Origin: Dehalococcoidia bacterium | GTDB taxonomy: Bacteria; Chloroflexota; Dehalococcoidia; SHYB01 | DNA length: 64,000 nucleotides | Direction of reading: 5' to 3' | Assembly: GCA_965261455.1 (NCBI GenBank) | Contig: OZ253453.1 | Location: 579,444 to 643,443, forward strand | In this document: in pieces, positions 1 to 64,000 of the stretch | Position numbering within the stretch: position 1 is the first letter of the stretch | How the letters are laid out: every line of letters begins with the position of its first letter | The notes under the pieces: model-generated | Told to the model about the DNA's origin: nothing | Database searches by the model: none | What the model saw: the letters and a program-made list of their open reading frames with translations, nothing else | Made by a program: the position numbers and the translations under genes

Positions 1-1554
1 CAGGGTGACTTTCTCCGGCCAATGCGCGAGTTCAGCGGTGGTTGGGTCATGCGCGCAGGCCTGGCCAGAATTCTGTTCAAGAAGCCCAATCTCTTGCTCC
101 TTGACGAGCCAACCAACCACCTGGACCTTGATGCGAACTTGTGGTTTGAGAAATACTTGGCCAATTTTCAAGGCGGCGTGCTCGTCACATCTCACGATCG
201 CGCTTTTTTGGATCAGACCGCGACCAAGGTTCTTTCCATAGAACCGGATGAGGTGGCGCTTCACACGGGCAACTATCACGATTACCTCGTTGCACGCGAG
301 AGCACACTTCAGAACAAGCTGACAGCCGCCGCCAGGCAGCAGCGCAAAATAGATAAGCAAATGCGCTTTGTGGAACGGTTTCGCTCCAAGGCAACGAAGG
401 CCAGCCAGGTGCAAAGCCGTTTGAAGCAACTCGAGAAAATACAGATCATCAAGTTGCCAAGGGCCACCAAGAAGGTCAGCTACTCCTTCCCGGAGCCCCC
501 GCGTAGCGGTTCCGAGGTCATAACACTGACCAATGTAAGCAAGTCCTACGGCAATATCGTGGTCTACCGAGGCATAGACCTGACGCTTTCGCGCGGCGAC
601 CGTGTTGCACTAGTCGGACCGAACGGCGCCGGGAAGACCACCATGTTGAAGATACTTGCAGGCGTCGTTCCGGTTGATGAGGGGGAAAGAAAGACCGGGC
701 ACAACGTCGTCACTACCTATTACGCCCAGCACGTACTCGAACTCCTCAACCCGAACAATACACTCATTGAGGAATTGCAGCAGTCCTCGCCAAGGGAATC
801 GGAGCAGAACCTGCGCACGACCCTCGGCGGCTTCCTGTTCAGCGGCGACGACGTGCGCAAGCCTATTTCCGTACTGTCCGGCGGTGAAAAGGCCCGGGCG
901 GCCCTGGCTAAGCTGCTCCTTCAGCCAACCAACCTGCTCCTCATGGATGAGCCGACCAATCACCTTGACATCGCTTCCAGGGAAATTCTCGCAGACGCCC
1001 TTGGCGATTATCACGGCACTATCTGTTTCATAACCCACGACCGCACTCTGATACGTCAGGTCGCAAACAAGATTGTAGAGATAGACGGCGGCCGGCCCAC
1101 GGTTTTCCCCGGAGACTACGACAGTTATCTCTACCGAAAGCAGACTGAGACCGATAAGAGGAGCGCCAACGCAAGGGCCAATGGAACGGCCGGAGATGCT
1201 GCAGAACGAGGCCAGGCTGTTAGCCGCTCCGGTCAGCCGACCAGCGCCAAGGAGCACCGGTCGCTTACAAAAGAGGCCCGCAGACTCGCGACGCAGATAG
1301 AGAACATAAATGTCTCCCTGGTTGACCACGAGACCCGCATTGCGGAGTTGGAGGCCATGTTCTCCAGCCCCGACCTGTTTGACGAGCCCACTCAGATTGT
1401 CTCCTCAGGAGAGCAATACCGTGTGCTCAAAGAGGAGGTGCAGTCCCTCTGGGATGAGTGGGAGAGGTTGACATTGGAGGCGGAGGACGTCGACAGCAAG
1501 CTGACGGACCTGAAGGCCGGCTCGACCCGTGCCAAGGGTGTCAATGCCGGGTGA
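1..1554 (+). CDS. ABC-F family ATP-binding protein (5' part outside window)
   Basis: Frame is open from base 1. First NBD end ([18 protein letters not shown]), linker, second NBD ([27 protein letters not shown]), C-terminal coiled-coil tail. Confidence 0.92.
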
Positions 1555-2025
1555 AAGTGCCCGTGTGCGTACAGCACGTCGCTGTTTGGGGGAATGAACA
1601 ACGTCTCTGCGCGCTCATAGATCCGCCTAACACATAGTTGACCTACAATAGATCGCGGGATGTGCGTAGCTGACTACGGCATATTGTATTTCGTGGTCCT
1701 GTCGTACAGATATCAAGCAGCAACCCTAGTACTCAGTCACCCCTTAATGGTGGCTGTCGTCCGCAGCCGGGACTTGCCAATGAAGGAACCCGACAGGCTC
1801 ACAAGGAGAACCAGACGCTGGGGACTCGCCTCTCGAGGCTGAGCCATACCAGCCACCGCATCATCGGGAGCCTTGATCTCGCTACCGTCCTGCAAAAGGT
1901 CGTGTCTTTTCCGCCAGAGAGGCTTAGAATGTGTCTTTCCTCGCTCATGCGTCGTTGCCTCCTTTGAGTACCTGCAGCTTACAGTACATGGGACCTGATT
2001 TGCTGGCCATTGAGCCGGCGATCTC

Positions 2026-3915
2026 TCAGCCTCCAGCGTCCACTCCGGTAGAAGATGGGTCTATGTCTCCCGGAATATTGAGGTGGATCGTCAGTGCAGT
2101 CTTCGCGTGGGATGCTGTAATCCTCGGCTTGTTGGTGATCGTGACACTTGCCAAAATCACTTCTCCTGTCGGGCTATCTAGGTCGTGAGGTCCTCTTAAG
2201 GCCGAGATCGCTCCCAGGCTTCCAGACAACGTCTGAAGGTCCCTCGTATTCCTCGCTACTCGGTCTGTAGCGTTTCTGAAACGCGCTTCCTTCTTGTCTT
2301 CAGGGGTCTTGTCCAGGTCTCCAGGTGTAGGCATCTGCCTCGCCAACTCGATTGCCTTCGAGAGGTTACCCTGAAGCCCTCTAAGAAGTTCCCCGCTCAG
2401 GATGCACTTCCATTGCTCGTACTGAGGCGATGAGAATAGGTAAGCGCCATAGTGGATGGGGCCACACACCACATGAAACTTCTGATTCCCGTCTTCGACA
2501 TAGACCATGACGTCTTGAGCTTGGAACTGTGGAGGCACGACGGGGAGGCCAATACGGCTTAGGTCGCCCACGTAAGCCCGCTGAACGTCAGCAGCAAATG
2601 AAAACTCTACTCCAGCCACCCGGATGAGGCGCGATCCTCGAGCGAACTCCTCGAACTCATCCAATCTGACAGTCAGAGCCTCCTTCACTCTCCATTGGAT
2701 CTTCCAGTCCTCATCCTTCCAGTGCAGCAATTCCTTCCTCGCAGTATTTCTCACCTGACACCGTGAAAGGCCGTCCGGGAATCATGTTCCCGGGTACTAG
2801 AACAACGGTATGCTCACGAGGGAAAGGTCTCGACCCGCCAAAAGCCAGGTCACATTCGGGAGTCATAACGATATATGCCCTCCGTCGAGGAGTCACCTCC
2901 TGTACAAAGAGGTCGCCGAAATGAAGAGCAACTATGCTACTGGAGTTCCCGCTGAGCACTTTCGCTTTTTCGTCAAGAGCCGGATAACGGTTAGAGGAGA
3001 TGTCAGAGTCCGCGTCTGCAAACATTGCAGCACGATAGGCTGACAGGAAGGCATCTGAGGTCCCCATTCAGTCATGGGCAGGGCTGCGAACACCATTCTA
3101 TCCACGTCCTCTTTGCTGCTTTGGACACCGTCACCTCTTCCAAGCTGCTGCTTAAAATAGACACCGGCAAGCCATAGAAGATAATCCCCAAGTGGGTGGC
3201 CATCCGCATTCAGACTGAGCAATTGAATCAAGGCGAAGTCCTCGAGAGTCAAGCGTCTGACCAGCGATGACACCTGTTTGGCTGCACTATGGGACGCCTC
3301 CGAAACAGTGTGGACAAAGGATTGCAGCGCGACAGCTTTAGGCCAGTTCTCCGTGATGTCGTTCAGAATTGCATGCAGGCCGATTCCCTTGAGCTCTTCC
3401 TTCTGGAAGCCGAAGAACATACCAGCCATGATACCGGTCCGGTCGCGGAACCTGATCTTCAGCTCAGAAACAAGCTTGGTTCGGCTGCTCATGAGAACAA
3501 CGATGGGTCTCCTAGGCGTTGTCAGAGCATCATGAATGCGGTTAATCTCGGCGATCGATTCTGCCGCCACATCCTCCACATTGCTATCGTCAAGGGTGTA
3601 ATCAATGAAAATCACTGACACATCGTCAGGGGGGTCTTTGGGATCGCCAATGCCAGATGCGTGGACTGTGATGCCCAGTTCCCTCAGGCACTCGATAAGC
3701 TGCTCAACCTCCTTTCTGGCAGCCCCAACGAAAGGCTCTAGGTATCCCTCCCAAACCGTAACGAGGTCCTCTCTCTCGGAAACTCGTTGCCTCAACTTCT
3801 CGAGAAAGTCTTCCGCCTCTGGTGACGCTGCGCTTTCTGGCAGTGCTAGGTCTTCCTGCTTGAGCCACTCCTCAAGTTCGGGCTTTCCTTCGATGAAAGT
3901 TCTGATCTCGTCCTG
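2026..3915 (-). pseudogene. Large protein with a receiver-like domain (inactive response-receiver type seen in defence loci), 5'-truncated, two frameshifts
   Basis: Three consecutive overlapping ORFs (2932-3933, 2711-3067, 2026-2754) read as one protein with switches near 3040 and 2760. Receiver-like VIFIDYTL...IVVLMSSR, TPECDL motif and late QRAYVGDLSRIGLP. Visibly lower GC than its neighbours. Confidence 0.5.
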
Positions 3916-4082
3916 GACGCCATGTAGATGCAACGGGTGACGGTGATGGGCATCAACAGCTGGGGAAGCTCGTCCCCTTCCCGCACGTCTTCCCAGAACC
4001 GGTCATGGAACGGCGGCGGCTGATAGCCGGTCCGCTCGCCTTCGATGACCTCCTCCAGATTGGCGCTCCATCCTCCTGGCAT
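3916..4082 (-). pseudogene. MaoC-type dehydratase, N-terminal fragment only
   Basis: ATG at 4082 after GGAGG. FWEDVREGDELP..ITVT..IYMAS is the hot-dog N-terminus; it breaks off into unrelated sequence near 3915. Confidence 0.7.
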
Positions 4083-4084
4083 CG

Positions 4085-4377
4085 CTACGCCTCCTTGGCG
4101 CCCTGGGGAGCTGGCCCGTCCCGGCGATACCCGAGGAGGGTATGCTGGCCCTGGGCCACTACCTCGCTGTCCTGGTTCCGGTAGATCTCCTCGACGGTCC
4201 AGAAGTGGCCCGTTCCCAGGCGTGTCTTCTTCAGGGGCGAGATGACGGCGAGCCGGTTGGCGGTGTTGATCCGGTCGCCCACTTGGATCGGTCGGTGGAA
4301 CTCGAGGTCGGAGGAGACGAGGACCCCGTACGGGACGTTCAGGAGGGCCTTGAGGTCCTCGTGAACGATGCGCTGCG
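4085..4377 (-). pseudogene. MaoC/FAS1-like dehydratase, C-terminal half only
   Basis: SDLEFHRPIQVGDRI...KKTRLGTGHFWT..YRNQDSEVV hot-dog motif with no start; fused upstream to a CoA-transferase. Confidence 0.7.
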
Positions 4378-5036
4378 GCCGGGTGGGACCCCGGTGGAAA
4401 CATATTCGTTGAAGTTGAGAATGGCCAGGGTGAGGACGCCGTCCACTATGGCCATGTCGATGTAGTTGCCTTTTTGGTAGCGGAGTTTGGCGATGACGGC
4501 GGACAGAATGCTGATGGCGGCGTTCATCCCTCCCCCGACGCCGTCGGCCACGGTGACTCCCATGATGGAAGGCAGTCCGTCGGCGGGCCCCGTCATGTCC
4601 AGGAGGCCGCACAGGCCGACGTAGTTGATGTCGTGGCCGGCGTAGCCGCTGTAGGGACCCGTTTGGCCATAGCCCGCGAGAGAAGCGTAGATGATGTCCG
4701 GCTTGATGGTCTTGATGGTATCGTAGTCGGCCCCCAGCCGAGCAGCGGCCCCGGGGCGAAAGCCTTCCATGAACACATCGGCCGAACGCACCAGGCGATA
4801 GAGGACCTCCCGGCCCTCCTCCCGCTTCAGGTTGATCGCGATGCTGCGGGAGTTCCGGCGGATGTGGGATCCCGGCCCTATGATGCGCCCTGCCCGGCTC
4901 TCCGAGCCGACGGCTCCCCGGCCTCCTCCACTTTCACGATCTCCGCCCCAAGGTCTCCCAGGATCTGGTTGCAATGCGGGCCCGGCCCCATCGCGGCCAG
5001 GTCGACGATACGAATGCCTTCCAGTGGTCCAGGCAT
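4378..5036 (-). pseudogene. CaiB/BaiF family III CoA-transferase (racemase-like), frameshifted and 3'-truncated
   Basis: ATG 5036 [20 protein letters not shown]; frameshift near 4890; continues RSIAINLK..EGFRPG..GHDINY..VADG; ends abruptly near 4378. Confidence 0.8.
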
Positions 5037-5045
5037 CTTCTCTCC

Positions 5046-6311
5046 TTACGAGGGCCCCAGCACGGGGGTCGCCCCGGTAATCTTGTCTTGTTCCATCGCT
5101 TCGACCTCCTCGGAAGAAAGGCCCAGGACCTCCTTCAAGGCCCAGAGCCGGTGCTCCCCCACGAAGGGCGCCAGGCCCAGGACCGGCTGGGGCGCAGCCG
5201 ACAGCTTCCAGGGGGGCATGCGCAGGAGGAACTCGCCCGCCTCCGGGTGGCGCACGGTGGTGAAGAAACCGCGTGCGTTCAAGTGCTGGTCCTCGACCAG
5301 CCCCTTGGCGGTCAGGACGGGGCCGGCGGACACCCCCGCCTGCTCGAGTTGGTGAAAGATCTCGGTGGCATCCTGCTCGGAGCTCCACGCCTCCATGTAG
5401 CGGTTCAGGTCCTCCCGATGGTCCCACCGGCCTCTCTGCGCTCGAAAACGCTCCTCCTTGCTCCAAACCGGGTTGCCCATGACGCGGCACAGGGCGTCCC
5501 ACTGCTCGTCATTGGTCACCACGATGGTGATCCATTGGTCCTCGCCCCGAGTCCGGTAGCACCCATGGGGCGCCATCCACGAGTGAGCGTTACCCTCCCG
5601 TGCCCCGTTGCGCTGGTTCATGGCGTAGTCCATGATCATATCAGGGAGCAGGCTGGTGATGGCTTCGGCCTGGGAGAGGTCGATGTGCTGGCCTTGGCCG
5701 GTAACCGCCCGGTGCTCCAGGGCCGTCAGGATCGCGAAGGCCCCGGTGACTCCGGCTATGGGGTCGCCGTAGGACACGCCCTGGCGCATGGGAGGGCCGC
5801 CTGGGTAGCCCGTGGTCCACGCCAGGCCCGATATCGCGTCCATGCTGAGTCCCATGGCGCGGAAGTCACGATAGGGCCCCGTGCGCCCGTAGCCCGGCAT
5901 GGAACACATGATGACGTCGGGCCGGACCTCGCGCAAGACAGGGTAGTCGATGCCCAGGCTCGCCATGACGCCGGCGCTGAAATTCTCCACCACCACATCG
6001 CTGATACGGGCCAGCGTCAGCAAATGCTCCTTGCCCTGGGGCCGCCCCAGGTCCAGGGTCAGGCCCAACTTGTTGCGGCCTAGATCGTGGAAGAGGGCGC
6101 CGCAGTTCCACGGGTCGGCGCCTGGTTTGCCCCCGGGGAAATAGGGCAGGTTGCGCAGGGAATCAATGCGCTGGACGGCCTCCACCTTGATGACCTCCGC
6201 CCCAAGGTCCACCAGCAGGCGTGTGGCGTAAGGCCCATCCCAGATCATGGAGAAGTCCAGCACCCGCACGCCTTCCAGCAAAGGGCGGCCCCCGGCGGTC
6301 TCCTTGGCCAT
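5046..6311 (-). CDS. CaiB/BaiF family III CoA-transferase
   Basis: LEGVRVLDFSMIWDGP, RNKLGLTLDL, ENFSAG, YGDPIAG (catalytic Asp), APHGCY. Start re-placed at ATG 6311, which overlaps the upstream TGA. Confidence 0.92.
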   Translation of the reverse strand: MAKETAGGRPLLEGVRVLDFSMIWDGPYATRLLVDLGAEVIKVEAVQRIDSLRNLPYFPGGKPGADPWNCGALFHDLGRNKLGLTLDLGRPQGKEHLLTLARISDVVVENFSAGVMASLGIDYPVLREVRPDVIMCSMPGYGRTGPYRDFRAMGLSMDAISGLAWTTGYPGGPPMRQGVSYGDPIAGVTGAFAILTALEHRAVTGQGQHIDLSQAEAITSLLPDMIMDYAMNQRNGAREGNAHSWMAPHGCYRTRGEDQWITIVVTNDEQWDALCRVMGNPVWSKEERFRAQRGRWDHREDLNRYMEAWSSEQDATEIFHQLEQAGVSAGPVLTAKGLVEDQHLNARGFFTTVRHPEAGEFLLRMPPWKLSAAPQPVLGLAPFVGEHRLWALKEVLGLSSEEVEAMEQDKITGATPVLGPS

Positions 6312-7507
6312 CACACGACCCCCATTTCTCGTAACCGGGCCAGCTCCGTCTTGGCCATGCCCATCTCCTGGCAAAAGACGGCTTCGTTATGCTCCCCCAG
6401 CAGGGGGGCCCGGCCGGTTTTCCAGGGCGTCTCGCTCATCCTGAAAGGGGTGCTCGGATAGGGTAGGGGGCCGGTATGCGGGTGGTCGATAGTCTCGAAG
6501 TAGCGGCGCGCCCGGTATTGAGGGTCCTCCAGCAGGTCTTCGGGCGAGGAGACCCAGGCGAAGGCCATGCCCCTCTCCTGGCCTTGCCGCGTGATCTCCT
6601 CCTTGTCATGCTCCATGAGCCAGGGCGCCATCAGAGCGTCGACCTCGTCGGCGCGGCGCCGCCGGTCCCGGCCATCGGAGAACTCATCCTCAGCAAGCTC
6701 GGTGCTGCCCATCATCTCGACCAGGGCCGGCCACTGGGTCGCGCTGGTGGCCAGTATGGCCACATACCCGTTACGGCATGGAAGGATAGTCATGGGATGG
6801 CTTGAAGGCTGGCGGTTCCCCGGCCGGGGAGCGACAACCTTCTGAGTCCAGTACATTGGCAGGGTCTCCCCCACCATGCTGGCGATGCACTCCTGGATCG
6901 ATAGGTCAATGTGCTGGCCCTGGCCCGTGAAGCGCCGGGCGAAAACGGCGGCCAGGGTTGCCAGGGCGGCGTGTAGGCCACCTTGGAAGAAGGACTGTCG
7001 TCCTCCCGCCTTCAGGGGTTCCCGGTCCTGCTCCCCGTTGATGGCCATCAGCCCGCCCAGGGCATAGAGGGTCAAGTCCGACGCCTCGTAGTCCCGATAG
7101 GGCCCCGACTGGCCGAAGCTGGTGATGCTGGCCATTATGAGAGCGGGGTTCAGAGCCAGGAGGTCATTGTAGCCCAGGCCCAAGCGCTCCATGGTCCCCG
7201 GCCGGAAGCTCTCCACCAGTACGTCGGCCTCTCGCACGAGGTCTCGGAAAAGCGACGCGCCAGCCGCCGTTTCGAGATTCAACGTGACGCCGCGCTTGTT
7301 GGTGTTCATGTATAAGAACAGCCCGGACCCCTCGGGATGGGGCAAGTCCTTGTAGAACGGCCCCAGCCGGCGCAAGGGGTCGCCCTCGGGCTGCTCCACC
7401 TTCAGCACCTGCGCGCCGTAATCGGCCAGCAGCTTGGCGCAGTAAGGCCCGGCGATGAACTGGCCGAGGTCGAGAACTCGGATGTGTTCAAGGGCGTTGC
7501 GGGTCAT
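6311..7507 (-). CDS. CaiB/BaiF family III CoA-transferase-like subunit (catalytic Asp position not conserved)
   Basis: LEHIRVLDLGQFIAGPYCAKLLAD, NTNKRGVTLNL, ESFRPG, GQHIDLS, APLLGEHN. The Asp region reads GRQSFFQGG. Confidence 0.9.
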   Translation of the reverse strand: MTRNALEHIRVLDLGQFIAGPYCAKLLADYGAQVLKVEQPEGDPLRRLGPFYKDLPHPEGSGLFLYMNTNKRGVTLNLETAAGASLFRDLVREADVLVESFRPGTMERLGLGYNDLLALNPALIMASITSFGQSGPYRDYEASDLTLYALGGLMAINGEQDREPLKAGGRQSFFQGGLHAALATLAAVFARRFTGQGQHIDLSIQECIASMVGETLPMYWTQKVVAPRPGNRQPSSHPMTILPCRNGYVAILATSATQWPALVEMMGSTELAEDEFSDGRDRRRRADEVDALMAPWLMEHDKEEITRQGQERGMAFAWVSSPEDLLEDPQYRARRYFETIDHPHTGPLPYPSTPFRMSETPWKTGRAPLLGEHNEAVFCQEMGMAKTELARLREMGVV

Positions 7508-8150
7508 GATCGCTCCTTCCGCATGCGGGCCATGAAGGCCTGGAATCCCGGCTCCCCATCAAGAGGGCCCTCGTTTGTGTATGCGGCCAGCTGTTTCTCT
7601 GGCATTCCGAGGAGGTCGCAGAAGACGTAGCGGCTATCGGCCCCGATACTTATGGCGGCGCGCTTGGCCCTAGCGGGGGGTTCACACAGGCGGACCGCCA
7701 TGCCGGTGGCGACGACCTTCCCTTTTTGGCATGGTCCATCTCCATGAAGAACCCTCTGTCCTTCAAATGGGGGTCCTCCAGGAGCTGGCGGGTGGACTGG
7801 ACCATCCCTGCCGCAACGCCTGCGGCCTGGAGGTGCTCCATGACTTCCCTGGCGGTGCGGCGGGACGTCCAGCGTGACAGCCGAGTGTCGAGCTCCTCCC
7901 AGTGTTCCAGACGTCCAGCGACGGCGTCGAAACGCGGGTCCCGAGACCAGCGGGGCGAGCTAATGGCCCGGCGAAAGCGAAGCCACTGGTCATCGGACCT
8001 CACGGCTATCACGCACCATCCCTCCGCATCGCCTTCCTCGGGGATGCATGGGTGGCAACCGTCGCCCGCCGTGGCATTGTACTCGGGTTCCACTTGAGGC
8101 TTCAAGGCACTGTCGAGGAAGGCCGAAAGCAGCGCGCCAAACTCAGCGGC
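7504..8150 (-). pseudogene. CaiB/BaiF CoA-transferase, C-terminal fragment with frameshift
   Basis: WCVIAVRSDDQW...DPRF..RLEHWEELD..GVAAG..LLEDPHLKDRGFF; frameshift near 7700; N-terminal half absent. Confidence 0.75.
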
Positions 8151-8185
8151 GATAGATTGACTCAATGCGATTGTGTGGTGGCGCC

Positions 8186-8262
8186 ATGGCAATTAACAAG
8201 ATCTACCCCAGCTTCTCTCAAGCGGTGGCGGATATCCCGGACGGCGCTTCGCTAATGGTCGC
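8186..8262 (+). pseudogene. Family I CoA-transferase subunit A, N-terminal stub
   Basis: MAINKIYPSFSQAVADIPDGASLMV matches the typical 3-oxoacid CoA-transferase A start; it stops before the expected GGFG. Confidence 0.6.
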
Positions 8263-8333
8263 CCTTTCGGGACGCCCGCGGACCGTCTGCACGAAGTCAT
8301 GGATGCCCTGGAGGGTTGACCCATCTTTGGGCC

Positions 8334-8384
8334 GCGGCCCGACCGCGCGGCCCGACCGCGCGGCCCGACCGCGCGGCCCGACCG
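8334..8384. repeat. Tandem repeat, 4 x 13 bp (GCGGCCCGACCGC)
   Basis: Directly visible; the fourth unit ends ...ACCGT. Confidence 0.95.
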
Positions 8385-8501
8385 TAACACATTGCGGCCG
8401 GGCACGACGTTGGAGGATGGGACGCAGCTTTTCTGGTAGGCGCCGTTGGCGGGGGTGAGACAGCCGCGGCGGGATGGTGACGGCCCGCGCAGCCGGTCGA
8501 C

Positions 8502-9362
8502 CTACGAGGAGCCGTTGCCCAGAAAACCCAGGATGACCTCAGCCAGCCGGTGCGGCGCCCATTCCACTACGTCGCCGCCCGTGTCTTCCATGGTGACGAG
8601 GGAGCCGTCGGCCAGGAGATCCGCGACAAGCTGACCCTGGCGGCCAAGGTGCTCTTCCGCCTCAGTGGCCAGCTCCACCACCAACGTCCTGGCCTTGATG
8701 CGGCTCAGCGCGGCTCCGAAATCGAACCCGAAGTTGGCTCGGTAAAGCCCACGAACGCTGTCCCGCGCCTGCATGAAATCCACCGCACGGTCCGCCAGCA
8801 CCCTGAGCACGTCGGGGGAGAGTTTTCGGGCAGCGAGCACCTTCTCGTTCCACCATGTCCCGCTCAGGCTGACGTAGCTGGAAGCCCATTCCCCGAGCAG
8901 GCGTGGCTCTTCGGACAGGGTTTCGTCGCTCTTCATCTGCCGCCCCACGATGGCGTGAATGGCGGCGCTGCGCTTCTCTCGGTCGACGATGATGCTGTGC
9001 GTCTCGCCGCACAGTATCACGCTCCCCACACGTTGCGGCCACCCGGACGCAAGCGCCGCCGCGACCTTGTTCCCGGTGCCCAGGCCGAAGATGTCCGCCC
9101 TGGCAATGCCGAGGGCGTCCTGGAATTGAATGACGCTTAGAGCCAGGTCCTCCATCGTCGCCTGGGCAGGCAACCGGTCCGAGCCGCCGGAGTCCAGCAT
9201 GTCGGGAGCGAAAACACGGTAGCGCTTGGCAAGTGGGGGAATGAGGCCCGTGTACACCCGAAACGACCGAGGGCTCGGGTGGAAGAGGACCAGAGGACTG
9301 CCTTCGCCGTCCGCCGCGTAGTGGATCTGCCCCATGGGCGTGTCAACGTAAGATCGCTTCAA
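8502..9362 (-). CDS. Alpha/beta-hydrolase fold protein
   Basis: GQIHY..GEGSPLVLFHPSP, APDMLDSGGSD, nucleophile elbow GLGTG (atypical); intact ORF. Confidence 0.85.
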   Translation of the reverse strand: MKRSYVDTPMGQIHYAADGEGSPLVLFHPSPRSFRVYTGLIPPLAKRYRVFAPDMLDSGGSDRLPAQATMEDLALSVIQFQDALGIARADIFGLGTGNKVAAALASGWPQRVGSVILCGETHSIIVDREKRSAAIHAIVGRQMKSDETLSEEPRLLGEWASSYVSLSGTWWNEKVLAARKLSPDVLRVLADRAVDFMQARDSVRGLYRANFGFDFGAALSRIKARTLVVELATEAEEHLGRQGQLVADLLADGSLVTMEDTGGDVVEWAPHRLAEVILGFLGNGSS

Positions 9363-9460
9363 GCCGACCTCCGGTTCGGAAAAGGGCTCGCCACTCGTCC
9401 GGGCCGCGAAACGCAGAGTGCCCGAGCCGCGGCGTGTCCCGATTATAATGGCCCAGGGCC

Positions 9461-10354
9461 ATGAAAGGGCACAATCCCAAACCCATCTCCGCTGAGTTCC
9501 CGTTCGAGTCGAACTTCGTCGAGATCGACGGCTCCAATATGCACTGCATCGAACAGGGAGCCGGGCGTCCAGTCCTTTTCCTTCATGGGAATCCGACCTC
9601 CTCGTATATCTGGAGGAACATCATTCCTCACATGGCACCGTCGGCGCGCTGCATCGCGTTGGATCTGATCGGCATGGGGAAGTCGGACAAACCTGACATC
9701 GAATATCGGTTCTTCGACCACGTCAGCTATGTCGAGGGATTTATCGCAAAGCTGGGGTTGGAGCACGTGACCCTTGTCGTCCACGATTGGGGCTCCAAGC
9801 TGGGCCTGTATTACGCCATGCGTCACGAGCGGAACGTGGAGGGTGTAGCGTTCCTGGGATCGATGTTCATGCCGGTGGCTCGCTGGCGGGCGATCCCCGC
9901 TGATTTCCGCGACACGTTGAGGGCTTGGAGGACGCCTGTGGCTGGATGGGATCTCATTGTGAACCGCAACGTCTTTTTCAATGAAGTGTTGCCGGGGGCA
10001 ATCGTTCGCCGGTTGACGGACGAAGAAACGCGCCACTATCAAAGGCCGTTCGAGGACCCTCGAAGCCGGAAGGTGCTTTGGCGTTGGCCCCGGGAGATCC
10101 CCACCGAAGGCGAGCCTGCGGACGTAGCGGCTGCGATGCAGGCCGTCAACCAATGGCTCGCGCGCACCGACGTGCCGATGCTATTGTTCCACGCGACGCC
10201 AGGCGGTCTGGGCCAGGCGCCTATGGTGCGATGGCTTCGCCGCCACGTGCGAAACTTCGCGGCTGTCCATCTGGGCAGGGGTTTGCATTTCATACAAGAA
10301 GACTATCCCCACGAGATTGGAGCGGATCTGGCGCGCTGGCACTCGAGCTTTTGA
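9461..10354 (+). CDS. dhaA: Haloalkane dehalogenase (DhaA/HLD-II-like)
   Basis: FLHGNPTSSYIWRNIIP, DLIGMGKSDKP, HDWG nucleophile, WRWPREIP, GLHFIQED. A TATAAT hexamer lies just upstream. Confidence 0.88.
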   Translation: MKGHNPKPISAEFPFESNFVEIDGSNMHCIEQGAGRPVLFLHGNPTSSYIWRNIIPHMAPSARCIALDLIGMGKSDKPDIEYRFFDHVSYVEGFIAKLGLEHVTLVVHDWGSKLGLYYAMRHERNVEGVAFLGSMFMPVARWRAIPADFRDTLRAWRTPVAGWDLIVNRNVFFNEVLPGAIVRRLTDEETRHYQRPFEDPRSRKVLWRWPREIPTEGEPADVAAAMQAVNQWLARTDVPMLLFHATPGGLGQAPMVRWLRRHVRNFAAVHLGRGLHFIQEDYPHEIGADLARWHSSF

Positions 10355-10425
10355 CCGGCCGCTTGATTAGCTGATAACGCTGGTTGCGGCTGTCGACACT
10401 ATCCCGACGGAAGACAGGGGAGATC

Positions 10426-11206
10426 ATGGGCCAACTCGATGGAAAGATCGGTATTATCACCGGCGGCGGAGGCTACATCGGAAGGGGCATCGCGCGAGCC
10501 TTTGTGAAAGAAAGGAGCCAAGGTCGTCATCGCCGAACGTTACCCTGAGGTTGCCACGGCGGCGGCGGCAGAGGTCGCGGAGCTTGGCGGCGAGGCCTTG
10601 GCCGTTACGTGTGACGTCTCAGACGAGGCACAGGTCAAGGCCTTGGTGGACCAGACCATCGAGCGGTTCGGGTGTGTCGACATCCTGGTGAACAATGCTC
10701 AGAGATGGACGGGAGGAGCGAAGTCCCACCTCGGCGCGCCGATCGAGTCGCTACCCGAGGAGTGGTGGGACGAGTCGTTCGACACTGGAGTTACGGCTAC
10801 ATGGTTTTGCTGCAAAGCTGTCTTTCCCCATATGAAGGGCCGGGGAGGCAAGATCATCAACTTCGGTTCCATCATGGGCATCGTGGGCTGGCAGGGAGCC
10901 GCTGATTACAACGCCAACAAGGAAGCCATTCGAGCCCTCACCAGGACTGCCGCGGTGGAGTGGGGCAAGCACAAGGTCAATGTCAACACGATCTGTCCGT
11001 CCGCGTTGACGCCGGAGAAGGTCCTGGCCGGCCCCGACGTTGATCCGGAAGAGTGGATCGAGCAGTACGTGGCCCAGCTGCCGATGCGACGCGTAGGCGA
11101 TCCGGAAAAGGACATTGGGCGTGTGGCCGTTTTCCTGGCCAGCGAGGACGCGGACTACATCACAGGTCAGACGTTCATGGTGGATGGCGGCGCTCACATG
11201 CTGTGA
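10426..11206 (+). pseudogene. SDR family oxidoreductase with +1 frameshift
   Basis: ATG 10426 MGQLDGKIGIITGGGGYIGRGIARAFVKE, extra A near 10513, then NNAQ, YNANK, TGQTFMVDGG. Confidence 0.85.
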
Positions 11207-11232
11207 CGGCGCCGAGCCAACGGGAGGAGAAC

Positions 11233-12180
11233 ATGGGCATATCCTTCCTGTCGGGCCTTCGGGTTCTCGAATACGCATCTCTTGTGGCAGGCCCCTTCTG
11301 TGGGAAGCTCCTTGGGGACCTTGGGGCTGACGTCATCAAGATAGAGTCGCCTGGCGCGGGAGACGTGGCTCGTCAACGGGGACCGTTCCCAGGAGACGTT
11401 CCGGACTCCGAGCAGAGCTTGCTCCATCACTACGTCAACGCGAACAAGAGAGGCGTGTCCCTCAGCCTCGACAGTCCGACCGGCCGAGACGTTTTCCGCA
11501 GGCTCGTCGAGGTGAGCGACCTGCTCATCGAAGACACCACGCCGGGAGCTCTGGATTCATTCGGCCTGGGCTACGGAGAGCTGGAGCGGATCAACCTTGC
11601 CCTGGTCCTGCTCTCCATCACGCCGTTCGGCCAGTCCGGGCCCCACAGACATTGGCAAGCCTACAACGTGAACACGATTCCCTACGGGGGATGCGTCCCC
11701 TGCAAAGACGGCCACGTTGAGATCCTGTTTCACATCGCGGACCATCACTGGGACTCGTTGGTCGAGATGATCGGGAATCCCGAATGGGCCGCGGACCCCA
11801 AGTTCAAGGACCAGGAAGGGAGGTCGGCCAACGGCGCGGAGGCCAACGGGCATCTCTTCGCATGGGCCAAGAACCGGACGAAATGGGAGATCTATGGCCT
11901 GGGTCTCGAACACGGGATCCCTTGTGGGATTTTCCTCTCTCCGTCTGAGATTGTCGAATCGCGCCAGGAGCGCGAGCGGGGGTTCTTCGTGGAAACCGAG
12001 CACCCGCCGGTCGAAGGGCTAACGAACGTGCCCGGGCTGCCATTCCAGTTCTCGGGCTATCGGTATGGGATCGATCGGTGGGCGCCTCGTCTAGGACAGC
12101 ACAACGCGGAGGTCTATTCAGGGCTTTTGGGATATGGCCGTGGCGAGCTTGCCCGCCTCCGGGCCGCGGGCGTGATTTAG
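11233..12180 (+). pseudogene. CaiB/BaiF CoA-transferase with in-frame internal deletion
   Basis: Normal N-terminus and C-terminus, but only 315 aa. The central segment including the G.GQHID motif seen in the paralogs is missing after YNVNT (near 11680). Confidence 0.75.
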
Positions 12181-12197
12181 CAATGGCGCGAGGATTG

Positions 12198-13414
12198 ATG
12201 GACCAGTTGCCTCTCGAAGACATACGCGTTGTCGACTTCACGTGGGCAGGTGTGGGACCTTACTGCACCTTCCTCTGCTCGATCATGGCGCCGAGGTCAT
12301 CAAACCCGAGACGGTGTCCCATCCGACCATATTCCGAGGGGTTCGGCCTTCCGGCGACTCCGAGAAGGCGGAGCAAGGGAGGCGCTGGTTTTCCCTGGAC
12401 GAGCTGTACGTAAACAAGAAGGGCATCAGCTTGAACCTGAAGCACCCCGAGGGCGTCGCGTTGGCGAAGAAACTCATCTCGGTTTCCGATGTTGTCGCCG
12501 AGAACTTTCAAGCCGGCGTGTTCGATAGGTTGGGCCTGGGCTACGACGAAGTGAGGAGGCTGAACCCCTCGACTGTGATGATCTCCATGTCCGCCCACGG
12601 GGCCACCGGGCCTGAGCGTCACGGAAAGGGCCTGGCTCAGGCGTTCTCCGCCCTGGGGGGAGCAGGGTACCTGACCGGCTACGAGGATGGTCCTCCCGTG
12701 GAACTGCGGCTGCCGGTGGATTTGATCTCCGGAACCACCGCGTGTTTCGCGCTCCTGGCCGCGGTCTGGAACGCCCGCCAAACGGGCCAGGGTTGCCACA
12801 TCGACGCCGCCAGCCGGGAGGTGATGAGCAGCTTCATTGGCGAAACGATTCTCGACGCGATGGTCAATCATCGGGACCAGCACCGAATGGGGAACCGGGA
12901 CCCTTTCATGGCGCCCCACGGCGTGTACCGCTGCCAGGGCGAAGATGCCTGGATCAGCATCGCGATAGGCAACGACGCTGAATGGAAAGCCCTCTGCAGT
13001 GTCACGGGACATCCCGAGTGGGCTAACGACTCTCGTTTCGCCGACCAGTTCGTCCGTTGGGAGAATCAGAGCGAGCTAGACGGCCGCATCTCCGAGTGGA
13101 CCGCAGGCCGCGACAAGATGGAGGCGATGGCGTTCCCCCAGGCAGCGGGCGTTCCCGCGACGGCCTCTTACTCGGCGGCGGACCTACTGGCTGACCCACA
13201 CCTGCAGGAGAGGGAGACGTTCCTGGCGACAGAGGATATCGCCGGCAATCCCTTGATCATGATGGGTCCCCCCTGGAAGTTCGGCAGGACCCCCGGCAGG
13301 ATCCTCGACCGCCCGCCCAAGACAGGCGAGCATAACTCCTACGTGTATGCCGAGCTGCTTGGACTGGAAGACCGAGACCTGGGCAGGCTCAAAGAGATGG
13401 GCGCGATCGAGTAA
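12198..13414 (+). pseudogene. CaiB/BaiF CoA-transferase with -1 frameshift
   Basis: MDQLPLEDIRVVDFTWAGVGP; a G is lost near 12286 (atg gcg ccg instead of atg ggc gcc); the remainder is intact, including LPVDLISG and APHGVY. Confidence 0.85.
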
Positions 13415-14614
13415 TCAACCCAAATCGACGAGCGGGGGCAAAGTCACCGGACCAGCCGCCTGGGAAGGAAGGAGCACCGTCGCCCGCCCGGTCGCGGTAA
13501 CCTCACCCCTCTGATCGTCGGCTGTCACATCCACTTCGGTGACGTGCTGCCCAGAGCGGATGTCTTTGCTCACCACGCTCCCCTTGGTCCACACCGTGTC
13601 TCCGCCGTAGACGAAACGCCGCACCTGGCAGTCCAGCGAAAGCAGCCAGGCGTCGTCGCCTGCCCAATCGGTAATGGTCTGTGCCAGCCAGGCGATCCGC
13701 TGGCCTCCGTAGTCGTAGGCGAAGGGGTTGCCGGTTCGCCTGGCGAGATCGTCGTCCCAATGCACCGCCTCGATAGAGTCAGGGACGCCATACGCGTTGA
13801 GCATGTATGCGCTGGGATGGGCCTTTCGCCACTCATAGGCCAGGCGATGGGCTCCGGGGAACTGCATGGCCAGGCCCCAGCCCATATTCCAGTTCATGAT
13901 GTCGGTGATGGTGATGGGGCCCTTGACCAGGCCGCCTAGCTCATCGCCGACCTCAACATCCTCCCAGTGCCGGGGAACGGCGCCGCGGCGTGTTTCCCGT
14001 TCGTAAGCCTCGTCTATCCTCTGGATGTCCTCTGGCGTGTAACGGTGCCTTTCATACGAGGCGTACTTTTTCCGCTCGCCCCACTTTTTCTGCCTCCCGC
14101 CTCGAATGTTGTGCTGATCGGAGACAACCACCAACTCGCCGCGCTGGTTTCGGTACTCGCGACGAACGATCTCCAGGACGGTGCGGCCCGCAAACGAGCT
14201 TTTCTTCTCGACGTAATCTTTCAAGAAGCGGCGTTCGAAGATCTGGTCCCCAGGCCGCATCGGAAGAAGCCAATGGATCACATCTCCGGCATACCAGGCA
14301 TGTATGCCGCTCAGCGGGTCCCGGGCCCGCGCCCGCTCCTGATCGGTCCAGGCTCGGTTCTCGGGGACGCCGGTGCTCCGAAAAAACATCGGCGGAGCGA
14401 TGACGCCGCCCAAGCGAGTTGAAGACCCATAGTCGACGTCGCAATACAGAGGATTATCGTCGCCGCCGCCGTGGCCGAAGTGCCGGATGGCGTCGGTGGT
14501 CACGTATTCGTTGAACGGTGGGTGAGTCTTGAGCGTGGCCCCGATGTGCTTGCGAGCGATGCCGAGCAGCTCGTCGGTGATGACCCGCTCTTCATGCTTT
14601 TCTGGCGCGTTCAT
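13415..14614 (-). CDS. Double hot-dog MaoC/FAS1-like acyl dehydratase
   Basis: DAIRHF..GDDNPLY, WEDVEVGDEL, YDYGGQRIAWL, WAGDDAWL: two fused MaoC-like domains. Confidence 0.85.
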   Translation of the reverse strand: MNAPEKHEERVITDELLGIARKHIGATLKTHPPFNEYVTTDAIRHFGHGGGDDNPLYCDVDYGSSTRLGGVIAPPMFFRSTGVPENRAWTDQERARARDPLSGIHAWYAGDVIHWLLPMRPGDQIFERRFLKDYVEKKSSFAGRTVLEIVRREYRNQRGELVVVSDQHNIRGGRQKKWGERKKYASYERHRYTPEDIQRIDEAYERETRRGAVPRHWEDVEVGDELGGLVKGPITITDIMNWNMGWGLAMQFPGAHRLAYEWRKAHPSAYMLNAYGVPDSIEAVHWDDDLARRTGNPFAYDYGGQRIAWLAQTITDWAGDDAWLLSLDCQVRRFVYGGDTVWTKGSVVSKDIRSGQHVTEVDVTADDQRGEVTATGRATVLLPSQAAGPVTLPPLVDLG

Positions 14615-15448
14615 GACTGGTAGCTCAGCCCAGAGCCTGCCAGGCTACTGCCAAGAAAACCGATCCGGCGAAAGTAGTCCAGGACTTCATCCTTGAACGT
14701 CTCGGGATGCCGTGCGTAGAGCTCGCCATGAGGCAGGTTCAGGATCTTCCCTTCGCCTTTGGGCGTGAGCGCCACGGACTCTTCGTTCTTGTTCCGAAGG
14801 AAATCGCCTTCCGTGACGAGGTAGAGAGTAGGACAGGAGACCCGCGGCAGCAAGTCATGCAGATCGAACTGAAAGATCGCCTTGAACGCCCAGTCGAAGC
14901 GTTCGCCGGCCTGAATGAAGGCTCGAGTAACGATATCGTAGTATGCCTCCGTCGCGTCGGGGCCCAGGAATCTGGACACGTAGCTCCAGGCGGCGTCGAG
15001 GTGCGAGCCGTCTTTGGACACTCGATACCCCAGGTCTACTCGCTCGAGCATCGCCCGGCCCTGGTCCTTCGTGAACAGGGGACACCCCAGGACGATGACC
15101 CCGGACACGCGCTCAGGCATGTCGACGGCGATATGGAGCGCCAACGCTCCCCCGGTGTGGCCTCCGACAATGGCCGCGTGCTCCAAGCCGAGAGCGTCGA
15201 GGGTGAGCCCCAGCCGGCGGGCGTACTCAGGGATCGTGGGTGGACTTGGAGGCGCTGGCGACGAGCCGTAGCCGGGGATGTCCGGGCGCGATGGCCCGGA
15301 CGTGGGGAGCCAGGGCGGGGAGAGCGAATTCGAAGGTGGCGCCGGACAACGGCGTCTCGTGGATCAGCAAAACCGGAGGTCCGTCGCCGGCCTCTCGATA
15401 GTGGATTTGGCCGAGGGGCGTATCCGCGTATCCGTACCGAATGTCCAC
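14611..15448 (-). pseudogene. Alpha/beta-hydrolase with +1 frameshift
   Basis: MDIRYGYADTPLGQIHYREAG..., extra base near 15290 (should read APDIPGYG), then GGHTGG elbow. Confidence 0.8.
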
Positions 15449-15503
15449 AGTCGCTATCCCAAGAGGGAGCCGTCCCTTGATCGGGGTCTCGCCCCCAGGC
15501 CCT

Positions 15504-16322
15504 TCACTTCGGCAGCGTCACTCGCAGGTTACTGCCCGGCTGCGCTCCGCCCGTGAGGCGGATGGCCTGGCCAGTAACATAGGACGACGCGTCGCTGACC
15601 AAGAACAGCGCAAGCGCGGCGACCTCCTCGGGCGTGCCGAGGCGGCCCAGCGGCGTGAGGCTCAGCGCCTTTTGCTCAAGGGCAGGATTCGCCTTCATCG
15701 CCGCGTCCACGGTTGCCGTTCTGATCAGGTAAGGCACAATGGCGTTGAACCGCACTTGGGGAGCAAGCTCGGCAGCCAGCGTCCGGGTGATGCTGATGAC
15801 TCCCGCCTTCGGAGCGCCGTAGTGAGCGTACCATGGCAACGGGCCAATGCCGGCAATGTCCGAGACGTTGACGACAGCCCCGGAGCCCCGCTCCAACATG
15901 TAAGCCCCGACCGTTCGACAGCCCAGATACGTTGTCTTGAGGTTCTGCTGGATGCCCTCGTTCCAGCGTTGCGGCGTCAACTCCAGGAAGGGCGTGGGAA
16001 CGGTGCCCCCGCCCACGTTGTTGACGAGCCCGTCCACCGCTCCAAAGGCGCTCACAGTCTGGGCAAGGAGCGATTCCGCATCATCTCTGCGTCGCATGTC
16101 CGCGACGACGCACAGGGTTTGCCCTCCCAGGGCTTCCAGGTCCGCGGCCACGCCCCTGAGCTGGGTCTCGCTCGCCTCGGGATCCTTGACGTTCATGCCA
16201 GCAAGGACCACGTTTGCTCCGGCTTCCGCGAATGCCGTGGCGATGGCTCGACCGATGCCCTGGCCGGCGCCGGTGACGATGGTGGTCCGTCCCTTGAGGG
16301 AGAAGAGGTTTAACACGCTCAT
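15504..16322 (-). CDS. SDR family oxidoreductase
   Basis: TGAGQGIG, NNVG, YGAPK. Confidence 0.92.
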   Translation of the reverse strand: MSVLNLFSLKGRTTIVTGAGQGIGRAIATAFAEAGANVVLAGMNVKDPEASETQLRGVAADLEALGGQTLCVVADMRRRDDAESLLAQTVSAFGAVDGLVNNVGGGTVPTPFLELTPQRWNEGIQQNLKTTYLGCRTVGAYMLERGSGAVVNVSDIAGIGPLPWYAHYGAPKAGVISITRTLAAELAPQVRFNAIVPYLIRTATVDAAMKANPALEQKALSLTPLGRLGTPEEVAALALFLVSDASSYVTGQAIRLTGGAQPGSNLRVTLPK

Positions 16323-16337
16323 GGTAGGTTACCGCCT

Positions 16338-17150
16338 TCAGATAATCATCTCGGGTTTCCCGGTTACCAGGGCCCCGCCCGTAATGTTGATGGTCTCGCC
16401 GGTGACGTAGGAGGACGCGTCGCTGGCGAGGAAGACCGCCAACGCTGCGATTTCTGCGGGCCTGGCGCCGCGTCCCATGGGAATCGTGGCCACCGCCATG
16501 CGCTCCTTCTCTGGATCCTCGTCCCATTGCGATCTCATCCACTCCGTCATGACCCAAGTGGGAGCTATGCCATTGACTCGAACCCCGAAAGGGCCGAGTT
16601 CCGCGGCGACTGTCTCGGTCAGGTTGATGACGCCGGCTTTGCCGGCGCCGTAGTGAGCGCGGTGGAGCGCAGGCCGCCGCCCATCCATGGAGGATATGTT
16701 GACGATGGCGCCGGCCCGGCGTTTCGCCATGTGGGCGCCGACATAGCGGCACCCTAAGAACGTGGTGGAAATGTTCTCCTCGATGCCGGCGTCCCAGGCC
16801 TCCTCGCTCAACTCGATGAACGGCGTGAGGCCGGTGCCGCCGACGTTGTTGACTAGTATGTCGATCTTCCCAAAGGCAGCGATGGCCTCGCGCACCATGT
16901 CTTGAACGTCTTGAGGCCTCCGCATATCGACGACGATCGGCAGAGTCGTCACGCCCAGTTTCTCCAGGTCCGCGGCCACGCCCCTGAGCTGGGTCTCGCT
17001 CGCCTCGGGGTCCTTGACGTTCATGCCAGCAAGGACCACGTTTGCTCCGGCTTCCGCGAATGCCGTGGCGATGGCTCGACCGATGCCCTGGCCGGCGCCG
17101 GTGACGATGGCCACTTTTCCTTTGAGTGAGAATCGGTCCAAAATCGCCAT
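16338..17150 (-). CDS. SDR family oxidoreductase
   Basis: ATG 17150 after AGGAGA; TGAGQGIG, NNVG, YGAGK, TGETINITGG. Confidence 0.92.
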   Translation of the reverse strand: MAILDRFSLKGKVAIVTGAGQGIGRAIATAFAEAGANVVLAGMNVKDPEASETQLRGVAADLEKLGVTTLPIVVDMRRPQDVQDMVREAIAAFGKIDILVNNVGGTGLTPFIELSEEAWDAGIEENISTTFLGCRYVGAHMAKRRAGAIVNISSMDGRRPALHRAHYGAGKAGVINLTETVAAELGPFGVRVNGIAPTWVMTEWMRSQWDEDPEKERMAVATIPMGRGARPAEIAALAVFLASDASSYVTGETINITGGALVTGKPEMII

Positions 17151-17188
17151 GGCTCTCAGCGTTTCTCCTTGGCCGGCTGCATCGAGGC

Positions 17189-18136
17189 TCAGGCGCCGGA
17201 CGCTCGCAACCTCGGGTCGAGCACGTCTCTCAGGGCGTCCCCCAAGAGGTTGAAGGCCAGCACCGTAACGGTGATGGCCAGCCCTGGGAAGAGCGCGATC
17301 CAGGGGGCCTGGATCATATACTGCCGTCCCGCGCCGGACAGCATGTTGCCCCACGACGGCGTGGGAGGCGGCGGTCCCAAGCCCAAGAACGAAAGGGATG
17401 CCTCGGCGATGATCGCGAATCCCAGGTTGATCGTGGCCAGCACGATGATTGGAGAGGTGACGTTGGGGAGGATATGCCTGAAGGCGATCCGCCAGCCCGA
17501 GCTGCCTATGGCACGCGCCGCCTCCACGTACATTTGCTCCTTGGCAGAGAACACATCTGCTCGGACAACGCGGCTGGCGATGGGCGTCAACACGAAGCCA
17601 AGGGCCAGGATGACGTTCTGGATGCCAGACCCCAGCACGGTGACGACAACCATCGCCATTAGGAGTAAGGGAACGGACATGATAGCGTCCATGATCCGCT
17701 GTACTACCATATCGAACTTGCCGCCGATGTAGCCGGAGGCAAGGCCCCAGAGGGCGCCGTGGACGATTCCCGCAGCAACGGAGGCCACTCCCACCATCAA
17801 AGACACGCGCGTTCCGTGGAGCACGCGGCTAAAGGTGTCGCGACCCAAATCGTCGGTGCCGAAGAGATGTTTCCAGCTCGGGCCCTGCAAGCGGTCTATC
17901 GGGTTGATCTCAGAGAACCCGAAGGGGGCGATAACATCGACAGTGATCGCGGCGAAGGCGACCGCGAGAATCACCACGGCGCCAGCGGCCCCCAGAGGCT
18001 TGCGTTTCGAGAAGCTCCAGATCATGGCCGGCACCGTGAGATACAACCGTCGTGGGTCCGGCCGTCGCACGGCTTCTACGCCACCAGTTTGCGGTGCATG
18101 ATCCATCAAGCGTAACGAATACGTGGGTCGAGCCAC
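17189..18136 (-). CDS. Peptide/nickel-type ABC transporter permease (DppC/OppC-like)
   Basis: HLFGTDDLGRDTFSR, EAARAIG, FNLLGDALRDVLDPR. Confidence 0.93.
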   Translation of the reverse strand: MARPTYSLRLMDHAPQTGGVEAVRRPDPRRLYLTVPAMIWSFSKRKPLGAAGAVVILAVAFAAITVDVIAPFGFSEINPIDRLQGPSWKHLFGTDDLGRDTFSRVLHGTRVSLMVGVASVAAGIVHGALWGLASGYIGGKFDMVVQRIMDAIMSVPLLLMAMVVVTVLGSGIQNVILALGFVLTPIASRVVRADVFSAKEQMYVEAARAIGSSGWRIAFRHILPNVTSPIIVLATINLGFAIIAEASLSFLGLGPPPPTPSWGNMLSGAGRQYMIQAPWIALFPGLAITVTVLAFNLLGDALRDVLDPRLRASGA

Positions 18137-19056
18137 GCCACGATGAGGTCAACGCTCAAGTTCACGAATACCACCATCATGGCGAAGAATATGGTGATCG
18201 CTTGCAGCGCCGGGTAGTCCCGCTGAGCGATGGAGTTGACGGTGTGCACGCCGAGGCCCGGGATCGAGAAGATGGTCTCGATGATGATGGCGCTGGCCAT
18301 GAGGTTGGCGAAGATCAGGCCGCCAACCGTCACCGATGGCCCCATGGCATTCCTCATCGCATGGATGAAGATGACCCTGCGTTCCATAAGGCCTTTGGCC
18401 CTGGCGGTCCGCACGTAATCTTGCCTGAGCACCTCAAGCAGCGATGAGCGGATGAACCTGGCCAGGATGCCCGCGACGATGGCTCCAGACACGGCCGCCG
18501 CCGGGAGGACCTGCTCCAGGTTGCTCAAGGGGTTGTCCAGGAAGTCTTGATAGGGTATTGGGGCACTGTATCCCCACCATTTCGCAGGAAACACGATCAC
18601 CAGCGTCGCAATCCAGAAGCCCGGCACGGCTAATGCGGTGACGGCGGAGACCCTGGCAATGTAGTCGACGATCGTATCCTGCCTGAGTGCAGAGACGACC
18701 CCCGCGGGCACCGAGATCAGGAGCGCGATGAGCATGGCGAGCCCAGCAACCTCAAGGGTTATGGGCGCCCGCCGTAAGACCTCGTCAATCACCGGCTGGC
18801 CGTCCAGGAATGAATCCCCCAGGTCGCCCCTCGCGAACCGGCCAAGCGTGACAAAATACTGCTTGACGAACGGCTCGTCGATACCGAGGTCGGAGCGCAA
18901 GCGAGCCTCGACTTCAGGATCGCCTGAGGACGACGCTTCAATCAGCAGGGCATCGACGGCGTCTCCCGGCACAAGCCGGATCAAGGAGAACACCAGCGTG
19001 AAAACGAAGAACGCGACAGGAATAATTAGGAGGAGCCGTCTGACGACGTACGCCAT
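18106..19056 (-). CDS. Peptide/nickel-type ABC transporter permease (DppB/OppB-like)
   Basis: YVVRRLL, GDLGDSF, DYVRTARAKGL, RDYPALQ, LDPRIRY. Confidence 0.93.
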   Translation of the reverse strand: MAYVVRRLLLIIPVAFFVFTLVFSLIRLVPGDAVDALLIEASSSGDPEVEARLRSDLGIDEPFVKQYFVTLGRFARGDLGDSFLDGQPVIDEVLRRAPITLEVAGLAMLIALLISVPAGVVSALRQDTIVDYIARVSAVTALAVPGFWIATLVIVFPAKWWGYSAPIPYQDFLDNPLSNLEQVLPAAAVSGAIVAGILARFIRSSLLEVLRQDYVRTARAKGLMERRVIFIHAMRNAMGPSVTVGGLIFANLMASAIIIETIFSIPGLGVHTVNSIAQRDYPALQAITIFFAMMVVFVNLSVDLIVAWLDPRIRYA

Positions 19057-19100
19057 AGGCTCCTCCTAATTATGCGCTGCTTACCCCGCCGAGAGTGTGT

Positions 19101-20825
19101 TTAGCTGTCGAGCCAGAGCCGTTCGTGATCCCGAACGTAGGTATTGATGGGCTGGACTTTGTACCGACCTGAGTCACCCGTCCTGAGGTCTGGATGCGCG
19201 ACCGCCCACGTGAGAGAGTCGGCTACGCGCTGGAGCACTAGCTGATTGCTCAGGATGTAGTCCTGGACTGCCTTGACCTTGACTTGCCGCTCCGCGACGT
19301 CGCTGGTTGCGAGGAGGTCATCGATGAACGCGTCAAGCTTCGGATCAGCCAGGCCGGAGCTGTTCTTGACTCCAGTGGAATGGTAGTTGTTGTTCAGGTA
19401 GGACTCCGGGCTGTTCGCTCCACCGAAGCCCCAGGCGACGTCCTTGAACCCCACTGCCTCGGTATGCGCTTTGAAGGAGGCGAAGTCCGGTTCCACGTTG
19501 GACACGACCTTGAAGCCCAGAGCCTTCATCTCCTCGATGAATACCTCGACGTTGGCCTCGTAGTCGCGCTGGAACTTGACCGAGTCCACGTGCAGCTCGT
19601 AGCCCTCCGGTATGCCGGCCGCCTTGAGCAAGGCTTTGGCCTCTTCAACGTCATACCGGTAGGAGTACTTCTCGGCCGCCAACTCTTCAGGGGTCAAGGC
19701 CCAGGCCGACCCATGCTGACCGGAGACCGGACCCGCCCACTGACCGAGGCCGCCGAACGACGCTTGAATGTGAGCGTCGAGGTTCATTCCAAGGGCGAGG
19801 GCTTTGCGCACTCGAACGTCCTGGAACATCGGATTGTTCTGGTTGTAGTAGAGGACGTAAGAGCTCTGCCACAGGTACTCGATCACTTGGACGTCGGCGA
19901 TCGCTTTCTTTACCTCGATCACCTCTTCGTTGAATAAGTACTCGATGTAGGTCAGCTTGCCGGTAACGGTCGCGGCTGTCCGGGCCGCTCGGTCTGGGAT
20001 GATCAAGCTTTCGGTGGCATCGGTGTAGGGCAACGGGTTCCCGGACTGGTCTTCCTTCCAGTAGCTGTCGTTTCGGTCCATGAAGACGCCGACGTCTTTC
20101 TCCGACCGGTTCAGCGTGTAAGGCCCGGTGCCGATCGCCTGGGTTTTGAGGTCTTCCGTTTCGGGGGCCGCCATGTAGGCCTCTCGTCCCGCCATGGCGA
20201 ACGGAAGCAGCACGTCGACCTGGCTCGTCTTGATGACGAAGGTGTACGGGTCCGGGGTCTCGAAGCCCACGACGTTCTTATACGTTGCCTTGTAGGAGCT
20301 TCCCTCACCGGAGAGCCGTTCCAAATTCCACTTGACGTCCGCCGAGGTCAGCTCGCGTCCGTTGTGGAACAAGACTCCACTCTTCAGCTTGAACGTCATG
20401 CTCTGCCCGTCGCCGGAGAGGGTGACCCCCTCAGCAATGTCTGGCACGACCACGACGTCGTTGGCCGTTTCCAGCGTATCGAGCTTCATCAGGCGATTGT
20501 AGATCGGGCTCACCGACTGCGCCGTCATGTGGTTCCCGTAGTGGGGATCCAGGTTCGGCAAGTTGGGACAGCACCAAGCCCATGAGATGGAGCCGCCGTA
20601 CTTGGCGCTGAACGCCGGTGTGGGAGGGGGTGTGGGAGCGGCAGTGGGTGCCGGCCTAGCCGTGGCCTGCGGGACCGCCGTTGCTGCAGGGGCCGCCGTC
20701 GGCGCGGGAACCGTCGGGACCGCGGTCGGGTCAGCTCCTCCGCCACAGGCCGCAATCACCATCGAGACGACTACCCCAAGCACCACTGAGAATCCGAGTG
20801 CCTTTCGGCCGCTTGTCGTTCCCAT
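19101..20825 (-). CDS. ABC transporter substrate-binding lipoprotein, family 5
   Basis: Lipobox IAAC, Pro/Thr/Ala linker, FHNGRELTSADV, GTGPY, DVRVRKAL. Confidence 0.92.
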   Translation of the reverse strand: MGTTSGRKALGFSVVLGVVVSMVIAACGGGADPTAVPTVPAPTAAPAATAVPQATARPAPTAAPTPPPTPAFSAKYGGSISWAWCCPNLPNLDPHYGNHMTAQSVSPIYNRLMKLDTLETANDVVVVPDIAEGVTLSGDGQSMTFKLKSGVLFHNGRELTSADVKWNLERLSGEGSSYKATYKNVVGFETPDPYTFVIKTSQVDVLLPFAMAGREAYMAAPETEDLKTQAIGTGPYTLNRSEKDVGVFMDRNDSYWKEDQSGNPLPYTDATESLIIPDRAARTAATVTGKLTYIEYLFNEEVIEVKKAIADVQVIEYLWQSSYVLYYNQNNPMFQDVRVRKALALGMNLDAHIQASFGGLGQWAGPVSGQHGSAWALTPEELAAEKYSYRYDVEEAKALLKAAGIPEGYELHVDSVKFQRDYEANVEVFIEEMKALGFKVVSNVEPDFASFKAHTEAVGFKDVAWGFGGANSPESYLNNNYHSTGVKNSSGLADPKLDAFIDDLLATSDVAERQVKVKAVQDYILSNQLVLQRVADSLTWAVAHPDLRTGDSGRYKVQPINTYVRDHERLWLDS

Positions 20826-20901
20826 TAAATACTCCTATTCCCCTCGATGAACCGAGCCACCGATGGCGTGTGATCCAAGCTCAGCCGCCACTCAGGGCAA
20901 A

Positions 20902-20930
20902 AACCTACCAAGTCAAGGCCCCTTTGTCAA
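20902..20930 (-). promoter_or_regulatory. Sigma70-type promoter candidate for the ABC operon
   Basis: TTGACA-N17-TAGGTT on the minus strand, about 77 bp upstream of the SBP start. Confidence 0.55.
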
Positions 20931-21038
20931 GTGGTGCTTGTTACGGGCGCAAGCGCCGCTCTCACGGGGCCTTTGACGGAAGTCGCAGCGGCTGCTAGAT
21001 TCCCCATGGCTGACGACGCGAATGGGAGAAGCCGAACG

Positions 21039-21820
21039 TTGGCGAACAAAATAAAGGACAAGGTGGCCATCGTCACAGGGGCCGGGCACTCTTCGGCGAC
21101 GGCCTCTCCGGTGTCGGGCTTGATCTCGGCCACCACCACCTTGGCGCCTTCCTTGGCGAAAGCCACGGCGATGCCACGGCCGTTGCCCTGCTCCGTCACC
21201 TTGGGACCGATGCCATCGCAATCGTCTGCGACGTGAGCGATAAGCAACAAGTCCAACGAGTCGTGGACGAAACGATCGGAGCTTTCGGCCGAGTTGACAT
21301 TCTGGTCAACAACGCTCAGGCCTGGAGCGGATACTCGACCACGCATCTGGGGGCGCTCGCCGAGGCACTGCCCAAGGAGTGGTGGGACCTGTCATTCGAC
21401 ACGGGCGTGAGGGCGACGTGGTATTTCTGCAAGGCGGTCTTTCCGCACATGAAGGATCGAGGCGGCAAGATCATCAATTTCACCACCACAGGGGTCTTCA
21501 TAGGGACGCCTCTCCACCTTGACTACAACGTCAACAAAGCGGCAGTACTGGGATTCACCAAGACGGCGGCGCGAGAGTGGGGGCCCCACAAGATCAATGT
21601 CAATTGCCTCTGCCCCATCGCGGCGACGCCGGCGCTGCTGGCCAACCTCGAGCAGCCGGAGGCCGATGTCGTGCGGAGCGCGATCGAAACCCTGCCAATC
21701 CCTCGGCTGGGTGATCCTGAAAAGGATATTGGGCGCGCCGCGGTTTTCTTGGCCAGCGAAGACTCCGATTTCATGACCGGCCAGACGGTCTTCGTAGACG
21801 GCGGCTCGTACATGATGTAG
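21039..21820 (+). pseudogene. SDR oxidoreductase disrupted by an internal 102-bp inversion
   Basis: TTG start after GGGAGA, KIKDKVAIVTGAG. The reverse complement of 21089-21190 supplies QGNGRGIAVAFAKEGAKVVVAE..AEE, then LRHLGTDAIAIVCDVS resumes. Paralog of 10426-11206. Confidence 0.9.
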
Positions 21821-21870
21821 GTTGCGCCGGCTCACCCCGGCTGAGATTCCTCAGGATTCAGGTGGCGAGC

Positions 21871-22535
21871 ATGGAGCGAAAACACTTCTGGTATCCCCCT
21901 CAGCTGGAGCAGCTGGGCCTGCCGCCCACAGGTTGCCGTGTCGGGCAGTTCCTCTTCCTGTCCGGCCAGGTTCCCCGAGACATGGAAACGGGCAAGGTGA
22001 TCCGCAAGCTCGATGACATGCCCGAGGACCAGCGCGAAGAGTTCAAATCCTGGGGAGTTCATGGCGATGGTCGCGAGGGGCCCATCACGGCACAGACATG
22101 GCTTATTTGCCAAAACATCTCGCGGATTCTGGAGTCGCAGGGCTCGTCCATGGAGCACGTCATCCGCCAACGTTTGTATCTCCGGCGGGTCGACGACATC
22201 AGAATCGCCGAACGAGTCATGCTCGCGTTCTTCCCTGGCGAAAAGCCGGCCACCAACATTGCCCGGACCGCAACCAACGGCACCCATGCTGACTACTTGA
22301 TCTAGTCCGAGGTCCTGGCTTTCGTTCCGGAGCTGGAGCGCTTGACCAAGGAGCCGGTGTATATCCCCAAGCGGTGCGAGTCGGCCAGCTCCTGTTCTTC
22401 TCCGGCCTGTCAGGCATCAATCCCGAAACCGGGAGGGTCGCCACGCGCGTCGACGAAATCGACCCTGAGCTACGGAAGATCATCAAGACGGGGCGCTACA
22501 AGACCGACAGCGCCGAGGAGCCGTTCAAGGCCCAG
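21871..22535 (+). pseudogene. Multi-domain RidA/YjgF protein (nonsense codon, internal deletion, 3' truncation)
   Basis: Aligns by eye to 29064-30463. TAG at 22303-22305, deletion near 22365, ends at EPFKAQ. Confidence 0.8.
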
Positions 22536-22618
22536 CGATCTTCACGATGGTGCTTTCATTGAATCTCCTCGGCGACGGCCTCCGCGATGCCCTTGATCCC
22601 CGACCGAGCCGCTCCTGA
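22536..22618 (+). pseudogene. DppC-type permease C-terminal stub
   Basis: FTMVLSLNLLGDGLRDALDPR then stop, fused directly onto the RidA remnant. Confidence 0.8.
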
Positions 22619-22874
22619 CCGCGAGGAGCCGGAAGGACGATGGGCGCGCCCCCGCCATGGCGCCAAAGGATTCTCCCCGGACCGGCTCCCCAAACTCCGT
22701 TGGCCGGTTCGGTCTCGGAAAGACGATTGAACAGCTCCAGGATTCAAACAGCACGGCAAGGCCCTGACTTGTGTTAGGATGGCAAATCCGGTCCGCTGAG
22801 GCTATGCCCGGCGATCCGATTCGCGACGGCAGGAGATCAGACATTCGATGGCTTTGTTGAAAACATCCGGGCAA

Positions 22875-22962
22875 ACGTCCTTTTCCCACCTCACCCGCCC
22901 TCGACATGCTTCTGGGGGATGTGCCCCCAACCCCACTCCATCTGGGAGGGTGGGTGGGAAGA
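22875..22962. repeat. Interspersed palindromic repeat (GGGGGATGTGCCCCCA family), copy 1
   Basis: 22875-22930 is close to the reverse complement of 28822-28878; both contain GGGGGATGTGCCCCCAA. Confidence 0.7.
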
Positions 22963-23040
22963 ACACGCCTGTGAGGAGAGGATTTCAATAAAGCGACATC
23001 CGGTCCAGAAAAAGAGGGGAAGTGTAAAGAGGGGAAGTGT

Positions 23041-24708
23041 ATGGGACAAGTTACTGCGGGTCAGCTCCTGGCCCAAGCCCTTGCGGCCGAAGGCGTGGAC
23101 ACGTTCTTTCACCTCCAAGAGCGGGAACGTCTCGTTTATGATTTGACCACGGCCGGGCTGAGAGCGGTCCTGGTTCGCAACGAGCTGGCCGGGGGGATGA
23201 TGGCGCACGCCTACAGCCGAGTGGCTGGCAAGCCGGGCGTAGTTCTCACGGCTCCCGGCCCCGGCACCGCGAACCTTGTCCCGGCCATGGCCAACGCCCT
23301 TGCGGACGCTTGCCCCGTCATCGCCTTAGGAGCGTCGGCTCATCTGCTGGACCGTCACACGGGTACTTTTCAAGAAATGGACCAGGTGAGATTGATGGAG
23401 CCAGCCACGAAATGGGCTGCCCAACTCACCCATCCCCACAGGATTGCCGAGTACGTCAGCTCGGCGTTCCGCCATGCGCTTGCCGCTCCCCAAGGGCCGG
23501 TGTATCTCGACTTGCCCGCAGACGTCGTGGAACAGGGGCCGCCGATAGACGAAGAGCAGGCGAAGCGGCCCACCAAATACCGGACACAGGCGCGGCCGCA
23601 TGCAGATCCTGCTCTCGTCGAGCAGGCGATCGAGCTGTTGGCCCAGGCCCAGAAGCCCCTCGTTGTCGCGGGCAGCGGCGTGCTGTGGTCGGGCGCCAGC
23701 AGCGAGCTGCAGGGTTTCGTCGACCTCACGGGGACCCCCTTTTTCACGACGCCTCAAGCTCGCGGGGTCATTCCTGAAGACCATCCTCTCTTCTTTGGCG
23801 GGGCTCGGTCGATGGCGTTTCGAGAGGCGGATGTGGTGCTGGTGGTGGGCACACGAGCCAATATCATCTCGACCTTCTTCTTGCCGCCCCGGTGGAATCC
23901 GGACGTGAAGATCATCGCGGTGAATCTGGACCCGACGGAGATCGGCAAAAACGCCCCGGTGGAGGTCGGCCTGTACGGCGACGCTCAGGCGGTGTTGCGC
24001 CAGCTCACCGATGCAGCCAGGGGCCGATTCGAGCCGCGCCGGTCCGAATGGGTCAGTGCCCTCGCCAAACGCGACGCCAGCCGATCGGAGCGCGAGGCAC
24101 AGCACCTCAACTCCGACCAGACGCCGATCCACCCGCTCCGACTGTGCCGCGAAGTTGGAGCTTTCATGGACCGCGACGCCATACTCGCCCTGGATGGGAA
24201 TGAGACTCTGGTCTATGGCAATCAATCGATCCTGACTTTCGTGCCAGGGCACCGGCTCACTCCAGGGCCTCATGGGACCATGGGTGTGGGCGTGCCTTTC
24301 GGGATCGGGGCCCAGCTCGCCAAGCCTGACAAGCAGGTCGTGGTCCTCACTGGAGATGGGGCGTTCGGCTGGTATGGCATCGAGGTCGATACGGCAGTCC
24401 GCTACCAGCTTCCGGTGCTGTTCGTGATTTGCAACAATGGAGGGTATGCGGCCGCTTTCGAAGGGATCGATAACCCGCAGCGAGAGCTGGGCTTCACTCG
24501 GTACGACCGGATGATGGAAGCCCTGGGAGGCCACGGCGAGTTCGTCGAGCGCCCGGAGGCCATCCGGCCTGCCCTCGAACGGGCCTACGCCTCCGGCAGA
24601 CCAGCAGCGGTAAACGTCATCACGGACCCCTACGCCAGCGCCAGCACCGCGGCGTTCTTCACCAGGCCTGATCGCCAGGGCGTCGGTGACGTCGGGTGGT
24701 ATCTATAG
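23041..24708 (+). CDS. Thiamine-diphosphate enzyme (ALS-like / 2-hydroxyacyl-CoA lyase or oxalyl-CoA decarboxylase-like)
   Basis: VRNE catalytic Glu, APGPGTAN, GTFQEMDQ, GTMGVGVPF, GDGAFG..NNGG ThDP motif. Confidence 0.9.
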   Translation: MGQVTAGQLLAQALAAEGVDTFFHLQERERLVYDLTTAGLRAVLVRNELAGGMMAHAYSRVAGKPGVVLTAPGPGTANLVPAMANALADACPVIALGASAHLLDRHTGTFQEMDQVRLMEPATKWAAQLTHPHRIAEYVSSAFRHALAAPQGPVYLDLPADVVEQGPPIDEEQAKRPTKYRTQARPHADPALVEQAIELLAQAQKPLVVAGSGVLWSGASSELQGFVDLTGTPFFTTPQARGVIPEDHPLFFGGARSMAFREADVVLVVGTRANIISTFFLPPRWNPDVKIIAVNLDPTEIGKNAPVEVGLYGDAQAVLRQLTDAARGRFEPRRSEWVSALAKRDASRSEREAQHLNSDQTPIHPLRLCREVGAFMDRDAILALDGNETLVYGNQSILTFVPGHRLTPGPHGTMGVGVPFGIGAQLAKPDKQVVVLTGDGAFGWYGIEVDTAVRYQLPVLFVICNNGGYAAAFEGIDNPQRELGFTRYDRMMEALGGHGEFVERPEAIRPALERAYASGRPAAVNVITDPYASASTAAFFTRPDRQGVGDVGWYL

Positions 24709-24811
24709 AGATGCTGGCCGACCATGTCGCCCCACCGGCGGCGCCCTCTGCTGGCCCTGGCAAGCGGCACGCAGGGACGAATACCCTTGGGTCCTCGGAG
24801 GAGGTAACCTG

Positions 24812-26041
24812 ATGCCAGCAGTGCTGGAAGGCATTCGAGTTCTCGATTTGTCGCGTATCGGCGCCGGGCCGCTCAGCGCTCAGATGCTGGGCGACCTGGG
24901 CGCGGACGTCATCAAGGTGGAGGACGTAGAAGGCGGTATGCTGGATCGCCGCGTGACCTACCCCTGGTTGAACGACGAAGCCCTGCTCGTCCTGCAAATG
25001 AACCGCAATAAGCGCAGCATCGCCGTCGACATCAGCAGCCCTGAAGGCAAGGACATCATCTACAAGCTTGCACGACAATCGGATGTCGTGGTCACTAACT
25101 TCCGGCCCTCGGTGAAAAAACGCCTGAAGGTCGCCTACGAAGACCTTCGCCGCTTGAACGAGAAGATCATCTACGTCTCCGTCTCCGGCTTCGGCGAGAC
25201 CGGGCCGTACTGTGAAAAAAAGGGACAGGACCTTCTCGCCCAGGCCATGAGCGGGGCCATGTGGATGAACAGCTTTGCCGATAATCCGCCCATCCCCATC
25301 GGGACCCTCATCGCCGACCTGGACACGGCGAAGCTGTCGGCCTATGGAGTCCTCGCCGCCCTCATCGCACGAGACCGTTTCGGCGTGGGGCAAGAAGTGC
25401 AGGTCTCCTTGCTCGACACTATGATCGATCTGCAGATGCACGATGCCTTCTATCAGGTCAATGGAGGCGGCATGTATCGCCGCGGCCGTCACGGCAGGGG
25501 AAACAGTTTCGGCTCGGGAGTCCCGTACGGGGCGTACGAGACCAGCGACGGCAAATGGATCGCCATATCCGCCGGACTAGCCGAGGTCTGCTACGCTCTG
25601 GGGATCGAGGACCTGTCCCAGGACCCCCGCTACGACACGTGGGAGAAGCAGCGAGAGCACCAGGATGAGCTCTGGCGGTTCGTTGAGCGGGCGATGGCCG
25701 AGTACACGGCGGAGCAGGCGCTGGGTTTATTCGAGGCCGCCGATATCTGGGCGGCGCCGGTCTACGACTACGAGGAAGCTTTCCTTGACCCCCAGGTGCT
25801 CCACAATAAGATGCTGATCGAAGTGGAAAACCCCCGAGGTGGGACGTTTAAGACCACGGGGATGCCGGTGAAGTTGTCGCACACGCCCGCCGGACCGCGC
25901 AGGCGCCCACCCCGCTATGCCGAGCACACGGCGGAAGTGCTCAAGTCGTTGGGCTACTCGCCGAGTGCAATCAAGAGGCTGGCCGAGAAGAGAGCCGAGA
26001 AGAGCGTGGTCGTCTTGGGCGAGTTGCCGGCGGACTCATAG
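24812..26041 (+). CDS. CaiB/BaiF family III CoA-transferase (formyl-CoA transferase-like)
   Basis: ATG 24812 after GGAGG; LEGIRVLDLSR, NRNKRS, NFRP, IADLDTA (Asp), VPYGAYETSDG. Confidence 0.92.
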   Translation: MPAVLEGIRVLDLSRIGAGPLSAQMLGDLGADVIKVEDVEGGMLDRRVTYPWLNDEALLVLQMNRNKRSIAVDISSPEGKDIIYKLARQSDVVVTNFRPSVKKRLKVAYEDLRRLNEKIIYVSVSGFGETGPYCEKKGQDLLAQAMSGAMWMNSFADNPPIPIGTLIADLDTAKLSAYGVLAALIARDRFGVGQEVQVSLLDTMIDLQMHDAFYQVNGGGMYRRGRHGRGNSFGSGVPYGAYETSDGKWIAISAGLAEVCYALGIEDLSQDPRYDTWEKQREHQDELWRFVERAMAEYTAEQALGLFEAADIWAAPVYDYEEAFLDPQVLHNKMLIEVENPRGGTFKTTGMPVKLSHTPAGPRRRPPRYAEHTAEVLKSLGYSPSAIKRLAEKRAEKSVVVLGELPADS

Positions 26042-26209
26042 CGGGACAATCGTGAGCTTTATCTGCCAAACCCCCTCATGATCCGCCCAAGGCCCGGTTG
26101 ACATCTTATGCACCGTGGTCTACGGCAGCGGGACTTTAAAAACCACGTGCCGCAAGAAGCAGGGACCTTGCACCGATGACGTTCCTGTAGCCGCGTGAGG
26201 TGGCAAGAC

Positions 26210-26344
26210 GTGCGAAAGACAACCAGGATTCTGAAGCTGAGGAAACCGTTGCTGCATCTCCCCGTTCTCGGAGTGGTCCTAGCGCTGATCGTCGCGGCTT
26301 GTGGAGGCGGCGAGGCGACGCCCACGCCCACCACACAGCTGTAG
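26210..26344 (+). pseudogene. ABC substrate-binding lipoprotein, signal-peptide stub
   Basis: GTG start; LGVVLALIVAACGGGEATPTP then stop, resembling the N-terminus of 19101-20825. TTGACA at 26098 upstream. Confidence 0.7.
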
Positions 26345-26357
26345 GAGTTGATTCACG

Positions 26358-27236
26358 ATGCAAGCATTCGAGGGCAAGGTCGCCGTCATCACCGGCGCCG
26401 CTGAAGGGATCGGCAGGGCTCTGGCGGAGCGCAGCGGGGCAGAGGGCATGAAGTTCGTCCTGGCGGAGTCCGGGGAGAGGCTCTGGCTCGCGCTGAAGCC
26501 GAACTCAAAGCAACGGGCGTGACTTGCCCTCGCCGTGACGACTGACGTCTCCCGCGCCGAGGAGGTCGAGGCGCTGGCGGAGAAGACACTCAGCGCCTTC
26601 GGGGGTGTCCACTTGCTCTGCAACAACGCCGGCGCGGGCACGATGAAGCTGGTCTGGGAGTGCACGCTTCGCGATTGGGAGTGGGTGATGGGCGTGAACT
26701 TCTGGGGCGTGGGTCATGGCATCCGCGTCTTCGCCCCGATCATGCTCGAACAGGACGAGGAAAGCCACATCGTCAGCACGTCGTCGGCGACGGCGCTCCT
26801 CCCTTCCCCGAGAACGGGTGTCTACAACGGCGCCAAGGCCGCCATCATGGCGCTATCGGAGACCCTCTACCTGGAGCTCAAGGAGCGGAACGCCAAGGTG
26901 GGCGTCTCGGTCCTGTGCCCCGGCCTTGTCCGGACTGGCCTGGCGCCGGACAGGCACCGTCCCTCCGCCCTCATGAACGAGAACGAACGGCCCAGGACGG
27001 CCGAGGAAGAGCAGTGGGCCCGTGGCCTCCGGGCCGTGATGAATCAAGGGATGCCCCCTGAGCAGGTCGCCGACATCGTGTTCCAGGGTGTCAGGGACAA
27101 CCGGTTCCTTATCTTCACGCACCCGGAGAACAAAGCGGCGGTGCGGGCGCGCATGGAGAACCTCCTTAACGACCGCAATCCGGAGAACGGTACCCAAGGG
27201 GTCGGGGTCTTTGTACAGTCTGTGTCCGGGACTTAG
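26358..27236 (+). pseudogene. SDR family oxidoreductase, frameshifted
   Basis: MQAFEGKVAVITGAAEGIG; frame disrupted about 26470-26520; then CNNAG, YNGAK, VLCPG. Confidence 0.8.
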
Positions 27237-27323
27237 AAGCCAGTCGTTCGGGAACGCTATGCCCTATTTAAGAGCGCCTCACAAAACCCCAAGTTATCCC
27301 GAAATCCCCTCGCCCTTCGAGGG

Positions 27324-28607
27324 TGTATAGACCGGGGACATCATTAACGGGTGTTCGGAGACATGGTTTACACCTGCTGCAGGCAAACGAAGCGGCAGGA
27401 GGTGGACCATTCCTTGGCAGGAGGCATCCATGGTGTCCTTGAGGTATGAGTTCGTCAGACTCGCTGAGCGGGAGGGAGCGAACATTCGGGAGCTGTGTCG
27501 GCGCTTCACGATCTCGCCGCCCACCGCGTACAAGTGGCTCAGCCGCTACGCACAGGAGGGAGCGGCTGGCCTCGCCGATAGGTCGCGCCGCCCACGCGGC
27601 TCACCCCGCCGGACCGCGGCGGCACTCGAGCAGGCCGTCCTCGGGATCCGCGAGGAGCATCCCGCTTGGGGAGGCCGCACCATACGCAAGGTCCTGCTCG
27701 ATAGGGACGGCGGCCCGGTGCCCAGCCCGAGCACCATCACGGCGATCCTGCGCCGGCACGACCGCATCGCCATTGCCGAACGTGCCCAGCGCGACTGGCA
27801 ACGGTTCGAGCATCCTCGCCCCAATGACCTCTGGCAGATGGACTTCAAGGGCCACTTCCCCACCGGCGTTGGCCGGTGCCATCCCTTGACTATCGTCGAC
27901 GACCACTCGCGCTTCGCCATTGGCCTTCAGGCATGCGCCGACGAGCGCACCGGGACGGTGCAGGAACGGCTGCGCGCCATCTTCCGTGTCTATGGCCTGC
28001 CCGAACGCCTGCTCATGGACAACGGCTCCCCTTGGGGCAGCGATGCCGCCCACCCGCGCACCCCCCTCACCGTCTGGCTCCTGCGCCTCGGCATCCGGGT
28101 GAACCACGGGCGCCCGTACCATCCGCAGACCCAAGGCAAGGGGGAGCGCTTCCACCGGACGCTGAAGGCCGAGGTGCTGCAAGGCAGGCACTTCGCCGAC
28201 CTCCCCGCCTGCCAGGAAGCCTTCGACCGCTGGCGCACTGTCTACAACATGGAGCGCCCGCACCAGGCGTTGGAGCTGGCGGTGCCCATCAGCCGCTACG
28301 CACCGAGCCCGCGCCGCTTCCCGGAGACGCTGTCGCCGATCGCGTACGGGGACGCAGACCTGGTACGGAAGGTGGGAGCTGAGGGGTGGGTGAGCTTCAA
28401 GGGCCGGACGTTCAAGGTGGGCAGAGCACTGCGCGGCTACCCGGTGGCGCTCCGGCCGGCGGCCTCGGACGGCGTCTGGGGCGTGTGGTTCATGACGCAC
28501 CCTATCGCAGAGGTGGACCTGCGCAGCCCGGAACCGCTCGTCAGGAGACACCCCCATGTGTAAACCATGTCCCCGAACACCTGTAAACCTTCTCTCCGGT
28601 CTTTACA
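27324..28607 (+). mobile_element. IS481-family insertion sequence (1284 bp)
   Basis: TGT...ACA ends. Imperfect TIRs of about 50 bp (TGTATAGACCGGGGAC..GGTGTTCGGAGACATGGTTTACAC vs TGTAAAGACCGGAGAG..GGTGTTCGGGGACATGGTTTACAC); single transposase ORF. Confidence 0.93.
27409..28563 (+). CDS. IS481-family DDE transposase
   Basis: HTH (TAYKWLSRY), WQMDFKG, MDNG, PQTQGKGERFH, YNMERPHQAL. The conserved xPWQE N-terminus begins with ATT at 27409; next in-frame ATG at 27430. Confidence 0.92.
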   Translation: MPWQEASMVSLRYEFVRLAEREGANIRELCRRFTISPPTAYKWLSRYAQEGAAGLADRSRRPRGSPRRTAAALEQAVLGIREEHPAWGGRTIRKVLLDRDGGPVPSPSTITAILRRHDRIAIAERAQRDWQRFEHPRPNDLWQMDFKGHFPTGVGRCHPLTIVDDHSRFAIGLQACADERTGTVQERLRAIFRVYGLPERLLMDNGSPWGSDAAHPRTPLTVWLLRLGIRVNHGRPYHPQTQGKGERFHRTLKAEVLQGRHFADLPACQEAFDRWRTVYNMERPHQALELAVPISRYAPSPRRFPETLSPIAYGDADLVRKVGAEGWVSFKGRTFKVGRALRGYPVALRPAASDGVWGVWFMTHPIAEVDLRSPEPLVRRHPHV

Positions 28608-28633
28608 GGGGGAGAGGGTTAGGGTGAGGGTGA
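28608..28633. repeat. REP-like palindrome half interrupted by IS481 (other half 27306-27323)
   Basis: Removing the IS rejoins CCCCTCGCCCTTCGAGGG with GGAGAGGGTTAGGGTGAGGG, matching the REP-like family at 53715, 58099 and 63145. Confidence 0.7.
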
Positions 28634-28821
28634 GCCGCCTATTTTCATGGCAATGACAGCCGCAGATTTGCTTGATTGTAGGACCGCGTTTTGTCAAACG
28701 CTGGCTTTGTTGAAACCATGGTAGCACCTGTCCTCTTCCGATCCGCCCTCCCTCGGAGTGTGATTCAGGGGGACACCCCCCTGGCCCCCGCTAAAGGGGG
28801 CTTCCCCCTCTGGCAGGGGGT

Positions 28822-28878
28822 TTGGGGGATGTGCCCCCAAACACATCTTGAGGGCGGGCGAGGTGGGAAAAGGGCGTC
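28822..28878. repeat. Interspersed palindromic repeat (GGGGGATGTGCCCCCA family), copy 2
   Basis: Inverted near-copy of 22875-22930. Confidence 0.7.
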
Positions 28879-29063
28879 TGCCCCGAGGCTTCCAACAAAA
28901 CCTTAACCGCTCTAAGCCAACGCCCTTGAGCGCCTACCGACCGTTTGGAACGTAGGCCACCAGGTCATAGGTCACGGAACACGAGGGCACCGGAAGGCCT
29001 GGCGAGGCCTTGAACGCCGAAGCCGGCGGCTCGCGAGCGACGGTCGCCGGAGGACGTGACGGC

Positions 29064-30463
29064 TCAGGCCGGCACCGCGACGACGTCGATCTCCAGCTGG
29101 AGCTCGGGGTAAGGCCCGATCTCATCCGCGCCGATGACCGTGGTCGGCGGGACCTTGCCGCCGTAGATCACCCGTGCCACGCGCTCCAGGGCCGCCAACT
29201 TGGACACGTCCACCAGATACAGGACCTGGTGGACCACCCGCGAAATGTCGGAGCCCGCTTCCTTCAGGAGCTGCTCGTAGGTCCGATAGATGTGCCATGC
29301 CTGGCACATCATCGTTTCGGCTTCGGGGTCATCGAAGTGGCCAAGGCCCATCAACTTGCCGTGGTCTCGGAGCTGGTCGAAGGTCACGATGGGGAAATTC
29401 GCCCGGTCGCGCCCTGAGTAGCCGGTGAGAAAATGAGCGGCCCGGCGGCCTGGGTCATGGGTATCGGCCCACTGACGATCTCGGGGTAGGTGCCGCCTAC
29501 CTTCTTCCAGTCGCCGCTTGGGACGACGGCCACGGCATCCAACACCGCGACGGCTTCGGGGTCGCCGCTGAGCCGCCCGGACCCCGTGGTGAATCCCGTG
29601 ATGGTAGGCGCCGTCGCCGGGTCCGAGTGAGCGTGGCTGTACATCGGAATGTAGGCCCCGACGTCGGTCATCCCCACCGACGTGCAGAGGTTGTATCGCA
29701 GCATATGGTCCATGGTGGCGCCCTGGCTCTCCAGCACGCGACGCGAGTGGGCCGTGATGAACGCCATCTGCGCTTTGAACGCCTCGACGGAGACGTCGGT
29801 GTGATAGTTGCCGGTCTCCACGGCCTGGCGCTCCTCGGCAGGCGCCTCCCCCAGCCGGGTCGCGACGCGGCCCGTGGCGGGGTTCACGCCATAGAGGCCG
29901 GACGTGAACAGCAAGTCGCCCACGCGGATCGCCTGCGGGTAGGGATGGGTGACCGCGTCCAGGTCGGGCACGCGCACCGGCGACTTCGTGAGGCCGCCTT
30001 GCTCAGGAACGACGGCGAGGACCTCGACGACGATCCGATAGTCGCCGTGGTAGCCGTTGGTGGTCATCCGTGCGATGGTGGTCGCCGGCCTCTCGCCGGG
30101 GAAAAACTGGAGCATCACCCTCTCTGCGTTACGGATGTCCTGATAGTCGCGCAGATACAGGCGCTGTCGAACGATGTGCTCCAGCGACGACCCCTGAGAT
30201 TTTAGGATTTCGGACAGGTTCTCGTAGACCCGCCACGTCTGGGCATTGATGGGGCCCTCCCGGCCGTCTCCGTGGACCCCCCAGGATCTGAGTCCCTCTT
30301 GGACGCTGGGGTGCAGGTCGGAGAGCTTCCGCACCGCCCGCCCGGTTTGCATGTCCCTGGGCGCCTGGGCCGAGAGAAAGAGAAACTGGCCTGCTCGACA
30401 GCCAGTCGGCACCACACTCAGGCTCTCCAGTTCTGCCGGATGCCAAAAATCGTGTCGTTCCAT
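29064..30463 (-). pseudogene. Three-domain RidA/YjgF protein (about 466 aa) with one -1 frameshift
   Basis: Three YjgF-like units (GQFLFLSAQ, GDLLFTSG, GPLIFLTG once a C is restored near 29415), each ending in a (E/D).(L/V)A-type strand. Confidence 0.8.
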
Positions 30464-30492
30464 GGGTTGGGGTACTCCTGAATCCGATCAGA

Positions 30493-31412
30493 TTAGAACA
30501 TCGCGATGGGGTTCACTATACAGCCCGTGCCCCCGACCACGGGTAGCGGGCAGATCGTCAGCATGAACTCGTAGCGGCCCTCCTCGGCGCACGCCCGGGA
30601 CAAGGGCTCCAGCAAGCAGCTGTCCAACAGGCAGAGGCCGTAGTGATAGAGGGCAGCATGGGGCAGGATGAGCATATCGTCATAGCCATTGGGCATGAGA
30701 TCGTGCATGTCCCAACCCATCACGGCAACATCATGGTCGCGGAGGAACGGCAAACAAGTGGCGTGAAGCCCAGGGCGCGGCGGCCCGATAGGGTACCCCC
30801 CGCGGTCGCGGGCGTAGGCATCCCGGCCGCTGTAGACGATGACGGCGTCGCCCGGCCCGACGGTTACGCCTTCCTCTTTGGCGATATCGTCAAGCTCCCA
30901 GCCGTGGACCGGCTTCTCGAACGTGACGAAAGCCTCTCCGCGGTGTTTTGGGACGTCCAAAAGAACGCCCCTGGTGATGATGCCCTCTTGCCATTCCTCG
31001 ACGCCCCCGAAGGCGGCCCCCTTGTCCGTAATCATTGCTTTGGGGTCCCAGCCTTCCCATCCGCCGCCTTCGTCCCACAGGTGCGATGGGGCATCGAGGT
31101 GGGTACTCTGCGGGGTATGGTAATCGATGCCGTAAAAATGACGGCTTCTCCGCCCTGCCCGTGCTTGAACGTGTAGGTCCAATGGATGACCGACCGCGGA
31201 TTGTCAGGCGTCGGGCTCAATGGCAGCGGCCGGCTCAGGGAAACCGAGCGGCCGGTCTTCACCAGATGGGCCGCTTCCACGCGCTTCTCCGGGGTGATGA
31301 GATTGATCGTCCCTTTGCCCGCCTGGTCGCCCCATCGGCCCCAGTTACTTCGTTTGGTCAGGAACTCTTTGGCGGTCTTCTCGTCCGGGACAACGGGTTC
31401 CAAAACAGCCAT
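30493..31412 (-). pseudogene. Cyclase/kynurenine-formamidase-like metal hydrolase, frameshifted
   Basis: SNWGRWG..GTINLITPE, H..THLDAPSH, RGVLLDV, GWD, LD..LLEPL; frame switch near 31150. Confidence 0.85.
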
Positions 31413-31440
31413 CCGTTTCCAGAAACTTGGGGAGTCGCGA

Positions 31441-32185
31441 TCAGTCTCGGGTCAACAGCTCCGCGCCGCCCCGTCTGACAAAGAACTGGTCCCCGCACAT
31501 GGAGCAAGCGCCGATGTCCGCCTTGTAGAGCATCGGGTGCATGACCATATAGGCGTTTTCCGGGATCGGAGTAACGTCGTCTTCGCTGACGTTGAACCCC
31601 TCGCCGATGCTCATTCCCAGGCCATGGCCGAAACGCTGTCCGGCCGGCACCTCGAAGCCATGTTCGTTCAGTACGCCGGACGCGGCCCTGAACAGGTCCT
31701 GCCCGGTTACGCCCGGCCTGACCAGCGGCAACATGGCGTCATGGGCCGCTCGAGTCGCGTCCAGCATCCGGCGCTTCTGTTCGCTCACGTTCCCCACCAG
31801 CATGGTACGACAGACCTGGCCGTAGTAGCCATGGTAGCGAGCGCTGACCTCGACCCCAACGATATCGCCTTCGGTGAAGACCTCGTCGCCGCGGACGTCG
31901 CCCCAGAACCACGGCGACTCGCCGGCGCCCATATACAGCACGGCCTGCTCCGCTCCGGCATGGGCCGCCGCGTGCCGCGCGTTGGCGACCGCATCCGCCT
32001 GACGGGCGCCCTGCTTGACGGTGGCCAGGAACGCGTCCATTCCGATCTTGGACAGTTCGCAGCCTTGCGGATGTAAGGTTCCTCGCTGAAAGCTCTCGAG
32101 AGTTGCGTGCTATGCACGAGGCCCGCAGCGTCAACGATCCGGGCCGAAGGCATCCCACGCCGCAGCCCGTCGAGCCAAGTCGACC
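31441..32185 (-). pseudogene. M24 (Xaa-Pro peptidase-like) protein, 5'-truncated and frameshifted
   Basis: GYYGQVCRT, GHGLGMSIGE pita-bread fold; -1 frameshift near 32060; no start. Confidence 0.75.
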
Positions 32186-32905
32186 CTCAAGTTGATTCGA
32201 TCGGTGAAGACCCCCCAGGAGGTCGCGATCCTCCGGAAAGCCAATGAGATTAACCTGAGAGGGCTCGAGGACGTGCTGATCGCCCTGAAGGAGGGGGCTC
32301 TCTTCAACGAGGCTCTGATCCAGCACGATATCCGTGCTGCAAAAGAAGGAGCCATGCGAAGCGTCGGGAAGAGGGTCAGCGGGATCGGCAGATACGCCTC
32401 CCACATTTTCCCGATACCCTACCTGGAAACCTATCAGCCCCAAAAAGGCGATTTGATTCGATTCGACTTCGAGATAACGTATGAACGTTACTGGTCCGAT
32501 CTGGGCAGGACCGCGTGCATAGGCGAGCCGAGCGCGAAGGCCGTTCAGTACTACCAGGCGATGGTGGCGGGCCGAGAGGCCGCGATGGAGAAGATGCGTC
32601 CGGGAAACACGGCGCACGACGTGCAGAAGGCTGCCGTCAAGGCGATTCAGGAGAACGGCAACCCGAATTTCGTCGTGGGCAATGGCCTCCCCATGTTCCA
32701 CAATATCGGGCTCGAGCTGTATGAGGTGTGGTCGTGGTATCCCAAAGGCGACTTCGTGATCGAAGAGGACATGGCCATCAACTTCGAGGCGCCTTACTTC
32801 GAGATGGGATTTGGCGGCATGCAGCTCGAGGACACCTACCTCATCAAGCAAGACGGCGTGGTCGATCTCTCCCCCACCCTTTCCCGCGACATCTTGATCG
32901 TCTAG
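32186..32905 (+). pseudogene. M24 (Xaa-Pro peptidase-like) protein, C-terminal domain only
   Basis: IRSVKTPQEV, YWSDLGRT, HNIGLELYE, EAPYFE..QLEDT; N-terminal domain and start absent. Confidence 0.8.
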
Positions 32906-32935
32906 CGTGGTGTCCCTGAAATGCGCTCATGAATT

Positions 32936-33034
32936 GTCATTGCGAGGAGGCGGCAGCCGACGAAGCAATCCGGAGGAGGGGCGACCCCTGCCGCCAGATT
33001 GCCACGGCCCTCCTTCGTCGGGCCTCGCAATGAC
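32936..33034. repeat. REP/MITE-like element with GTCATTGCGAGG...CCTCGCAATGAC terminal inverted repeat
   Basis: 12-bp perfect terminal IR with internal GAAGCAATC / GATTGCC. Confidence 0.8.
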
Positions 33035-33503
33035 ATTGGCGGTGAACTTCAGGGACACCACACTAGCAGCCTGTTGGAAAAGGGGAGGCCAGAGCGGCGG
33101 AGCCCCGGTCGGGCGCGCACCGACCCAATGCCAGGAGCGAAAGAGAATCGCCAGCGCGGTCGCGCTTTCTCCTGAGTTTCTTGAGACGGTTTATCCAGCC
33201 AGGCATGAGTTTAAATAAGGTGCGGGCGGGCGGGGCCAATGGCCCAACGCTTCGCAATACACCAGACAATATCGAGAATAGCCACGACGCTCGACAGGGC
33301 ACACGTTGTCTGCACCACAAACGGGTTGAGCGTGCACGCATCGAACCTGCGTGCACAGGCGTGCCTGGGCGGGCCTGTGCCTCCGGCAAGGCTGGTTGGG
33401 CGGTCAACGCGGGGCAGGCCCGAACAACGATCGAGAAATAGGACTTGGGAGCGCACGAGGGCGCCGAGGCAACGTTGGGGATGCCAGCAAACGCGGCAGT
33501 CGG

Positions 33504-34301
33504 TCAGCTGAAGACGGCGTGGCTGGCGCCACCGCTGGCGGCGATAGCCTCGCCGGTGATGCACGCAGCCTTGGGCGACGCGAGGAACGCGACCAGGTAG
33601 GCAACCTCGCGGGACTCGACGATGCGGCGGATCGCGGCGCCGCCCGCCATCCGCGCCTCCATCTCCTCGGCCGTGATCCCATGCCGCCGGCCGCGGTCGG
33701 CTAGCATCTGGTCGAGCCACGGGGTCCGGGTAGACCCAGGATGCACCACGTTGACGGTAATGCCCGACGGCCCGAGCTCATCGGACAGCGTCTTGCTGAG
33801 ATGGACGATGGCGATGTTGCGTATGCCGGTGCCGTAGCTGCCCGAACTGCGCGCCGACTGGCCGGCGACGTTGATGATGCGCCCCCATCCCTGGCGCGCC
33901 ATGTGCGGCGCAACAGCGCGGGCGCAGCGCAGGCAGCCCATGAACTTCGTGTTCAGGTCCTCGTGCATCGCCTCGTCTGTCACGGTTCCCAGCGGGCCGG
34001 TGGCAACCCCCCCCGGCCTGCCGGCGTTGTTCACCAGGATGTCGAGCCGGCCCAGGCCCTCGATGGTGATGTCAACCATGCGCTGGACCGCCTGAGCGTC
34101 GGCGACGTCGGCGACGACGGGCAGGACGCGGCAGCCCGTCTCCTGGGCCAGCTCCCGGGCGGCGGCCTCCAGCTCCTGGCGGGTGCGGGCGCAGACCGCC
34201 ACGTCGGCGCCCTCCATGGCCAGCTCGCGGGCGATAGCCTTGCCGATCCCCTGGCTCCCTCCCGTGACCAGCGCGACTTTGCCTTTGAGCTCCAGGTCCA
34301 T
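33504..34301 (-). CDS. SDR family oxidoreductase
   Basis: MDLELKGKVALVTGGSQGIG, NNAG, VHPG; ATG 34301. Confidence 0.9.
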   Translation of the reverse strand: MDLELKGKVALVTGGSQGIGKAIARELAMEGADVAVCARTRQELEAAARELAQETGCRVLPVVADVADAQAVQRMVDITIEGLGRLDILVNNAGRPGGVATGPLGTVTDEAMHEDLNTKFMGCLRCARAVAPHMARQGWGRIINVAGQSARSSGSYGTGIRNIAIVHLSKTLSDELGPSGITVNVVHPGSTRTPWLDQMLADRGRRHGITAEEMEARMAGGAAIRRIVESREVAYLVAFLASPKAACITGEAIAASGGASHAVFS

Positions 34302-34409
34302 GGCTGCCTCCCGGCCCGGGTGTTGTGAGGAACCGCTCCCGTGCGCCGCTTCAGTGTGGCGGCAGCCGCGGCCCGCGGTCAAGGGAAGGGGCAGGGAATC
34401 GTTCGATGC

Positions 34410-34478
34410 GCCAAGGAGGACAGCCTCGGGAACTGGCGGCCTGTGACCAAGGGCGCTGTGTGGCCGGATACGGTTGGC
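34410..34478 (-). mobile_element. IS3-family transposase C-terminal remnant
   Basis: NRIRPHSALGHRPPVPEA matches the IS3 integrase-core end motif; nothing else of the element was recognised. Confidence 0.55.
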
Positions 34479-34479
34479 A

Positions 34480-35102
34480 TGCCCAAACCTGAGCCAGACC
34501 GCGCACGTCGTTCTGGGCTGTCGGCGGTGTGCATTCCAGCGTATACATGATGTCGTCGATACCGATGCCAGCGGTGGCGCAGATCTCCGCCACGTTCCTG
34601 TAGGCGTGCCGGGCCTGCTCCACCAGGTCGTACTTGTGCACGACACTTGCCCCCGTCCGATGATCGATGGATGCCTGCCCGGAGATGTAGACCAGGTTGC
34701 CTTTTCTCAGCGCCGGCACTACGGTCGTGTCTCGGAAGGCCTCCTCCCATCCTGGAGGGATGATCGGCTCTCGGGGCGTATCCGTCACCGCGGTGGCCTC
34801 GACCTCCAGGTGCCCGTGGGGGGGGGGAGAGCATCCCGTGGAAGATGACGCCACTGGAAGCGGGATATGTGCCCTTGAAACGCCGCTCTCGCTCTTTTCG
34901 AGTATCCGCGTAGTGCACCCTCGCCTGGGGGTCGATGTAATTCATAGTGTGGATGACGTCCTGGAACGAGGCCCCGGCGGCGCTCAGTACCTTGTCCATC
35001 CGCTCATAGCAACGTGCTGCTTGCCCCACCGTATCGTCGGGCTCCGGCTCGATGAGCCCTGTGAGCCACAGCTTGTTCTCCACCCTCACCGCAGGCACGT
35101 AT
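34480..35102 (-). pseudogene. Multi-domain RidA/YjgF protein, internal fragment
   Basis: Two YjgF units (NKLWLTG...EVEATAV; GNLVYISGQ...DIMYT), frameshift in the G run near 34820, truncated at both ends. Confidence 0.75.
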
Positions 35103-35377
35103 GTGAGCTATTTGAACCGCTCGAACTCGGGTCCCGGTACCGTGAGCTGTTCGGGGCCAATGCGGTGAGACTGCTGGATGCCTCATATGAGGTGTTCGAA
35201 GATGCAGCCCGCCTGCGGGCCGAAACGGGCTTGGCGACACCGGACGCACTCCACGCCGCGACAGCTCTGCGCGCTGGCTGCGCTCTCTTCGTCACCAACG
35301 ACACTGACTTTCGCCGTGTCGAGGGCTTGCCCATCGTCGTCTTGGATGATCTCCCCCCGGAAGAGAGTCAAGTATGA
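35103..35377 (+). pseudogene. PIN-domain (VapC-like) toxin, C-terminal fragment
   Basis: AARLRAETGLATPDALHAATALRAGCALFVTNDTDF; N-terminus absent. Confidence 0.8.
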
Positions 35378-35422
35378 ATCTGAGGTGGATCCAAGTTAAG
35401 TAACTCGCACGGAGGAAGGTAA

Positions 35423-37176
35423 TTGCACCAACAAGGTGGCACGATAAAAGAGACACTGGACAGCATCGCATCGCGTGGATATGTTCTGCCGGCAATTCAA
35501 AGGGAGTTTGTATGGCGGCCCGAACAAGTGTGCAATCTATTCGACAGCCTGATGCAAGGCTACCCGTTCGGCGAGTTCATGTTCTGGAGGGTTGAGGCGC
35601 AGAATGCGGGTCAATACCGTTGGTACGACTTCGTTAGGGAATACCATCAGCGTGACAACCCGCATTGCCCGGAACTCGGACCCATTCACGACAAACTCTG
35701 ACCGCCGTGCTTGATGGCCAGCAACGCTTGACTGCGTTCAATATAGGCCTCCGGGGCTCTATGGCTAAGAAATTGCCGTACAAGTGGTGGAACAGCTCCG
35801 ACGCCTTTCCCAAGAGGGTGCTGGCACTTGATTTGTTGGCACCCCCGGACCCCGATGAAGAAGGCAGCCGCTATACCTTCGAGTTCGTCAATGAGGACCG
35901 CATCGGTTCGGAGGACGCTCGGTTGTGGTTCAGGGTGTCAGACATCATGAGCTACTCGACGACGAACCCTGCCCCAGATATGCTAGATTGGATATCTGAC
36001 CTAGGTCTCGATACGGAGCGACAGCGCATGGCCTTTCGTACGCTAAACCGACTCCACCAAGCCATCTGTGTCGAGCCCGTCGTTGCCTACTACGAGGAGA
36101 AGAGCCAAGACATTGAGCGAGTGCTCAATATCTTCATACGGTGCAACAGTGGTGGGACACCCCTTTCCTACTCCAATCTTCTCTTGAGCATCGCGGTGTC
36201 GCAGTGGAATACCCTTGACGCCAGGAAAGAAGTCCATGGACTAGTGGATGAAATGAACAGGGTCAGGGCTGGGCTGCTGTTCAATGCGGACTTTGTCCTA
36301 AAGGCAGGTCTCATGCTGACCGACATTGCCAGTGTGGGATTTCGGGTTGAGAACTTCACCCGTGAAAACATGGTCATCTTGGAAGAGAATTGGCCGAATA
36401 TCCGTCAGACATTGCTGGAGACGGTGGAGCTCACTGACAGTTTCGGTTTTGACAGCAGGACTATCCAAGCCACCAACTCGCTTCTGCCCATCGCCTATTA
36501 CCTTTACAAGAAAGGGGCGCCACGGAACTTTGAAACCAGCGACCATTACCTAGATGACCGTAAGATAATTCGGGGTTGGTTGACCCGGTCCATTCTGAAG
36601 GAATCAGGGATTTGGGGCAGTGGGCTGGATACCTTGCTGACAGCATTGCGGGAGGTAATCCGCAATTCGGGAGGATCGGAGTTTCCTGCTGCCGAACTTC
36701 GCCGGGTGATGGCCCAGAGGGGTAAGACGCTGGACTTTGGCGAGGAAGAAATAGAAGACTTGGCCGACATGCGGCTGGGGGACCGTCGTATTTTTGCATT
36801 GCTAACCATGTTGTTTCCTCATTTGGAGTCCAGAGACGGATCTGACATCGACCACGTATTCCCAAAGAGTAGATTTACTCCCAATCGGCTGAAGGCTGCG
36901 TGTGTTGCAGATGAACAGATTGAAGCATTCCGGGATTGCTACGACCGCCTTGCGAATCTCCAGCTACTCGACCGATCAATCAACCAAGAGAAACGGGCTA
37001 CGTTACCAGCCGACTGGTCGGACGTCCATTGCCTGGATGACCAAGCCCGGCAGAATTACTGTGACCGTCATTTGCTTGGCGATGTTCCCAGAGAGATCAC
37101 GGAGTTTACCGACTTTTATTCGATCCGCCGTCAGAAACTCCGAGAACGTATTGCGGTACTAGTGAACTCTGTGTAA
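35423..37176 (+). pseudogene. GmrSD-family (DUF262 + DUF1524/HNH) modification-dependent restriction endonuclease, -1 frameshift
   Basis: LPAIQREFVW, FDSL..GYP, LDGQQRLT, F.R.NSGGT.L, DHVFP, NLQLL..N..K. One A missing near 35697. Confidence 0.85.
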
Positions 37177-37270
37177 TTGTGTATTTCACGGGAAGACGGT
37201 GGACTCCTCGGGCGCACTTGCTAATTCCAGAGTTCTTAAACCCTGTGGAGGCGACAACACGAGAGCCACA

Positions 37271-37636
37271 ATGCTGACGTTGACTGAACTCATTGCACGC
37301 GCACCGTGGAGGGAGGCGGTAACCTATCGTGATACCTGGCCCCACGAGTACGTGCTGTCTGAGAAGGACGCTCAGCAGGAGTTGCTGGAGGCGATCTGCG
37401 AGCGGTTCCGCGCTGGGGAGGGAGTGTCTTGCCGCTTCTTCCGCATGAATAACACCTATCTGTTCATAGGGGACTACAAATACTGACTGATGACCCACTG
37501 GGGCGACTTAGAGCCAGGGGAAGATTACGTGTTGAATCGCGCACGGCTCTACCGAGACCGCCGGGACTTCGTGATCCAGCCCGGGGACTCAGGCAAGCCG
37601 GAGGATTATCCGGTGAACCCCGCCTGTCGAAGTTGA
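37271..37636 (+). pseudogene. Hypothetical protein with in-frame TGA (probable Trp to stop)
   Basis: Protein-like reading continues 49 codons past TGA 37484-37486 (YKY*LMTHW...VLNRARLYRDRRDF). Confidence 0.55.
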
Positions 37637-37716
37637 ATCATCCGGTGAGGTCTCTATGGCTGACGATTCCTCGCGGCCGTTTGCCGACCTGTGGCTCAGA
37701 AGAAAGGAGTAGGACC

Positions 37717-38037
37717 GTGACCCAAGGGGAACGAATAGAGGACTCTTACACGGAGCTCTTCCCGAAGGACTTCGGCGAGCGACTGGAGCGGCTTCGTTCT
37801 CGCAGGCGGGCGATGAATCGGATCGTCGAGTTGGTGCGCGAGCTGGCTCCCATTCGCCAGCTGCACGTGAGCTACAGCACCGGACGAGATGACGCCACAG
37901 CCATCCGCGACGAGCTGGCCGACCTCGTGGAGCCTGAGCACCTCGTCGAGTCCCGGTTCGGCCTGGTCCTGGGCACTCATCTCGGTCCCAACACCATCAG
38001 AGTAGGGGTCACCCAGCGGAGTGGCGGGGACGAATAG
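37717..38037 (+). pseudogene. Chimera: XRE-HTH N-terminus fused to DegV-family C-terminus
   Basis: LFPKDFGERLER resembles 39681-39947; after about 37791 it reads RSRRRAMNRIVELV...GLVLGTHLGPNTI, a DegV-type end. Confidence 0.6.
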
Positions 38038-38203
38038 TCACGCGTTGTACGTCGTCACAGAGCCAGGCGACGGCTGGAGTATGTTGATGGGACAGGTGAG
38101 CAGGACGAGCCGTGCGTGCGGAAGCATCGGTTCAGGCTCGTCACGTTGATTGGCTTAGCCTCATGGAGAATGTGCACAGGAAACCAGGAATACGGAGGAA
38201 GGA

Positions 38204-38389
38204 ATGGTAGAACTTACGGCGTACTCGGTAAAGTTGAGGAAGGTTGTGGTCATCAAGGACCCGAAGCTGGTCACCCTGAAGAACGGACGGATGGCTGTCC
38301 GTGGGGTGGGGGCTGAAGACCCATCCAGCAAGGTCATGAGAATTGTAAGCGACAAGCAAGCGGAAGAGGTTCGAGAGAAGCTCGGCTGA
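38204..38389 (+). CDS. Small basic DUF5679-like protein lacking the Cys pairs
   Basis: Strong SD (GGAGGAAGGA). AYSVKLRK..IKDPKLVTLKNGRMAVRG..KVMRI follows the DUF5679 pattern AYCxKC..KDP..VTxKNGR..G.C..C. Confidence 0.65.
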   Translation: MVELTAYSVKLRKVVVIKDPKLVTLKNGRMAVRGVGAEDPSSKVMRIVSDKQAEEVREKLG

Positions 38390-38429
38390 TCGGCGCAGAC
38401 TCCGACTATCAGGCGCAAGGCTGGCCCCA

Positions 38430-38660
38430 ATGCATGAAAGAAGAACCATCCGGCGGATTCGAGATGCTGTACGCCACGGGGAGCTTGAAGAGCCGTTCAG
38501 CCCACAACGCGTGAATGCCGTACTCGGGATTAGCTGGGGAGGGGTCTTCCTCCCTAAGCATCGAGTCGACAACCCAGATGGCAATACGGAACTCTTTGTG
38601 CGAGTCAGCAGTCATCCAGCGCTGTATCGCCTCGCCCCTAGCCCGAGGCCGAGAAGGTGA
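38430..38660 (+). CDS. Small hypothetical protein
   Basis: Compact ORF directly after the DUF5679-like gene; FLPKHRVDNPDGNTELFVRV looks protein-like; no family recognised. Confidence 0.5.
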   Translation: MHERRTIRRIRDAVRHGELEEPFSPQRVNAVLGISWGGVFLPKHRVDNPDGNTELFVRVSSHPALYRLAPSPRPRR

Positions 38661-38851
38661 CGGTGCGCACTTTCGATAGCCCTGTGTCTCGTCTTCGCAT
38701 TAGCGCGGGGCGATAATGTCGGCTGGGTCAGGGGGATGTGGAGAAGTTGGAGACCGTGGGACGAGCCTCCAACCGTGAGAGGCCGGAGGCTCGTGAAGGG
38801 CTTACGAACGGTCGTCGACCGGTTCCCTATAGCCGGACCTCCCAGCGAAAA

Positions 38852-38901
38852 GTTCGCAATTCAGTCTTATCAGGCCCACCAAACTGGACAAAATCAAGAA
38901 C
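38852..38901. mobile_element. Putative large-serine-recombinase att junction 1 (P x P'-like), overlapping a recombinase C-terminal remnant on the minus strand
   Basis: Dyad about 38876/38877: GTC/GAC at -/+11-13 and GTTC/GAAC at -/+22-25. Core TCAGGCCCACCA. Minus strand reads VLDFVQFGGPDKTELRTFRWEVRL then stop. Confidence 0.65.
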
Positions 38902-39009
38902 CTTCACGTTAGGGTTCACACTGGCGCTGTGATTAACCATCGGCCCCGTCCCCCTACTATACCTGCCAGAGACTAGCAGGGCAGCCTTCCGGCAAAAGAC
39001 CGAGATCCC

Positions 39010-39037
39010 AAGGCCCTGCGGACCGCAGGGCCTTTTT
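39010..39037 (+). terminator. Intrinsic terminator
   Basis: AAGGCCCTGCG-GAC-CGCAGGGCCTT stem followed by a T run. Confidence 0.8.
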
Positions 39038-39370
39038 CCCTTGAGGAAGCCAGGTGTGTTGGCACGGGGCGCAAGAACGCAGCTGATTCCAGCAGCAAAA
39101 CGCGAAAAGGACAAGGAGTTATCTGTCTTTCAATAGACACAAACAACTCCGGTACTCGTGGGTAGTCGATTTGGATGCAACTGGGGTGGAATAGGTGACA
39201 ACTGCCTCGGAGACTACAGACCTCCCATCCTTGGTGGATTAAAGAAAAGGCCTGCTGACTGGCCCTCACCGCGAAAGCTGGTCCAGCTGGAGTGTTGGTA
39301 TTGTGGGATTATCGCAGTCCCATTATTGCTGACAATCTACACACAAGACTCAAATGCACCGTTTTTCAGC

Positions 39371-39538
39371 AGGCTTTTTGACGCAACGTGTTCGCAAACT
39401 AACGGGAGCGCTGCTGCGTGCATTTGGTGATTTGTATGCGCCTTCTTTTGTGGGTGTCCCTACAGCCATTTAGCGTGTGCTTTTGATGAGGGCGCTTAGC
39501 ATGTTCAATGTAGGTACTAATGCCTACACGTGATTGGG
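39371..39538. promoter_or_regulatory. Conserved non-coding cassette copy A (palindrome TGTAGG-N8-CCTACA at 39509-39528)
   Basis: Aligns along its length with 42218-42385 and 46434-46600. Confidence 0.8.
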
Positions 39539-39680
39539 ACCCGGTCGGAGCAAGACGAGGCCGCGAAGTGCGGGGGAGGTCGTCGCTGCAAGCGCGGTGG
39601 CCTCCCCGCGCGCAACCATGTATGCGGCCCTTTTGCGTTTCAGGGCCTGGGGCTGCGGCCCCTCACCGGCGCGCCGTTCC

Positions 39681-39947
39681 CTATTCGGTAAATATGGAGC
39701 CGAGGCCAAAGTCGTCGGCCAGGTCCAGAAGCGCTTTCAGGTGATGTTGGTTGGGCCGCACCTCGGCCTTGCACCAACGCCAAACGGTGTGACGATAGGT
39801 CTCCAAACGGCGGGCGATCTCCGACCACGACAGCCCCGACTCCTCCTGGAACCGCCTCAGCCGCTTCGGGAAGTCGGCGGGAACGACGCAGATTCTTCTG
39901 TTGTAGCGATTGCGCTGTCGAGGCGTGGCATAAGCGCTCCAGAGCAC
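39681..39947 (-). CDS. XRE-family helix-turn-helix protein (start region possibly damaged)
   Basis: DFPKRLRRFQEESGLSWSEIARRLETYRHTVWRW..VRP. The expected M-PRQR start is ACG or shifted by a 5-bp ATGCC/ACGCC duplication. Confidence 0.75.
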   Translation of the reverse strand: MLWSAYATPRQRNRYNRRICVVPADFPKRLRRFQEESGLSWSEIARRLETYRHTVWRWCKAEVRPNQHHLKALLDLADDFGLGSIFTE

Positions 39948-40079
39948 AGCCGTCGGTCCTTCTCCTATGGGAGGGCAGGGCTCCCATTCCTGTATGGCTC
40001 ATGCCGCGGGAGATCCGGGTCCCGGTCGGAGCGCCTGCCTCGCCCGTTCATACTTGGCCTGCTTCTTCCCGTTTGCCCT

Positions 40080-42041
40080 CTACTGGCCCGGCCCGCTGAC
40101 GGTGCGCTCCAGGCGGTTGGACAACTTCTCATCGCCGTCGGCGCAGATGGCCCCCTGCGCGTCGCAGTCCGTGGTGGCGGGCAGAGTGATCGTCACGTGC
40201 CCGTTGGAGTCCGGGCTAACGACGATCTCCCATCGGAGGTTCTTGCCGCTGACCAGCCGCCGCGCGCCGGTTACCGAGCCTCCGGTCACCGTGAAGGCGT
40301 GGTCGCGCATCGTGGTGTAGCTGAAGCCCGATTTGGGCGCCTCGCTAAAGGCGATCCTGATGCGGAACGAGGCGCTGCCGTTGTGGGACGTCGGGACGCT
40401 CTCGAAACTTGCCGTCAGCGGAGGCCCCTTGACGGTGAATTTCAGCGGGCTGGACAGCACCCTGCCGTCCTCGGCGCAGATGGCCCCCTGCGCGTCGCAG
40501 TCCGTGGTGGCGGGCAGCTCGACGGTGACGTCCGCGTTCGAGTCCGGGGTGACGCTGATCTCCCACTTGATGTTGCGGGTGTCGCTGTCCCCGTCCAGCC
40601 GCCGGGCCCCGGCCACCGTGCCGCCCGTCACCGTGAACGCATGGTCCCGCAGCGTCTTGTAGCTGAAGTCTTCCTTGGGGTCCTCGCTGAACCGCAGTTC
40701 GAATTTCAACGCGGCCTGCCCGTTGTGCGAGCCCGGCGCGTCGTGGGTGGCGGCCGTCAGTGGGGTGGGCGCTGAAGCCACCGCTACGGTAGCAGCGCTA
40801 GTCAGCGTCTCCTGGTGACCGCTGTCGTCAGTGAAGGTGACCCGCACCTTGATGGTCTTTCCCTCGTCTCCGGCAACCAGGGCGTAGGTCGAGCCGGTCG
40901 CGTCAGTGATGTCCGCGTCGTCGGCCAGCCACTGGTATGTAAAGGTGGCGTTGTTCAGGCCGTCGGAGTCGGATAAGTCCGTGGTACCCGCCGTGAGCGT
41001 CTCACCCACCCGGATCGTGCCTGTGATGGTGGGCTCGCCGGTGGCGGTGGTGTTGGACGCAATCACTTCTGCATCGGGGATAATCAAGGGTGGGGCGGAC
41101 AGCCTTGCGTCGCTGGTCAGCGACTCGGCGTTGCCCGCGTCGTCGGTGAAGGTGACCCGCACCTTGATGGCCTTGCCCTCGTCGGCGTCGGTCACGGTGT
41201 ATGTGGAGCTTGTCGCTCCCTCGATGTCCGCGTCGGTGCTTGTCGCCGGATCCTGGCGGACCCACCGGTAGGCGAAGACCGCGTTCGTCAGGCCGTCCTC
41301 GTCCTCGATCCTGTCCGTGGTCGCGGTCAGCGTCTCGCCGGCCAGCACCGTCCCGGTGATGCCGGGCCAGCCCGTCGCCGGGCTGTTCGCGGCCTGATTC
41401 TGTGAGCTTGTTTGCGCGCTGGCATAGACGGCCATCATCATGCGCCGGCATCCCATGGGCGCCACCTTCCAACTGGACCCCAGACCGAAGAAAAGATTTT
41501 CGCCCAGCGACCAGCCAACCTCTCCGGTGGTCACACCCTCAGGGGTCAAAAGCCGATCGCATATCGAGGTGTCGATACGGATGTTGTCGGACCCCCATGG
41601 TCTGTGGAGCACCAACCAATAGGTCGTATCGGCGGCAAGCACATAACCGGTCGTCGTGAGGTCCTCGTGTGTGGTTATGAGCGAGTCGATGGTGGGGTTC
41701 GTCAAGGCCTGCAGACTCCGTCCGGGTTCTCCCGAGTTGTCGGCGCGTATGGTGACAGCGGGCGCTGATCCGAGTCCGCGCAGATACAGCCGGACTTTTT
41801 CAAGCGTAACGGCAGTGCTGCCGGTATGGAATGAATGTGCGTAGGCCTGACCCATGCCCACTATAATTCGACTGTGTTGGCGGACCTCCGGCGCTTCTCC
41901 CAGATTGCTAACCATGACGGTCGCAGTTGACTGCGCCGTCGCCGGGGCGATATTGGACACCACGAGCATGACCGCCATGGCGACGGCCGATAGCCAGACC
42001 ATGCATACCCGAACCCGGGTTACGTTGCTTGCCATATTCAT
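40080..42041 (-). CDS. Secreted modular adhesin-like protein 1 (choice-of-anchor-R-like N-domain, 2 SwmA-like/Ig repeats, 2 conserved C-terminal domains)
   Basis: Signal peptide (..APATA-Q); VSNLG..HSFHTG..DTTYWLV domain; TG.P.I.G...VG.TLTA..D.DGL..YQW repeats; twin P.SH.G..F.LRFSE..DHAFTVTGG..C...AIC domains. Confidence 0.85.
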   Translation of the reverse strand: MNMASNVTRVRVCMVWLSAVAMAVMLVVSNIAPATAQSTATVMVSNLGEAPEVRQHSRIIVGMGQAYAHSFHTGSTAVTLEKVRLYLRGLGSAPAVTIRADNSGEPGRSLQALTNPTIDSLITTHEDLTTTGYVLAADTTYWLVLHRPWGSDNIRIDTSICDRLLTPEGVTTGEVGWSLGENLFFGLGSSWKVAPMGCRRMMMAVYASAQTSSQNQAANSPATGWPGITGTVLAGETLTATTDRIEDEDGLTNAVFAYRWVRQDPATSTDADIEGATSSTYTVTDADEGKAIKVRVTFTDDAGNAESLTSDARLSAPPLIIPDAEVIASNTTATGEPTITGTIRVGETLTAGTTDLSDSDGLNNATFTYQWLADDADITDATGSTYALVAGDEGKTIKVRVTFTDDSGHQETLTSAATVAVASAPTPLTAATHDAPGSHNGQAALKFELRFSEDPKEDFSYKTLRDHAFTVTGGTVAGARRLDGDSDTRNIKWEISVTPDSNADVTVELPATTDCDAQGAICAEDGRVLSSPLKFTVKGPPLTASFESVPTSHNGSASFRIRIAFSEAPKSGFSYTTMRDHAFTVTGGSVTGARRLVSGKNLRWEIVVSPDSNGHVTITLPATTDCDAQGAICADGDEKLSNRLERTVSGPGQ

Positions 42042-42217
42042 CGGGTGAGTCCTTTTCTGTGGACTTGACTTGATCCCACACTGCAGCCCTGGAGGCGGTT
42101 TGATAGAGCTCTATACCGGATCCGCGGCGGCAGCTGTTTGTTGGGATTCGGCCCTATATACAAGTCTATGGGCGTCGACAGAGACTGCACAAGGTTCATT
42201 TGCACTATTTAGCAAGG

Positions 42218-42430
42218 GGCTTTTGGACGCAACATTTTAGCAAACTAGAGGGAGCGCTGCTGCGTGCATTCGGTGATTTGTATGCACCCTATTTTGGGGG
42301 TGTCTATATAGCTATTTAGCGTGTGCTTTTGATTAGGGCGCTTGGTATGTTCGATGTAGGTACTAACGCCTACAGATGATTGGGTACATTGCAGTCTCGA
42401 CAACGCCGCACAGTCGCGGTACGTTTGGGA
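42218..42430. promoter_or_regulatory. Conserved non-coding cassette copy B (palindrome at 42355-42374), upstream of adhesin 1
   Basis: GGGAGCGCTGCTGCGTGCATT is identical to copy A; TGTAGGTACTAACGCCTACA. Confidence 0.8.
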
Positions 42431-42498
42431 CGCCGGATGCAACGGCATGGGCGCGCCTGCCTCGCCTGTTCATACTTCCCTGCCTTTCTCGTCGCCCA

Positions 42499-45400
42499 CT
42501 ACTGAGTTGGCCCGCTGACGGTGCGCTCCAGGCGGTTGGACAGCTTCTTGTCGCCGTCGGCGCAGATGGCCCCCTGCGCGTCGCAGTCCGTGGTGGCGGG
42601 CAGAGTGATCGTCACGTTGCCGTTGGAGTCCGGGCTGACGGTGACTTCCCAGCCAATGTTGCTGCCACTGACCAGCCGCCGGGCCCCGACCACCGTGCCT
42701 CCCTCCACCGTGAACACATGATCGTCCCGCAGCGTCCTGTAGCTGAAGCCCGTCTTGAGTTCCTCGCTGAAGGCGATCCTGAATTTGAAGTTGTCGCTGC
42801 CGTTGTGGGACGTCGGGACGCTCTCGAAACTTGCCGTCATCGGAGGCCCCATGACGGTGAATTTCAGCGGGCTGGACAGCATCGTCCCGTCCTCGGTGCA
42901 GATGGCACCCTGCGCCTCGCAGTCCGTGGTGACGGGCAGCTCGACGGTGACGTCCGCGGTGGAGTCCGGGGTGACGCTGATCTCCCACCGGATGTTGGGG
43001 GTGTCGCTGCCGCTGTCCAGCCGCCGGGCCCCGGCCACCGTGCCTCTTGTCACCGTGAACGCATAGTCCCGCAGCGTCTTGTAGCTGAAGCCCGTCCCGA
43101 GCTCCTCGCTGAAGCGCAGCTCAAAGGTGAACTTTTCCTGTCCGTTGTGCGAGCCCGGCGCGTCGTGGGTGGCGGCCGTCAGTGGGGTGGGCGCTGAAGC
43201 CACCGCTACGGTAGCAGCGCTAGTCAGCGTCTCCTGGTGACCGCTGTCGTCAGTGAAGGACAACCGAACCTTGATGGTCTTTCCCTCGTCTGCGGCCGCC
43301 AGGGTGTAGGTTGAGCCGGTCGCGTCAGTGATGTCCGTGTCGTCGGCCAGCCACTGGTAGGTGAAGATCGCGTCGGCCAGCCCGTCGCTGTCTGATATGT
43401 CCGATGTTGATGCGGTCAGCATCTGTCCGACCTGCGCCGTCCCGCTGATCGTCGGCGCTCCGGTCGCGGCGCTGTTGGGTATGGCAGCCACTGCTACGGT
43501 GACGGCGCTCGTACGCGTCTCCTGGTTGCCCGCGTCGTCGGTGAAGCTCACCCGCACCTTGATGGCCTTTCCCTCGTCTGCGGCCGCCAGGGTGTAGGTT
43601 GAGCCGGTCGCGTCAGTGATGTCCGTGTCGTCGGCCAGCCACTGGTAGGTGAAGATCGCGTCGGCCAGCCCGTCGCTGTCTGATATGCCCGATGTTGATG
43701 CGGTCAGCATCTGTCCGACCTGCGCCGTCCCGCTGATCGTCGGCGCTCCGGTCGCGGCGCTGTTGGGTATGGCAGCCACTGCCGCAGTCGCCTCGCTGGT
43801 CAGCGACTCGTCGTTGCCCGCGTCGTCGGTGAAGCTCACCCGCACCTTGATGGCCTTTCCCTCGTCTGCGGCCGCCAGGGTGTAGGTTGAGCCGGTCGCG
43901 TCAGTGATGTCCGTGTCGTCGGCCAGCCACTGGTAGGTGAAGATCGCGTCGGCCAGCCCGTCGCTGTCTGATATGCCCGATGTTGATGCGGTCAGCATCT
44001 GTCCGACCTGCGCCGTCCCGCTGATCGTCGGCGCTCCGGTCGCGGCGCTGTTGGGTATGGCAGCCACTGCCGCAGTCGCCTCGCTGGTCAGCGACTCGTC
44101 GTTGCCCGCGTCGTCGGTGAAGGACACCTGCACCTTGATGGTCTTGCCTTCGTCTGCGGACGCCAGAGTGTAGGTAGAACCGATCGCGTCCTGGATAGCC
44201 GTGTCTTCGGTCCCATTGTTTGCGATCCACTGGTAGGTGAAGATCGCGTCGGCCAGCCCGTCGCTGTCTGATATGTCCGATGTTGATGCGGTCAGTGTCT
44301 GTCCGACCTGCGCCGTCCCGCTGATCGTCGGCGCTCCGGTCGCGGCGCTGTTGGGTATGGCAGCCGCTACGAATGAAGCCCTGGCCGCGCCGGTGTGTCC
44401 GAGAGCCGCGTCGCCGCCCGAGGACGCGCTCGTGATCGTGCCGCCGTTGAGCGTCAGACTGTCCCCCGGCACGAACATCGAAGAGTGGCTGCCGTCGTCA
44501 TCGGCCAGCGTGTAGCTGAATACGAGCTTCGTCGTGCCGCTGCCGTTGGCATAGGACGCGTTGTGGTCCAGCGTACCGCTCAGTTGGATTCCGATCGAGG
44601 GCGTGCCGTCGGTCGTGTCGACGTTCACCTCCTCGCTGAAGGTGAGCGTCACCTGCACGGCCTCGCCCGGCGTCCACTCGCCGTCCGAGCCGGCCTCGCT
44701 CAACGCCGGCGAGCCCGTGATGGTGGGCGTCGTCCCGGTGATGCCGGGCCCGTTTTGTTGCTGGGACCGCTGGCTCGGCGTGTCCCGTGGCGCCACCGAT
44801 GCCGTGGGCGCGCTGGTCAAGGCTTCCGTGTAGCCAAATTCGTCACTGAAGGCCACCTGCACCGTGATAGTTTTGCCCTCATCATCGGTAACAAGCGTGT
44901 AGGTAGAACTCGTTGCGCTTTCGTTAGCCGTGTTTTCGGTGCCGTCGTTTGCGAACCACTGGTAGATTAACGTGGAGGTGACGATGCCGTCAGTGTCCTG
45001 TATGTCGTCAGTGTCGGCGGTAAGTGTCTCCCCCACCTGCGCTGTGCCCGTAATGACAGGGCTGCCGGTGGCCGCGTTGTCGGGTGGAGCCGGTATTAAT
45101 TGGATCTCACTCCTCAGCGTCTCGGTAGTGCCGCGGTCATCGAGAAAGGATGCCCGCGCCTGAATGCCTTTGCCCCTATCGGCATCCTGGACCACGTATG
45201 TCCAGTTCCAAGTGGGGTATTCGGGATGTCGAACTCTCTCCTCGGCTAATGTCCTCGGGTCAATACGAAACCACTGCCATGAAAACTTGGTTAGATGACC
45301 CCTTAGAGATTGCGTGCCGTCTTCGTCCTGTACGTTGAGCACGCCGCCGTGAAGTGAACGGCCAACCCGCATTTCACCATAAGTGGTTATACGGACATTT

Positions 45401-46287
45401 CCCGTTGCGGGGGCGTTGGTTGATTGCTGTTGAATGATCAGGCCATCTGCGTTTGCCACGAGGTTTTCGCTCACGACCTCCGCTTTCTTGAGGCATGGTT
45501 GGCCATGTCGATCGACATAGGTATGGCTGTACACATCGGGACAAGTCTGGTCGAGGTAGTATATGGTGAACTTAAGATACCTGTACCGGTTATCTACGTT
45601 CGGCGTAAAGTAAAGATTGCGATTATTTCTTTCGAATTCGTCCCTTGTGAGGAAGAACGGGCCGGTAGCCACGTTGGCCCTGGACCACATTGATCTGAAA
45701 ACTCCCCCTATAAGGCCGTCAGGATCGTACAAACTGGCCCTCACCTGCACTCCTACCTGGGGATAGGATGTTGACAGCGTGACAATTCCCGGTTCATCGA
45801 CGTTGCGGACTGTGATGCTCATGGGGACGGTGGCTTCGGAGGAGTCCTCTGCGTCGGTCACGCTGACAGTGAGCGAGTACGAATTGTACGCTTCGTAGTT
45901 GGGGGAAGCGCCCGACTTGACGGTGATCTCGCCGGTGCTCGCGTTCAGGTCGAACACCCTATTGAATTTCGCGACGTCGGTTCCGCCGACGGAATAGGTG
46001 AGGGAGTCGCCATGGGGCTCGCAGGCGGCCACTGTGCCCACGAGAGTGTTCGATTCGGTGTTTTCGTCCAGAGAGAACCCATAAGAGTCCGTGTTGCTGT
46101 TGCCGTTGCAGAACGACACCGCGCTAGCCTGTGCCTGGACGGCCCCGACGGAGAGGGCGCCGAAGGTCGCGGCGGCCAGCAGCATGGCAGACAGGAAAAC
46201 CCAACGCCAGGATCGGATCGCTTCGGGGCGAGGGCCCCGGTCAGAGGTGCGACGCCGGATAACGGCTGATGGAAATAGGAACTTCAT
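42499..46287 (-). CDS. Secreted modular adhesin-like protein 2 (cadherin domain, variable domains, multiple SwmA-like/Ig repeats, same C-terminal domains)
   Basis: Signal peptide (..AVQA); cadherin motifs FSLDEN..VGTVAA..LTYS..YE..YSLTVSVTD..NVDEP; repeats and C-terminus as in adhesin 1. Confidence 0.88.
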   Translation of the reverse strand: MKFLFPSAVIRRRTSDRGPRPEAIRSWRWVFLSAMLLAAATFGALSVGAVQAQASAVSFCNGNSNTDSYGFSLDENTESNTLVGTVAACEPHGDSLTYSVGGTDVAKFNRVFDLNASTGEITVKSGASPNYEAYNSYSLTVSVTDAEDSSEATVPMSITVRNVDEPGIVTLSTSYPQVGVQVRASLYDPDGLIGGVFRSMWSRANVATGPFFLTRDEFERNNRNLYFTPNVDNRYRYLKFTIYYLDQTCPDVYSHTYVDRHGQPCLKKAEVVSENLVANADGLIIQQQSTNAPATGNVRITTYGEMRVGRSLHGGVLNVQDEDGTQSLRGHLTKFSWQWFRIDPRTLAEERVRHPEYPTWNWTYVVQDADRGKGIQARASFLDDRGTTETLRSEIQLIPAPPDNAATGSPVITGTAQVGETLTADTDDIQDTDGIVTSTLIYQWFANDGTENTANESATSSTYTLVTDDEGKTITVQVAFSDEFGYTEALTSAPTASVAPRDTPSQRSQQQNGPGITGTTPTITGSPALSEAGSDGEWTPGEAVQVTLTFSEEVNVDTTDGTPSIGIQLSGTLDHNASYANGSGTTKLVFSYTLADDDGSHSSMFVPGDSLTLNGGTITSASSGGDAALGHTGAARASFVAAAIPNSAATGAPTISGTAQVGQTLTASTSDISDSDGLADAIFTYQWIANNGTEDTAIQDAIGSTYTLASADEGKTIKVQVSFTDDAGNDESLTSEATAAVAAIPNSAATGAPTISGTAQVGQMLTASTSGISDSDGLADAIFTYQWLADDTDITDATGSTYTLAAADEGKAIKVRVSFTDDAGNDESLTSEATAAVAAIPNSAATGAPTISGTAQVGQMLTASTSGISDSDGLADAIFTYQWLADDTDITDATGSTYTLAAADEGKAIKVRVSFTDDAGNQETRTSAVTVAVAAIPNSAATGAPTISGTAQVGQMLTASTSDISDSDGLADAIFTYQWLADDTDITDATGSTYTLAAADEGKTIKVRLSFTDDSGHQETLTSAATVAVASAPTPLTAATHDAPGSHNGQEKFTFELRFSEELGTGFSYKTLRDYAFTVTRGTVAGARRLDSGSDTPNIRWEISVTPDSTADVTVELPVTTDCEAQGAICTEDGTMLSSPLKFTVMGPPMTASFESVPTSHNGSDNFKFRIAFSEELKTGFSYRTLRDDHVFTVEGGTVVGARRLVSGSNIGWEVTVSPDSNGNVTITLPATTDCDAQGAICADGDKKLSNRLERTVSGPTQ
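43290..44370 (-). repeat. Near-identical 288-bp (96-aa) intragenic tandem repeats
   Basis: Shadow ORFs recur at 43361, 43649, 43937 and 44237; the unit AAIPNSAATGAPTISGTAQVGQ.. occurs four times. Confidence 0.92.
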
Positions 46288-46433
46288 GCAATCACTCCGA
46301 TGTAGATGGGATTGGCCCTGGAATTTTGGGCATCAAGAACGGTGGCCAGCCTGCATTTTGACGCCCACTAAGCTGAATCAGATTACAAGAGCTTACAGGA
46401 CTCAACAAGGGCCATATGCAAATACTTTGCCGT

Positions 46434-46645
46434 AGGCATTTGGACGCAACGTTTTCTTAGACTAATGGGAGCGGATTCTGCATGTATTTTGTGATTTGAA
46501 TTCGCCTTCTTTTGTGGGTGTTTATTAGCCATTAGTGTGTGGTGTTGAATAGGGTGTATGGCATTTTCTACGTAGGTACTAATGCCTACACATGATTGGG
46601 TACATTTCAGTCTCGACAACGTGGCGCCGTCGCGGTACGTTTGGA
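46434..46645. promoter_or_regulatory. Conserved non-coding cassette copy C (palindrome at 46571-46590), between divergent adhesin 2 and the sensor kinase
   Basis: CGTAGGTACTAATGCCTACA; the flank ATGATTGGGTACATT.CAGTCTCGACAACG is shared with copy B. Confidence 0.8.
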
Positions 46646-46699
46646 GGTGCGGCATGCAACGGCACTCACCCTGCAAGTGAGAGAGGTCCACCTATATTG

Positions 46700-47977
46700 A
46701 TGCCAGAGGACGGTTTGGGCGGAGCGCGTCCCATCCCCGCAGCATCGCAACGCGGGTTGCGCTGGGGGTCTAGAGGCCCGGCCAGGCTCGGCGCCGAACT
46801 GCGCAGGCAGGTCCTACGGGCCGTCCGGGCCGACCCGGACGTGATGCTGTACGCCGCGAGGGTCTCGGTCTGGGCGCGCTGGCTCGGCTGGCTCGTCGGC
46901 GTGTTCGAATTGGCCTATCGACCGGGGCTCTGGTACGCCACCGACAAGGAGTACCTGTTTCTGAGCGTGCCGCTGCTGGCGTTCAACGGGTTCGTCCACT
47001 ACCGGCTCCGGACGGATCGGACGGTGACGTGGCGCTGGCTGTTCTTCCTCAGCGGCATGGATATCGCGCTGATCACTGCCATCGTCATCATCGGCGGCGA
47101 CTTCCACCTCTTCAGCTACGTGGCCTACTATCCCGCCCTGGCGCTGTTCGCGGTCGTCTTCGCGTCCCTGTGGCTCAGCCTCGCCTGGGCGACGATGGCC
47201 GGGGCCATCTATGCCGTGGTCAGCCTGACGGTGGGCCCGGGTCTCGATTTCGATGCGGGTCAGGAGAAGGCCCTGCTCGTCAGGGTGGTGGCCATGTATG
47301 CGGTCGTCGCATCCGTCAGCCTCATCGCCCGGTTCGAACGGGTGAGGCGGCAGGAGTCCTCGGAACGGGAACGGGAGCTGCTTCGGGAGCGCATCGAGAT
47401 CTCCCAGGCCATCCACGACACGGCCGCGCAGACCGCGTACATGATCGGCCTGGGGATACGCAAGGCCATGAGGCTGGCCGGCGGCTCGAACGAGGAGCTG
47501 GCCGCCACGCTGGCCGCCACCGCATCGCTGTCGAAGGCGGCCATCTGGGAGTTGCGGCGTCCCATCGACGAGGGCCATCTCTTCGAGGGGAGGGAGTTGG
47601 GCCGGGTGCTCTGGTCGCACACCGAGACATTCGAGAGGGTCTCGTCGACCCCCGCGGAGATGCTGCAGTCCGGGACCGAGCCCCCGCTTGCCGTGGAGAC
47701 CCGGGCCCGCCTCTTCTCCATCGCCCACAACGCGCTCACCAACGCATTCCTGCACGCCGGGGCCGGCCGGGTCGAGGTCCGGCTGGACTTCGGGGCCGAC
47801 TCTATCCGGCTGTCTGTCTCGGACGACGGGGGCGGCCTTCCCGAGGACTACGCCGAGCGCGGCCGGGGATTCAGGGGCATGAGGGCGGACGCCGAGCGGC
47901 TGGGCGGCAGGCTCATTGTGGAGACGGGCGGCCTCAATGGGGGAACGACCGTGACCTGCGAGATACCCTACCGATAG
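46700..47977 (+). CDS. Membrane sensor histidine kinase, HisKA_3 (NarX/DesK) type
   Basis: About 5-6 TM segments; H-box ISQAIHDT; N-box HNALTNAFLHA; DDGGG; GGT.V. ATG 46700 after GAGAGG. Confidence 0.9.
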   Translation: MPEDGLGGARPIPAASQRGLRWGSRGPARLGAELRRQVLRAVRADPDVMLYAARVSVWARWLGWLVGVFELAYRPGLWYATDKEYLFLSVPLLAFNGFVHYRLRTDRTVTWRWLFFLSGMDIALITAIVIIGGDFHLFSYVAYYPALALFAVVFASLWLSLAWATMAGAIYAVVSLTVGPGLDFDAGQEKALLVRVVAMYAVVASVSLIARFERVRRQESSERERELLRERIEISQAIHDTAAQTAYMIGLGIRKAMRLAGGSNEELAATLAATASLSKAAIWELRRPIDEGHLFEGRELGRVLWSHTETFERVSSTPAEMLQSGTEPPLAVETRARLFSIAHNALTNAFLHAGAGRVEVRLDFGADSIRLSVSDDGGGLPEDYAERGRGFRGMRADAERLGGRLIVETGGLNGGTTVTCEIPYR

Positions 47978-47996
47978 TTGCTGAGAGGAGACCGAG

Positions 47997-48671
47997 ATGT
48001 CATCTAAGGAACGGATCAGAGTGATGCTGGCGGACGACCACCCCATCATGAGGGACGGCCTGCGGGACACCCTTGAGGGCGAGGGGGACTTCGAGGTGGT
48101 CGGATCGGCGGCAGATGGGGTTGAGGCGGTGAGCATGGCGCAGAGCGTTGCGCCCGAGGTCATCGTCATGGACGTGATGATGCCGAACATGGACGGCGTG
48201 GACGCCTGCCGGGAGATCATGGAGTTGCTGCCGGACACGCGGGTGCTGATGCTGACGGCCTCGACCACAGAGGATGCGGTCGTGGAGGCGATCGCCGCCG
48301 GCGCGACGGGCTATCTGCAGAAGGACACGGGGCCTGAGGAGCTGGCGGAGGCGATTCGGGAGGTGGCCCAGGGCCGTCTGCGCATACCGGACAAGGCCAT
48401 AAGGCGGGTCTTCGCGATGATCCGCGGCCAGCGGGCGCTCACCGCGAGTCGGGCCCTGAAAGCGCTAACCGACCGGGAGCGGGAGATCCTGCAGATGTTT
48501 GCCAGCGGCAAGTCATACGCCCAGATCGCCGAGGCCAAGGGCAACAAGATCGTGACCGTCAGGAACTCGGTCTACCGCATTCAGGACAAACTGGGAGTCG
48601 ATACGAAACAGGAGATGGTAGTGTGGGCCGTGAAGAACGGCCTGCTGGACGAGGTGGAGCGGGATGGTTGA
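47997..48671 (+). CDS. NarL/FixJ-family response regulator (REC + LuxR HTH)
   Basis: LADDHP, VMDVMMP phospho-Asp, GYLQK, LTDREREIL..IAE..TVRN. Confidence 0.95.
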   Translation: MSSKERIRVMLADDHPIMRDGLRDTLEGEGDFEVVGSAADGVEAVSMAQSVAPEVIVMDVMMPNMDGVDACREIMELLPDTRVLMLTASTTEDAVVEAIAAGATGYLQKDTGPEELAEAIREVAQGRLRIPDKAIRRVFAMIRGQRALTASRALKALTDREREILQMFASGKSYAQIAEAKGNKIVTVRNSVYRIQDKLGVDTKQEMVVWAVKNGLLDEVERDG

Positions 48672-48963
48672 TGCTGTCTTGCTTCGGCCAGCGGGGGACA
48701 GTCCGGCGCGGCCGAACGAGGCCAACGAGGAGCCAGTGGAACATTTCAAGTGGGATATGATTCCCTTGCCTCTGCCCGAGTGAGGCGGCAGCGGAGAGGA
48801 GTTGGCAGGCGCGGGACAGTGGCCAGCCGGCATATGGGTCACCATCGTGGGATTGTGGGCCGATGAGTGGATGGTGGTGTAGCTTAGTCCACCCTCAGCA
48901 TCATTCAATTCAGGCGAAGACTTCCGGTAGGTTCACAGGCTTCCCAACCACATCTCGAATATA

Positions 48964-49007
48964 GTTCTGTCTATCGTCAAAATAGGCCCACCGAACTGGA
49001 CTCGAAC
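48964..49007. mobile_element. Putative large-serine-recombinase att junction 2 (P x B'-like)
   Basis: Same core AGGCCCACC.AACTGGAC; GTC/GAC at -/+11-13; GTTC at -22 to -25 but GAAC at +16 to +19. Minus strand reads VQFGGPILTIDRTIFEMWLGSL then stop. Confidence 0.65.
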
Positions 49008-50058
49008 CGCTCATAGGTCGCGTCGCCTGCAACCCTCTTCCATTGACTCGAGGGCAACAGCCCACGAGTAGTAGAGTCTTCCGTTGCCTTTGCGTCGCAT
49101 CCATCGGGAGATCGGGGAGAGGCTGCAACGCGGACGACGTGGGCAGGCTACCGCATGGTGAGAGGCCTCGACGCCACGCCGGGGAGCAGGAAGAAGACCG
49201 CGGCTGCTCCCCCGCAATGCTACGAAGCACCTATGGAGGCTGAAGCATCCGTGATCGGCGGGGTCGCCGCCGTCGGGCCGGGTGCACGGTCTGCTCGACG
49301 AAACCCTAGCGGTCGAAGCCGCTCAGCAGGAGCAGCCGGCGTCTCTCGTCGGGCAAGGCTCCGCCCCTCCAGGATGTCATTCATGCCCGTGACCCCCAGC
49401 CGCATAGACAAGGCGCTCCCGTGTCTTGTCGGCAAGACCCGCGCACGGTTCCTGCCCTCGGCGGGCGCACCCCATTAAGAGAGAGTTAATAGTGCCGTGA
49501 GGCAAGGGACAGTCGTGTCCCTTGGGACAGGGTATTGCTTTCCACTGGCGGAGACTAGCATTTCCGACAACGTTTCCTCAGGAAACTCCGCCCCAGCGGG
49601 ATAAGGTGGCGACACGGAGCGATGGACGACACGACGATCTAGCAAGAGGCGGCGCAACGACGCCCGGGACGGGGGCAAGCGTCGCCGCGCCTCTCCGCCG
49701 AGCAGCGGGAGACGCTCGATTGACCGAACAGCGGCAAAGGCAACAAGCGGCGAGGGTGAAGGCAAGGGTTGGGAGCGACCGGGGGGCACCAGAATGCCGA
49801 GAGGCACCACGAGGCAGTCGAAGGCGAACCGAGCAGCGACCTGTGCCCGCGTGTCAGGCAAGGGCAGGGGCAGGGAGGACAAGACCTCCACCTCCGAGCA
49901 AATCGGCGAATGTAGGCCCACTCCGTACGCAGGGACTGATCCTTTTCGCGGGACACCAGGATGTCGGTCCAGGCTGTTACCGAAGCGGGCGGAGTTCCAG
50001 TATGTCCGCCGGAGTCAGAGCAGGCACTTCGACACGATAGCCTACCAGGAGAGTCCGC

Positions 50059-50319
50059 ATGAACCGATTACTTAGGCGGAAAGAGGTTGAGCAGATGGTC
50101 AGCCTGAGCCGCGCTTCCATCTACCGTTTAGCGGACAGTGGTGACTTCCCCCATCCCATCCGCGTTGGCCCTCGTGCCGTGCGCTGGCGCTTGGGAGACA
50201 TCGAGCAGTGGATGTCGGAACGCCCTCTCGCAACCGACAAAGTAGAGAAGGTCAGCAAGGAGCCTAGTCACAAGTCCGTATTGGTAGAGGCGGCGAGACG
50301 TGATGCTCCCGTTTGGTGA
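50059..50319 (+). CDS. AlpA-family phage/ICE regulatory protein
   Basis: RLLRRKEV..SLSRASIYR..GDFPHPIRVGPRAVRW..DIEQW. Confidence 0.88.
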   Translation: MNRLLRRKEVEQMVSLSRASIYRLADSGDFPHPIRVGPRAVRWRLGDIEQWMSERPLATDKVEKVSKEPSHKSVLVEAARRDAPVW

Positions 50320-50683
50320 CCCTCTGCGATAGCGCGGCACCAACGGGGCGCCCGCCGTGGTGACTGCTACAAAGAGGCGGACATGCGACAGGCGCTAGAC
50401 GATGCGGCGTACACTGGCGTTGACGCACTGTTTCACCGCCAAGGATTCCGCGAGGACCCCGATGATGCATGGTCCTTTCGGCGGACCGTCCTGGACAGTA
50501 CTGCGCGGCTCGCGTGCGTGTGGTACACGGTGTGGTACTGAGGCCAAAATGGACGGCTCCAACTGGTTTAGTGCATAGACGCATGCGCCACCATTCCTCC
50601 TCTTATCGCAAGGTGTCGCCCCGGCGATCGGCGGGGAAACCAGGAAGGCGAACGCCGTTCCCGGCGACGAAAGGAGGCCCGTA

Positions 50684-51580
50684 GTGGAAAGAGACCTCGT
50701 GGGCTATGGCCCCGACCTTCCGGCGGTCCGGTGGCCCGGCGATGCGCGCATAGCGGTTTCGATGGTGGTGAACTACGAGGAGGGGTCCGAATACTCCATT
50801 CTCGATGGCGACTCGCATAGGGAAACGAACGGCGAAGTCGCCTCGCCCATGCCGATGGACACGAGGGACCTTCTGAATGAGTCCATGTTCGAGTATGGGA
50901 GCCGGGTGGGAGTCTGGCGGCTGATGCGTCTGTTAGACAAACACGATGTGAAAGCGACGTTCTTCTGCTGCGCGCTTGCGGTGGAGCGAAACCTTCGCGT
51001 TGGACAGGAGATCACACGCAGGGGTCACGAGGTTTGCGGGCACGGTTATCGGTGGGAAGAATACTACGCGTTCGAGAAAGAGGATGAGCGCGCGGTCATC
51101 GTCAAGGCGACGGACTCGTTGGAAAAGACGACCGGTCAGCGTTCGCTAAGTTGGTTCACCAGGTATGGCGTGAGCGTCAACACCAGGGACTTGCTGGCGG
51201 AGATCGGCGGCTTTCTGTACGACAGCAATTCCGTCAGCGACGATCTGCCGTACTACACAACGGTCCATGGCAAGCCGTGGCTGGTCCTTCCGTACAGCGT
51301 GGAGGTCAACGACGCCCGCTTCTGGAGAGGCGGTCTGACGAGCACCGAAGACTTCTACTCCTACATGAAAGACTCGTTCGACTGCCTTTATGAAGAAGGT
51401 GGAGAAACGCCGAGGATGATGAGCGTCGGGCTCCACTGCCGGATTGCTGGGCGGCCTCCCCGCTCGACGGCCGTGGACCGGTTTCTCGAGTACGCGAAGG
51501 GCCACCCGGACGTCTGGTTCGCGCGCCGCATCGATATAGCGCGATGGTGGCTTGACAACTACCCGCCCGACGGCGCTTGA
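50684..51580 (+). CDS. puuE: Polysaccharide-deacetylase-fold allantoinase (PuuE-like)
   Basis: RDLVGYG..WPGDARIAV..NYEEGSE, ESMFEYGSRVG, HGYRW, MMSVGLHCRIAGRP. Confidence 0.8.
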   Translation: MERDLVGYGPDLPAVRWPGDARIAVSMVVNYEEGSEYSILDGDSHRETNGEVASPMPMDTRDLLNESMFEYGSRVGVWRLMRLLDKHDVKATFFCCALAVERNLRVGQEITRRGHEVCGHGYRWEEYYAFEKEDERAVIVKATDSLEKTTGQRSLSWFTRYGVSVNTRDLLAEIGGFLYDSNSVSDDLPYYTTVHGKPWLVLPYSVEVNDARFWRGGLTSTEDFYSYMKDSFDCLYEEGGETPRMMSVGLHCRIAGRPPRSTAVDRFLEYAKGHPDVWFARRIDIARWWLDNYPPDGA

Positions 51581-51619
51581 TAAGCAGTCGAATGAGAGTC
51601 CCGCCCTATTGGCGATCGA

Positions 51620-51838
51620 ATGGAGGCACGTTTGAGCCAGGACGCCGTTCCGTCTCAGTTGCCGATCGATCTGACCGAGGACGAGGTCCGCGCCCTCGCC
51701 AAGGGCCTCGGCCTGGACATCCCGGACGATGTCTTGCCCGAGGTTACCTTCCGCTTCACTGCGCTCATGCAGGAGCTCGGCAAGCTCGATAGGGACAGCC
51801 TCAGCTCAATCGACCCACGTCCGCTCTTTGACGTTTGA
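51620..51838 (+). CDS. Small amidase partner subunit (GatC/AtzG/HpxX-like)
   Basis: EDEVRALAKGLGLDI..F..L..L..P pattern, immediately upstream of an amidase. Confidence 0.6.
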   Translation: MEARLSQDAVPSQLPIDLTEDEVRALAKGLGLDIPDDVLPEVTFRFTALMQELGKLDRDSLSSIDPRPLFDV

Positions 51839-51852
51839 CCTCTGGAGGGCGC

Positions 51853-53271
51853 ATGGCTGACGAGGAGTTGGTGTTCGAGACGGTAGCGGGCCTGACCTCC
51901 CTCATCGAACGGCGGGAGGTATCCCCGGTCGCGCTGGTCGAGGCGTACCTGGAGCGCATCGACCGGCTCAACGACCAGCTACACGCCTACATCACCGTCT
52001 GCCGGGAATCGGCCCTGGCCGAGGCGCGAACGGCCGAGAAGGAGATCGCGAACGGCCGGTATCAGGGGCCGCTTCATGGGATCCCTATTGGCCTGAAGGA
52101 CCAGTTCTTGACGAAGGGCGTTCGCACTACCGGAGGCTCCAGAATCCACTCCGGGCTAATGCCGGATGCGGACGCCACTATCGTCGGCCGGTTGAAGGAT
52201 GCGGGAGCGATCGTGCTGGGCAAGCACAACATGGCGGAGTTCGCCATGGGCGGTACCCGCGAGCATCCGTATGGGGACCCGCGCAACCCCTGGGATCTAG
52301 AGCGGATCCCCGGCCATTCCAGCAGCGGTTCGGGAGTCGCGGTTTCCGCGTCGATGTGCGCCGCTGCCATCGGAGAGGATACGGGAGGCTCCGGGAGAAT
52401 CCCGGCGGCGGCGTGCGGGATCACCGCGATACGTCCGACGCATGGCCGTGTCAGCCGGCACGGGACGTTCCCCATGTCTTGGTCGATGGACTGCGCCTCT
52501 CCCATGGGCCGCACGGCGGAAGATTGCGCGCTGTTGTTACAGGCGATCGCCGGGCATGATCCCCGCGATGCGACGTCGAGCACCTTGCCGGTTCCGGACT
52601 ACAGAAGCGCGCTGCGAAGCGACATCGGGGACATGCGGGTCGGAGTCGTCCGGGAGTTGGTCCCGCCTGAGACGGCCGATGCGGGCGTCCGATCTGCGTT
52701 CGCGGAGGGCGTACGGGTGTTCGAGAAGCTCGCCGCGTCCGTCGAAGAGGTTTCCATACCACTGATTGAGCTGGCCGCCCCGATCTTCGTGGCCATCTGC
52801 GATACGGACGGCGCGCACGTGCACTTCGATTCCATTCGGAAGCGGGCGCACGAATACGATTCCGCGACGAGGGCGCGGCTCATGTCGGCCTCGCTTGTGT
52901 CCGCCGGTCTGTACAACGTGGCGCAGCGGGCTCGAGGGCTGCTGCGCAGCCAGATGATGGCGGCGCTCGAAGGGGTGGACGTCTTGATCTCGCCGATGTC
53001 GTTCGGACCGCCGGCCACGCTTGCGGCTGAAAAGGTCGTCTTCGAGAGCAAGGAAGACGTTATCGCGCGGCAGTTCGGGTCCAGATCTTTTACCACGCCG
53101 CACAGCCTGACCGCGCTGCCGGCAATGACGGTGCCGTGCGGCTTCAATTCAGTGAGCACCCCCGTTGGTCTACATATCGGGGGAAGACCGTTCGAGGAGC
53201 AGACGGTCCTGAACGCGGGCTTCGCGTTTCAGGCGGCGACTGACTGGCATGAGCGCCGCCCCAATCTGTGA
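51853..53271 (+). CDS. Amidase signature family enzyme (AtzE/HpxY/GatA-like)
   Basis: GPLHGIPIGLKD (Lys), PGHSSSGS, EDTGGSGRIPA (Ser nucleophile). Confidence 0.92.
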   Translation: MADEELVFETVAGLTSLIERREVSPVALVEAYLERIDRLNDQLHAYITVCRESALAEARTAEKEIANGRYQGPLHGIPIGLKDQFLTKGVRTTGGSRIHSGLMPDADATIVGRLKDAGAIVLGKHNMAEFAMGGTREHPYGDPRNPWDLERIPGHSSSGSGVAVSASMCAAAIGEDTGGSGRIPAAACGITAIRPTHGRVSRHGTFPMSWSMDCASPMGRTAEDCALLLQAIAGHDPRDATSSTLPVPDYRSALRSDIGDMRVGVVRELVPPETADAGVRSAFAEGVRVFEKLAASVEEVSIPLIELAAPIFVAICDTDGAHVHFDSIRKRAHEYDSATRARLMSASLVSAGLYNVAQRARGLLRSQMMAALEGVDVLISPMSFGPPATLAAEKVVFESKEDVIARQFGSRSFTTPHSLTALPAMTVPCGFNSVSTPVGLHIGGRPFEEQTVLNAGFAFQAATDWHERRPNL

Positions 53272-53421
53272 GCTAGGGCGGGCTGGCCGCGTGGCCGTGC
53301 AACGGCCCCGCCTTGATGTCATTTGGGCGCCCCAACTCCGCGGTAACCCTTGCTGCGTGGCGATGCCAGCATATACACTGTACGCGGACATCACCTTACA
53401 GTCGGAAGGGGTTCTCATCGG

Positions 53422-53679
53422 ATGGCGTACATCATTACTGAGCCGTGCATCGGGGTTAAGGACCATGCCTGTGTCGAGGTCTGCCCGGTCGATTGCATTC
53501 ACCCACGCCAGGGCGACCCCGAGTTCGACGACGTGGAAATGCTCTACATCAACCCTGACGAGTGCATCGACTGCGCTGCCTGCGAGCCGGTGTGCCCGGT
53601 GAACGCGATCTTCGAAGAGGACGCGACGCCGGACCAGTGGAAGAACTACATCGAGATTAATAAGAAGTACTTCGAGTAG
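53422..53679 (+). CDS. fdxA: 7Fe-type ferredoxin (FdxA-like)
   Basis: YIITEPC..CVEVCPVDCIH..CIDCAACEPVCPV. Confidence 0.92.
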   Translation: MAYIITEPCIGVKDHACVEVCPVDCIHPRQGDPEFDDVEMLYINPDECIDCAACEPVCPVNAIFEEDATPDQWKNYIEINKKYFE

Positions 53680-53714
53680 CGTGGCGCGCCGGCGGCGCGC
53701 CGGACGGCCCCCTT

Positions 53715-53747
53715 CCCTCACCCCAACCCTCTCCCCGTGGAGAGGGA
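53715..53747. repeat. REP-like palindrome (CCCTCACCCCAACCCTCTCCC..GGAGAGGG)
   Basis: Same family at 58099-58131 (inverted) and 63145-63177. Confidence 0.8.
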
Positions 53748-53920
53748 GCACGAGTGGGATCCGCGGGAGAGGAGCACCGGTGGCTCTCGACGTGAGCGAG
53801 GGCGTGTGCGGTTGAGCCCGATGGGCGCCATACCTACGAGATGGCGCCCGTTTTATTGGAAGCCCCGCGCTCCGGTCCCAGACCAAGGGCCGCGCTGGGC
53901 TGAATTGATTGGAGGAGAAG

Positions 53921-56188
53921 ATGGTCGCGATTGAGTCCACCCCCGATCTTGTGGCGTCGTCGTACGCGAGGACCCGCGCCAATCTCGATATTGTCCGCGC
54001 ACGGCTGGGCCGGCCCCTCAACTTGACGGAGAAGATCCTCTACGGCCACCTGGACGACCCGCGGGGGCAGGAGCTGGTCGCCGGCCAGAGCTATCTCCAA
54101 CTGAAGCCGGACCGGGTCGCGATGCAGGACGCGACGGCGCAGATGGCGCTGTTGCAGTTCATGCTCGCGGGCAAGGACGCCGTCGCCGTTCCCACGACGA
54201 TCCACTGCGACCATCTGATCCAGGCCCGCACCGGCGCGCGGCAGGACCTGGCGGCGGCCGAGGAGGAGAACAACGAGGTCTATGCGTTCCTGAATTCCGT
54301 GGCCCAGCGCTACGGCGCGGGCTTCTGGAAGCCGGGCTCGGGCATCATCCACCAGGTTGTGCTGGAGAACTACGCTTTCCCCGGCGGCATGATGATCGGA
54401 ACGGACTCCCACACGCCGAACGCCGGCGGCCTCGGTATGTTCGCGGCCGGCGTGGGCGGCGCCGACGCCGTCGACGTGCTGGCGGACTTCCCCTGGGAGG
54501 TGCTCCACCCCAACGTCGTCGGCGTCAAGCTCACCGGCGCGCCCAGCGGCTGGACGGCGCCCAAGGACGTGATCCTCTACCTCTGCGGGCTGCTGACGGT
54601 GGCGGGCGGCACCAACCGCGTCATCGAGTACTTCGGCCCCGGCGCGGAGCACATCAGCTGCACCGGCAAGGCCACGATCTGCAACATGGGGGCCGAGCTC
54701 GGCGCGACCTGCTCCGTCTTCCCCTACGACCGGCGCATGGCGACGTACCTTGAGGCGACGGAGCGCTCCGCCCTCGCCGCCCTGGCCGGGGAGAACGCCG
54801 ACATCCTCCGGGCCGACGAGGCGGCGGAGGCCGACCCGGAGAAGTACTACGACTTGGTCGTCGAGATCGACCTCTCGAAGCTTGAGCCGCACGTCGTCGG
54901 GCCACACACGCCCGACCTGGCGCGCCCCGTCTCGAAGCTCACCGAGGACGTGGCCGCGCAAGGCTACGCCGACAACATCTCGGCGGCATTGGTGGGAAGC
55001 TGCACCAACTCCTCCTACGAAGACATCGTCCGCACCGCCGACATCGCCGCGCAGGCGGGGGCCCACGGCGCCAAGGTCAAGACCTCGTTCCTAGTGACGC
55101 CGGGGTCGGAGCAGGTGCGCGCCACCATCGAGCGCGATCAGCAGATGGAGATCCTCGAATCGGTCGGCGCCACGGTGCTGGCCAACGCCTGCGGCCCGTG
55201 CATCGGCCAGTGGAAGCGGAGCGACATCGCCCCCGGCGAGCGCAATAGCATCATCTCGTCGTTCAACCGCAACTTCCCCAAGCGAAACGACGGCAACGCC
55301 GAGACGATGTCCTTCATCGCCAGCCCGGAAATCGTCATGGCCTACGCCCTGGCGGGCAGCCTCTCCTTCAATCCGCTCACCGACACGCTGGAAGGCAAAG
55401 ACGGGCCCTTCATGCTCGAAGCGCCCGCGCCGGCCCCGGAAGTCCCCGCCAATGGATTCCTCCGCGACGAGCAGGGATTCGTGGCGCCTCCGGACGACGG
55501 TTCGTCCGTTGAGGTGCATGTGTCGCCCGATAGCGGCCGCCTGCAAATCCTGACGCCCTTCCCCGCCTGGGCCGGCGGCGACTTCGAACGGCTCACCGTG
55601 CTGCTCAAGGCCAAGGGCAAGTGCACCACCGACCACATCTCCCCCGCCGGCCCGTGGCTCGCCTACCGCGGCCACCTCGATAAGATCAGCGACAACGCCT
55701 TCCTCGGCGCGATCAACGCCTTCACCGGCGAGACCGGCCAGGGGCGCGACCCCCTTACCGGCGAGACCGGCGTCCCCTTCCCCAAAGTCGCCCGCGGCCT
55801 GGGCGCCGCCGGCAGACGCTGGGTCGCCATTGGCGATTGGAACTATGGCGAGGGTAGCTCCCGCGAGCACGCCGCCATGTGCCCGCGCCACCTGGGCGCG
55901 GCGGCGATCATCACGCGCGCCTTCGCCCGCATCCATGAGTCGAACCTCAAAAAACAGGGCGTCCTGCCGTTCACCTTCGCCGACTCCGACGACTACGACG
56001 CGGTCCGCGAGGACGACGAGATCAGCATCACGGGGCTGAGCGACCTCGCGCCGGGCAAGCCGGTGACGGCGACCCTCCACCATAGCGACGGCTCATCGCA
56101 GCCTGTCGAGTTGCTCCACACCCTCAACGAGGAGCAGATCGCGTGGTTCAAGGCAGGCTCCGCGCTCAACGCCCTGAACGCGAAGTAG
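53921..56188 (+). CDS. acn: Aconitate hydratase (mitochondrial-like type)
   Basis: DRVAMQDATAQMA, HCDHLI, DSHTPN, GSCTNSSYED, NACGPCIGQW, TTDHIS, NYGEGSSREHA. Confidence 0.96.
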   Translation: MVAIESTPDLVASSYARTRANLDIVRARLGRPLNLTEKILYGHLDDPRGQELVAGQSYLQLKPDRVAMQDATAQMALLQFMLAGKDAVAVPTTIHCDHLIQARTGARQDLAAAEEENNEVYAFLNSVAQRYGAGFWKPGSGIIHQVVLENYAFPGGMMIGTDSHTPNAGGLGMFAAGVGGADAVDVLADFPWEVLHPNVVGVKLTGAPSGWTAPKDVILYLCGLLTVAGGTNRVIEYFGPGAEHISCTGKATICNMGAELGATCSVFPYDRRMATYLEATERSALAALAGENADILRADEAAEADPEKYYDLVVEIDLSKLEPHVVGPHTPDLARPVSKLTEDVAAQGYADNISAALVGSCTNSSYEDIVRTADIAAQAGAHGAKVKTSFLVTPGSEQVRATIERDQQMEILESVGATVLANACGPCIGQWKRSDIAPGERNSIISSFNRNFPKRNDGNAETMSFIASPEIVMAYALAGSLSFNPLTDTLEGKDGPFMLEAPAPAPEVPANGFLRDEQGFVAPPDDGSSVEVHVSPDSGRLQILTPFPAWAGGDFERLTVLLKAKGKCTTDHISPAGPWLAYRGHLDKISDNAFLGAINAFTGETGQGRDPLTGETGVPFPKVARGLGAAGRRWVAIGDWNYGEGSSREHAAMCPRHLGAAAIITRAFARIHESNLKKQGVLPFTFADSDDYDAVREDDEISITGLSDLAPGKPVTATLHHSDGSSQPVELLHTLNEEQIAWFKAGSALNALNAK

Positions 56189-56238
56189 GCGTCTTTCGAG
56201 GTCTCCCGCGCGGAACAGGCGTTGGGACGCGCCGACGG

Positions 56239-56769
56239 CTACTTCAGGACGATGCGCTCGAACTGTTCGACGGCGAGCTTGGCGCGCTCGCGGAGCGGCT
56301 CTTCGGTGAGGCTGCCTAGGGGGTGGGCCACTTCGGCCCATTCGATGTCGGGGATGCCGCCGATCTTCGCCATCGCCTTGCAGACGTCGCGGAACCGGTC
56401 GGTGCCGATGAGCATGGAGGGGACGCCCATCTTTTCGATCTCGATGCTGTTGAGCAGACCGCTCGACGAGCAGGAGCCTCAGTCGCCGTGGGTGAGAATG
56501 ATGGCGTCGCAGTCCTCGACGCTGCGCCACTCGTCGCGCTTCATCACCCGCATGCCCTGATAGACGCCGCGGACCACGCCGCCGAGCTCGTAGCGGGAGC
56601 GGAGCTCTTCCTCCACCATGTCGAGGAGGCGGTCGGCGTTCAGCTTCCTGTTGCTGTAGAGGCCGATGGTCTTGCCGTCGAGGGTGGGCAGCCGCGGCGT
56701 CAGCCCTTCGATCTCGGCTATCGACTCCGCCGTCGGCTCCAGGACCGTGAGACGCTGCGCTACGACCAT
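56239..56769 (-). CDS. UGSC-family selenoprotein (176 aa, Sec at in-frame TGA 56481-56479)
   Basis: Two ORF fragments join in frame through THGD-TGA-GSC-SSS; SECIS-like hairpin downstream; own SD and a TATAAT at 56800-56805. Confidence 0.85.
56452..56464 (-). promoter_or_regulatory. Bacterial SECIS-like hairpin (GAGC-GGUCU-GCUC)
   Basis: GGU CUG falls at codons +7/+8 after UGA, the same register as the E. coli fdhF SECIS apical loop. Confidence 0.7.
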
Positions 56770-56807
56770 GGCGTTCCTCCCTTGCGGCGCTTGGTTACGA
56801 TTATAGC

Positions 56808-57899
56808 CTAGTAGCCCTCGATGACGCGCGAGACGGGCGCGCCCCCGTAGGGGAAGAGGCAGTGGATGAAGGCGCCGGCGTAGGCGCCGGAGACGGCGAC
56901 GTGGATGTCGTCGGGGGTGGCGCCGGCGGCGACATAACGCTCGTCGTCGCCCTCGACGACGGGGGAGCCGATGCGCTCGCCGAGACCGCCGCTGACGCCC
57001 CAGCCGTTCTCCTTGGCCCAGCGCACGGTCCGCCGGGTGCTCTCGAAGAGGGCCTGGCGTATGTCGGCCTTCGACCAGCCGGCCCGCACGAAGTGATCGG
57101 CGCATTCCGGCGGCAGGATCACGACGGTGAAGCCGGCGGCGGTCATCTTCCCCGAACCGCGAAGGTATTGGGACAGCATGGCGATGGTCTCGTCGGCGTC
57201 CTGAGCCGCCGAGAGGCCGTATTGGACGTGGCCGTTGGTGGAGAAGAGTGTGACGACGCTCTGCTCGCGGTCGTAGCCGCGTTCGACGTGCAGCGGGTTG
57301 AGCGAGGGGTAGTCGACCTCGTTCTCGACGATGTGGTAGCCGGCGTAGCGCGCGGGCTGGCCGATAGTGGCACGGTCGAGGATGGGGCGGTGCTCCGCCT
57401 CGTTGCCCGCGCCGGGAACGGAGCCGAGCACGTTGATTTGGATGAGGCGCACCGCGCGCCCGATGGTCGAGTTGGCGCGGTTCCCCGGGCCGAGCACGTT
57501 GCCCCGGAAGTTCATCCCTAGGCGCTCGATCACGGGGCCGTTGACGATGAAGCCCAGCGCTGCGCCGCCGGTGGTGGCGTTGGGGACGTGCATGCTGCTG
57601 CGCTCGTCGCACAACGCTTCGAGCAGGGCAAGGACGACGGGGAAGTACTCCGGCTTGCACCCCGCCATGACGGCGTTGATCGCGGCCTTCTCGACGGTGA
57701 TGACGCGCCGCCGCGAGGGGTATTCGCCGACGACATCGGCGGGGCCGCGCCCGGAGGCGTCGACGAACGCGGCGACCTTCTCTTCCGTCGGCGGGACGAT
57801 GGGCAGGCCGTCGGTCCAGCCGCGCTCGAAGAACAGTTCGATGGCGTCGTCGAGTCCGTCGATCTCATGCCGCCGGGAAGTGAGCGGGCCGCCCGCCAT
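56808..57899 (-). CDS. Uncharacterised UGSC-associated protein (TDGLPxVPPT family)
   Basis: GWTDGLPIVPPT, VEKAAINAVMAGC.PEYFP, GPGNRANSTIGRA; directly upstream of and co-oriented with the UGSC gene. Confidence 0.75.
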   Translation of the reverse strand: MAGGPLTSRRHEIDGLDDAIELFFERGWTDGLPIVPPTEEKVAAFVDASGRGPADVVGEYPSRRRVITVEKAAINAVMAGCKPEYFPVVLALLEALCDERSSMHVPNATTGGAALGFIVNGPVIERLGMNFRGNVLGPGNRANSTIGRAVRLIQINVLGSVPGAGNEAEHRPILDRATIGQPARYAGYHIVENEVDYPSLNPLHVERGYDREQSVVTLFSTNGHVQYGLSAAQDADETIAMLSQYLRGSGKMTAAGFTVVILPPECADHFVRAGWSKADIRQALFESTRRTVRWAKENGWGVSGGLGERIGSPVVEGDDERYVAAGATPDDIHVAVSGAYAGAFIHCLFPYGGAPVSRVIEGY

Positions 57900-57995
57900 G
57901 GAGTCCTCCGCCGCGAATGGGTCTCAGCTTGGGTGCGCTTCAGGGTAGGGGGAGCGTGGTTTGGTGTCAAAGCGCCCTGCCCGCCCTCAGTTCCC

Positions 57996-58131
57996 GTAGG
58001 GGCGATTCACGAATCGCCCTCCCTCTCTGTGGGGAGACTGAGAGAGGGAGCGCGCGGCAGGCGCGCGGGCACTCTTTGGGCGCCCCTCCCTTCTTACGCC
58101 CTCTCCCGCTGGGAGAGGGTTGGGGTGAGGG
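57996..58131. repeat. Composite REP-like cluster (GTAGGGGCGATTCACGAATCGCCC plus CCCTCTCCC..GGGAGAGGGTTGGGGTGAGGG)
   Basis: Two palindrome families; the same pair recurs inverted at 63145-63278. Confidence 0.8.
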
Positions 58132-58252
58132 CGGGGGGCGGCGGGGGGCGCGCGATCTCGCCGGAGCGTGCCGCCGGGTTACGCAAAGGTGTCCAGGGCG
58201 GAGAGGCGGTATTTTGGGTTACAGACAGCTTCTGGAAGGCAAGAAGCCGCCC

Positions 58253-58582
58253 TTAGAGGTAGGGGCCGAGGTGGAAGCCGCCGAGGACGTGGATGTGGGC
58301 GTGGTGCTGGGTCTGCAGGGCGTCGGGGCCGAAGTTGGAGAGGAGGCGGAAGCCGTTGGGGCAGAGCTCCTCGGCGAGGGTGACGGCGGCGGTGCTGACC
58401 TTTTGCAGCATGCCGCTCTTCCAGAGGTCCTGCTGGGCTATGTGCTGCTTGGGCATGGCCATCATCATCACGGGCGCCCAGCGCAGGATGTTGTCGAAGA
58501 TGATGACGTCGTCGTCTTGGTAGCGGACCGTTCCGGGCTCGCGGCCCGCGATGATTTCACAGAAGACGCAGTAGTACTCCAA
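58253..58582 (-). CDS. HIT-family (histidine triad) protein
   Basis: CVFCEII, PKQHI, HHAHIHVLGG; TTG start. Confidence 0.9.
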   Translation of the reverse strand: MEYYCVFCEIIAGREPGTVRYQDDDVIIFDNILRWAPVMMMAMPKQHIAQQDLWKSGMLQKVSTAAVTLAEELCPNGFRLLSNFGPDALQTQHHAHIHVLGGFHLGPYL

Positions 58583-58593
58583 AGGCGGGACCC

Positions 58594-60027
58594 TCAGCTT
58601 CCACGGGGGTTGGATGGGCGGCGCCGCGGCGCGGAGGCCGGGGGCTTGGATGCGTAGGCCCGCCCCGTCCGGTAGTCGGGGGCGACGATTTCAAAGATGT
58701 CGCTCTGCCGCATGTCGCTGAGCCGCGACCAGATGCGCGGTGGTATCTGATCGCTGATCGGGCTGCCGGTGCCAAGGTCTTCGATCTTGGCGTAGGTGGT
58801 GACGGCGAGCACCGTGGGCAGCCTCGCTATCATGCGTTGGTTCAGGATCAGGTCGAGGGTGTTCCACGCCCACTCGCTGCTGCTCCCCGCGTCCAGGTCG
58901 TCGAGGGCCAGCAGGCCGGCGCGTCCTAAGCGGTCGATGATCTCGAATTCGGTGCGCTTCGACTGTCCGAACGTCGAGCGCAGGTAGTAAAAGAGCTTGG
59001 GGATGAGAACATAAAGCACGTCGGTGCGCTGCTCGCGCTGGTAGCCGGCGATGGCGGCCATCAGGTGGGTCTTGCCGCAGCCGGGTTGGCCGAGCAGGAC
59101 GAGCGAGCCCTGGGGGTGTTTGGCGAAGGCGTGAGCGCTGCGCAGGGCTCCCTCGAGGTTTTGGCGGATGGGGCCGCGCAGGCCTCTGATGGGGTCGAAG
59201 TTGTCGAAGGTCAGGTCTGGAATCGCCGTGTCCAAAACCTCGACGGGGTCTCCCGAAGCCGCGCGGCCGCCGAGCCGCACGACGCGCGAGACGGCGGAGT
59301 CGTCGAGCCGCCCCGCGATGCGCTCGTCGAGCTTGCTGACCGGCCCCGGGGTGGTGATGACGGTGGGGAGCCGCTCGTTGTAGCGATGCCCGAGGAGCTG
59401 CGCGAGCTTCTCCTTGGCCCACGGCGTGGCGCTTTCGTCGCCCAGGTCGTCGAGCACGAGCAGGGGGACGGCGCGCACCTGCTCGAACATCTCGTCGTAA
59501 GCCAGATCGCTATCGGGGGCGTAGGTCGAGCGCAAGTGGTCGAGCAGGTCGGCGGCGGTGACGAAGAAGACGGGCTCCCCGGCGGCGATGCGCCCGTTGG
59601 CGATGGCGGCGGCGAGGTGGGTCTTGCCGCTCCCCGTCGGGCCGAGGAGGACGAGCCAGCCGTCAGGCGCGGCGGCGTAGGCGCGCGCTTGGTCGACGGC
59701 GGCGGCGTCGATCTTGAGGGGGCCGAGGGAGTCGAACGTCACGTCTCCGAGTGCGCCGAGGTTGCTGAGCTTGGTCAGCCGGTAGCGGTGCTCGGACTCG
59801 AAGCGCGCCAGGGCGCAGGCGCAAGGGAAGATCTCGCCGAAGTCGGGATGCCCGACGGGAACGTCGCGGCGCACCCAGCCGATGTCGCCGCAGGTCTCGC
59901 ACTCGAGCGCGGGACGGGCCGGCGCGGGCTCAGCTTCGCCTGACGACGTTCCGGCCCCCGGACGGGCCTGTCCGTTCGGCCCCGCCTTCCTGCGATAGTT
60001 CCCGAGGACGTCTCCGATGCTTTCCAT
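58594..60027 (-). CDS. DnaC/IstB-like helicase loader with two tandem AAA+ domains
   Basis: Zn motif CETC..CAC; Walker A GPTGSGKT and GQPGCGKT; Walker B LVLDDLG and LALDDLD. Confidence 0.88.
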   Translation of the reverse strand: MESIGDVLGNYRRKAGPNGQARPGAGTSSGEAEPAPARPALECETCGDIGWVRRDVPVGHPDFGEIFPCACALARFESEHRYRLTKLSNLGALGDVTFDSLGPLKIDAAAVDQARAYAAAPDGWLVLLGPTGSGKTHLAAAIANGRIAAGEPVFFVTAADLLDHLRSTYAPDSDLAYDEMFEQVRAVPLLVLDDLGDESATPWAKEKLAQLLGHRYNERLPTVITTPGPVSKLDERIAGRLDDSAVSRVVRLGGRAASGDPVEVLDTAIPDLTFDNFDPIRGLRGPIRQNLEGALRSAHAFAKHPQGSLVLLGQPGCGKTHLMAAIAGYQREQRTDVLYVLIPKLFYYLRSTFGQSKRTEFEIIDRLGRAGLLALDDLDAGSSSEWAWNTLDLILNQRMIARLPTVLAVTTYAKIEDLGTGSPISDQIPPRIWSRLSDMRQSDIFEIVAPDYRTGRAYASKPPASAPRRRPSNPRGS

Positions 60028-60655
60028 CCGGTCCGCCTTGGCGTTCCCAGTTTTCTAGAATGCGTTGGATGTAGCGCCAGCTACGCTTGTTCAGCCGTTG
60101 GGCCTCGCGGAACGCTTCGACGATCCACTCAGGGGGATAGGCCTCTTCGGCCTCTTTGAGGTCGTCGGCGATCAGCGGGGACACGATGCCGATGTTGGCT
60201 TCGTAGAGCGAGAAGATGTCCCGGCGCTCGGGCATCCGCGGCGGGGGGGCCGCCTTGGGCATGGCGCCGAGGTCGATCTCGCCCCGCCGGACCCGCTCGA
60301 CGGCCCTGCGGTCGGCGTCCGTGTTCAGCCAGTATAGATGGTCTGTCGAGCCGGATTCGTCCAGGGCCAAGTGCAGGAAAACGCCACGGACGGTGGCCTT
60401 CCCCAACCCGTTGACGAGCGCCTCGGCGGGGTCGCCGCCGGCCCTGGCGAGTCCGGACATAAGATCGAGATCGGCGGCGAGCTCGGCTTGGGTGACGAAG
60501 CGGACGTAGCCCTTCTTCATAGCGAGCCGCCGGAAGACGTGGAGGCTAACGCGCAGCTCGTCATCGTCGTCGATGAGGGGCAGGACATCGGTGAAGAAGG
60601 CGTTGGGAATCGCCGTCTTATCGGAGCGGGAGGGGAATCCGCCGAAGCTGTCCAT
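59930..60655 (-). CDS. dnaD: DnaD-domain replication protein
   Basis: IPNAFFTDVLP N-domain; IFSLYEANIG..WIVEAFREA..RSWRYIQRILENW DnaD box. Confidence 0.85.
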   Translation of the reverse strand: MDSFGGFPSRSDKTAIPNAFFTDVLPLIDDDDELRVSLHVFRRLAMKKGYVRFVTQAELAADLDLMSGLARAGGDPAEALVNGLGKATVRGVFLHLALDESGSTDHLYWLNTDADRRAVERVRRGEIDLGAMPKAAPPPRMPERRDIFSLYEANIGIVSPLIADDLKEAEEAYPPEWIVEAFREAQRLNKRSWRYIQRILENWERQGGPDGKHRRRPRELSQEGGAERTGPSGGRNVVRRS

Positions 60656-60666
60656 GCGCGCCCCGT

Positions 60667-62043
60667 TCAGTTGACCTTCGCGGCGTTGCGGAAAGTGGTG
60701 ATGCGTTCGTCGAACCACAGCTTGATCATGCCGATGGGGCCGTGGCGGTGCTTGGCCACGATGATCTCGGAAGCGCCCTTGGGATAGGGCCGGTCGGGGT
60801 GCAGTTTCTCCCACTGCTCCTCACCGTGGATCATGTCCTCGCGGAAGATGAACATCACGACGTCGGCGTCCTGCTCGATGCTGCCGCTCTCGCGCAGGTC
60901 GGAGAGCATGGGCCGCCGGTCCGGTCGAGACTCGATGGCGCGGCTCAGTTGGGAGAGGGCAAGGACGGGCACGTCCAGGTCGCGGGCGAGACCCTTCAGC
61001 GAACGCGAGATCTCGCTGACCTCTTGGACGCGGTTGCCCCCGCTCCCGCGTCCGTCGCCGTGCATCAGTTGGAGGTAGTCGATGATGATCAGGTCGAGGC
61101 CTCGTTCGATGTGGAGGCGGCGGGCCTTGCTGCGCATCTCAACGACGTTGAGCAGGGGGGTGTCGTCGACCCATATCGGGAGTTCGGAGAGCTCGCCGAT
61201 GGCCTGCATCAGGCTGCCTTCCTCGGTGTCGAACTGGCGGCCTTGACGGTATTCCCGGAGCCGGTAGGCGTCGATCTGGGAGACGCTGGAGAGCAGGCGG
61301 TCGGCGAGCTGCTCCTTGCCCATTTCCAGGCTGAAGAGGGCGACGTGGGCGCCGCTGGCGTTGGCGGCGTTGTAGGCGATGTTGAGGGCGAGGCTGCTCT
61401 TGCCCAAGCTGGGCCGAGCGGCGAGGATCACGAGGTCGGAGCGCTGCAGGCCGCCGAGCAGCTTGTCCAGGTCGAGGAAGCCGGTGGGTATGACTTCGGG
61501 AGCGTCGGGGCGGAGCTCCGAGGACTCGCGGCGGTCGACGAGGTACTGGGTGAGGATGTCGCTCAGCGCGACGAAGTCGCGGCCGCCTTCGCCGGTGCGG
61601 AGGCGGAAGAGGTGGTCCTCGGCCTGGGTGAGGGCGGCGTCGACGTCCGGCCCGCCCTCGTAACCGACCGCGGCGATGGCTTCGGAGGCATCGATGAGGC
61701 GGCGCATCATGGCGACGCGGTGCACGATGCGGGCGTAGTGCTCGATATGGGCGGAGGTGGGGGTCTTGGCCACGAGGTGGCTCAAGTACATCGCCCCGCC
61801 GATCTCTTCGAGCACGCCTTTCTGGTCGAGCTCGTGGGCGACGGTTACCTGGTTGATCGCCTCGGTGCGGTCGAATAGCGCCAGGCAGGCGTCGTAGCAC
61901 GCCTTCGTCCTGGGCAGGGAAAAGTCGCCGGCGTCGAGCACTGTGGCGACTTTGAGGAGCGCGTCGCTGTCAATGAGGAGGGAGCCAACGACCGCCTCCT
62001 CCGCCTCCACGTCCTGGGGCGGCAGACGATCCGTGTTAACCAT
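60667..62043 (-). CDS. dnaB: Replicative DNA helicase
   Basis: LPPQDVEAE, ARPSLGKS, IIDYLQL, LSQLSR, LRESGSIEQDAD, AKHRHGP. Confidence 0.97.
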   Translation of the reverse strand: MVNTDRLPPQDVEAEEAVVGSLLIDSDALLKVATVLDAGDFSLPRTKACYDACLALFDRTEAINQVTVAHELDQKGVLEEIGGAMYLSHLVAKTPTSAHIEHYARIVHRVAMMRRLIDASEAIAAVGYEGGPDVDAALTQAEDHLFRLRTGEGGRDFVALSDILTQYLVDRRESSELRPDAPEVIPTGFLDLDKLLGGLQRSDLVILAARPSLGKSSLALNIAYNAANASGAHVALFSLEMGKEQLADRLLSSVSQIDAYRLREYRQGRQFDTEEGSLMQAIGELSELPIWVDDTPLLNVVEMRSKARRLHIERGLDLIIIDYLQLMHGDGRGSGGNRVQEVSEISRSLKGLARDLDVPVLALSQLSRAIESRPDRRPMLSDLRESGSIEQDADVVMFIFREDMIHGEEQWEKLHPDRPYPKGASEIIVAKHRHGPIGMIKLWFDERITTFRNAAKVN

Positions 62044-62114
62044 GGCGCTCCCTACGAAGTCTGGGGCTCGTCGTCCTCGGGCTCGTCCTGCTCCGCCGCT
62101 TCCGCGGGCGCTTC

Positions 62115-62693
62115 TTAGCTGGGCGCTTCGCCTTCCGCGTCGGGGGCGGCGTCAGCTTCGGGGGTGGTGTCGGTGTCGGCGTCGGCTTCGCCGTCGGTTT
62201 CGAGCTCGGCGACAACTTCTTCGGCGGTGGCTTCCTTTTCGAGGGAGCCGCCGATGGGGGCGACGCGCACGGTCACGGAGGGCTCGAAGCCGAAGCCCAG
62301 CTTGACGGGGACTTCGTAGGTTCCGAGCTGGCGAATCGGCTCGGTGACGACGAGGCGGCGGTCGATCTCCTGCCCGGCGATCGCGTTAAGCTCCTCGGCG
62401 ATCATGGAGTTGGTGATGGAGCCGTAGAGGCGGTTGTTGCGTCCGGCGCGGACCTCGATGGTGATCGTCGCGCCGGCGATCTTCTCGGCGACGGCGGACA
62501 TGCTCTTCTCGGCGACGTCGCGGCGCTTCGAGGCGCTGGACTGGAGCCGGGCGACCCGGTTCATCTGGTCGGGCGTCGCCAGCACGGCGAGCCGCTTGGG
62601 GAGCAGGTAGTTGCGCCCGAAACCGTTCTTGACGTTCTTGATGTCGCCGGCGTAAGCCGTGCCGGGAACGTCTTCGACGAAAAGCACTTGCAT
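62115..62693 (-). CDS. rplI: 50S ribosomal protein L9 with acidic tail
   Basis: VKNGFGRNYLLPK, RLYGSIT, IRQLGTYEV; a TATAAT lies upstream. Confidence 0.96.
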   Translation of the reverse strand: MQVLFVEDVPGTAYAGDIKNVKNGFGRNYLLPKRLAVLATPDQMNRVARLQSSASKRRDVAEKSMSAVAEKIAGATITIEVRAGRNNRLYGSITNSMIAEELNAIAGQEIDRRLVVTEPIRQLGTYEVPVKLGFGFEPSVTVRVAPIGGSLEKEATAEEVVAELETDGEADADTDTTPEADAAPDAEGEAPS

Positions 62694-63034
62694 GGGGAGA
62701 GACCTCTTTCAGAGCGTGGGCGGCGGCCCGAAATGGGCCGGGGTTCATTATAGGCGCCGCTCCAACCCTCGCACAAGAAACGCATGGCGGCGTGGGAAGT
62801 GGTCGGCCATCCCGGGCGTCCGTCCGCGCCGTTTCCTTGCATTTATTGGAAGTATTGCCACGGCAGAGGGGTCCGGGCGGGGATGCGCAGAGGTCGGCTA
62901 GGCGCCAGTGGGGGTGCGGTTCGGGTCGCGTAATGGTGGGTTTAAGGCCGTTTTGTGGGGCTCCGGCGCTGTTCGCGGTGATCGGAGGGCTCGCCAACAG
63001 GAGTGGGGTGTGGCGGGGGCGCAACCGGGTTCCT

Positions 63035-63080
63035 GCCAATTTCGCCAAGTGGTGTGCCAATTCCGCCAATTTTGCCAATT
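63035..63080. repeat. Five short GCCAA(T/G) direct repeats
   Basis: Start positions 63035, 63044, 63056, 63065, 63074. Confidence 0.75.
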
Positions 63081-63144
63081 CCGCTAGGCGGGTGGGTGCA
63101 GGATAGCGGGCTTCGTGTAGGTTGGCGCGCCCCGCCTCCCCCCG

Positions 63145-63278
63145 CCCTCACCCCAACCCTCTCCCAGCGGGAGAGGGGGCAAGAAGGGAGGGCACCTGTG
63201 GGGGCCGGGGTGCCCTTTGGGCGCGTGTCATCTCTCAGTCTCCGCCGGAGGGGAGGGCGAGTCGTGACTCGCCCCTAC
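63145..63278. repeat. Composite REP-like cluster
   Basis: CCCTCACCCCAACCCTCTCCC-AGC-GGGAGAGGG and GGGCGAGTCGTGACTCGCCCCTAC. Confidence 0.8.
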
Positions 63279-63308
63279 GGGAGCGAGGGCGCCGCCGCGC
63301 GGCGGGCG

Positions 63309-63815
63309 TTACTTTAGGGAGACGTGGCAGGAGGCGAGGCCGCGTTTCTCTAGGTATTGCTGGTGGTAGTCCTCGCCTATCCAGAAGTCGCCGACGGGTT
63401 CGATTTGGGTGACGACGGGGCGGCCGGCGTAGCGCTTGGCGGCCTGGAGGGCGTCGCGGGCGGCCGTGGCGACGCGCTGTTGCTCGTCGTCGTGGTAGAA
63501 GATGGCGGTGCGGTATTGCGAGCCGAAGTCGGGGCCCTGGCGGTTAAGCTGGGTGGGGTCGTGGATGTTCCAGAACGTATCCACGATCTGTTCGTAGGAG
63601 ACCTTCTCGGGGTCGTACTCGACTTGGACGACCTCGGCGTGGCCGGTGCGGTCGGTACAGACCTCGTGGTAGGTGGGGTCTGGCTTTTGCCCCCCCATGT
63701 AGCCGACGGCGGTCTGAGTCACGCCGTCGATCTGGCGGAAGGCGGCCTCGACGCCCCAGAAGCAGCCCCCACCGAACGTCGCCTTTTTGGTGTTGGATGC
63801 GCTCATGTCGCTCAT
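63309..63815 (-). CDS. msrA: Peptide methionine sulfoxide reductase A
   Basis: GGGCFWG, TGHAEVV, QLNRQG.D.GSQYR, EDYHQQYL. Confidence 0.96.
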   Translation of the reverse strand: MSDMSASNTKKATFGGGCFWGVEAAFRQIDGVTQTAVGYMGGQKPDPTYHEVCTDRTGHAEVVQVEYDPEKVSYEQIVDTFWNIHDPTQLNRQGPDFGSQYRTAIFYHDDEQQRVATAARDALQAAKRYAGRPVVTQIEPVGDFWIGEDYHQQYLEKRGLASCHVSLK

Positions 63816-63850
63816 GCTCTTCCTCCCGCTCTGCTCTCCTCGCCTGCCGG

Positions 63851-64000
63851 CTAGCCTTGCATCACCGGCGTGAGTCCATTGTTCCATGCCTCGGCTAGTG
63901 CCGCCACCGGGGCGTCGACACCGCCGAGGCGGAGCCGTTCGCCGCCGACCTCGCCGACGCGCTCCAGCGGGACGTCCGCCTTCCGCGCGCCCGCTTCCAG
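63851..64000 (-). CDS. purL: Probable PurL C-terminus (partial)
   Basis: VPLERVGEVGGERL..VDAPVAALAEAWNNGL resembles the end of FGAM synthase II; only about 49 codons visible. Confidence 0.55.
   Translation of the reverse strand: MEAGARKADVPLERVGEVGGERLRLGGVDAPVAALAEAWNNGLTPVMQG

Follow-up and report, generated by a model that had tools for sequence, protein, structure and literature searches.

The adhesin and two-component module lies between two att-like sites

We analysed a 64-kb stretch (the window) of the Dehalococcoidia bacterium contig OZ253453.1, assembly GCA_965261455.1. Within it, a block of ~10 kb (38877-48988) carries two surface-adhesin genes and a two-component regulator between two att-like sites (Table 1; here and below a slash marks the crossover). 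The 653-aa protein starts with a signal-peptide-like N-terminus, and its C-terminal domain recurs in the 1262-aa protein; the orphan copy of their common upstream region is directed towards site 1 with no gene after it. The 88-aa helix-turn-helix protein is called as a gene in the related contigs L001, L003-L006 and L008; the histidine kinase is called in relatives as a 425-aa product with a start near 46700, and an identical response regulator protein is found on 11 contigs. The AlpA/HTH_17 gene to the right of the block belongs to a short variable stretch that is followed by P4-like tyrosine integrases in L002 and L003.

Table 1. Features of the module and its borders (window coordinates).
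Feature	Position	Strand	Remarks
Site 1, attP-like P/P' junction	38852..38901	+	crossover dinucleotide C38876/C38877
Site 1 left half, right end of neighbouring cassette	38852-38876	+	arm family F2, GTTCGCAATTCAGTC..AGGCC
Site 1 right half, left end of module	38877-38901	+	arm family F1, CACCAAACTGGACAAAATCAAGAAC
Conserved F1-type P' block, ~57 bp	38877..38933	+	nearly invariant to +28 in 108/120 related sites
Orphan third copy of ~240-bp upstream region common to both adhesin genes	39342..39582	-	
88-aa helix-turn-helix protein (HTH_31)	39681..39947	-	Pfam
653-aa secreted Ig-like repeat protein, IG_AIR9-type repeats	40080..42041	-	Pfam; putative adhesin
1262-aa cadherin/Ig-like repeat protein, putative adhesin	42499..46287	-	288-bp tandem repeats
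HisKA_3/HATPase_c histidine kinase	46592..47977	+	Pfam
NarL/LuxR-type response regulator (Response_reg + GerE)	47997..48671	+	Pfam
Site 2, attR-like P/B' junction	48964..49013	+	crossover dinucleotide C48988/C48989
AlpA/HTH_17 gene	50059..50319	+	~1 kb right of B', outside cassette

Between the att-like flanks, Pfam searches of the larger ORFs and the small helix-turn-helix gene revealed neither recombinase nor transfer domains. The 64-kb window contains no gene or remnant of a large serine recombinase (LSR), also when searched by tblastn with two LSRs, and no tRNA genes, tmRNA or Rfam matches were found in it. Since there is no recombinase gene in the window, the interval 38877-48988 looks like a cassette without its own recombinase, served in trans in the manner of a cis-mobilisable element; this agrees with the initial annotation, which had described an integrase-less cassette of adhesins with their own regulator. 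The same annotation had taken the 2-38.8 kb region for decayed neighbouring elements, a view we could not uphold: the stretch holds intact-looking metabolic genes and IS481, and the appearance of a neighbouring cassette is confined to ~33.2-38.9 kb.

Sequence and half-site geometry

The two sites share an 18-bp repeat, AGGCCCACCAAACTGGAC at 38872-38889 and AGGCCCACCGAACTGGAC at 48984-49001 (both plus strand), with no other match in the window even when two mismatches were allowed (chance expectation 0.01 from 100 shuffles). The repeat and the symmetric GTC/GAC and GTTC/GAAC geometry reported initially were both confirmed. Specifically, site 1 has GTC at -13 to -11, GAC at +11 to +13, GTTC at -25 to -22 and GAAC at +22 to +25, and site 2 has the same left-arm geometry but GAAC at +16 to +19 on the right. 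As in LSR sites, a non-palindromic central dinucleotide CC (38876/7 and 48988/9, same orientation) is flanked on both sides by 20-25-bp half-sites that form an imperfect inverted repeat. A rule-based two-sided scan for xC/CACC with GTTC at -25 or -19 and GAAC at +22 or +16 returned exactly these two sites, versus 0.005 per shuffled window.

Generally, P arms carry GTTC at -25 to -22 and tRNA B arms at -19 to -16; likewise, GAAC is found at +22 to +25 in P' arms and at +16 to +19 in B' arms. By this spacing rule, site 1 is a P × P' and site 2 a P × B' junction, as had been proposed. The P motif does lie further out than the B motif, but the offset is 6 bp and not the 5 bp assumed; in the Rutherford/Van Duyne model, the zinc-domain motif of attP is reportedly ~5 bp further out than that of attB.

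The left half of site 2 is the right end of the module (arm family F3, GTTCTGTCTATCGTCAAAATAGGCC), and its right half is a B-type half-site, CACCGAACTGGACTCGAACC, which mirrors a tRNA T-arm from +9 onwards. At its end, the F1-type P' block of site 1 has a stop codon that is in frame with an LSR reading in from upstream (GPPNWTKSRTFTLGFTLAL*). The right arm of site 1 is identical in L001, L002, L004 and L005, whereas the left arm differs (tRNA-Val in L001). Across related sites, variation in the left arms reaches -2, and the right arms do not vary from +1 onwards. Hairpin-type left arms (n = 5) always have G at +5, whatever the right arm, which is not predicted by a -1/+1 crossover.

The module recurs in different contexts

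At least 10 metagenome contigs carry the module at 97-99% identity, and its flanks differ between them, with at least six left and at least four right contexts. Most homology breaks lie within ~100 bp of the two cores, some contigs having breakpoints up to ~100 bp off the core (38979 in L003, 38781 in L004). The relatives thus bear out the mobility claimed at the outset: flanks vary and breakpoints are mostly near the cores, which identifies the sites as recombination junctions. In L001, an intact tRNA-Val(TAC) gene has the left core as its 3' end (...GCGCC/CACCAAACTGGAC), and the module follows. In L009, a 6.85-kb cassette is inserted between the P arm of the module and B', with the core on both sides; L009 and the window therefore represent a natural polymorphism at the core, by cassette gain or loss. 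A second case is the NHase/tRNA-Val locus, where tRNA-Val is directly followed by an F2 arm in L136-139, L142 and L143, while a 1.84-kb cassette separates the two in L135 and L144. The end of this cassette, GGTTCTGTCTATCGTCAAAATAGGTC/CACCA, is nearly identical to the module's own P arm, and the cassette's presence or absence is exact at the crossover (L135/L144 versus L136).

The right att core is deleted in L001, L008 and L010 and partly deleted in L007, so some copies are fixed. Neither excised circles nor unoccupied tRNA/B' sites were present among the matches listed, and a further search gave 0 matches. These losses, and the missing circle junction, would suit fossil sites whose contexts stem from homologous recombination between the 57-bp arms, from strain mixtures or from assembly joins at the 10-kb repeat; the P' arms are long and nearly identical, hence usable by RecA, and the module-bearing contigs come from metagenome assemblies with several coexisting strains per sample. 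We nevertheless consider fossil sites unlikely. The tRNA-Val/P' junction shares ~7 bp with P/P' junctions, which is too short for homologous recombination, and at the tRNA-Val locus the cassette comes and goes exactly at the crossover. Moreover, intact LSR genes of the family are abundant, including in sample ERZ25072854, the accession of which is adjacent to those of the module-bearing samples, and the P' arm is conserved over many species-level MAGs that differ in cargo.

Related sites follow the 3' ends of several tRNA genes

In Dehalococcoidia MAGs, we found > 118 core sites, 108 of them with the same P' arm on the right. Some related MAGs bear the names IRC3, RHO1 and RHO2, which may point to sponge symbionts. 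Rule-based counts gave 33 P/P', 18 B/P' and 5 P/B' sites. The P' arm is preceded either by other cassette ends or by intact tRNA genes, the left partners being tRNA-Ile(GAT) (five sites), Lys(TTT) (four), Met(CAT) (four), Val(GAC/TAC) and Leu(TAG). The idea that the B arm is a tRNA 3' end was therefore correct: it is tRNA-Val(TAC) for the module in L001, and the predicted tRNA-Ile(GAT) is the commonest partner among ~17 sampled sites. The tRNA contributes just 5-9 nt of the direct repeat (CACCA and a further 2-4 nt where it was read out), and the remainder lies outside the tRNA. Apparently, these cassettes form a very large, swappable and hitherto undescribed family in uncultured Dehalococcoidia.

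Large serine recombinase genes read through the same core

Relatives have LSR genes (~540 aa) that run through the same core and encode Resolvase, Recombinase and Zn_ribbon_recom domains, in support of the enzyme type named initially. Contigs L126, L129 and L131 encode LSRs of 536-598 aa in ORFs that cross the core (domains were checked directly against Pfam for L126 and taken from precomputed Pfam calls for L129 and L131). Their P arm, GTTCTCGATTTTGTCCAGT, is an inverted repeat of the P' arm, in L126 a perfect one of 19 bp with a 12-bp spacer. The frame of the surviving LSR genes runs in the direction of the core. Alongside the LSR gene, these elements contain Replic_Relax, HTH_17/RHH and toxin-antitoxin genes; one of them also has a TrwB-like gene, albeit as a weak match. 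The LSR gave remote sequence matches to the TP901-1, SprA and TnpX structures.

Comparison of 120 LSR homologues (≥ 78% identity) revealed conservation to ..VLDFVQSGPP and divergence just after the central CC (in P0011 already at ~+2). Beyond this point there are two classes of tails, offset by 6 bp, which match the attB-type and attP-type half-sites: R-T is at residues 4-5 (GAAC at +16 to +19) in 35 and at residues 6-7 (GAAC at +22 to +25) in 60 of the 120. The minus-strand peptides of the window, VQFGGPDKTELRTFRWEVRL* (site 1) and VQFGGPILTIDRTIFEMWLGSL* (site 2), had been suspected to resemble LSR C-termini, and over 20-25 residues they matched 4/120 (E ~3e-4) and 14/120 (E down to 2e-11) tails respectively. 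This likeness arises because LSR ORFs run through att into arms of the same families, and not from LSR genes in the window.

The LSR reading has to be weighed against a P4/AlpA-type tyrosine integrase with strand exchange inside the 14-bp identity CCACCAAACTGGAC. In its favour are the AlpA gene near site 2 and the P4-like integrases (Arm-DNA-bind_3 + Phage_integrase) after the AlpA stretch in L002 and L003; tRNA 3' ends and 14-18-bp direct repeats are typical of such enzymes, and the constant G at +5 in hairpin-type arms would fit a crossover to the right of +5. We regard this as very improbable, because no tyrosine integrase lies in or adjoins the module or most related sites, just 5-9 nt of the repeat are tRNA, dyad-symmetric arms in two spacing classes are the hallmark of LSR sites, and it is LSR ORFs that cross the core, their 120 tails diverging directly after the central CC (P0011 at ~+2). 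Finally, the notion of a chance match, or of a conserved C-terminal coding end of two minus-strand genes, has next to no standing and was rejected: both copies do lie within short minus-strand ORFs, but the chance expectation is 0.01, ORFs through the core mostly extend < 100 codons upstream with conservation over at most ~8 residues, and a stop is found 3 codons upstream at site 2.

Proposed mechanism

The 2-38.8 kb region aside, the overall reading of the initial annotation is supported, each testable part having come out in its favour. Collectively, we are fairly confident that the module is a member of a large element family in uncultured Dehalococcoidia, which a DsiB-like LSR moves via tRNA 3' ends. 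Judging from the sequences, this LSR family probably acts on the two sites, and the module may still be able to excise.

In the model, tRNA genes would serve as attB with their 3' ends, the B half-site coming from the T-arm GGTTCGAGTCC. Crossover at the CC closing the acceptor stem would leave the tRNA intact. Element ends would be P-type half-sites with the GTTC/GAAC motif 6 bp further from the crossover. At site 1, the P end of a neighbouring cassette would then meet the module's P' end, and at site 2, where the array ends, the module's P end would be joined to a B-type half-site. Excision of the module would be predicted to yield the circle junction ...GTCAAAATAGGCC/CACCAAACTGGACAAAATCAAGAACC (48988 to 38877) and the empty junction ...CAGTCTTATCAGGCC/CACCGAACTGGACTCGAACC (38876 to 48989), by P/P' × P/B' recombination, which is a non-canonical pair for an LSR. 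Having no recombinase, the module depends on an LSR in trans, the likely source of which would be a related element with Replic_Relax and, in one case, also the weakly matching TrwB-like gene.

A further-reaching proposal, which we offer tentatively and hold to be rather less probable than its opposite, is that the LSR family runs an integron-like exchange. With the universal T-arm/acceptor end of tRNAs as the B half-site, a choice that would account for insertions after six or more tRNA species, single recombinase-less cassettes would move between any CC-core sites, including attP-like × attL-/attR-like pairs; three P-arm families would be interchangeable, the LSR tail would be rewritten at each event, and adhesin, restriction and defence cassettes would be spread in uncultured Dehalococcoidia. 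If so, directionality control would be relaxed relative to phage serine integrases.

Comparison with known systems

The closest known system is that of the Dehalococcoides ssrA-specific islands with the serine integrase DsiB (McMurdie et al., 2011; PMC3146451), from the same bacterial class and likewise with an LSR of ~540 aa. The 3' end of the DsiB gene always overlaps the att site, which makes its stop codon context-dependent (PMC3146451), and we find the same overlap here. In both systems, tandem islands bounded by short direct repeats lie downstream of a tRNA-like 3' end. For the ssrA islands that have no integration module, about half of them all, a cis-mobilisable nature was proposed (PMC3146451). 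In contrast to the single tmRNA gene ssrA, the targets here are tRNA genes of at least six kinds at many chromosomal loci, and the crossover, in the T-loop for DsiB, would be at the acceptor-stem end. According to the published module description, DsiB elements carry DsiA, RecF-like, ParB and Mom genes, which sets them apart from the Replic_Relax, HTH_17/RHH, toxin-antitoxin and single weak TrwB-like genes here; their cargo is reductive dehalogenases instead of adhesins, restriction or defence genes.

SCCmec and related staphylococcal and enterococcal cassettes (CcrAB/CcrC), discussed in PMC3146451, also use LSRs, integrate at the 3' end of a conserved gene with 15-18-bp direct repeats, and form composite tandem arrays with recombinase-less cassettes served in trans. 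They differ in their target, rlmH (orfX), in having two recombinases together, and in sites of no sequence relationship to ours. The cis-mobilisable elements and accretion of the Streptococcus ICESt1/ICESt3 family offer another parallel, being att-flanked, without integrase and transfer genes, and in tandem with autonomous elements with which they can move, but these rely on tyrosine integrases at the fda locus. tRNA-linked islands with P4-like tyrosine integrases and AlpA share the tRNA 3' end, the direct repeats and a nearby AlpA gene; unlike them, the module has no tyrosine integrase, its repeat extends beyond the tRNA, its arms are dyad-symmetric and LSR genes run through the core.

The phage LSRs (A118/LI, Bxb1, phiC31, TP901-1, SPbeta SprA) have the same Resolvase, Recombinase and zinc-ribbon architecture, and att sites with a central dinucleotide and dyad arms. 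The LSR clade described here is distant from the phage enzymes studied so far, and appears to target the conserved tRNA T-arm. Its > 100 chromosomal junctions and 120 recombinase tails constitute a natural data set for LSR site recognition and make the attP and attB half-sites, their 6-bp offset and the crossover point directly readable. The data also suggest that adhesin, restriction and defence cassettes pass between uncultured Dehalococcoidia with no need for each to carry its own recombinase. While phage integrases have one attB and strict attP × attB pairing, the arrays and the 1.84-kb cassette polymorphism imply attP-like × attL-/attR-like reactions, and here three P-arm families are interchangeable. 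Gain and loss at attL-type junctions hint that these enzymes perform site pairings that textbook serine integrases avoid, which matters to those who use serine integrases as genome-engineering tools.

Two att-like junctions enclose the adhesin/two-component module

The 18-bp repeat AGGCCCACC(A/G)AACTGGAC occurs at 38872-38889 (site 1) and 48984-49001 (site 2), and no third copy was found in the window with two mismatches allowed; as 0.01 copies are expected by chance, a chance origin is excluded. From the centres C38876/C38877 and C48988/C48989 (slashes mark the presumed crossover between the two Cs of the core), GTC lies at -13 to -11 and GAC at +11 to +13 at both sites, and both left arms carry GTTC at -25 to -22, whereas GAAC lies at +22 to +25 in site 1 and at +16 to +19 in site 2. 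A rule-based scan of the window for this two-sided geometry returned exactly two matches, sites 1 and 2 (shuffled windows, 0.005 each). The repeat and the spacing of GTC/GAC and GTTC/GAAC described in the initial annotation were therefore confirmed at both sites and are unique in the window, and the minus-strand peptides it quoted are present at both. The two GAAC positions also bear out its assignment of the half-sites: with P and P' denoting element ends (GTTC/GAAC at 22-25) and B and B' the tRNA type (16-19), site 1 is an attP-like P/P' junction and site 2 an attR-like P/B' junction. The only other att-like candidate found in the window is a weak one at ~33246-33290, possibly a decayed junction.

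The repeats were rejected as 3' ends of long minus-strand genes because the ORFs are short and their upstream sequence is unconserved. ARAGORN and Rfam searches of the window detected neither a tRNA or tmRNA nor any RNA family in or close to the sites, and a T-arm-like minus-strand sequence at 48998-49008 belongs to no foldable tRNA, manual check included. Part of the site 1 left arm (38862-38875) is the reverse complement of CCTGATAAGACTGA, a 14-mer that forms the anticodon arm of a tRNA-Ile(GAT) (contig L040); this may be coincidence, as other arms of the same P-arm family (F2) lack the 14-mer.

No recombinase gene lies between the sites, and tblastn with two large serine recombinase (LSR) queries found no LSR homology anywhere in the window, in agreement with the 'integrase-less' cassette originally predicted. 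LSR remnants beside either site comprise nothing past ~15 codons overlapping att. The idea that the module P arm is a vestigial LSR 3' end was dropped, as arms of its family (F3) flank cores on either side and also form LSR tails. The 653-aa and 1262-aa proteins have signal-peptide-like N-termini and a C-terminal domain in common. A ~240-bp region occurs in three copies in the cassette, 83-89% identical. Two lie upstream of adhesin genes, the right copy also facing the kinase gene; the left copy is an orphan pointing outward to site 1, as though it had once served a third adhesin gene, now lost.

Coordinates of features in the window and on related metagenome contigs (L numbers)
Feature	Position	Strand
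HTH_31 gene, 88 aa	39681-39947	minus
Ig-repeat protein, 653 aa	40080-42041	minus
Cadherin/Ig-repeat protein, 1262 aa	42499-46287	minus
HisKA_3 histidine kinase	46592-47977	plus
NarL-type response regulator	47997-48671	plus
~240-bp region, left copy	39342-39582	
~240-bp region, middle copy	42188-42428	
~240-bp region, right copy	46435-46644	
AlpA gene	50059-50319	
LSR-bearing elements	L129:774-7797; L131:5831-10611; L133:1-11632	
DegV-family fragments	37633-38037; L004:325-699; L005:2063-2383; L005:15811-16101	
13-bp perfect tandem repeat CGCGGCCCGACCG, ~4 copies	8333-8384	
IS481-family transposase	27430-28563	
53-nt inverted repeats	27324-27376; 28555-28607	
32-nt inverted repeats	57992-58023; 63251-63282	
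68-nt inverted repeats, 94% identity	58084-58151; 63125-63192	
IstB/DnaC-like ATPase	58594-60027	
DnaB helicase	60667-62043	

A wider family of sites with tRNA 3' ends among the left arms

Scanning species-representative genomes for the core together with an arm of either type yielded at least 118 stretches, nearly all from Dehalococcoidia/Chloroflexota MAGs, one genome often carrying several dispersed sites. In 108 of the 120 sites listed the right arm reads CACCAAACTGGACAAAATC(A/G)AGAAC(C/T)TTC.., with hardly any variation to +28 and conservation reaching ~+57. The left arms of the listed sites include intact tRNA 3' ends (Ile(GAT) five times, Lys(TTT) and Met(CAT) four times each, Val(GAC), Val(TAC) and Leu(TAG)), family F2 (GTTCGCAnTTCnGTAC.., the left arm of site 1) and family F3 (GGT(T/A)CTGCCTACCGTCAA.., the left arm of site 2); the remainder are of a hairpin type or unclassified. 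GTTC lies at -19 to -16 in tRNA arms as opposed to -25 to -22 in P arms, and the two-sided counts among the listed sites are 33 P/P', 18 B/P' and five P/B'. Hairpin-type arms (L017, L019, L047, L060 and L122) contain a conserved, perfect 14-bp hairpin, TATAGGGGCGCTCA..TGAGCGCCCCTATA, and always have G at core +5 regardless of the right arm, a pattern that crossover at the CC leaves unexplained.

The P' arm had no match in viral contigs, JGI metagenomes gave none to an empty attB in which B' follows a tRNA T-arm, and no empty tRNA/B' site is among the species-representative matches listed. A looser B' pattern retrieved one GC-rich contig, L130 (JGI contig Ga0209579_10003781), in which a T-arm/acceptor-like fragment is directly followed by a B'-type arm, AACTGGACTCGAACC (L130:2830-2866); no tRNA was called at the fragment, and no LSR lies nearby. 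DegV-family fragments recur near att sites in several contexts.

Module flanks and neighbouring cassettes change at or near the core

Eleven metagenome contigs carry a gene for the identical response regulator, and ten of them (L001-L010) were compared. The module is 97-99% identical across them and both flanks vary: in window coordinates, homology breaks within 38781-38979 on the left and at 48962, 48978, 48986 or 49001 on the right, other loci being homologous to ~49578 or beyond. The comparison of relatives proposed in the initial annotation hence yielded differing flanks with breakpoints at or near both sites. In L001, an intact tRNA-Val(TAC) directly precedes the module left arm (...GGTTCGAGTCCACTAGCGCC/CACCAAACTGGACaaaatcaagaacc). 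The core had been attributed to tRNA-Ile; Ile(GAT) is indeed among the family's partners, five times, but the module's own partner in L001 is this tRNA-Val. In L009 a 6.85-kb cassette with a core on either side separates the module right arm from the B' arm, and in L007 the module is succeeded by a type I restriction cassette, with the core partly deleted. A 44-bp deletion fuses the two cassettes in L001, L008 and L010. An excised circle of the module would join 48988 to 38877 (...TCTATCGTCAAAATAGGCC/CACCAAACTGGACAAAATCAAGAACC), and the emptied site would join 38876 to 48989 (...TTCAGTCTTATCAGGCC/CACCGAACTGGACTCGAACC).

The locus bordering the module in L001 is a nitrile-hydratase/tRNA-Val locus. 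On six contigs of this locus, tRNA-Val is joined to an F2 arm followed by a DUF2207 cassette. L135 and L144 contain an additional 1.84-kb cassette exactly at the tRNA-Val/F2 junction; its end, GGTTCTGTCTATCGTCAAAATAGGTC/CACCA adjoining that F2 arm, is almost identical to the module right arm. L141 has a different cassette of the P-arm family F1 and L140 another sequence, and all contigs of the locus diverge directly after ...GCGCC/CACCA. The window copy of the module may be a fossil or have been shuffled purely by homologous recombination, but neither reading accounts for the tRNA/P' junctions.

The nitrile hydratase operon itself lies between two full tRNA-Val(TAC) copies in L136 (5536-7455) and likewise in L135, L137-139, L142 and L143; L140, L141 and L144 have the downstream copy only. 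The breakpoint between the two arrangements lies ~55 nt away from the end of the first tRNA and not at the att crossover.

LSR genes run through the same core

The LSR of L126 is 543 aa long, has Resolvase, Recombinase and Zn_ribbon_recom domains, and is encoded by an ORF that crosses an att core. The P arm of this site, GGTTCTCGATTTTGTCCAGTacGGCC up to the crossover, repeats the universal P' arm in inverted orientation; to its right lies a B-type arm (tcgaac). The same arrangement is found in L131, adjoining chromosomal genes; in L129, the LSR arm is joined to the mirror image of an F2 arm. The LSR family numbers 4482 proteins at E ≤ 1e-30 among 8000 scored candidates, and tails were analysed in the best 120 of the 4482, each ≥ 78% identical to the query. 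These 120 are conserved through ..VLDFVQSGPP (GGC CC/C ACC) and then diverge completely. Arg-Thr occupies tail residues 4-5 in 35 of the 120 (GAAC at +16 to +19, B' type, with many different continuations) and residues 6-7 in 60 (GAAC at +22 to +25, P' type, families F1, F2 and F3). Tail divergence and Arg-Thr positions thus place the crossover at the CC and independently confirm two spacing classes 6 bp apart. When the minus-strand peptides were compared with LSR C-termini, as initially suggested, site 2 matched 14 (E down to 2e-11) and site 1 matched four (E ~3e-4), since LSR reading frames continue across att and into arms from the same families.

Upstream of the LSR, the elements in L129, L131 and L133 share genes for Replic_Relax, HTH_17 or RHH, and toxin-antitoxin proteins, and L133 has a faint TrwB-like coupling-protein match. 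This gene content resembles that of integrative mobilisable or conjugative elements of the actinomycete type. Within 10 kb, no intact LSR element could be followed to its left edge. A tyrosine integrase acting on the sites, as the AlpA gene and, in L002 and L003, P4-like integrases might suggest, is unlikely because of the dyad geometry of the sites, the short tRNA overlap of the repeat and the LSR tails diverging at the core.

From what is directly observed (the sites and their geometry, the tRNA junction, the module contexts, LSR genes through the same core and cassette polymorphism), we infer that an LSR like DsiB, that of the Dehalococcoides ssrA islands, binds the tRNA T-arm as a B half-site. 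It would cut at the CC closing the acceptor stem, leaving the tRNA intact, and would move both LSR-bearing elements and LSR-less cassettes. Neither the LSR gene nor the array's tRNA is in the window. Moving a single cassette within an array requires pairing attP-like with attL- or attR-like sites, which is non-canonical for serine integrases.

Remainder of the window

The 2-38.8 kb region, initially described as decayed, does not look so over most of its length: 2-33 kb contains intact-looking CoA-transferase, hydrolase and short-chain dehydrogenase genes and an IS481 element. Only ~33.2-38.9 kb, with short-chain dehydrogenase, PIN, GmrSD and DegV-fragment genes, looks like a neighbouring cassette. 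At 33246-33290, TTCGCAATAC followed by ACCAGACAATATCGAGAAT looks like an F2 arm joined to a P' arm across a deleted core, possibly a decayed att junction; if real, the left neighbour would be a cassette of ~5.6 kb.

The IS481-family transposase gene lies between inverted repeats; exact-protein look-up found no identical protein on record for it or for the gene at 50684-51580. Nested inverted repeats around ~5 kb enclose the ATPase and helicase genes, and this segment (57992-63282) could be invertible or mobile. A short tandem repeat lies at 8333-8384.

Relation to known systems

The literature searched contains no description of this tRNA-targeting system. SCCmec arrays are one serine-recombinase analogue, and the closest known system is the ssrA-specific genomic islands of Dehalococcoides. 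These are tandem islands with 20-bp repeats, 15 of 31 lacking an integration module and proposed to be cis-mobilisable (PMC3146451). Unlike those islands, the elements described here target several tRNA genes, and both their accessory genes and their cargo differ.

Follow-up and report, generated by a model that had tools for sequence, protein, structure and literature searches.

The repeated non-coding cassette described here is probably a control region that acts at the level of DNA: a bidirectional promoter and operator of ~270 bp, located between an operon for a HisKA_3 histidine kinase and a NarL-type response regulator on one side and a divergent gene for a secreted Ig-repeat protein on the other. 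We analysed it in a 64-kb stretch of DNA (hereafter, the window) from an uncultured Dehalococcoidia bacterium. An earlier note on this DNA had proposed a triplicated non-coding cassette, and three alignable copies were indeed recovered by repeat search and MAFFT alignment: A (39341-39538), B (42187-42454) and C (46403-46671). All three run along the minus strand, which is the sense strand of the adhesin genes. A and B are 83% identical across 197 nt (39342-39538 vs 42188-42384), B and C 84% identical across 113 nt, and A and C about 79-81% identical across about 170 nt. The length of ~170 bp given earlier proved too short, since ~198 nt are common to all three copies and ~268 nt to B and C. 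A cassette HMM matched only three places in the window, each on the minus strand (39341-39609, 42187-42454 and 46403-46671).

Copy C, delimited by nhmmer (model positions 2-264) and alignments, represents the complete control region separating the divergent adhesin-2 and kinase genes. Copy B, delimited by nhmmer, is also full-length and lies upstream of adhesin 1. Copy A (nhmmer and alignment) is limited to what all three copies have in common, running from CCCAATCA and the palindrome to the -35-like end. It follows a gene for a small HTH_31 protein, and its stretch under model columns 1-66 (39539-39609) has no homology to B and C but consists of the 3' flank of that gene with its hairpin.

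The kinase gene (46700..47977, plus strand) encodes a protein with about five membrane helices and no periplasmic domain. Its Pfam domains are HisKA_3 (6e-06) and HATPase_c (2.4e-11), and its translation contains the conserved-His motif IHDTAAQ. Adjoining it is the gene for a NarL/FixJ-family response regulator (47997..48671, plus strand), composed of REC and GerE helix-turn-helix domains (Response_reg, 1.1e-29; GerE, 1.3e-11). The best PDB matches of the regulator were DevR, VraR, NarL and DesR; its NCBIfam NarL score of 159.9 bits lies below the equivalog cut-off of 250 and thus indicates family membership, not orthology. On the other side, adhesin 2 (42499..46287, minus strand) and adhesin 1 (40080..42041, minus strand) are secreted proteins of 1262 aa and 653 aa, respectively, both with ZirU/Ig-like repeats; adhesin 2 has in addition a cadherin domain, and adhesin 1 a choice-of-anchor R domain. 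Both have hydrophobic, signal-peptide-like N-termini. A PDB sequence search for structural relatives of adhesin 2 returned no matches. The 3' third of adhesin 1 is about 87% identical to its counterpart in adhesin 2, and the trailers of the two genes (42450..42498, minus strand, for adhesin 2; 40028-40079 for adhesin 1) are homologous, as had been claimed: 40028-40055 and 42450-42477 share 93% identity, and this similarity is continuous with that of the 3' coding parts. The HTH_31 (XRE-type) gene (39681..39947, minus strand; 88 aa) separates adhesin 1 from copy A.

All promoters reported here were called by consensus. The predicted kinase-operon promoter, P_HK (46613..46641, plus strand), is composed of a -35 TCGACA (46613-46618), a 17-nt spacer and a -10 TACGTT (46636-46641). 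In 29 of 39 distinct copies, both hexamers and the distance of exactly 17 nt between them are unchanged, with varied spacer sequences, and about 58 nt separate the -10 from the kinase ATG (46700), the transcription start being a putative one. An orphan copy of P_HK is found in cassette B (42397..42425, plus strand), directed antisense into adhesin 2 at its 3' end. In the opposite direction, the predicted adhesin-2 promoter (46380..46408, minus strand) has a -35 TTGTTG (46408-46403), a 17-nt spacer and a -10 TAATCT (46385-46380), and the predicted adhesin-1 promoter (42163..42192, minus strand) has a -35 TTGTGC (42192-42187), an 18-nt spacer and a -10 TAGACT (42168-42163). This adhesin promoter, TTGTGC-17/18-TAGnCT on the minus strand, forms the 3' end of the cassette, which always reads CCTTGTnn and past which the sequence families diverge. 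TAnnnT is found 16-19 nt past TTGTnn in 30 of 48 distinct copies, the remainder showing mostly near variants (GAAACT, TATATA). Each of the two adhesin-promoter elements, -10 and -35, has only about 3 of 6 positions in agreement with the consensus; the promoter is weak and sigma-70-like. The hexamers, the spacing of 17±1 nt, the varied spacers and flanks and the downstream ORFs all conform to sigma-70-type promoters; no conserved candidate for a sigma-54-type, ECF-type or extra internal promoter was noticed in the cassette on inspection by eye.

Between the two promoters, the conserved boxes are the palindrome box TGTAGGCATTnGTAC(CTACA), ATGTACCC, AAACGTTGCGTC and TTGCAnAnGA, the last of which lies 3 nt upstream of the adhesin-promoter -35. 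The box AAACGTTGCGTC (46443..46454, minus strand; equivalents at 42226-42237 in B and 39380-39391 in A) precedes the -35 by about 40 nt and is among the highest-information blocks of the cassette. The box ATGTACCCAAT (46595..46605, minus strand; 42379-42389 in B) is located between the palindrome and the P_HK -35, and its GTAC-containing motif is common to paralogous loci.

The earlier note had reported the palindrome TGTAGG-N8-CCTACA in each copy. It is present in every copy in the window, as claimed, being a perfect 6-8-6 in A (39509..39528) and B (42355..42374) and carrying one arm mismatch in C (46571..46590), where it reads CGTAGGTACTAATGCCTACA on the plus strand (CGTAGG). The pattern TGTAGGNNNNNNNNCCTACA occurs exactly three times in the 64 kb (39509, 42355 and 46571), with about 0.04 matches expected by chance and three occurrences in none of 100 shuffles. 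The distances to neighbouring genes also hold: 314 nt from the palindrome of B to the adhesin-1 ATG (42041), 284 nt from that of C to the adhesin-2 ATG (46287) and 110 nt from that of C to the kinase ATG (46700). The arms, however, are perfectly complementary in only 12 of 47 distinct copies, so that the two-fold symmetry is weakly conserved, and the palindrome is neither the best-conserved feature nor an indispensable one. The left arm and spacer are better conserved than the right arm, which has low information, and short, apparently functional copies devoid of the palindrome still stand before intact adhesin genes. Long copies lacking P_HK retain it; these are A-type copies from three lineages with differing upstream junctions. 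Its centre lies about -67 from the kinase-operon start, itself only predicted, a distance compatible with promoter control; relative to the predicted adhesin transcription start it stands at about -207, a distal position and far for a direct activator. The core of the box, ATTnGTAC, is ~12-fold enriched in the upstream regions of kinase paralogues (16 of 31 loci vs 4.8% of background windows), and the related heptamer ATGTACC is enriched ~23-fold there. The recognition helix of the regulator is nearly invariant across these paralogues, which makes a comparison of helices with box variants uninformative. The most likely role of this box is that of a distal or shared operator, neither the sole nor an essential site of the regulator.

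A likeness to the lux box had also been suggested. The lux box is the operator of LuxR, ACCTGTAGGATCGTACAGGT, a 20-bp element with the symmetry CTGTA-N6-TACAG (PMC4444344). The analogy proved superficial, as the two share only the hexamer TGTAGG and a GTAC, and their symmetry axes differ. Both are 20-bp elements bound by a protein with a GerE/LuxR-type helix-turn-helix, the binding being only predicted for the palindrome box. In contrast to the lux box, the cassette arms TGTAGG and CCTACA are 8 nt apart, so that neither axis nor arm spacing corresponds, and symmetry is poorly conserved across relatives; moreover, LuxR binds an autoinducer, whereas the cassette-linked regulator is of the response-regulator type.

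Inverted repeats of this kind are typical targets of small XRE proteins, which bind them as dimers, and the HTH_31 protein is the second candidate for binding the palindrome. The palindrome might then be the operator of this protein and not of the NarL-type regulator, which would use other boxes. An HTH_31 gene or its remnants directly precede the A-type cassettes of several lineages (the window and L001-L006, L026, L020, L011 and L007), these long copies retain a perfect or near-perfect palindrome, and some 150 nt separate the end of the HTH_31 gene from the palindrome. We nevertheless regard this assignment as unlikely: kinase-adjacent copies in L008, L009 and L012 keep the box without any HTH_31 gene within 10 kb, L024 has the HTH_31 gene yet a degenerate right arm, and the ATTnGTAC core recurs upstream of paralogous kinases mostly with no HTH_31 gene nearby.

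It is also conceivable that the cassette or its palindrome works as RNA (a structured 5' leader, a small RNA or a hairpin), controlling the adhesins after initiation. The palindrome can fold into a hairpin of 6-7 bp (-6.9 to -9.6 kcal/mol, z from -1.3 to -2.1), and most arm substitutions are G-U-compatible on the adhesin-sense strand. Nevertheless, RNAalifold gave essentially no conserved structure on either strand (-4.6 and -4.1 kcal/mol over 359 columns of 28 non-redundant full-length copies), and paired cells of the palindrome amounted to 87.7% vs 85.6% in shuffles, with at most one compensatory event, confined to one clade. Rfam yielded no match for the whole window at the gathering threshold and, for 38600-50700 at E up to 5, only two chance-level matches, both outside the cassettes. 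Furthermore, the palindrome of copy C is located between two diverging predicted promoters and is probably not transcribed, and past the -10 the sequence families are unrelated. Such evidence makes an RNA-level role very improbable. Assignment to a cis-regulatory RNA or small RNA class was rejected, with neither a conserved structure showing convincing covariation nor a curated family match to found it on. ARAGORN found no tRNA genes in the window, and no conserved reading frame was found across the cassette copies, in which indels are many.

We compared the locus with 25 related assemblies, mostly Dehalococcoidia MAGs and one labelled Acidimicrobiales. In every fetched locus with a kinase ~73% or more identical to that of the window, a copy of the cassette stands directly upstream of the orthologous kinase gene, which bears out the suggested tie to the NarL-type two-component system. 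Further copies stand in the same orientation upstream of large secreted-protein genes. ORFs of 280-1776 aa begin roughly 50-300 nt past most full or 3'-partial copies, and many of them share C-terminal modules with the window adhesins. Altogether, the 69 cassette matches in 1.59 Mb were either kinase-upstream or placed in adjacent arrays in the same orientation, except for one inverted duplication (L025/L064). Homopolymer-tract differences among the loci may be sequencing error. Two related kinase loci, with no full cassette detected in either, come from bins of sponge metagenome samples.

Away from this type of locus, no spread of the cassette was seen. No match was found in ~0.9 Mb around more distant paralogues. 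A metagenome scan with AACGTTGCRT-N19-24-GCANNNGNNNCTTGT gave 36 pattern matches, none of which fitted the cassette HMM beyond the pattern or had a fitting GC content; they are chance matches, and the collection apparently lacks these organisms. A scan of viral contigs with the palindrome box gave one unrelated match. Within the 1.59 Mb covered, the cassette does not behave as a dispersed repeat independent of adhesin or two-component genes, and on this basis the class of dispersed repeats or MITEs was rejected: end inverted repeats are absent and the copies in this sequence are confined to kinase-upstream or adjacent-array sites. Judged from sequence, the earlier idea of a regulon is plausible and is strengthened by the co-inheritance of cassette and two-component system. 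As a counterpoint, such co-occurrence could stem from linkage on one mobile island and not from regulation, and copy A has no gene to regulate.

The array itself varies by recombination: L005 has a fused single adhesin, and copy B of the window is unlike the short B' copy of the sister contigs L001-L004 and L006. The cassette might be taken for a recombination or mobility element (MITE-like, attC-like or a cassette-exchange site) that shuffles adhesin genes instead of regulating them. Promoter and gene units are ordered differently among loci (in L026, for example, an A-type copy is followed by an adhesin-2-like gene), copy B of the window has a mosaic structure, and the whole module is situated on an island between 18-bp direct repeats. 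This reading is nonetheless hardly credible, because the cassette has neither terminal inverted repeats nor target-site duplications, no integron-type integrase stands beside the array, copies lie in one orientation upstream of genes, none was found off this locus type in the ~1.6 Mb examined, and ordinary homologous recombination accounts for the rearrangements observed.

Compared with most of the related Dehalococcoidia loci, the window is 86-96% identical at third-codon positions of the kinase and regulator genes and 67-85% identical in the cassette. Third-codon identity above that of the cassette indicates that these loci are young relatives. The conservation level of the cassette as a whole carries little information; the useful signal is limited to how far the boxes stand out from the variable positions. 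Conservation as proof of constraint was rejected as undermined, neighbouring third-codon positions being more conserved still.

Copy A deserves a separate comment. Past its end lies a promoter-like site (39308..39335, minus strand; TTGTCA, a 16-nt spacer and GATAAT, with TG upstream), which matches the consensus at 10 of 12 positions and has no coding sequence downstream; the copy has such a site and no downstream gene in six contigs. The earlier note had inferred that a third cargo gene was deleted here. Loss of a gene is plausible, given that other loci (L026, L020) have an HTH_31 gene, a cassette and then an adhesin gene. A fresh deletion is not so simple to accept: the region is also gene-free in five other contigs, and the near-consensus promoter-like site is present. 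Neither blastn nor tblastx found an adhesin remnant downstream of copy A, where the only homologue is a non-coding one of 145 nt, beside the island end in L012/L015. Copy A would be a copy whose downstream gene was lost or replaced, and its promoter-like site would transcribe a conserved non-coding stretch.

One may suppose instead that only copy C, the true divergent promoter, is functional, and that A and B with their palindromes are passengers of segmental duplication and gene conversion with little or no regulatory role, there being no regulon. The orphan kinase promoter in B and the kinase 5' fragments accompanying copies in other loci argue that blocks were copied indiscriminately; the geneless copy A, the lower conservation of the cassette relative to neighbouring third-codon positions and the replacement of B in the window relative to the sister contigs point the same way. 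Against this, even the shortest internal copies keep the promoter-proximal boxes and the -35/-10 before intact large ORFs, and the stretch from palindrome to -35 is kept whole at three independent A-type junctions, which leaves the passenger explanation improbable in our judgement.

We thus return to the cassette as a DNA-level control region. Whole or partial copies have been duplicated together with further adhesin genes, and recombination between copies and between Ig-like repeats reshuffles the array. Under this interpretation, the phosphorylated regulator would bind some of the cassette boxes, autoregulate its own operon and activate the weak adhesin promoters, so that all genes behind a cassette might respond to one membrane signal.

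Autoregulated NarL/FixJ-family systems (NarXL, LiaSR/VraSR, DevRS/DosRS and BvgAS with fim/fha) likewise consist of a HisKA_3 kinase and a REC-GerE regulator, and resemble the present locus in having a divergent target served from a shared intergenic region and weak target promoters with conserved upstream boxes. The targets of BvgAS are surface or adhesin-like proteins, as are the putative targets here. To our knowledge, the cassette boxes match none of the sites of such regulators: the NarL heptamer TACYYMT in the 7-2-7 arrangement, the Dos box or the LiaR/VraR site ACT-N-AGT. Unlike in those systems, a control region of ~270 bp, sometimes with the kinase promoter, has here been copied whole ahead of further genes, the host is an uncultured Dehalococcoidia bacterium and the location is a mobile island. 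The array also resembles multigene surface-protein families, in which N-terminal parts vary against a conserved promoter region and a conserved 3' coding part with its trailer, copy number and order vary among close relatives, and Ig-like-repeat recombination fuses or deletes genes; it differs in showing no sign of programmed switching, an invertible element or a silent-cassette archive. The arrangement is ordinary in kind, as divergent two-component targets sharing a promoter are conventional, and it is new for this group.

The whole module lies on a mobile island bracketed by 18-bp direct repeats. It is tempting to go further and suppose that the cassette is a portable plug-in control module, carried on this island of ~10 kb with AGGCCCACCRAACTGGAC repeats and spreading among probably sponge-associated Dehalococcoidia; the Acidimicrobiales-labelled genome has a copy as well. 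Any surface-protein gene recombining behind a cassette would then fall under one membrane-sensing NarL-type system, and the distal palindrome and the proximal boxes might cooperate, for example by looping. Two added layers of control could be imagined: antisense transcripts running into adhesin 2 might arise from the orphan kinase promoter of copy B, and a structured non-coding RNA from copy A. We consider this extension doubtful, though possible, and offer it only tentatively.

If the control-region reading is true, it would provide a testable circuit of sensor, regulator, DNA boxes and surface-protein targets in Dehalococcoidia, which are uncultured and genetically intractable, and the defined boxes and promoters would be ready probes for DAP-seq, EMSA and the reading of metatranscriptomes. 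Such a circuit would likewise illustrate how these bacteria can gain or exchange surface proteins and yet leave them under a single signal, with a bearing on host attachment and strain-level variation.

A pattern search of the 64-kb window that tolerated one mismatch found the palindrome TGTAGG-N8-CCTACA at three places: 39509, 42355 and 46571. The chance expectation is about 0.04 matches, and none of 100 shuffles yielded three. Each occurrence lies in one of three non-coding cassette copies (A, B and C), which are 83% (A versus B, 197 nt), 84% (B versus C, 113 nt) and about 80% (A versus C, 170 nt) identical. A hidden Markov model built from the three copies has no further match within the window; its three matches, 39341–39609 (A), 42187–42454 (B) and 46403–46671 (C), are all on the minus strand. 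The stretch common to all three, about 198 nt long, runs from CCCAATCA, 8–10 nt before the palindrome, to CCTTGTG; in B and C, the homology extends about 70 nt farther towards the kinase. The triplicated cassette described in the earlier note is therefore real, and the note was also right about the distances and about the homologous trailers of the two adhesin genes.

Adhesins 1 (40080–42041) and 2 (42499–46287), both on the minus strand, have hydrophobic, signal-peptide-like N-termini and carry, across the pair, cadherin, choice-of-anchor R and ZirU-family Ig-like repeat domains; ‘adhesin’ is a reasonable label for their putative function. On the plus strand, the kinase (46700–47977; HisKA_3 and HATPase_c) has about five membrane helices and no periplasmic domain, and it is followed by the regulator (47997–48671; REC and GerE), whose best structural relatives are DevR, VraR, NarL and DesR. 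Between adhesin 1 and copy A lies a minus-strand gene for an 88-aa XRE-type HTH_31 protein (39681–39947). A 16-nt direct repeat, GGGWCCCGGTCGGAGC, stands on both sides of this gene segment, at the HTH_31/cassette A junction (39536–39551) and at the adhesin-1 trailer (40017–40032), and it looks as if the gene might have been inserted, or could be deleted, through recombination at these repeats.

We compared six metagenome contigs encoding an identical regulator and 71 loci with kinase homologues of 26–94% identity. Iterated nhmmer found the cassette 69 times over the 1.59 Mb of these loci, and 59 of the matches are distinct. Wherever the kinase was at least about 73% identical (25 assemblies, with a chromosome labelled Acidimicrobiales among them), a cassette stood directly upstream of the kinase gene in every locus, and extra copies were found farther upstream in unchanged orientation. 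At the loci of more distant paralogues, several of which share MAGs with cassette-bearing ones, nhmmer returned no match. Most copies containing the 3' end are followed, after roughly 50–300 nt, by the start of a large ORF (280–1776 aa), and many of these ORFs have the C-terminal modules of the window’s adhesins. In one chromosome (OZ253485.1; loci L025 and L064), cassette and kinase belong to an extensive inverted duplication that places cassette copies about 3.4 kb from each other on opposite strands.

When the kinase and regulator genes of the window (46700–48671) were compared with those of L007–L067, identity at third-codon positions was 81–96% for most of the related loci from Dehalococcoidia, so the compared loci are recent relatives; for that reason, the overall cassette similarity (67–85% to most of the same loci) is no sign of constraint. 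The informative signal of conservation is confined to invariant boxes standing among variable neighbours. On the kinase side, the two most conserved plus-strand blocks are TCGACA and TACGTT, spaced by exactly 17 nt of variable sequence and present as such in 29 of the 39 distinct copies; in the window, this predicted kinase promoter (TCGACA 46613–46618, TACGTT 46636–46641) lies 58 nt upstream of the kinase ATG. The minus-strand end of the cassette is always CCTTGTnn, beyond which several unrelated sequence families follow, and a TAnnnT hexamer (mostly TAGnCT) stands 16–19 nt past this end in 30 of 48 distinct copies, the others mostly having close variants (GAAACT or TATATA, for example). By consensus, from which all our promoter calls are predicted, the minus-strand adhesin promoters are TTGTTG (46408–46403) with TAATCT (46385–46380) at copy C, and TTGTGC (42192–42187) with TAGACT (42168–42163) at copy B. 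At copy A, the usual spacing yields no good -10; instead, a near-consensus TTGTCA-16-GATAAT (39335–39330 and 39313–39308, minus strand) lies 11 nt beyond. We thus read the cassette as a duplicated bidirectional promoter and operator region, predicted to serve a NarL-type two-component system and adhesin genes. A further box, TTGCAnAnGA, lies 3 nt upstream of the adhesin -35; it and AAACGTTGCGTC, both promoter-proximal, are restricted to the orthologue group of the window’s kinase and regulator, and they are candidate activator sites for weak adhesin promoters.

We also considered the cassette as an RNA element and rejected this reading. RNAalifold on 28 non-redundant full-length copies (359 columns) found essentially no shared structure, with -4.6 and -4.1 kcal/mol for the two strands, and no Rfam family matched the cassette. 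The palindrome by itself folds weakly (z -1.3 to -2.1), and in copy C it is probably untranscribed, as it is situated between two diverging predicted promoters. Neither the window nor the sister contigs L001–L005 have a coding sequence downstream of copy A, and an adhesin remnant is not detectable there. The first 300 nt of this gene-free stretch are conserved among these contigs. A 145-nt part of it (chiefly 39116–39259) has a 77% homologue adjoining the end of the island in L012 (13384–13527), with a counterpart in L015 (12349–12399). As minus-strand RNA, 39005–39305 folds better than shuffles (z -3.0), and a strong plus-strand terminator-like hairpin is found at 39010–39034. The stretch could represent a small RNA, a relic or sequence belonging to the end of the island.

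As for the palindrome, its arms are fully complementary in only 12 of the 47 distinct copies covering it; 12 have five pairs and 23 have four or fewer. High information content is concentrated in TGTAGGCATTnGTAC, that is, the left arm and spacer, and is mostly low in the right arm. Standard pairs make up 87.7% versus 85.6% in column shuffles, and a double change from A-T to G-C is seen in one clade, so the symmetry is at best weakly maintained. Moreover, the palindrome is absent from short copies that still stand before intact adhesin genes: the short B copy of five sister contigs (B') begins at model position 137, and others begin near positions 113–116 or 192–214. It is kept in three lineages of long copies that have no kinase promoter, namely A-type copies after the HTH_31 gene with upstream junctions that all differ, and this retention suggests that it has a role other than at the kinase promoter. 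Measured from its centre, the palindrome is about 67 nt upstream of where the kinase operon is predicted to start and about 207 nt upstream of the corresponding point for the adhesin gene. Overall, we regard the palindrome as a conserved element of secondary importance, with candidate binders only.

The recognition helix of the regulator, TVRNsvYRIQDKLG, is nearly invariant over all paralogues. Within 350 nt before the kinase genes of distant paralogues, ATTnGTAC is about 12-fold enriched, being present in 16 of 31 non-redundant loci versus 4.8% of background windows, and ATGTACC is about 23-fold enriched upstream of the kinases of these 31 loci. The cassette holds three GTACC elements: AACGTACC, which overlaps the kinase -10, AATGTACC and TTAGTACC, which lies within the palindrome box. 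These motifs indirectly support the view that regulators of this family would recognise half-sites containing GTAC, and not the TGTAGG/CCTACA arms themselves. With the lux box ACCTGTAGGATCGTACAGGT (PMC4444344), named in the earlier note for the TGTAGG in its arm, the palindrome box has only TGTAGG and GTAC in common, and the lux box has a different symmetry axis. Alternatively, the HTH_31 protein might bind the palindrome.

Copy B of the window is a full copy that includes an orphan kinase promoter (TCGACA-17-TACGTT, 42397–42425, plus strand) directed, in antisense, into adhesin 2 at its 3' end; an antisense transcript could arise from this promoter. At the same position, the sister contigs have a short copy. 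Sister contig L005 is without window 40981–43484: recombination between the tandem Ig-like repeats of 288 nt has taken out cassette B together with part of each gene, fusing adhesins 1 and 2 into a single 1288-aa adhesin. The number of repeats within adhesin 2 (at 43198–44373) also varies among contigs, and in L026, an adhesin-2-like gene follows the unit of HTH_31 and then cassette. The copy B difference, the L005 fusion and the L026 order indicate that the array grows, shrinks and reshuffles via homologous recombination, which in general terms supports the earlier note’s idea of an array. Homopolymer lengths vary as well between otherwise near-identical loci, with a poly-G run of 5–10 just past the predicted -10, about 20–30 nt after the cassette end, in the B' copies of L001, L002, L006, L012 and L041, and a poly-C run of about 12–25 inside the cassettes of L017, L019 and L067 (around columns 220–245 of alignment A5). 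Such differences could arise through phase variation by slipped strands or could be errors of long-read sequencing.

The whole module, about 10.1 kb, lies between direct repeats AGGCCCACCRAACTGGAC (38872–38889 and 48984–49001), at which homology between the window and L001 begins and ends. Downstream of the regulator gene, many loci (among them L002, L004, L012, L014, L015, L024 and L026) again carry the right-end sequence TGTCTATCGTCAAAATAGGCCCACC, with divergence right behind it. Among contigs with an identical regulator, the flanks vary (type I restriction-modification, GmrSD, IS21/Mu, AlpA and integrase). This organization looks like that of a mobile island within a variable region, with a boundary resembling an att-type junction. 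To its left in the window (35665–38037), a gene for a GmrSD-type restriction endonuclease is found together with a DegV-family fragment, and the sister contigs carry type I restriction-modification, SMC-like ATPase/metallophosphatase and DNA methylase genes beside the island. The surroundings of the island are thus a variable region rich in defence genes.

Kinase relatives come almost exclusively from Dehalococcoidia MAGs. Loci L032 and L053 are in bins of samples SB0662 and SB0675, and we infer a sponge origin because further bins of these samples are sponge-associated Entoporibacteria. In L023, on the chromosome labelled Acidimicrobiales, the genes for kinase and regulator are 66–74% identical to the window’s at third-codon positions. 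The comparisons suggest that these loci have most likely spread horizontally in recent times and possibly, given the L023 copy, across phyla. The proposal that the cassettes form a regulon of the adjacent two-component system appears plausible, and it is made stronger by the co-inheritance of the cassette with that system.
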